Positions 1-32,009 of a stretch of 32,009 nucleotides of DNA are shown in pieces. Location of the stretch: the NCBI GenBank assembly GCA_032718475.1, contig JAUCBJ010007603.1, positions 1 to 32,009 of the forward strand, read 5' to 3'. Position 1 is the first letter of the stretch. Every line of letters starts with the position of its first letter. The translations under genes and the position numbers were made by a program. This DNA is from Nemertoderma westbladi (Eukaryota; Animalia; Xenacoelomorpha). The notes beneath the pieces are model-generated. The model was given only the letters and a program-made list of their open reading frames with translations. It made no database searches and was not told the DNA's origin.

Positions 1-3000
1 ATGTTCGAACAGGACCCTTGATGGGATTGCACCAGTAATTCGATGCTTGGTGTTACGGAGAGTAAAGATAACGGTAGATAGTCGGGTTTGAAAGCCCGCA
101 TTAGAGTTAGGAGTTGCACGCATCATCTTCTTCACTGTACGGTGAACACGTTCAACCATGCCATTTGCCTGGGGATAGCGTGCAGAAATTTCCACCAGCT
201 TACAGTTAATACTCTGTAAATATCCTTTAAATTCATAGGACCGAAATACTGGTTCATTATCTGAAACCACGGATAATGGGAACCCGAAAGTTGCGAATAT
301 TGTATTCAAATGAGGGATGAGACGGGTTGCAGATAACGATGGCAGCGGTGTGATGTCTATGTAGCGTGAACCATAATCAATGATACTGAGACACAATCGC
401 CCTTCGATATGGACACCATCAATAGCCAATTGCTCCCAGGGATGGTATGATGCAGATTGGTGCAATGGTTGTGGTGGAGGCAAATCGCTAGATAGCCTAC
501 AATAGTGGCAAACTGAAACAAAATGCCGCACTGCCTGTGACAAACCAGGCCACCAGACACTAGCACGGAGTAGGTCTATGACCTTTGTAATACCTGGGTG
601 CCCCTCATGTGCGAGTTTTATTAACATTGGACGTAAAGTAACAGGTACAACAATGCAGTTGTTGTATAATAAGATGGTGTTTTCATTAACAACAGCAGTA
701 CTCAAATCATGTCTAATTGAATAAAAAATAGACTCTGAGGCAGATAATGCATTCCAGTTATTAAAGTGTAGTCGATCCATAACCCGTGAAAGTTCAGCAC
801 ACATAGCAGTCTCAGTAGCCAGGAGGTTGATATCCACCAAATGTGATTCCAGTACAAGATTAACAAATATATCAGGTATTTCCTGCTGTGTAGGCTGGAC
901 ATTACTCAAAGGTGCTCGTGATAAGGTATCTGCAATGAGATTATGCTTTCCTGGAATGAATTCAACATCAAAAGCATATGGTAATAATGAAGTTAAGAAA
1001 CGTCCAATCCGTGGAGGGCACTGGTCAATAGATTTCTTGAAGATTGATCGCAAAGGCTGGTGATCAGATAGCACAATGAAATGGCGTCCGAGTAGATACT
1101 GACGAAACTTGGTGATTCCAAATACAATTGCCAAAGTCTCACGCTCAATCTGAGAGTAACGAGTCTCAGTACTGGTAAGAGAGCGACTAGCAAATGCAAC
1201 TGGTTTTAAACTACTCATGACCTTAGATGCAGCTCTCTCAGTCGATTGTAGAAGCACTGCACCTAAACCCACTGGAGATGCATCACATTGTATGTAAGTC
1301 TTGTAGTTTGTATTAAACAATTTCAATACAGGAGCAGTTGTAAGCATAACTTTTATAGTGTCAAGCGCATGTTGGCATGTATCAGTCCAGTAAAATATAG
1401 TATTGGATTTAAGAAGTTCACGGATAGGTGTGGTGATAGTGCTGAAGTGTGGCAAAAATTTTGCGAGGTATGTCGCCATGCCGAGAAATCTCTTACAATC
1501 TGTAACAGAACAAGGTGTTGGTAGAGAGGAAATTGCCTTAATCTTTTGTTGATCAGGTTTCAAACCTTCTTGGGATATAACATGACCCAAATATGTGATT
1601 TCTTTCACATTGAACTCACATTTATTTCGGTTGAGCTGTATTTGCATCTCATTGCAACGTTCTAGAACACGCTGTAATGCTAAGTCGTGTTCTGCCTGGC
1701 TTCTGCCAAAGACCAGGATATCATCTTCAAGGACGAGGACGCACATTATTCCTGTTAAACTGTTGGACATTATTTCATGATAATCTTCAGGTGCATTGGC
1801 AGCACCAAAAGGCAATCGTGTGTACCGATAGGTACCAAACGGTAGTACAAAGGTGGTTAATTTACTAGCACATTCTGTTAGCTGAATTTGGTGGAATCCA
1901 GAATAAGCATCGAGCTTTGAGAATACAACACTACCTTCAATCTTTGCAAAAAGTTCCTCAGGTGTTGGCATCAGAATACGCTTCCTGATGATAGCCTTGT
2001 TTAATTCACGTAGATCTATGCAAAGACGTAAGTTACCATTCTTTTTTCGAGCAATAACAGGAGGACTAAGCCATTCACTTGGTGTTTCATCATTTCCTAC
2101 TTTAACTATAACACCTTCGACACAAAGCTTATTAACTTCTCCTTGTAATTCATCCAACAGCCCAAAGGGAATTCTACGCAGAGGTTGCTGTTTCGGCACT
2201 ATGTTCTTATCAATAAGAATATCTAAAGGTGGAACTTTCATAGGTGGAAGAAATTCAGGTGGTTGGTTTATGGGTGATGTATTGCTTTGATGTTTCATTA
2301 TACCATTAACAGTTGGTTGTTGTGAATTAACTGAATGGGTATTTGTATGAATAGTAATCAATTCCAGTGCTGAAATATCATCCTGCCCTAACAAAGGGAT
2401 GGGAGCATCTTGAACTACAAACACCACACTGGATATGCTTCTACCATTATAGTGAAGTACAACAGGTGCTTTACCAAGAAGGGGGAGTGGCCCTTTAGCC
2501 ATATACCCTAATAAACGCTCCCCATTATGAGGCATAAGTAAGCGTGGTCCAATATATCGACTTGGTATAATGGTATGTTTAGTACCAGTATCCATAAGAA
2601 ATGTTAGTGTTTGCGAAGTTTCGCGTCCTGCAACAACAATATCCACCTTCCATTGATCTACTAATGGTACAATAGTATTAACATTGTTGTCATTAGCATT
2701 AAAATTGAATACTGAAACAATGTTAATGTCAGGATCCCTAAATCCCAAGGTTTCAGCTTCAGTACCCTCATCTTCCATATAATTTTCATCATCATACTCA
2801 TTGGGGAGAGGCTCATCAACAAAACAGACTGAACCTCCAGATCTTCCAGGGTTACTCCTGTAAGGTGTGGCCCCCATGGAGTAAGTCGATCTTTGGAAAG
2901 ACTGTTTGGACTTTGGCGGACCTTTCCGACACAAAGGTGAATTACGACTATGATGTAAAACTCCACAGTCAGAACAATACCGGCCATACGCAGGACAAGA

Positions 3001-3747
3001 ACCCTTTTTATGGGATCCGCAACAGAATCTGCACTGTGCCACCCCTCCAGATACTAAATTACTACTTCCAGTACTGCGAAAGTTAGATGGAGTAGATGGA
3101 AGAGAACGGCCACCTGGCCCACCTGGTCGTACAGCCAAAACATCTGAAGATGAACTACTGGTACCGGAAATCCTTACTGACTCACCTGTCATCTTTATTA
3201 TCTCATTACCTCCAGATGTAGCAGCCTCAAAGGCCCCAGCAAGGTTCCTTATATCTGTCAGTGTAGATGTTGGCGATTGTTGTAGAAGTTGTCGACGTAA
3301 CTCGTCGTTCTGGACTCCACAGATAAATGCATCTCGAAGTTTACTTTCGGGCGTCTCTTTTTCAAGTTCACAGAGTTTGGCAAGTTCACTTAATCCAGTA
3401 AAATAAACAGCAATTGTCTCACCGTCTCGTTGGCGGCGTGACATAAACCGGTGTCGCATAACTAAAATGTTGTGTTGTGGAGCGAAATACCGCTCAAAAT
3501 CTTCCAATAAATGTTCCATTGTGCGTTCACGAACATCATTATAAATAAAATTTTGCGATGCTATTTTCTGAGCCCCCTTTCCAATACATGTCATGAGCGA
3601 ACCAACTTTCTTCGACTCAGATACCCCATCATCCCGGAGCTCAATCGCATCGACCCAGTACTCGAAAGAGTCCTTCCATTCTCGAAACTCGAGAGCCATG
3701 TTTTCAGCCTGGCAGTCCAGGTTTGCGGGCGCCGGATATTTAGCCAT
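1..3747 (-). CDS. Gag-Pol polyprotein (>1249 aa, runs off the left edge)
   Basis: Manual translation from ATG 3747 (MAKYPAPANLD...): Gag RHRFMSRRQRDGETI and LRDAFICG, Cys/His knuckles, protease FLMDTGT, RT SKLDAYSGFHQI / YTRLPFG / VLEDDILVFG, RNase H CDASPVGLG, integrase HEGHPGI..WWPG..CHYC, LRNTKHRITG at the edge. Its absence from the ORF track is consistent with no in-frame stop before base 1. Confidence 0.92.
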   Translation of the reverse strand, partial: MAKYPAPANLDCQAENMALEFREWKDSFEYWVDAIELRDDGVSESKKVGSLMTCIGKGAQKIASQNFIYNDVRERTMEHLLEDFERYFAPQHNILVMRHRFMSRRQRDGETIAVYFTGLSELAKLCELEKETPESKLRDAFICGVQNDELRRQLLQQSPTSTLTDIRNLAGAFEAATSGGNEIIKMTGESVRISGTSSSSSDVLAVRPGGPGGRSLPSTPSNFRSTGSSNLVSGGVAQCRFCCGSHKKGSCPAYGRYCSDCGVLHHSRNSPLCRKGPPKSKQSFQRSTYSMGATPYRSNPGRSGGSVCFVDEPLPNEYDDENYMEDEGTEAETLGFRDPDINIVSVFNFNANDNNVNTIVPLVDQWKVDIVVAGRETSQTLTFLMDTGTKHTIIPSRYIGPRLLMPHNGERLLGYMAKGPLPLLGKAPVVLHYNGRSISSVVFVVQDAPIPLLGQDDISALELITIHTNTHSVNSQQPTVNGIMKHQSNTSPINQPPEFLPPMKVPPLDILIDKNIVPKQQPLRRIPFGLLDELQGEVNKLCVEGVIVKVGNDETPSEWLSPPVIARKKNGNLRLCIDLRELNKAIIRKRILMPTPEELFAKIEGSVVFSKLDAYSGFHQIQLTECASKLTTFVLPFGTYRYTRLPFGAANAPEDYHEIMSNSLTGIMCVLVLEDDILVFGRSQAEHDLALQRVLERCNEMQIQLNRNKCEFNVKEITYLGHVISQEGLKPDQQKIKAISSLPTPCSVTDCKRFLGMATYLAKFLPHFSTITTPIRELLKSNTIFYWTDTCQHALDTIKVMLTTAPVLKLFNTNYKTYIQCDASPVGLGAVLLQSTERAASKVMSSLKPVAFASRSLTSTETRYSQIERETLAIVFGITKFRQYLLGRHFIVLSDHQPLRSIFKKSIDQCPPRIGRFLTSLLPYAFDVEFIPGKHNLIADTLSRAPLSNVQPTQQEIPDIFVNLVLESHLVDINLLATETAMCAELSRVMDRLHFNNWNALSASESIFYSIRHDLSTAVVNENTILLYNNCIVVPVTLRPMLIKLAHEGHPGITKVIDLLRASVWWPGLSQAVRHFVSVCHYCRLSSDLPPPQPLHQSASYHPWEQLAIDGVHIEGRLCLSIIDYGSRYIDITPLPSLSATRLIPHLNTIFATFGFPLSVVSDNEPVFRSYEFKGYLQSINCKLVEISARYPQANGMVERVHRTVKKMMRATPNSNAGFQTRLSTVIFTLRNTKHRITGAIPSRVLFEH

Positions 3748-3917
3748 TATGATTACCGATTACCAGTCCAGTAGCTTTTAACCCAAACACGAAATACCAA
3801 AGTTACACCAGATACCAGTTTAAATATTATATTATTACAGTATTACTGTATTATTATGCCAGAATGTTGGAATACCGGACAGCCAGAGGCCTACCGCAGT
3901 ACCGGTACCTACCGGTA

Positions 3918-3933
3918 CCTACACACTGCGCCA
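3918..3933 (-). promoter_or_regulatory. Primer-binding site, tRNA-Ser-like
   Basis: Minus strand TGGCGCAGTGTGTAGG, 1 nt after the LTR end; complementary to a tRNA 3' end ...CUGCGCCA. tRNA identity is from recalled similarity. Confidence 0.75.
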
Positions 3934-3934
3934 A

Positions 3935-4023
3935 TGTAGTATGCAGCCAGATCTATATAATCATCAGTCTGTTAGTGCTATATCAATGCCGTCATAGCCA
4001 TGGCCTAATGTATAACCACTACA
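3935..4023 (-). repeat. 5' LTR of the Mag-like element (~89 bp)
   Basis: TGTAGT...ACTACA 6-bp terminal inverted repeat, adjacent to the PBS; partner LTR not in the window. Confidence 0.7.
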
Positions 4024-4960
4024 ACAGGCATTGTGTGATTTTCCATTGAATACAGAAGGATTGAAGAAAGCCACGGAGGATGACAAGTTTCTGCATATAG
4101 TGAAACGTACAATTGAGTTTGGCGAAACATCTCAGAAGTTCAGATAAGAAATTCCAACAGTATAAATCGGTTGAAAACGAACTTGCTATACATAAAGGTA
4201 TAGTGATGAGAGGGAACCGAATAATTATACCTGAGTTATTAAGACCAAAGGTGTTAGAAGAAATACATAATTCGCACCTAGGATTACAGAGAATTCTCTA
4301 CAAAGCAAATAATTTATGTTGGTTGCCAGGGATGAGCGAATGCACTTAGACTTAGCGAAATTAGAAGGCAATGTGTATTTAGGTTGAGTAGAATCAAGGT
4401 TCCAGTGGAGATAAGAAGAACATTCAGGAACGTCTTAGTACATATTTGATTCAAGACATAAATTCTTTATATACTGTACAAGGAAAGGAAAAACACCTAA
4501 TGAAATAATCTTCAAGCATCAGGTGAAAACATGGTTAGACCGCTTGTTACAATATCCTATACAATTAAGGGAAGAAGGAATGACAACAGGAAAATTCCAA
4601 ATAAATGAAGCTGTGTGGATAAAGAATTACAGTCGACCGAGAAGAGCAGAAATAAAGGTTAAATGGTTACCAGGGAAAATTATTAAACTTGTTGGTACAT
4701 GAACATACATGGTCCAAATGGGTGAGGGGGGAGGGACATAAGTGTAAAAAGAAATGTTAACCAAATTAGACACCGAGAGAATCCATGGCAACCAGAAGGT
4801 GTGGAATTAAATATTCAGACATCTTACGAGAACAAACAGGGAGATAAAACAGTAACAGACAGACCTTGAATACAGGGAGGAAAGGATTTAGAATCTCCTA
4901 ATGGAGTAGTGCCAAGAGATATGGAGTCAACCCCATATAGGAACTCTTATATTAATGTGG
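4024..4960 (+). pseudogene. Decayed Gypsy pol remnant (RH-IN linker, integrase zinc finger, GPY/F-like end)
   Basis: ENELAIHKGIVMRGNRIIIPELLRPKVLEEIHNSHLG..WLPG, later VWIKNY..KWLPGKII; stops and frameshifts; purine tract GTGGGGAGGA at 4957-4966 followed by TG. Confidence 0.8.
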
Positions 4961-4966
4961 GGAGGA

Positions 4967-5110
4967 TGTTAAGATATAAATACGTAAATACGCGATGGAC
5001 ATGAACTTAGTCCTATCCTATTATATTACTTGTCTTATACTGTAATACAGTACGAAGTGTTACCAGTACATAAATCTCAGTATATTATATAATTCATATC
5101 TTTGATATCT
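4967..5110 (+). repeat. Probable degenerate 3' LTR of the older Gypsy element
   Basis: TGTTAAGATAT begins right after the polypurine tract; right boundary is uncertain. Confidence 0.4.
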
Positions 5111-5382
5111 GAATGGGGAATGGAATAGTGAATAGTTAGCAGTCATACAGGGCATTCAATTTTGATTTTTCATTATTAATTCCAAATGTGTCATTGATTT
5201 CGAATAGATGAGAGCATTTAAATCCAAATGTTTTCTCATTAATTTTTAAGAAATAGATTATGTGGAACAATAAAATCAGCTAGTTGCAATTTATTTCTTA
5301 TACCAATGATAATTTAACTGTTTCGAATATAAATAGTAAGTAAATTTATGCCATAGTAGTACGGTAATAACTATTTATTGAA

Positions 5383-5506
5383 GGGTAAATAAAATATGCT
5401 TTATTTACCGTTCGTCCTGAGATCTGGTATTTACCGACAGAGCGCAGCGATGTAGGTAATCAAATTGATCGAGGGGCGAAAAGGTAAATAATGTGTTTTA
5501 TTTATC
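5383..5506. repeat. Long imperfect palindrome, probable non-autonomous DNA element remnant
   Basis: GGTAAATAAAATATGC-TTTATTTACC-GTTCGTCCT ... AGGGGCGAA-AAGGTAAATAA-TGTGTTTTATTTATC around a GAGCGCAGCGA loop. Confidence 0.45.
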
Positions 5507-5628
5507 ATGCAATATGTAATTTAATTGTTAAAATCATCTTATTATTATAATTATTAAAATATATTAATGTTTAATAAGTAATTAAACATTGCACCAGTTG
5601 CACTCAGTTATTCTTCGTCCTAATCGTT

Positions 5629-6794
5629 TGTAAAAGCTTTTGTGGGATAACTGATTCGTTCGCCTTGCTAACCGGTTCCCCCCCAGTCGCTGAATACTCT
5701 AAAAGGGGATCTATAACTCGAATAGCGCAAGCTACCAGCTTATTGGCTGATTTGCTGTACGCAGGTATCTGGGCTCTGTTTAATCGGCCAACCAGCCTAG
5801 GAAGGTTGCGTCATAGCCTTGTTTTTGTATCTCCCAATAGAATTTGAGTTAGCCTTGATTTTGACCTATCACAGAGCTACTGAACTGAAATTTTCCTATC
5901 TCACTGCTCTTTCTCTGTGTTGAACGGGAGCTTCGTGGAATAAGGGTAGTTGGTATCCTCGTATAGAGTAGTAGTCACGAGTTTTTCAAAGCCACGAAAG
6001 AACGGCTTTGTAGTGTTTTGTGCTTTCTGCTTTTTAGCTCAACACTAGTAGGTTTAATTATAGGGACATATATCCTTTAACTTGAATATCTCACTGCTAA
6101 AAATTACCTGCTCAATCAATACTGTATACTGCTATTTGTTGTCGGTTATTCATTATATTGGTTGATGAATTATTATATTGGAATAACGAGAATAATAACC
6201 CCGAAAACCCAATATTCTTGATATACCGAAGGTAAGAGAGAAAGGTTACCTATAACGATTGTGACTTATGTTAAAGTGGTTTGAAGTGAATCTAATGTTA
6301 TTTGATAGACCCTACATGAGTCAGTCTGTGTTCCTTTTATATGTGACTAAAATCAGTGAAGATTGGCAGATTAGTGTGCAGTATTGTGCAGCATTGTGTA
6401 TGAGTGAGTCTGTTAAAGAAGCAATTCCTAAAGAATGCGCCATATATGTGAATTATAATTAAGCCATATCGTTGTGAGTAGTTTAAGTCATAACTCTGTT
6501 TATATAGATAAAGCGCCACGTCTTAAAGGAACTGTTAATATTCCCGAAGGTGAATAATATTGTCAGAGATTATATAATACTGTCAGTCGAATAATACATT
6601 AGGCTTACATAGCAATAAAATTAAGCCGTCGAACCCAATCTCCCGGGAATATCCAGCGGGTGAATGATCGCGCACAGATTGGTTTCGACTAGTGTAGTGA
6701 ATCAAATACTTGTCATAGGCTAAAAGGCGATTTAATATCTAGAAGACATCTTAATTTGGCGGGTTAAACTGCCAAAGGTCTGAAAGCGCGAACA
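5629..6794 (+). repeat. 5' LTR (1166 bp)
   Basis: Direct repeat of 17105-18268; TGTAAAAGC...GCGCGAACA; AATAAA at ~6614. Confidence 0.97.
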
Positions 6795-6806
6795 TTAAAG
6801 GATATA
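6795..6806 (+). promoter_or_regulatory. Candidate self-priming primer-binding site
   Basis: TTAAAGGATATA directly abuts the LTR end and is the exact reverse complement of TATATCCTTTAA at 6069-6080; no TGG tRNA-type PBS is present. Confidence 0.65.
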
Positions 6807-6873
6807 GCTTCTTTATTGCAGTAAGCAATAAAGTTGAAAGTACCGGTCAACCGGTAAACCTGAACGGTCCATC

Positions 6874-6991
6874 TGTAGGTCAGTAGGCCCAACTGCCAGA
6901 ACCGGTACTGCCGTAGGCCCGTAGGTCCAACTGCCAGAACCGGTACTTCTGTAGGTCCGTAGGCCTAACTGTCCTAACCGGTACTTCCGTA
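6874..6991 (+). repeat. Three ~38-bp tandem repeats in the BEL leader
   Basis: GTAGGYCMGTAGGYCYAACTGYCWRAACCGGTACT-like unit x3. Confidence 0.85.
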
Positions 6992-7162
6992 TAAGTACAG
7001 CAGTATTATTCGATTTGATTATATATGCCGGTAGGTCTTAATAATTAATCGGGGACGCCTGGTTTTTATTGGGATTTTACTTAGGCCTATTTCTGTCAGT
7101 TTTATTTATTTGTAGGCCAGTATTGAGCAGAAGGCGTGTAAGCCTGATCAGATTGTGCAGAC

Positions 7163-7730
7163 AATTTGTAGGTTGAACTGTTGTCTGATTGTTATTGGGT
7201 CTGAACGGATTGCAGTGTGTGTAGATCACCTGTCCGATAAAGAACGGTTAGGAAGTAGGGGCAGCGAATGCTGTAAGGTAAACCCCCAACTAAAGAATAA
7301 GTCGTACTACTGGGTTAGAACGCATACTACCTAATTATTTCGGAGTCTGCATGTCCTGTAGTTTATTTAGGCTTGAGAGTAGTCTGTCATCGTTTAGTCT
7401 GTACTTTGTTTGTGTAAGTCTGTACGGGTAGCGTATAATTTTATTTAGATAATTTGTAGGCTGGATAGTTGTCTGGCTGTTATTAGGTCTGAACGGATTG
7501 CAGCGTGTGTAGATCACTTGTCCGATAAAGAACGGTTAGGAAGTAGGGGCAGCGAATGCTGTAAGGTAAACCCCCAACTAAAGAATAAGTCGTATTACTG
7601 GGTTAGAACGCATACTACCTAATTATTTCGGAGTCTGCATATACCGTAGTTTGTTTAGGCTTGATAGTAGTCTGTCAGTGTTCGGTCTGCATTTTGTTTG
7701 AGTAGTTTGTACGCGTAGCGTAATATTTAT
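7163..7730 (+). repeat. 288-bp tandem duplication in the BEL leader
   Basis: AATTTGTAGG... starts at 7163 and 7451; the central part is nearly identical. Confidence 0.92.
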
Positions 7731-8664
7731 TATTCAGAGTTTATGCGATTATCCGCAACATTCATTCCCCAAGTTTGTTCCTACAGTAATTGTGTTTGTT
7801 ATACATACCGCTATAGTTAAATTAACCCCGGTACTACACGGGCTGCTTGGCGTAGGTAAAGACTGGTGATTTGTGCATCGGTCACTCCAGCAGATGCCGT
7901 GGTTCTTTTAGCTGTTCAAGTATATTTAACTACTGATTATATGTTATACAAGTACTCGTACCTAATTTAGGGTTTAGTGTACAGTGCTTTCCGAAAGTAA
8001 TTAGTGTAGGCATTACATTTGTGGTGTAAAGTGGTTAATAGGCACGTTCGATTAGCTCTATTAACTTCTAGGTAGGAACACTCCGTGATACATAATGTAG
8101 TACCTATAGCGATACGGCTATAGGTCGTCAGGCGGTGGTATTTTCCTATCTGGACAACGCAGTGTATTTACTACTACTTATTATTTCAAATACCATAGTA
8201 CCCTGTCCGTTGTAATAACCAGATTTCTAACCCTTTGTTAGGCTGGTTTGTAGACTTCTTGTAAAATTACCCTAAAAATTAATATTTTGTGTTTTTTGTA
8301 AATTTTTGTGTTTATTTAGAGATTGTAATCTCACCCGAATTGTACGTAATTTGTAGTATTAAGTAACTTAGGTAAATTAGAATTATTTGTTTTAGTGTCC
8401 TATAAGTAACACTTCACTGAAAGCGCACCGCTTTGTGTAGTGATTACTCCCCAGAAATAATAACATTTATTTCAAACATTGACAAAACCCATTAAAACGG
8501 GTATATATATATTATAAATCAAATCTAACGATTTATAAATAGTAGGCCTACCATACAACCATTAGGTCTCCATATCAGTTGGTCTACTGCTCAAATAGCG
8601 GTAATAAAGTAAGTAAAGTAACCAAGTAACCCTAAAATTCAGAAATTCAATTATTTAAAATAAT

Positions 8665-8905
8665 TGATATACCGGTACTTACGATAGGCCTATTATCTTT
8701 ATTTCAATAAATTTAGGCTGAAATTATACCGGTACTTGTAATTAATTCTAGTCCAGAATTATATATACTACAAACTGTAAGCTGTATACCGGTATTCCCG
8801 ATAGGCCTATTATATATTTATATATTTGTGCTAAAATTATACCGGTATTCTGTGATAAACCTAGTCTGTAATAATAGTTATATATACTATAAGCATACCG
8901 GTATT
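8665..8905 (+). repeat. Diverged ~115-bp duplication rich in ATACCGGTA palindromes
   Basis: TATACCGGTA..CGATAGGCCTATTAT followed by AAATTATACCGGTA occurs twice. Confidence 0.6.
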
Positions 8906-9037
8906 CTAATATATTATATATCACGCTACACTGAGTAGCAGTACCGGTAATTAATTACTAGGCTAGCAGTTAATACTGAGTTACTAGACTTGCTCAGACT
9001 GTAATACAGCAGTAGACATTCAACTGTACACATAAAC

Positions 9038-12000
9038 ATGTCTGATACTAAGCAGAACCTGTCAGACAGTTTATTAGATGTAACTATCTGCGACTCAGAT
9101 AGAGGCGTAGAACCTTCTAGTCGTAAGTTCAGTTCACCTCCCACTGTGAGGAAAGTCATCCCTCCAGTAGTAATAAAAGAACCTAGGCTGGTCCAACATC
9201 GTAGGTCTATCATAGGCACTCGAGCTCAGGTCAAACGGGACCAAGAAGCAGCGGAACAGCAACAACCCGCGAGACAAGAACTTACTTCTCAACGGCCCAA
9301 CAGCTCCAGTAGTGAGGATACTGTAGAGCTGACACCCGAGCGCGGAGCAAGGATGACGGATGTGGTTTATTCGGATCCCCTTCTCATCCTTCCTGCAGCC
9401 GTACTCACTAGGTTATTGATCGCTGTGGAAGAACACCAGATCGATTGGGCGAGAAGCCAGCGTTCAACTAGAGATAGTTATGCTGGATACACAAGGGAAG
9501 AACTGAAGTCCATGGTCGAGTCGCAATGGAACTTCCCCGGACCCGGACTCCCGTTTGATTTATCAGAAGCTGCCTGGGAAGACATACACCGGATGGGAGT
9601 AGCCAAGGAAACCATCGATCCAGCTGTGTGGAAGAGGTCCGCAGCCGGATACGCACAGGGATTCTTCAGCTCTATAGAGCGATTAAAAGAACAACTGTTT
9701 CAACAACCTCAAGGACCTCAAGAGCAGGGATTGCTGCTTTATCAAGTTAGAGAAAGAATTCTACGAATCAGGCTAATCTTATCAGCCTTTGAGGAGGCTT
9801 CTAAACGAAGACAAGACACGTCGTTGCAAGTTGCCGTAAAGACTTGGTTTCAACGGGTGAGTCTCCAGGTTCAAGGAACAGCTCAGTGGAAAGCTCAGCT
9901 GGAGGAGCGATCAACCCATGGAGAATCAACAGACGCTACTTTTTCCCAAGTGGAAAGTGAAGCGACGGCAGAGAAACCGCATAAGAGGGATGCCATTGAC
10001 ATTTATCTGTCAGACTATCAACGTTTTTTAGGTGATGACGAGTTGAGGAGAAGGTTAGAGGGACTTAGCCCTAATAGTGAAGGAACCAAGCTTGTGTTGG
10101 ATGCCATCGATGTGGAAATGAGGGCTGCGAATCAGGCTAAATTTGATGAACAACTCCGCATCACACGAGTCCAGGAAGAACAAGTAAAGAAAAAACGTAT
10201 AGAAGACAGAAAGGCAGCGGCAGTAGCAGCAGCAGTGGCAGCTGCAGAAGCAGAAACAAAAGCGGCAGCGGCAGTGGCAGCGGCAGAGGCAAAAGCGGCA
10301 GTAGCAGCAGCAAAGGCAGCGGCCGAAGCAGAAACAAAAGCGGCAGCGGCAGAGACAAAAGCGGCAGTAGCGGCAGCAGAGGCGGCGGCCGAAGCGGAAA
10401 GAAAAGCGGCGGAGGCAGTGGCAGAAGCCGAACGGAGAGCGACTGAAGAAACCACCCAATTAGAATTGGAAAACATTCAGGAGAATCAAGACTGCATAAA
10501 TAAACAGTTAACAGCTAGTAATATGCAGATGATGAATCGATCTACTCCCAAAAGACAGGGATATACATCATCTGAAGAAGGCGATACCACCGATACTGAA
10601 GGCAAAGGAAATAGATCTCGTCTAAGCAGACGTAAAAGAACATTCCACCGTCAGAAATTGCCTGATTTGCCTCCAGCTGTTAGAAGGCAACTAAATAACA
10701 CCAACTTAGGTAGTACAGAGCCCACAGACCAAATAATTAAAATAGAAAGACTCCCTACTATAGTAGATGAGCCTGAAGTAATTAGGCCTGTTCTTGAAAT
10801 CACCCCTTCGGTGATAGACACACCTGTGCTCCCTGAAGCTACCTCTAAATTCCCTCTGCATAGCACTAAGCTACCTGTGCCCAGTAGAACTGCCCAGGAG
10901 ACAGTTCAAGTCCTGGACCCCGAGCGAAATATTCATGATTTGTCGCCCGTTGTCCCTCGTCCGCCCGCTACAACGTTGGCGACTCCCGCTTCGGCGGTCG
11001 AATGGGTGGACGAGAGACGGCGGGGGATGGATCTCCTGCTCGGGCAGATGCAGGAGACTGTCCAGCAATTCAAGGGCACAGTAAGGGAAAGTAGGCTAGA
11101 GTTGCAAGAAGTGCAGCAAAGTATCGCGCTAGAACGCGATAAATTAGTAAATACTCAAAGGGGTATACCACCACCCTCTGTAACAATGTGTCAACCTGTT
11201 AGGTCTGAAGTATCGCATGCGCAAGGTGTGGAGCCTACACGCATCTATACTGCTAGCGAAGTAGAAACTCCTATAGTGAACCCTATTAAGGGTAATTATA
11301 GACCTGTTGATAATGATATTCCATATAGAACTGATCATAATCCGAGAAATTTATATACCGATAACTCGATATTAAATAACACGATGGCCCAAGAAAGTTT
11401 TACGCGTCAAATGGCTAGAACCGAAGCCCGGCAAGCGGTGAAGGTGGGAGAGATCGTCAAGTTCAATGGAGATGAGATGAAATGGTTACCTTTTGATGAA
11501 TATTACAAAGATAACATACAGAACTCTGTACTATCTAATGGAGAGAAACTTAGATTCCTCATCGAGTGCTTGGAAGGATCTCCCAAGTTAATGGCGTTAA
11601 AGTTTATTGGACATCCAGACGGATTAAGACAAGTTTGGGACACACTAAACATCAGGTATGGTAATAGGACTAACATAGCTAGGTATTTATATGCGAAATT
11701 AATGGCGCCCCGAAAGTTTCTTAGCAGCGGGATTATAGAGTTTTCCGATGAGATTCAGGAGATCTGTAGACAACTAGATTGGTTAGGTAAGTCTCATGAA
11801 TACCAGAATTCTATGGTTGTAGGAGCCTTAGCATCTACTTTGCCCAAGGGTGGAGTAGGTACACGCTGGGACAAGAATGTGTTATATATGATGGAACAAC
11901 AACGACGAGACCCTACCATGACTGATCTCATGTCATTCTTAGATAGAGAAGTGAAATTACAGCTCCTAAGGCAGTCCAGAGAGAAGACATTGGAAAACAA

Positions 12001-14035
12001 GGTAAGTGAGAAACCCGTTTCTAGGAGAAGGGTAACACCAGTATGTTATACCGACGACGGTGAAAGCCAAACTTCTCAAGGAGAGGACAGCGGGAAAGAC
12101 ACTGACAGATCTTATTATGTCAATAAAATGCCTAAAGATCAGGTAAGTAAATCCGAGTCTCGACCCAATGACAGAAGGGAACCGGTACAAAAAACCCTTC
12201 CTACGTCTCCTAAAAGAATTCAGGTGAGAAAGCCCGAGGAAAGAACAAGTGTGCACCACATAGCACAGGTTAAAGTAAGTAACATCAAGCCGAAATGTGT
12301 GCTGTGCGACGGGCCCCACCGTTTAAATGCGTGTGATAAATTCCTGAGGAAATCACTAAAGGATAGACGTGAAGTCATGTGGGATAAGCGGTTGTGTTAT
12401 AATTGCCTCAGACGAGGACACCAACGGCGAACCTGTTACTCCGACGCAAGGTGTGCAAAGTGCGGCGCAAAACATCATATCTTGTTGCACACGGAATTCG
12501 AACGAAACAGCCCGAGTCAGGTAAGTGAGTCCGAACTACATGTCCAATTCAGTGATGTGAACAACACTGATCAATCTGAGATGGAAGGATTCTATACGGA
12601 CGAGTTCTCCGACGAAAACGAATCCTGTTACTTAATAAACACCACCGCAGTGTATCGAGCACTCGTGCATGAGAAAGACACAGACAGCGACCTTACCTTA
12701 ACTACTTCCGATCAACAACCATCTTGGAAAGCGCCAACTTCCAATATAGGAATCCGAGAATTTCCTGTAGTCCAGTTACGGGTCCACGGACCTCAGAAGA
12801 GCTATATAGTGAACGCCCTCCTGAACTCCGGTAGCACAGGAACATTCATCGATAAAGAACTAGCCGAAGACATCTTTGCTGGACAACCCAAGTTCCGAAC
12901 CAAGCTAAACATGTCAGGGATCATGCAGGTTTGGAAATCTGCTGTGGCTGCCGACTATTATATAGGTGAGTTGTCCACTCCACAGGATAAACTAGGAGAA
13001 CACAGTATAAGGTCAGTCAAAATGGTGGCAATAAAGAACTTCGCTACTACTCAAGCAGACCTTTATAATTGGGACGAGGATGAGAGCATCCAACATCTTA
13101 AGATACCTCGATTCCAGACTGATTATCCTGGAGTGCAAATACTCATCGGCCAAAACGCGCATGAGGCGCTGGAGACATTAGAGAAACGACCTACTCAACC
13201 GCAACCACTTCAGACCTATGCGGTAAGAACTAGAGTAGGTTGGTACCTTACTGGACCTTCCCGTAGAATGCTCAGGGAAAGACTGCTTCAAGATCGCGTC
13301 TGCCAGGTGAGTGAATGGGAAGACGATACTAGTGAGGGAGACGACCCAACTGAGGGAACACCACACTCCTCAGATAATGACAATCTTAACTCCAATGTAG
13401 ATCAATGGAGATATTGCCCCAAGACGATGAATACAGCCGACATCGCTTCCAGAGGAGCAACTCCTCAAGAACTGACAGATACTACAGACCGGTTAGGTGA
13501 ACCCGACTTCCTGAGTAAGGAGGATGAATGGCCTCCCCATCTTACTCCGATTGAGATTAGACCAGCCAAGGGAGCGGAGAAAGTCAAACCAAAAACCCGG
13601 ATGGGTGGAGCGGAGTTATTTGAACCCGGGATAGATCTGTCGGTATTACATATTGCCAGGGACGACGCCGTGGATCTGGACCTCCCCACCGCGAGTGGAT
13701 CCTTCATGAAGATCAGAGAGAGCGATTGGAGCTCTGGAACATCAGACGTCTCGCAGGGACTCTCACCTCTCCTGCAGGGAGCGACGGACCACTATAGCTC
13801 CTGGAATCGGCTTTGTAAGGCCGTCGTGTACCTAGAGCGATGTTTCTATCGTCACTATTCCAGGACGAAGAGGAAACCTGGAATTGTATTCGGGATGCAG
13901 CGACTCAATCACCCAGTCGGTCGTTTGTGTTTACCGGAAGGGAATAGAGGACTCTCCGGAAACTGTGGAAGGCAAGATTCTCTTCCCACGACCACCTCCC
14001 TAATCCTTCAAACATCTAGGGACTCCATAACGTAA
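9038..14035 (+). CDS. BEL/Pao Gag-protease polyprotein lacking RT and integrase (1665 aa)
   Basis: DUF1759-like KFNGDEMKWLPF..EKLRFLIECLEG..LNIRYGN; knuckles CVLCDGPHRLNAC, CYNCLRRGHQRRTC, CAKCGAKHHILLH; protease-like ALLNSGSTGTFI..ILIG..RTRVGW; post-RNase H motifs QWRYC..NTADIASRG..PDFL..EWPP and YSSWNRL; no YxDD or integrase motifs seen. Confidence 0.93.
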   Translation: MSDTKQNLSDSLLDVTICDSDRGVEPSSRKFSSPPTVRKVIPPVVIKEPRLVQHRRSIIGTRAQVKRDQEAAEQQQPARQELTSQRPNSSSSEDTVELTPERGARMTDVVYSDPLLILPAAVLTRLLIAVEEHQIDWARSQRSTRDSYAGYTREELKSMVESQWNFPGPGLPFDLSEAAWEDIHRMGVAKETIDPAVWKRSAAGYAQGFFSSIERLKEQLFQQPQGPQEQGLLLYQVRERILRIRLILSAFEEASKRRQDTSLQVAVKTWFQRVSLQVQGTAQWKAQLEERSTHGESTDATFSQVESEATAEKPHKRDAIDIYLSDYQRFLGDDELRRRLEGLSPNSEGTKLVLDAIDVEMRAANQAKFDEQLRITRVQEEQVKKKRIEDRKAAAVAAAVAAAEAETKAAAAVAAAEAKAAVAAAKAAAEAETKAAAAETKAAVAAAEAAAEAERKAAEAVAEAERRATEETTQLELENIQENQDCINKQLTASNMQMMNRSTPKRQGYTSSEEGDTTDTEGKGNRSRLSRRKRTFHRQKLPDLPPAVRRQLNNTNLGSTEPTDQIIKIERLPTIVDEPEVIRPVLEITPSVIDTPVLPEATSKFPLHSTKLPVPSRTAQETVQVLDPERNIHDLSPVVPRPPATTLATPASAVEWVDERRRGMDLLLGQMQETVQQFKGTVRESRLELQEVQQSIALERDKLVNTQRGIPPPSVTMCQPVRSEVSHAQGVEPTRIYTASEVETPIVNPIKGNYRPVDNDIPYRTDHNPRNLYTDNSILNNTMAQESFTRQMARTEARQAVKVGEIVKFNGDEMKWLPFDEYYKDNIQNSVLSNGEKLRFLIECLEGSPKLMALKFIGHPDGLRQVWDTLNIRYGNRTNIARYLYAKLMAPRKFLSSGIIEFSDEIQEICRQLDWLGKSHEYQNSMVVGALASTLPKGGVGTRWDKNVLYMMEQQRRDPTMTDLMSFLDREVKLQLLRQSREKTLENKVSEKPVSRRRVTPVCYTDDGESQTSQGEDSGKDTDRSYYVNKMPKDQVSKSESRPNDRREPVQKTLPTSPKRIQVRKPEERTSVHHIAQVKVSNIKPKCVLCDGPHRLNACDKFLRKSLKDRREVMWDKRLCYNCLRRGHQRRTCYSDARCAKCGAKHHILLHTEFERNSPSQVSESELHVQFSDVNNTDQSEMEGFYTDEFSDENESCYLINTTAVYRALVHEKDTDSDLTLTTSDQQPSWKAPTSNIGIREFPVVQLRVHGPQKSYIVNALLNSGSTGTFIDKELAEDIFAGQPKFRTKLNMSGIMQVWKSAVAADYYIGELSTPQDKLGEHSIRSVKMVAIKNFATTQADLYNWDEDESIQHLKIPRFQTDYPGVQILIGQNAHEALETLEKRPTQPQPLQTYAVRTRVGWYLTGPSRRMLRERLLQDRVCQVSEWEDDTSEGDDPTEGTPHSSDNDNLNSNVDQWRYCPKTMNTADIASRGATPQELTDTTDRLGEPDFLSKEDEWPPHLTPIEIRPAKGAEKVKPKTRMGGAELFEPGIDLSVLHIARDDAVDLDLPTASGSFMKIRESDWSSGTSDVSQGLSPLLQGATDHYSSWNRLCKAVVYLERCFYRHYSRTKRKPGIVFGMQRLNHPVGRLCLPEGNRGLSGNCGRQDSLPTTTSLILQTSRDSIT

Positions 14036-14559
14036 CAACATATGGAGTGGGTGTGTGACTCTATTATTTTATATTATTTTATTATTTTTATATTTCTGTA
14101 TGTATTACTATGTAATTTTATTATAATCGTTTTCTTTAATTTTATTCAGTAGAATGTTATTTTAGCGATTATTTAGTAGATTAGTGCAATATATATTCGC
14201 GTTTATTACTTAATTACGTATATATTATATTTAATGCGACGGCAAGAAATAATTCTTTTCCTCTTTCCTTACTGTCCGTATCATATTATAAATACGTGAC
14301 TACAGTAAGATGAAATGTCCGTACTTATTAAAGTACAATAAAGCCACTACTATATTCAAGTATTATTGGTAGGCAGAGTATTAGGAATGCAAAGTTCAGA
14401 TCCTCGTGTCTCGGCTAAACCAAGCTCTGGGTAGACCTTGGAAACGACTTGCCTCTTCACACTGACATTGCTTCGTGCGATATTGCTCTCATACCGTATA
14501 TTAAATAATACATATAGTAGCGTGATGTCCCTTTAACAGTAGCGTATAACGCAAAATAA

Positions 14560-14880
14560 ATCTGTTAAACCCTTTGACCATCTGTAATTCTAGTCGATTA
14601 AGATATCGCGGCACCCACCGATATACTTGAAAGACAAATTCTAGAATCAGTGGTTAACGTCCCCAGACAAGTTCTGGAATAAATCGGTGCCCATCTCAAA
14701 TATTAATTATTTAATATTTGCAAATCTAATAAATCAAAATCTGTAAAATTCAGATCCTTCAACAATTCTAGTCAATTAAGATATCGTAGCATTTACCGAT
14801 ATTCTTAAAAAAGACAATTGTCATAGAATTAAGGATCTTGTGTCCCTAGACATGTTCTAGAATCAAAATATGTCCATTTA
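14560..14880 (+). repeat. Diverged ~178-bp tandem duplication, each copy with a hairpin
   Basis: AATTCTAGTCRATTAAGATATCG..CCGATAT..AAAGACAA at 14586 and 14764, each followed by GTCCCYAGACAWGTTCTRGAAT. Confidence 0.8.
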
Positions 14881-15159
14881 ATTATCAAATAATAAAATTT
14901 CAGGGAATAAATTTAAATTCATGCCTTTTAATGAATTTAATAAATTGCCATTTTTACACAATTTATAAAGTTCCCAAAATTCCATTAATTAATAGATCAA
15001 GGGAGCGGAGATTTATCTTATCATGCGTATGAGTGTGTGAAAGTCTCCCAAACATAGTCAATAGCCGATAAAATTCATAAAGTCATGTATAAAACAGAAC
15101 ATTGACTATTAAAGAATACTATTAAATAACATCCCAGATCTGTATGCATTGGAATTACC

Positions 15160-15260
15160 CTAATTCTACCGCTAGCTTTGCATAATGTCACCATAGCAAC
15201 AACCACGCTAGAATTAGAATTGAGTTAAAAGAACAATAGAAAGCTTGTCCCATTGAATAG
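15160..15260 (+). promoter_or_regulatory. Candidate internal enhancer or promoter (POU-like, RFX X-box and Sox motifs)
   Basis: TTTGCATAAT 15177-15186, GTCACCATAGCAAC 15187-15200 (matches X-box GTNRCC-N0-3-RGYAAC), AACAAT 15232-15237. Confidence 0.4.
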
Positions 15261-17094
15261 CATAGGGAATAAATAGCGCACTACTAGTATCCAAGGATAC
15301 ATAATAATACAGTGACATTCCGGAAGGCATTGACTAACGGACAAATGGCCCGAATGTGTGTAATTTGTGACAAGTTGTGTGTGTGGTATTTGTGAGTTTA
15401 TAGGTGAATGTTACTGCTAAGGTGTGTTTACAGTAGCTAGTCGCAATCGTAAAAGTAACCTAACTCTCCAAGGAAAACCTGAAGTACATCTAAGCCTTTG
15501 GGACGGACAGTCGAGTGACTTGTGCCGGTTGTCGTTGTCGTTGTGCGGCTACGTCGTTGGCGAAAGTACAGCGGCGACGACACATCGGCGCTGAGGATCT
15601 CGTACTGTCCGGGGGTTGATTGGGGTAGGCAGCGACGCCCGCTCGCCTAAATATAAACTCATTATAATATGGATAAACTCATATATAGCAGATATGACGG
15701 AGTTGATAGAAGATGGTCTTGGTATCGGGGAGCGATATACTCTACTTTTACAAGCGTTTGTTGATAGCTTAATACGCGGCGACGTTAGTCCAACTGCTGC
15801 GGAGGACGATGGTCGTTATATCGAACCGCCAATGTCCCAAGAGCAGCTCGCGCGAGTTGGACTATAGAAAATTCGCTGCTCGATATACGCAGCGTAATGG
15901 TACGTATATGGGCTTCTTAACTACTGATCATCCTATCGATTTACACAATACGGACTATGTCGACTATATATCCTGCCCAGCGGAGTCGGAACCATAAACT
16001 GAAATTCGAATGCGAAAATTCTATTCGAAATCGGCTCGAAAGAAAAGACATTAAAGAAACAAATAAACGCGGTAACTCCAACATATATTTGGAATTCTTG
16101 ATAGAAGCATTGTAACAACAAATAAATATCATCCGCGTTTCCCCTACCAGACGTGCGTCTTTGGTATGTATTATTACGGTAAATGCCCTAGACCCAGCCA
16201 ATAAATGGAAAGACATAAACATCCACGGAAACGTTGTGTTAAACACAGTTGTGTTCGTTATATTTACTGGAGTTTCGAGCGAAACTTGTTTGACGTATCA
16301 CCTATGCTCACTCGGCTCTAACGATCCTAGAGTAAACCTACGATCAGAGTCCCGGAATACTCGGTCAAACCTCCTCATTCCTTAGTTGGACCTCAGACCT
16401 GCGATCCTGGTGGTGTCGCGGATCCTCGCGGACGGTATTCACTGTTCAAGATCTAGTGCTACCCTAACAATTAATCGGTAACACTCCGACAGTGATTTCT
16501 AGCTAGCCGCCCATCTTACCTAGCCGGATTATGACGCAGACACCTAATATCACTATCCAACCGTATGGTCGTCCCGTTTAACGCGATACAACCCTTCATC
16601 AAGGTGAAGGAGAGCGTTGTACGAAACGAGTTAAACGCTATTCTATAAAGATCAAAAAAGAAACCTGCGTTTGTTCAGATAAACGTAAGTTATAACAGTA
16701 AGTCCAATCGATAAACAAATTGGCCTTATCTCAGTTCGATTGGGAAACCTCGAATCTCAAAGAAGATATCAAGCTTAGAAAACCCTATTCTCTGCGAGAG
16801 TTTTGGACGAACGTATCCCATGACAAGCGGAGGAAAATCAGCTCGAGGAGAAGCATATCGAAATGGACGAGACACCGACCGTAAACCCAAACCTTTTAAT
16901 GCAATCATATTATACCCTTCACCCAGGAGTTATGGCCCTCCTAGTAAAGTGGCTTCCCCCAAAGAGAAAATGACTCTTGCTAGCTTTAAAAAACTGCGTA
17001 AACGCCGTCCGCGCAAGAAAGACTAACTGTTTAGAGTATTTATGTATATTAGAAATTGTGATTTTGTATATTTTATAGACTTAAATCCCATTTT

Positions 17095-17104
17095 CTGGGA
17101 GCGG
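17095..17104 (+). promoter_or_regulatory. Polypurine-tract-like plus-strand primer site
   Basis: T-run then CTGGGAGCGG directly abutting the 3' LTR TG. Confidence 0.65.
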
Positions 17105-18268
17105 TGTAAAAGCTTTTGTGGGATAACTGATTCGTTCGCCTTGCTAACCGGTTCCCCCCCAGTCGCTGAATACTCTAAAAGGGGATCTATAACTCGAATA
17201 GCGCAAGCTACCAGCTTATTGGCTGATTTGCTGTACGCAGGTATCTGGGCTCTGTTTAATCGGCCAACCAGCCTAGGAAGGTTGCGTCATAGCCTTGTTT
17301 TTGTATCTCCCAATAGAATTTGAGTTAGCCTTGATTTTGACCTATCACAGAGCTACTGAACTGAAATTTTCCTATCTCACTGCTCTTTCTCTGTGTTGAA
17401 CGGGAGCTTCGTGGAATAAGGGTAGTTGGTATCCTCGTATAGAGTAGTAGTCACGAGTTTTTCAAAGCCACGAAAGAACGGCTTTGTAGTGTTTTGTGCT
17501 TTCTGCTTTTTAGCTCAACACTAGTAGGTTTAATTATAGGGACATATATCCTTTAACTTGAATATCTCACTGCTAAAAATTACCTGCTCAATCAATACTG
17601 TATACTGCTATTTGTTGTCGGTTATTCATTATATTGGTTGATGAATTATTATATTGGAATAACGAGAAATAACCCCGAAAACCCAATATTCTTGATATAC
17701 CGAAGGTAAGAGAGAAAGGTTACCTATAACGATTGTGACTTATGTTAAAGTGGTTTGAAGTGAATCTAATGTTATTTGATAGACCCTACATGAGTCAGTC
17801 TGTGTTCCTTTTATATGTGACTAAAATCAGTGAAGATTGGCAGATTAGTGTGCAGTATTGTGCAGCATTGTGTATGAGTGAGTCTGTTAAAGAAGCAATT
17901 CCTAAAGAATGCGCCATATATGTGAATTATAATTAAGCCATATCGTTGTGAGTAGTTTAAGTCATAACTCTGTTTATATAGATAAAGCGCCACGTCCTAA
18001 AGGAACTGTTAATATTCCCGAAGGTGAATAATATTGTCAGAGATTATATAATACTGTCAGTCGAATAATACATTAGGCTTACATAGCAATAAAATTAAGC
18101 CGTCGAACCCAATCTCCCGGGAATATCCAGCGGGTGAATGATCGCGCACAGATTGGTTTCGACTAGTGTAGTGAATCAAATACTTGTCATAGGCTAAAAG
18201 GCGATTTAATATCTAGAAGACATCTTAATTTGGCGGGTTAAACTGCCAAAGGTCTGAAAGCGCGAACA
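17105..18268 (+). repeat. 3' LTR (1164 bp)
   Basis: Copy of 5629-6794; by eye it differs by a 2-bp indel (~6193) and one substitution (T6523 / C17997). Confidence 0.97.
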
Positions 18269-18402
18269 TCGTTATTTGCAAAGGCGTCATTGAAAGGATT
18301 CCAAATTTGTAAATAACTATTAATGTTGTTGAGAAATAGCTGAGATATAGGTGTTCAAATTATTAGTACTTAGTAAGTTAACTAGAGTCAACTTTTACGT
18401 CA

Positions 18403-20228
18403 CTACTAGGATCGGCATGCTGCATTGCAGCTGCATTTTTAAGAATGCTGTGCCGGCTTATCGACAAAATCGCACCGCCACAACTCCCTATCACCCATGA
18501 CATTTGCTAGATCATCCGCATCTTCAAGGCCAGTGTCCTTTAAGATGCGTCTCAAGAAAGTCATGGGTTGTCCACCATGCTTATTCACTCCATGAGGCTG
18601 CCAAAGTACAAGATTATGCACTGGCTGGTCCTCACGGCGAAAGCAATGTCCTGCAAAGCGGAGCCGATTTTGTTCTAGTGTCAAGCTTGGGGGAACCAAT
18701 GAGACACCTCCAATGTTATATAGTGTCTGGTTGGAGATGTGTGCATTGTACTTGACACAATGTACCCGGCGTAGCATTCTTGTGAATGTGCCATCCAGAG
18801 ATTTGGTGTCCTCAGCAGTTAGAGCCCAGCATGGACTCCCGTAGAGGAGTACTGGAACTACTGCTGCTCTAAATAATCGGACCTTAAGTTTCCGATTAAT
18901 TCTAGGTGACTTCCAAATCCTGGAAAGCCTATTCAAGGCTGCCCATGCCTTTCCCTTACGTATTCGAAGGTCCTCACCTGACTTCCGGATCCATGATCCC
19001 AGGTAACAGAAGTCGTCCACATGCTCAAGCATACCATCCTTTGAGCTTATGCTCATCCGATCAGAGACTTGCTGAGGACTTTCAAAGTTAACTGTCAGAA
19101 TTTTGGTCTTTCTGGAGTTAATAAAAAGACCAACACTAGAAGCAGCATGTTCTAATGAGCTGAGGAGCCGCTGGGCTCCCTCTAATGATTCTGAGAGTAC
19201 TCCTAAGTCATCAGCAAAGTCTAGATCAGTTAGGTACTTGGCAGGATTTCCTCGACTTCTGGAGCCAGTAGGTGGAGTTATCATCACCCCATCATCATTA
19301 TGATGATCTAAGGACATGCGTAGAACATAGTCAACCACAATAATGAACAAGAATGGTGCAAGTGTGTCTCCTTGGAGGACGCCCCATAACACTTCAAATG
19401 GTTCTGTGTCACCGTCAACAGTAGACACAAATGTTGTTGAACCATCGTATACTGATCTGATTGCTGCAATAATTTCATCAGGAATCCCATATAATGAAAG
19501 TATGCTGAACATACGTGAGCGAGAGACTGAATCAAAGGCCTTGAAGAAGTCAACAAAGATAACAGCCAGATGCCTGTCTTTCTTTTTTGATAACTCTTCA
19601 ATTATCCTTCTAAGTGCCAAAATGGGCTCCATGGTCCCACGACCTTTACGGAACCCATTCTGATTTCCACGTAGCAGTCTCTCAATGGGATCCCTGATGC
19701 GATTTAATAGAATTCTATTGTATAGTTTTGCAGCAATCGAGATCAATGAGATTCCCCGAAAAGAACCATAGAGTGTTAGGTTGCCTTTCTTGGGAACTGG
19801 CACCAACTTATTTGTTTTCATTTCTTGTGGGACTCTTGTTGTACGGTACATGTCTACTATGATGGGATAGATGAGCTTTAAACACTCAGGTATTTTAAAG
19901 ACCTCAGGGGGAACACCATCTACTCCACTGGCACGATTGGTCTTAATGCTCTTTGCAGCAGCATTCACTTCTGCAAAGGAGATATCGCCAATGGGAATAT
20001 CTGGGAGTACAGACTCAGACACTTTTACTTCTATAAAGTTATCAGGCAATACCCTGTCATTATTGAGGAGCTTTTCAAAGTGGGCTTTCCAACCATTGAG
20101 GCGATCGGCTGGTGATTCAGCCTTAACCTTGGTGGTTGGTTGGCTTTTCCGCCCAGTAAGCAGATTGATCGATTTCCATGCCTGGGATGATTGCCTGCTG
20201 TCGTCAGCATCATTGATGGCATCAACCT
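18403..20228 (-). mobile_element. 5'-truncated RTE-clade LINE
   Basis: 13-bp TSD AACTTTTACGTCA at 18390-18402 and 20229-20241; ~30-nt 3' UTR and (TAG)n tail. Confidence 0.92.
18439..20226 (-). CDS. RTE-clade reverse transcriptase, N-terminally truncated (no endonuclease domain)
   Basis: FRGISLIS, QNGFRKGR, FVDFFKAFDSV, GVLQGDTLAPFLF, LDFADD, FCYLGS; frame open up to the truncation point. Confidence 0.92.
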   Translation of the reverse strand, partial: VDAINDADDSRQSSQAWKSINLLTGRKSQPTTKVKAESPADRLNGWKAHFEKLLNNDRVLPDNFIEVKVSESVLPDIPIGDISFAEVNAAAKSIKTNRASGVDGVPPEVFKIPECLKLIYPIIVDMYRTTRVPQEMKTNKLVPVPKKGNLTLYGSFRGISLISIAAKLYNRILLNRIRDPIERLLRGNQNGFRKGRGTMEPILALRRIIEELSKKKDRHLAVIFVDFFKAFDSVSRSRMFSILSLYGIPDEIIAAIRSVYDGSTTFVSTVDGDTEPFEVLWGVLQGDTLAPFLFIIVVDYVLRMSLDHHNDDGVMITPPTGSRSRGNPAKYLTDLDFADDLGVLSESLEGAQRLLSSLEHAASSVGLFINSRKTKILTVNFESPQQVSDRMSISSKDGMLEHVDDFCYLGSWIRKSGEDLRIRKGKAWAALNRLSRIWKSPRINRKLKVRLFRAAVVPVLLYGSPCWALTAEDTKSLDGTFTRMLRRVHCVKYNAHISNQTLYNIGGVSLVPPSLTLEQNRLRFAGHCFRREDQPVHNLVLWQPHGVNKHGGQPMTFLRRILKDTGLEDADDLANVMGDRELWRCDFVDKPAQHS

Positions 20229-20470
20229 AACTTTTACGTCAACTAGAGGGGGGAGGAGGGGGGGGGGGGGGGGTGTAACGACAGGTATCTTATAACTTGA
20301 GACCTAATAAACCAGGAGAAAACACAGGTGTATCGTTTCTTAGGAATGTTATTGTGCAGCACAAAGACAGAAACCCGGCAAGGCAATAAACTCATTATGA
20401 CGAACAAAAATCAATTATAATGATAATAAAATGTATTAATGCTATAAAAAAAAAGGTATTTGTGAATCAG

Positions 20471-20517
20471 CGGCGCTCCAAAAAATTTGAATAAAATTCA
20501 AATTTTTCGGAGCGCCG
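20471..20517. repeat. 22-bp-arm palindrome with a 3-nt loop
   Basis: CGGCGCTCCAAAAAATTTGAAT-AAA-ATTCAAATTTTTCGGAGCGCCG, one mismatch. Confidence 0.85.
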
Positions 20518-20970
20518 AACAGTTATATTTTAAATGATGCTCTTTACCCCTTTGTGAAATTGAAATTGCTAACCAATTTATCGGTAGGTTTTTCAATTTG
20601 CTATCTCCATCAATGGGGTTCTATCTCTGTTACATACAATTACACAAACTGGCGAACCAACTTAGTATAACTTAAATAGAAAAAAGTACCATAAATTTAA
20701 ATTTATGTATGATTTATTTTACCCTGGGGCAGCATTATTTGTCAATATTTTACATCCTAGAATATATATTATAATCAGTACTGTGAAATGCAAATAATTT
20801 AGATGGTGGTGGACACTGGGTGGTGGCATAAAATAAAATAATACATGTATAACATAGAGGAAGCACCATATTAAATACATTAATTATAAAGCCGCTAAAT
20901 ATTAATTACCAATGAGACAGGGGTGGGGTGAGAGGGGGCGGGGGGTGGGGGGGGGTGGTCTTGGGGGGTG

Positions 20971-21182
20971 CAGGGGCTAACTGGACGCAATCCTATCCCG
21001 GTCAATTTTAAATTATCAATTTAGGGAAAGGAGCAGGTTTCAGTGGCTTGTTATTCTTACCAGAACAATAAACGAAAGTCAATAGAACTTGTTGTTGCAG
21101 TTTTATATTTCGGAGAAATCAGCTGTTATTTGCACATCGGAAAGTGACGAATTTTGATTGCGTCCAGAGTAAGTCCCCCCTA
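20971..21182. mobile_element. Probable MITE
   Basis: Imperfect terminal inverted repeats GGGGCTAACTGGACGCAAT / ATTGCGTCCAGAGTAAGTCCCC. Confidence 0.5.
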
Positions 21183-22907
21183 TCAGAAAGATTTACTCAA
21201 CAAAAAATAGTGTAAATAAATAAACAACTACAAGGATAAGAGGTCATGTGTAGGAAAGCTAATCAGACGATACCTTTACTAAAATATTGAGCTGCATTGA
21301 TCTGTACATTGTAATGTTGGGTGATGGGGGGGGGGGGGGGGGGGTGTGAGGGGTAGGGGGTGTCTGGGTGGGTTGTTAGTATTAGGGTGCACAATATCGA
21401 CGCACGCGCAGGAATGTGTTGATGTTTAATAGCACCGCATTACCGCGTTAGAAAGAATCCCCAATTGGAATAAATAAATAAATTAAACGCGTTTCGTTAT
21501 GTTCCTCGACTTATATTATTCTCTCCACCACGGACGAGTTATTAGCTGCTAGACAGGTAGACCTAGTCCCCCACAACGGTCATACCTTATCAGAATAGCG
21601 GTTGTACTGCAGCGGTATTTCCCTCTGTTCTCTAACCCACTGCAAGCGCATTGGAGGGGCCGGTATGTTTTAATAACTTCTGGTACAACGGGATGCAGTA
21701 TTACAGCGCAAAGTGAGATTTAATCTGTTCAGAATATTCTGGACGCTAAATTCATATCATTCTCGATAAGTCGGGACTTTACAAAACTCGTGGATAAAAC
21801 CGCGTGTAGCAGAGAGCAGATAAATTGGGTTGAATAGGAAAAACAGAATATATGGAACTGTAAGTGGAACTGCGGCGATGGTGGGGGGGGGGGGGGGGGG
21901 GTTATGCTGAATAGTCAGCCTGTCCGCGATAAGTTCGGCTGCCCTTTTTAGTGGGTTCCAGTTACAAATGAAATACACATTGCAGTTACTAAAATAAACT
22001 AGTGGCGCATATTATTGTACATTTACAACAACAATTATATAAATGCAATATGCCTGATGCCTATTAATGTACTTTGTACCGCCAATTCTGTAATTCAATG
22101 CAAAGCCGCGTTTACTGTACAGCAGCACGTAATATATTTGATACTTATTGTTATTTTATTCGTAATTAAATGTAATCAGTCAGTGTCAGTTCTCCGAGAT
22201 TACTAACTAAAACTAAGTACTTAATTTAGTAGCATTAGCATTCGTTCAGCTTGCAGGGTAGGTCATTTATTAAATTTAATAAATTAATAGACTATATTCT
22301 GGAACATATTATTTGTTTGAAGATTATTAATAACGAGATTAAGTCAATTTACTAGTCGTAGCTACTCATTAAATAATAAAATACCCCGGTATAGTATTTA
22401 TTACAGTACAAACTTGAGTGATTGAAGAGCAATAATCACCATTTACATAGGTAAAAAATGAAATAAAATATTATAAAAGAATACAATAGATTTGGTAGTG
22501 TGCTGTGGTGTACACAACAATAGGTGAACCCGATATCTTGCTAAAATTTCAAATTATATCTTAAAATATAATTTCATAAGTGTTTTAACAGTTTGATTTA
22601 CCAACACCAAACATTGAACCCAATATTATAGTGTCATTTACCAAGTAGAAATTAGAAAGTAAAATAATATCGAAACACTGTTTGTTTCATGAGTTTGATC
22701 TCTTTGTCAGCAGGCAGATAAGATAAACAATCTGCAATATAAATAATTATGGTTAATCAATAACTAGTTTTATAAGTTAATATATATTAATACTGTAATT
22801 TATATTCTAATTTAAAATTTGCATATTCTGAGGATGGTTCTAGAATATAATAACAATGAAAGAATAATTTAATTTTTACCCGTAGAAAACAATAGGATTT
22901 TCTATAA

Positions 22908-23092
22908 AGGCCATGGTACTGTACACCACATGGGCGGCGAGCGGCAGCAGCCACTTTTGGTATGATACACCACAAGAGTGGCGAGCGGTGTATTTGTGGT
23001 GTATCACCCATAGAAAATAATGTGTTCTATTTTTAAAAAGTGGCCGCTCGCTGCTGCCGCTCGCTGCTCCCGCTCGTGGTGTATCATGGCCT
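22908..23092. mobile_element. PIF/Harbinger-like MITE
   Basis: TIRs AGGCCATG..ACACCAC / GTGGTGTATCATGGCCT, TAA TSD at 22905-22907 and 23093-23095, internally palindromic. Confidence 0.75.
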
Positions 23093-23133
23093 TAAATGTT
23101 ACTTTTTATATTTGTATATATTAACTAACACTT

Positions 23134-23862
23134 TTAAACTCTTATTTTCATTTGTATGTGATCTGCTGCCTGAAACACTGTGTAGGTTTTCCAGATCATG
23201 ACAGCTAGATTGTTTTCTCCATTGACATCTTGATCAAATACTGAATCATCATCTACAGTGGTACATTTTCCATACCACCAACCCATTTTCCTTTCAGAAG
23301 CGCAGCTCAAGTTTCCGTCTTTGTCGTTGTCAGTATCTTTAGTGGAAAATATCACACCACTGGGTATCACATTGTAATTAATTTCAGGAGAATGTTGAGG
23401 TCCTTCTATTTCTAACCGATATCCAGTGGCGGCGGAGTCAACACTGAAATAAGAATATTCCACATAATGATTTACATCATCGATCTTCACATCAATCCTC
23501 ATTCGAACTCCGTCTTTAGTTAGTCGGTGGATATTCTCTAGTCCCAACCAAAAACTGCCCATAATATCCCCGAATCCGTGTCTGTAGTCTAACATATACT
23601 GATCGAAATTAGGGGAGTTCATTGATATTCTATTGAATATGACCAACCACGACAGACCAGCTGGTTCCTTGTCACAGAGGACCATGTTATTGAGACCGAA
23701 TTCTTTATTAGGATACGGTCCGGTACGTCCTATTCTGTTACAAATGAGATATTGATCGGCAGAGCATTCATTGTTCTCCCCATATAAATCTCTATGTTTT
23801 TGAAGATTACCATCAATTATCCTATCCATAATTCTCATTGAACTTTCGAATAAAGCTGTAAA
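23134..23862 (-). CDS. Fibrinogen-related domain (FReD; ficolin/angiopoietin-like) protein, last coding exon
   Basis: WLVIFNR, YRHGFGDIMGSFWLGLENIHRLT, FSTKDTDND, GWWYGKC; acceptor TATTTTCCAG at 23863 opens phase 0 into FTALFESSMRIMD. Confidence 0.9.
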   Translation of the reverse strand, partial: FTALFESSMRIMDRIIDGNLQKHRDLYGENNECSADQYLICNRIGRTGPYPNKEFGLNNMVLCDKEPAGLSWLVIFNRISMNSPNFDQYMLDYRHGFGDIMGSFWLGLENIHRLTKDGVRMRIDVKIDDVNHYVEYSYFSVDSAATGYRLEIEGPQHSPEINYNVIPSGVIFSTKDTDNDKDGNLSCASERKMGWWYGKCTTVDDDSVFDQDVNGENNLAVMIWKTYTVFQAADHIQMKIRV

Positions 23863-23900
23863 CTGGAAAATACATATAAACTATTTAAGTCACAGTTACT

Positions 23901-24440
23901 TATTATTTACTGCAGATACTCATGAGTTGATAGTGCTGTATTATTTACTGCAGATACTCATGAGTTGATAGTGCTGTATTATTTACTGCACATACTCATG
24001 AGTTGATAGTGCTGTATTATTTACTGCACATACTCATGAGTTGATAGTGCTGTATTATTTACTGCAGATACTCATGAGTTGATAGTGCTGTATTATTTAC
24101 TGCAGATACTCATGAGTTGATAGTGCTGTATTATTTACTGCAGATACTCATGAGTTGATAGTGCTGTATTATTTACTGCATATACTCATGAGTTGATAGT
24201 GCTGTATTATTTACTGCAGATACTCATGAGTTGATAGTGTTGTATTATTTACTGCACATACTCATGAGTTGATAGTGCTGTATTATTTACTGCACATACT
24301 CATGAGTTGATAGTGCTGTAATATTTACTGCACATACTCATGAGTTGATAGTGCTGTATTATTTACTGCACATACTCATGAGTTGATAGTGCTGTATTAT
24401 TTACTGCACATACTCATGAGTTGATAGTGCTGTATTATTT
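23901..24440. repeat. 38-bp minisatellite, 14 copies, in the FReD intron
   Basis: TATTATTTACTGCA(G/C/T)ATACTCATGAGTTGATAGTGCTG head-to-tail, no spacers. Confidence 0.97.
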
Positions 24441-24545
24441 ATGGATAAAAATTGATTAATAGCGTTAATTGCTGGCTACAGGCTAATCATATCCCTTGTT
24501 CCTATCCCAACTGGTCCTTGAAAATATTTCTAGAATCCTACTGAC

Positions 24546-24647
24546 CTGTGTTATCATTTCTTCCTTGAAATATTGTGTTCCTTGGACGCTCTGAGACGTC
24601 CAACCGACTGCGGCAAGCACAACAATTATCCAGTTAAACTGCATCAT
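24546..24647 (-). CDS. FReD gene first coding exon (signal peptide)
   Basis: MMQFNWIIVVLAAVGWTSQSVQGTQYFKEEMITQ then donor CAG|GTCAGT (phase 0); joins the 23862 exon to give 276 aa; acceptor TTTCAG just upstream of the ATG. Confidence 0.8.
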
Positions 24648-24828
24648 GTTCCTGAAATGATAATTAATATTTGATAATTAGGGAAGAAAAACCCACATCA
24701 GTTACCCTTCGGAAAAATCAACAAGGAATCTTACACTAGACGGGGGGAGGGGGGGGGGGGGGGGGGTGTAGAAGGAGGAGTTCGACAGATGAGTGAGAAG
24801 AAATAATTCGCTGCCATAAATTATTTGA

Positions 24829-25609
24829 TGTTAACGACATACTGACTAACAGGGGGTTGGTATGTATATATTAAATTAAATTAAAGGAAGAACAGGAGTC
24901 TTACACCCCCAATAAAAAATATAGAATCAGGACATTTAGCCCAAAATCAGTATGTCAGTATGTCGTTAACATCAATTATCATCTTATGAAAGTGGAGCAG
25001 AATTCCGACATTACTGCAAATCATAAAATCTTATTTAAATTTTGTACTGTGTGTGTGCCCTAGCATTCCACCAGTTTCCCATTGGTAACATATTTACTTA
25101 CCATAGGCCTATAGGGTTCCTGTGTTCTGTGGTCTGACTTCTGTTTTGGGCTAGGTGGTAACAGAGTTGATGGTGCGATTATTTTAGGTCATTGGTGCAT
25201 TATAGATAGGCTTGGCTAATTCCCTGTCCAGCTGACGAGGTGTCGAGGATTAGCGCGTACTGGTCCAAGACACCGAAACGCAACCATATTTTTCACAAAT
25301 TAATTATTTTTGCCTCAGTCATACCCCTTTCACGGCGACAAAATTGTCATATATTTTCTTATAGAATATAGGCTTAGCTATTGTGCAGTTTATTAACGGT
25401 ATCATTTAGTGTATGGCGGGTAGGCTTAGGGTTAGGGTTGCGACACATACCTGTATGTTTAGCATGTATTTATATTTGTTTGTGTTTGTGTGTTTGTTGT
25501 TCTTTCGATGACCCTAGGGGTCGAGAAATATTTTGGGCTAAATGTCCTGATTCTATATTTTTTATTGGGGGTGTAAGACTCCTGTTCTTCCTTTAATTTA
25601 ATTTAATAT
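24829..25609 (+). mobile_element. Insertion with an inverted, permuted terminal segment; Penelope-like or retrozyme-like
   Basis: 13-bp flanking direct repeat ATAAATTATTTGA (24816-24828, 25610-25622); 83-bp perfect inverted repeat 24865-24947 / 25530-25612; 22-bp inverted repeat 24825-24846 / 24954-24975; internal hammerhead core. Confidence 0.5.
25222..25281 (+). ncRNA. Hammerhead-ribozyme-like core (incomplete)
   Basis: CTGACGA (25232-25238), stem II GGTGTC/GACACC with an extension, then GAAAC; stems I and III do not close cleanly. Confidence 0.45.
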
Positions 25610-26036
25610 ATAAATTATTTGAGCCGGTGAATAGTTGTGTATACCCAAGGGCGGACCAGCCATAAAGTATTACCATTGGTAATTCATAATACCAATTTGC
25701 TGAAATGCATTTTGCGCGTAAGGAAGATTCAACTGTCTGACAAAACGTTCCACTAAAACCATTACATGCCGGATGATATGCTGTTGTTCTGAGACGTTTG
25801 CAACCTAATAATCATCAATCTGATCAGAATACCACAATAATAATACTATATATTCGACTGTAGGCCTATCTCTACTCTGCTGTAATAAGTAATACTGTAT
25901 ATGTAATAATACTGTATACCCTCAACACGCACAGATCACGAATAACCTAGAACAATAAAGAACAAACTGGACGTTACATGAGTGTTCGAAAGGTGATGGC
26001 CAATTTACTAAATGATACTGTATGTTGTCAGAATAC

Positions 26037-26514
26037 ATCGGAAACTCAAGGTCTGATTACTTAGAGCAGCAGTAGTTCCAGTACTCAACTATGGGAGTCC
26101 ATAGAACAGACTGCTAATGACACAAAATCTCTGGATAGCACATTCACAAGAATGCTACGTCGGGTTCACTGTGTCAAGTACAATGCGCATATCTCGAACC
26201 AGACACTATATAACATTGGAGGTGACTCATTGGTTCCCACAAGCTTGGGAGTTGAACAAAACCGCCTCCGCTTTGCAAGACATTGTTTTCGCCGTGAGGA
26301 CCAGCCAGTGCATAATCTTGAGCTTTGGGAGCCCCATGGAGTGAATAAGAATGGTGGACAGCCCATGACTTTCTCGAGACCTATCTTGAAGGACACTGGC
26401 CACGGATAATCTAGCGAAAGTCATGGGGGGGGGTTAGGGAGTTAACGGTGCAATTTTGTCGATAAGCCAGCACAGCATTCTTAATGCACGCTGCATTGGG
26501 CATGCCGATTGTAG
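26037..26514 (+). mobile_element. Degenerate 3' fragment of the same RTE family
   Basis: Homologous to the reverse complement of ~18410-18896 (MLRRVHCVKYNAHISNQTLY...), with deletions. Confidence 0.9.
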
Positions 26515-26940
26515 ATTGATTGGTGGTATACACTAAATTTGTCGATGTACTTCGACAATTTACAGAAATTTATATATATCTGAGAAGTGAATTCAATTTC
26601 TCGCAATATTGCTGAAAGTAATTGTTAGACCTCCCATTACATACAGAATCCAATTTATGCGTAATAAAGCCGAAAGCAGAGATTTTCTCTCACAGTTTCT
26701 TTATTAATTTCTGAATTACTAAATAAATAAATATTATAAGTAAATATAACAAAATAAATGCACTAAATTTCTTTTCTAGGGAGGAGCGGTAATAATAGCA
26801 GTTTATTTTGCGCTATTGCAGAAACTTATAACTGCATATTATACACGAATCATATTGAACGGTCATAAGTAGTAAGTACAAAATACATAAATAAACGAAT
26901 AAAAACACTGTAATATTGAACAGTGCAATAAAGTAGTTAC

Positions 26941-27077
26941 CTCCACTTATTTCTCTTTTATTTCATTTAATATTTACGAATTCAAAGATTCTGTTGACAA
27001 ACAAATTTAAATATTTCCACAAAAAGCAGCAGATAGGTGTGAGTGAGTACGTTAGGTAGACAGTGTGTATGTATATA
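26941..27077 (-). promoter_or_regulatory. Putative FReD core promoter and non-coding first exon
   Basis: Minus strand TATATA ~27072-27077, Inr-like TCACT ~30 nt downstream, donor GAG|GTAACT at 26940; the acceptor at 24652 implies an upstream exon. Confidence 0.35.
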
Positions 27078-27396
27078 GGTATGCTGAATTGCGGTTTACG
27101 AAAAACGACAATAAGACAAGTACAGTAAGTGTGAGTGTGTTGAACAAACTATAACTAAATGTGCTGTATAACTGTAGGTATCGTCATCACGTGCCAGGTG
27201 TCTGAGTTATTTATTAATAATCGTAAATTATTATCCGCGTCTGCAATATCTGCGCAATTCTATGAGGCAAGAAACTAATAGAGTAACGACGAGTGCTTAC
27301 CGATATATTGGTATATACAGTACTTCTGTAATAATATTAACTGCATTTTTATGCAATAAATTAAATTGTGTGGAGCTAGCCATTTCACTTGCAGTG

Positions 27397-27916
27397 AGTG
27401 TGGGGCGAGCCACGAAGTTGGCGGAGCCTTAGCGAATTGACACTGTTAGGGGGTGGGTCAATTTATGCAAATAGTTGTCGTCGTCGTCGTCGTCGTCGTT
27501 GTCGTCGTCGTCGTTGTCGTCGTCGTCGTTGTCGTCGTCGTTACGATTTTGACATGCTAATAACTTTGTCGGATTTAAAGCTGCCAAGTTGAAAATTTGT
27601 AGGTATCAATATGAGCAAAAGTTGAGATTTTTGAGAGACTTTCAGACACCATCAGTGCAATGGTCTCCCGCTAGAGGGCCACATGTCTAAACATTAAATG
27701 CCCTCCCATTTCTTTGCTTTTAATCCGTTTAAGCTGAAACTTGGCAGATATGTATTAGACCATTAGCTGTGACTTTCAAGGGAGGCGAATCCATCTGCAG
27801 TTCTCCAGTCTGCCGCTAGAGGGCCAACGTGACTATTTGCATAAATTGACCTACCCCCTAACAGTGTCAATTCGCTAAGGCTCTGCCAACTTCGTGCTGC
27901 GCGAAGTCCCCACTTC
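27397..27916. mobile_element. Non-autonomous inverted-repeat element with a (GTC)n microsatellite
   Basis: ~65-bp inverted repeats 27411-27476 / 27832-27896 with 2 mismatches; outer GTGGGG / CCCCAC; (GTC/GTT)n at 27475-27542. Confidence 0.8.
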
Positions 27917-28399
27917 GTGTTTTTATGTCTTTAAATAGTGGAGTCCATATGATGCATGGCTAAAGGAACCAAATGTTTACACCAGATCTTATATTGACAC
28001 ACCCCCCTATTTTGGAAATTGGCAAATTTCCGAATTTAATAGAGATTTCAAATAAGCAAGCAGTTTTCTCATATCTTTTCTCAAACTCAAGTTATTACTC
28101 AAAACGTAAGAGCTAGTCTGATTTTTGACAAGACTCTCTTGTCTAATCTCTTCATGAGGCTTCTGCACTTATATTCCAAATTTCGACAAATTTAAACAAA
28201 TATTGGTGGAGAATTGGTGGCGCAAAAAGCTACTTTTGGCCAAATTACAGATCCATTTTGGTGCCAATTTTAAAAATATTTTGTTTGACAATTCTTAAAC
28301 AGTCCAGACGATGTTTATATTCACATTGCAAACAATACGATGAATGACAATATAACGACACCAGTATGTTTGATAATAAATCCCTTCACCCTAAATGTA

Positions 28400-28705
28400 C
28401 AGAGAAAGAATGAAACTACTGTTCGTGAATGTGAGGGCTACAGGACAGGTATGGGTTCGGAGAGTCAAAGAGGCCGCCTGGAGAGGGTCCCACCGTCGCT
28501 AGGATGGACGCGGAGTTACACACGAGCATTGCTATCCCAATTCGCTGTAAAAGAAACCAGTGCATGCGGGGTTCATGGGTAACTCCATAGAGACTGGAAC
28601 CAATCTCTTGGAGGAGGTTGGAAGTTTCCGGTCCGGGGCGACCCAAGGTCGCAAAGGCCACAGGGTGGAAGATGTGGGGCGAGCGACGAAAGTAAGCGAG
28701 CTTAG
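28400..28705 (-). pseudogene. C-terminal fragment of a CRE-like (restriction-like endonuclease) non-LTR element
   Basis: FHPVAFATLGRPGPETSNLLQEIG..TH EPR..FLLQRIGIAMLVCNSASILAT resembles the F.P.A.ETLG..G..QR.SIA.QRGNA..IL.T terminus of CRE-clade ORFs. Confidence 0.65.
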
Positions 28706-28714
28706 GTCCAACTT

Positions 28715-29207
28715 AAACTTAAGGTCCGATTATTTAGAGCAGCAGTAGTTCCAGTACTCCTCTATGGGAGTCCATGCTGGGCTCTAACTGCTGCGGACAC
28801 CAAATCTCTGGATGGCACATTCACAAGAATGCTACGTCGGGTTCATTGTGTTAAGTACAATGCACACATCTCCAACCAGACATTATATAACATTGGAGGT
28901 GTCTCATTGGTTCCCACACGCTTGACACTAGAACAAAATCGCCTCCGCTTTGCAGGACATTGCTTTCGTCGTGAGGACCACCCAGTTCATAATCTTGTAC
29001 TTTGGCAGCCTCATGGAGTGAATAAGTATGGTGGACAGCCCATGACTTTCTTGAGACGCATCTTAAAGGAAACTGGCTTTGAAGATGCAGATGATATAGC
29101 AAATGTCATGGGTGATAGGGAGTTGTGGTGGCGCAATTTTGTCGATAAGCCGGCAAGGCATTCTTAAAAATGCAGCTGCAATGCAGCATGCCGATCCTTG
29201 TAATAGT
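28715..29207 (+). mobile_element. 5'-truncated RTE copy (same family)
   Basis: Closely matches the 3' ~490 bp of the 18403-20228 copy, including the 3' UTR ATGCAGCTGCAATGCAGCATGCCGATCC; possible TSD CCAACT. Confidence 0.92.
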
Positions 29208-29299
29208 ACCAACTGATCAAACAAATCAATATAGTATTGTGTATGTCGATAACGTCCGCCTGTGGTTGCCGCATCCCCATCGATGCATTGGCCCTGTTA

Positions 29300-29790
29300 C
29301 GGATCATCCTTGGGTTGGCGGGTTCGTTGGGGATCATCTTCAGGTCGGCAGGTTCGTCCCGGATCATCTTCGGGTCGGCAGGTTTGTACCTGATCATCCT
29401 CGGGTTGGCGGGTTCGTCCCGGATCATCCTAGGGTCAGCGGGTTCGTCGGGGATCAACTTTGGGTCGGCATGTTCGTCCCAAATCATCCTCGGTTCAGGA
29501 GGTTCGTCCCGGATCATCCTCGGGATGGCGGGTTCATCCCGGATCATCCTCGGATTGGAAGGTTCATCCTGGATCATCCTTGGGACAGCGGGTTCATCCC
29601 GGATCGTCCTCGGATTGGAAGGTTCGTCCCGGATCATCCTCGTGTCGGCGGGTTCGTCCCGGATCATCCTCGGTTCGGAAGGTTCGTACCCGACCATCTT
29701 TGGATCGGTGGGTTCCACTCTTTCCAGGGTGGGTTCGTCCCGGATCATCCTCGGGTCGGCAGGTTCGTTCCGGATCATCGTCGGGTCGGC
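29300..29790. repeat. GC-rich 30-bp minisatellite (~16 copies)
   Basis: Consensus CGGATCATCCTCGGGTCGGCGGGTTCGTCC; accounts for the overlapping repeat ORFs on both strands. Confidence 0.93.
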
Positions 29791-30849
29791 ATAAAAAGTT
29801 GTTAATATTTGTAATCCTTTTCCAATTACAAAATTTATAGGCGTTTCAGCAGCGCAATGTTATTGATTAATGGCATACCTTACTCAATGCAGCTGTAATG
29901 CAGCACGGCGACCCGATAAATGTTTCCAAAAATAATAATAACAATAATAATAATAAATTTATTACGATTTCGTTCAGAAGTAAAAAAAAATGATAGCACG
30001 TATGTACGTTAACCAGTTCAACAACTCCTCCTGATTATTTAGTAATATATTTTGTATTTTATATAGTAATATAAAATAGTATATTAGTGTAATTAGTTAT
30101 TTATCGAATATTTAGTATATATATCGTATTATGCTTGCTTATTTAGTCCATTTATATTGAGTCCGACTTTAGTTTTGTATCCTATGTATCCCAACAGCGG
30201 CCCTTGGAATGGAGTTTTTGGGGCATTTCGAAAACGGACCCAAAAAGAGGCTCCACAAAAAAACCGTTTTTTTGGATATGGCAGCGCCATATTCTTTTTT
30301 TCATGTGCTTTCAAACATCACGAGCTGGCTTATCATATAGTTTACTGGCCGTTTTATTCGTTTGTTATGGCGTAACATCTTTAATTACAGTTGCATTAAC
30401 AGCTCATCAACTCCAATTCGTTATGGCATAAGCGCAAAGTTTTCGATATCCTCTGTAAAAGCAAGAAGGTTGGCGGAAATAGATGCAGCGTGTCAGCTGG
30501 ATGGTAGAAAAGGGGCATGGAGACCTTCCAAATATTATTCCACAAATGAGTATAAAATATTACTACAACTACCATCTGCATGCTGCATTGCAGCTGCATT
30601 ATATAACACGTCTCAATTATCACTTATTATTCAGTTGGTTTGTGTAGAGCTGGGAAGCAGGACGGTTTTAACCGTCGTTGTCGTCACCGTCGTCATTACC
30701 GTGCTGATTATTATATTCCGATTGTGCTATTATTATCTTCTGACATTACGAACAACTGCCACTAAAACTTTATTGGTTTTTATTCAACTGGCCTTTGGCC
30801 TTACAGACTCAGATATAAAGCTTTTCAGCAGCCCACGAACGCGGCGACG

Positions 30850-31670
30850 CTTATAATCCAAAGCAACACACCAGTCGGGATCCAGACTGCCAACTCAAGG
30901 ATCCAGTCACAGTTAGTAGCGAAGTGTGAGGAAAACAAGTCAGAATTTTGGAACATCCTAAAGTCCAAACTGCAGAGCAAACCCAGGTGTCAACAGGTTT
31001 CAGAGGAGGCGTGGTCTGAGCACTTTACAAGTTTACTTGTGCAAATCTACAGCCACAATCCCCAACTGGCCCAATGGAACCAAACAACATGTTAGATCAG
31101 CCGATTTCAACCCCAGAAATAACCAAAACAATATCGCAACAAAAACAAAAGAAATCGTCAGGACCAGTCGGTATATCTAACGAAGCACCCGAGGAGGGTT
31201 TTGGACACCTGCTTCCTTATATATTTGCGCTATTCACATTGTGTTTTACGTATGCCAAATGTCCGATTATATGGTTAATGGCATATTTACTCCCCTTATA
31301 CAAAGGTGAGGCCCCAAAATCGCCGCCATACTGTTGTTATCGCGGTATCATCGCCTTGCTGTCTTATCTGTCCAAATTCTATACAGTGTTACTAGCTCAC
31401 GTTTATACGAATGGACCGAGACTTTTCATATCTTCCCAGGATGAGCAATAATTCGATATTTCAGAAAGGGGCGATCAATAATTATGGCTGTAAAGCGTCT
31501 TTACGACAAGTCTTAGTCAACCCGGTGGGCATGTCTACTGCGTTTTTGTGGATTCTGCAAAAGCGTTTGACACCATGTACTGGAATACTTTACTTGCCAA
31601 GCTATCAGGTTTAGGAGTGAGTAAAAAATTCATATTGGTATTATTTTCTATTCTGGCAATAAGTTTTGAT
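30850..31670 (+). pseudogene. Decayed non-LTR RT fragment (RTEX/L2-like, a different family)
   Basis: EFWNILK..WSEHF..LDQPISTPEI..KSSGPVGISNE..PLYKG..YRGI..FVDSAKAFDT..LLAKL, with frameshifts. Confidence 0.75.
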
Positions 31671-31687
31671 CGCATATGTGTCCCATC

Positions 31688-32009
31688 CTATCCCATCCTA
31701 GTAGACATGTACCGAACAACAAGAGTCCCACAAGAAATGAAAACAAATAAGTTGGTGCCAGTTCCCAAGAAGGGCAACCTAACACTCTATGGTTCTTTTC
31801 GGGGAATCTCATTCATCTCGATTGCTGCAAAGCTATACAATAGGATTCTATTAAATCGCATCAGGGATCCCATTGAGAGACTGCTCCGTGGAAATCAGAA
31901 TGGGTTCCGTAAAGGTCGTGGGACCATGGAGCCCATTTTGGCACTTAGAAGGATAATTGAAGAGTTATCAAAAAAGAAAGACAGGCATCTGGCTGTTATT
32001 TTTGTTGAC
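31688..32009 (+). mobile_element. 5'-truncated RTE copy, continues past the right edge
   Basis: Nearly identical to the reverse complement of ~19550-19870; interrupts the older LINE; 10-bp duplication TCCCATCCTA at the 5' junction. Confidence 0.93.

Follow-up and report, generated by a model that had tools for sequence, protein, structure and literature searches.

A BEL/Pao-type retrotransposon of Nemertoderma westbladi that probably primes reverse transcription from its own LTR

Introduction

Self-priming has been described for the LTR retrotransposons Tf1 and Tf2 of Schizosaccharomyces pombe and proposed for Tj1 of S. japonicus and for Tcn1; in the case of Tf1, pairing extends over the first 11 bases, and RNase H cleaves the RNA at the 11/12 boundary (parts of PMC4600332 and PMC7175516). 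Self-priming is also predicted for plant Tcn1 and for the TAR lineage of Ty1/copia (Houba, Osr-1) in the part of PMC6317226 used here, so that independent origins outside Tf1/sushi have a precedent. TAR is a plant Copia lineage, and a splice-built primer is not mentioned for it in that part of the paper. The portion of PMC3601003 used here speaks of hairpin priming solely in connection with chromoviruses and a hypothetical precursor.

In the case of BEL/Pao, the ICTV profile of the Belpaoviridae lists an 18-nt primer-binding site (PBS) for tRNA-Arg or tRNA-Gly, a complete pol and a length of 4.2-10 kb, and calls the replication of the family poorly understood (PMC8742986). A term search of the accessible text of three BEL/Pao papers (PMC554778, PMC3118150, PMC6238403) retrieved no passages on the PBS or on priming, and no report of BEL/Pao self-priming was found in a literature search that most subscription papers, older element descriptions, Repbase and GyDB lay outside.

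Here we analyse an LTR element of 12.6 kb (5629-18268, plus strand) within a window of 32,009 nt, the whole stretch of N. westbladi DNA examined (GCA_032718475.1, contig JAUCBJ010007603.1, positions 1 to 32,009). Like Tf1/Tf2, Tj1, the Tf1/sushi elements and Tcn1, as far as the cited parts of the literature describe them, it has no tRNA site and its PBS can pair with its own LTR transcript over about 11-12 nt. However, Tf1/sushi belong to Ty3/gypsy, whereas the DUF1759 gag and three zinc knuckles of the window element place it in another superfamily; the Tf1 primer consists of the first bases, whereas that of the window element is probably internal to R and, in most relatives, would be spliced together. 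Moreover, the window copy, unlike Tf1, would have to take both RT and RNase H from elsewhere, and its priming is predicted from sequence, whereas priming in Tf1 has been shown by experiment.

Structure and coding content

The element is bounded on the plus strand by a 5′ LTR of 1166 bp (5629-6794, TGT...AACA) and a 3′ LTR of 1164 bp (17105-18268), both delimited by LTR comparison, and flank comparison revealed a target-site duplication TCGTT at 5624-5628 on the left and 18269-18273 on the right. One substitution and one 2-nt indel are all that separate the two LTRs, and this near identity, together with TCGTT on both flanks, indicates a very recent insertion. A short polypurine-tract-like sequence, GGGAGCGG (17097-17104, plus strand), lies directly against the 3′ LTR. 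Direct TG...CA repeats of 0.2-1.2 kb and a short target duplication are those of BEL/Pao elements. Many diverged copies are present as contigs in one public sequencing run (X1).

A single ORF (9005-14035, plus strand, ATG at 9038), characterised by Pfam, by reading of its translation and by tblastn, comprises in this order a long low-complexity N-terminus, a DUF1759 gag domain (PF03564, E 1.5e-11 in Pfam), three zinc knuckles read off the translation, a protease-like domain whose catalytic motif is degenerate, and a C-terminal stub of RNase H. DUF1759, the triple zinc knuckle and the protease region correspond to a BEL/Pao gag, not to the Ty3/gypsy chromovirus ancestry of Tf1/sushi, and PF05380 was found in all seven protein matches examined; the closest database proteins are mostly about 25-35% identical. 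Of the BEL/Pao pol, with RT, RNase H and integrase in order, there is only the RNase H stub, and tblastn with eight full-length BEL polyproteins as queries detected neither RT nor integrase inside the element, a lack that the earlier note does not mention. Judged by its sequence, the element is a non-autonomous BEL/Pao derivative and not a full member, whose enzymes must be borrowed. In terms of the ICTV description, it resembles Belpaoviridae in its LTR length within 0.2-1.2 kb, BEL gag, protease-like domain, short polypurine tract and single ORF, but departs from them in the missing tRNA PBS, the incomplete pol and a length of 12.6 kb that exceeds their range.

The leader (6795-9037) is unusually long at 2.2 kb and includes a 38-nt repeat in three copies (6865-6978) as well as a tandem duplication of 288 nt (7159-7704), and an Ala-rich block of 12/21-nt repeats occupies the gag N-terminus (10204-10448). 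A gap of 3 kb separates the ORF from the 3′ LTR (14036-17104); its small frames at 15595-15867 and 16715-17026, the second ending in a basic KKLRKRRPRKK stretch, have no Pfam match and could be exons of an accessory gene.

Elsewhere in the window, a Gypsy-type element on the minus strand (1-4030) has a canonical TGG primer site at 3933 and an open gag-pol ORF (1-3759) that continues beyond the window edge and in which Pfam recognises RT, RNase H and integrase. On the plus strand, 4100-4700 contains fragments of a disrupted integrase from a further LTR element (Integrase_H2C2 at 4104-4346). A LINE-type RT ORF (RVT_1, DUF6451) lies on the minus strand at 18439-20226, with several partial copies in opposite orientation (26030-26484, 28715-29202 and 31688-32009). 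A single-frame fibrinogen C-domain ORF (23134-23880, minus strand) lies beside a 38-nt tandem array (23787-24584), and a 30-nt minisatellite (29224-29791) is open in several frames.

The primer-binding position

The primer-binding position TTAAAGGATATA (6795-6806, plus strand) follows the 5′ LTR with zero spacer and lacks TGG. Its 12 nt are the exact reverse complement of TATATCCTTTAA at 6069-6080 (plus strand) in the 5′ LTR, the predicted self-primer copy, and the 13th base is unpaired; a second predicted primer copy lies in the 3′ LTR (17545-17556, plus strand), and within the 32-kb window the complementary 12-mer is confined to the two LTRs. No TGG was found within 8 nt of the LTR end, nor an 18-nt PBS for tRNA-Arg or tRNA-Gly, and the lack of TGG excludes the CCA end of a mature tRNA as primer. 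ARAGORN found no tRNA anywhere in the window, and Rfam gave no match in 5600-9100. Both the missing TGG-type PBS and the zero-spacer complement had been pointed out in the earlier note, and inspection of the LTR end and direct comparison of the two sites agree with it on each count. A PBS complementary to the own LTR in the place of a tRNA site is a feature of Tf1/sushi elements.

A chance match in AT-rich DNA, selected from a large number of scanned LTRs, has to be weighed against this reading. With contiguous matching, at least 12 nt were reached in 12 of 20,000 dinucleotide shuffles of the LTR (6e-4), in line with the few in 10,000 that the earlier note had roughly estimated, and at one of the 29,553 remaining positions of the window beyond the two LTRs. 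With a lenient statistic, which accepts offsets of 0-5 and either a contiguous match or any GT..AG join and which was used for all family comparisons, 12 nt were reached in 22 of 1000 shuffles and at 8 of 1000 pseudo-sites, a more comfortable figure for coincidence. The minus-strand Gypsy element, taken as a control within the window, has its TGG site and a self-complement of only 6 nt. The very young age of the element, which is without any other primer site, also speaks against coincidence. Among contigs of run X1, none of 16 substitution rows falls at either 12-mer, a result that tells nothing either way, since differences near contig ends are unlisted.

Comparison with other BEL families

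For comparison, 28 full-length BEL polyproteins were aligned, metagenome contigs were scanned, and of 576 confirmed loci the best 80 were retained; viral contigs yielded no BEL locus, and a match of 27 residues (L001) was left out. Comparison of the 5′ with the 3′ copy fixed the 5′ LTR end in 18 loci, which form 11 families, the ends of L002, L011, L032 and L033 being set by eye to within a few bases. L035 shares the site of L081, its own LTR being incomplete, and represents L081 in the larger of the two trees, which has 65 rows.

Every one of the 11 fixed-end families has an exact complement of 10-15 nt in its own LTR, at a spacer of 2-5 nt from the LTR end as against zero in the window element, and a TGG primer site is present in none of the 12 elements (window element and 11 families). 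With the lenient statistic, shuffles matched these complements in 0 to 34 of 1000 cases per family. In 8 of the 11 families, the complement appears only once a GT..AG intron of 76-366 nt, with a GTAAG or GTGAG donor, is removed from the LTR, the primer copy being the splice junction itself; in the other three (L002, L032, L043) no splicing is needed, the complement being contiguous as it is in the window element, where splicing was tested as a source of a longer complement and none was found. In a 12 x 12 cross matrix, the best match of each PBS is with its own LTR once LTRs of the same PBS type are set aside. Nine PBS types occur among the 12 elements, since a single PBS is common to four of the 11 families, which match each other and are treated as one type. 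The off-diagonal matches of 11-12 nt (lenient statistic) are those of the L056 PBS with the window LTR and with L033. The PBS GTTCGAATTTG and a splice-made CAAA/TTCGAAC are common to L007, L011, L013, L018 and L026, whose LTRs are otherwise dissimilar.

The remaining 62 loci comprise 26 with less than 250 nt upstream of the ORF and 36 that were scanned without a fixed end. Among these 36, there were nine plausible matches and four more on inspection (L004, L019, L028, L078), and 23 stayed without assignment; the 13 loci are post hoc and carry lower weight, the ends of L004, L019 and L029 having been chosen post hoc. A zero spacer, as in the window element, is found in three post-hoc loci. In the sister families L028, L056 and L081, several primer letters differ and the changes are mirrored in the PBS. 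In the 65-row tree, sister pairs can also differ in the intron, L004 being spliced and L043 contiguous, L019 spliced and L029 contiguous. The contiguous-type LTR of L043 is 177 bp long (1685-1861) and, 30 nt ahead of its primer copy, carries an acceptor-like TACTTTTAG at almost the spacing of the window element (31 nt), with no obvious donor in that LTR.

The earlier note had made complementarity in relatives, written in different letters, a check of its proposal, and this is what the metagenome BEL loci show in all 11 fixed-end families. The same result, together with the strict shuffle figure, makes a coincidence in the window element highly improbable, although the element is not nested among the comparators. 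Priming by a host tRNA half, a tRNA fragment or another small RNA, the LTR match being secondary, would have a parallel in the half-tRNA priming predicted for some Copia lineages (part of PMC6317226). However, nine PBS types that each track their own LTR, and a match that in eight families needs a splice junction, which a host RNA leaves unexplained, render such a primer very unlikely. Self-priming, taking together all versions in which the 12 nt of the own LTR act as primer, is on the other hand a likely explanation, given the exact 12-nt complement, the missing TGG and the own-LTR match in 11 of 11 families.

These families are distant relatives, the best identity of the window protein with any of them being 27% over gag-protease. 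In a gag-protease tree of 22 rows chosen from those 65, in which nine loci lacked enough gag to be placed, the window element forms a long branch (2.72) outside a 13-row clade that includes the metagenome loci (support 97/94) and also apart from a six-row group with the fly protein P0008 (100/99); being a long branch, its placement is unreliable. The fasttree placement of the element among long branches in the 65-row tree was dropped for this more careful tree. A Sinbad/Suzu-like lineage, which the earlier note held probable, is thus a tentative label, since such clades are defined by RT, RNase H and integrase phylogeny and the window element lacks an RT. With comparators so distant and the window element outside their clade, the transfer of a mechanism from them to the window element is by analogy, and the direction of intron gain or loss is not given by the tree.

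Transcription start and RNA folding

A further claim of the earlier note was that transcription starts at about 6068-6070, so that, as in Tf1, the first 11-12 nt of the RNA would be the primer. A pyrimidine-purine step (CA) at 6067-6068 is compatible with such a start. In Tf1 there is no spacer between LTR and PBS, and the zero spacer of the window element resembles this arrangement. On the other hand, a TATA-like box about 30 nt before the primer copy is found in none of the 12 LTRs (window element and 11 families); such boxes lie 64, 133-135 and 165-167 nt before the primer in three of them, and nine have no strict TATA box. In the window element, the sole match of the motif list upstream of the primer copy is TATAAC at 5712-5717 (plus strand), a possible promoter. 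In the splice-type families, a Tf1-like start would demand a first exon of only 4-10 nt.

Splice signals, scored with approximate consensus frequencies, bear on the same question. In 5650-9100, the acceptor with the highest score ends at 6037, just 31 nt before the primer copy, and together with a moderate donor at 5765 it delimits a possible LTR intron (5765-6037, plus strand), which splice scoring and a diverged copy of the element both suggest. This acceptor, TGCTTTTTAG, is retained in the diverged copy, a contig that keeps the acceptor and an island from 6042 to about 6077, whereas the 255 nt upstream fail to align at 80%. The best-scoring donor of 5629-9100, AAG/GTAAGA at 6232-6237 (plus strand), lies downstream of the primer copy, and splicing from it would strip U5 and the PBS from spliced mRNAs.

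The sole canonical poly(A) signal wholly within the LTR, AATAAA at 6614-6619 (plus strand), lies 533 nt after the primer copy; in 10 of the 11 comparators a poly(A) signal follows the primer by 6-127 nt, and L002 has none. Priming from a poly(A) end was considered for the window element and rejected, since 6036-6075 contains no variant of the signal and the signal itself lies 533 nt downstream.

RNA folding gives a partly different answer. Both hairpins that the earlier note had placed beside the site, one of 8 bp with one G-U in U5 (6755-6776, plus strand) and a perfect one of 9 bp in the leader (6811-6833, plus strand), came out with pairing probabilities of 0.87-1.0 in the three transcript models folded. 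The helix between primer copy and PBS has a probability of 0.98-1.0 when the RNA starts at 6055-6070, in favour of the Tf1-like start, as against 0.015-0.15 for starts at 6050 or earlier or for the spliced model; yet forcing this helix costs just 2.4 kcal/mol in 823 nt, a narrow margin on which to decide for that start. A weak second helix of 7 bp with two G-U pairs, between 6060-6066 (plus strand) and 6810-6816, is not significant alone, and for 11 of the 12 elements the test of such an upstream second helix gave no significant result (p 0.04-0.70).

The motifs thus point to a start upstream of 6069 and folding to one at 6055-6070. With no TATA at -30 and the strongest acceptor 31 nt upstream, retained in the diverged copy, a start at 6068-6070 is doubted and probably lies too far downstream; an upstream RNA start is favoured, if modestly. 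Of the earlier proposal, then, tRNA-independent self-priming has gained from the complementarity kept in relatives, and the transcript start at 6068-6070 is somewhat disfavoured, so that a strictly Tf1-like primer made of the first 11-12 nt seems rather unlikely, though a serious contender.

The helix might instead be structural, joining the RNA ends (for example the PBS and 17545-17556) or serving packaging or dimer formation, the primer being made otherwise. Co-variation of the two strands fits a structure as well as it fits priming, and the primer copy would be present twice in genomic RNA if it lies within R. A downstream start would leave only the 3′ copy in the RNA, and candidate motifs for such a start are CTCACT at 6090-6095, which resembles an initiator, and a TATA-like stretch at 6059-6073. 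However, the paired strand starts 0-5 nt from the LTR end in all 12 elements, in the orientation that would direct a 3′ end into U5, and none of the 12 offers a TGG site to prime from, which leaves a purely structural role improbable.

Proposed mechanism

Read from these motifs and comparisons, the feature is most likely a self-priming signature, which would be a modified form of an established mechanism in a superfamily for which tRNA primers have been described. In its best version, to which we give somewhat less than even credence, the primer lies inside R of an RNA that starts upstream of 6069, and only the 3′ end of the primer fragment pairs. The R-region copy at 6069-6080 would pair in the RNA with the PBS, the 12 bases after U5, and RNase H from an autonomous partner would cut at 6080/6081, by analogy with Tf1, creating the 3′ end of the primer. 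RT would then extend it through U5 and R into a minus-strand strong-stop DNA of 714 nt (6081-6794), which would be transferred to the 3′ R, the sequence upstream of the cut being rebuilt from the 3′ LTR. As the primer would be copied in plus-strand synthesis, the PBS would be rewritten in each cycle and both sites would stay matched, which would explain the co-variation of PBS and LTR.

The contiguous families could be accounted for in the same scheme if the 3′ LTR copy were spliced before copying, producing an intron-less LTR; the window element would then represent the version without an intron, most families of the system splicing their primer together. Whether a large, non-insect part of BEL/Pao does without tRNA and primes from an internal piece of R, mostly spliced together, is a wider proposal that we regard as evenly balanced.

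Significance

Self-priming has so far been shown only in Tf1-type Gypsy elements and predicted in a few plant lineages. If the present reading is true, BEL/Pao would be a third LTR superfamily priming without tRNA, annotation tools that demand a tRNA PBS would miss such elements, and tRNA-fragment silencing directed at the PBS would leave them untouched. The primer of many families would owe its existence to a splicing event; on the wider proposal, in which most families assemble it by intron removal, host splicing would license replication. Finally, an intron-less form on a deeply separate branch would mean that the mechanism is ancient in the group or has evolved repeatedly.
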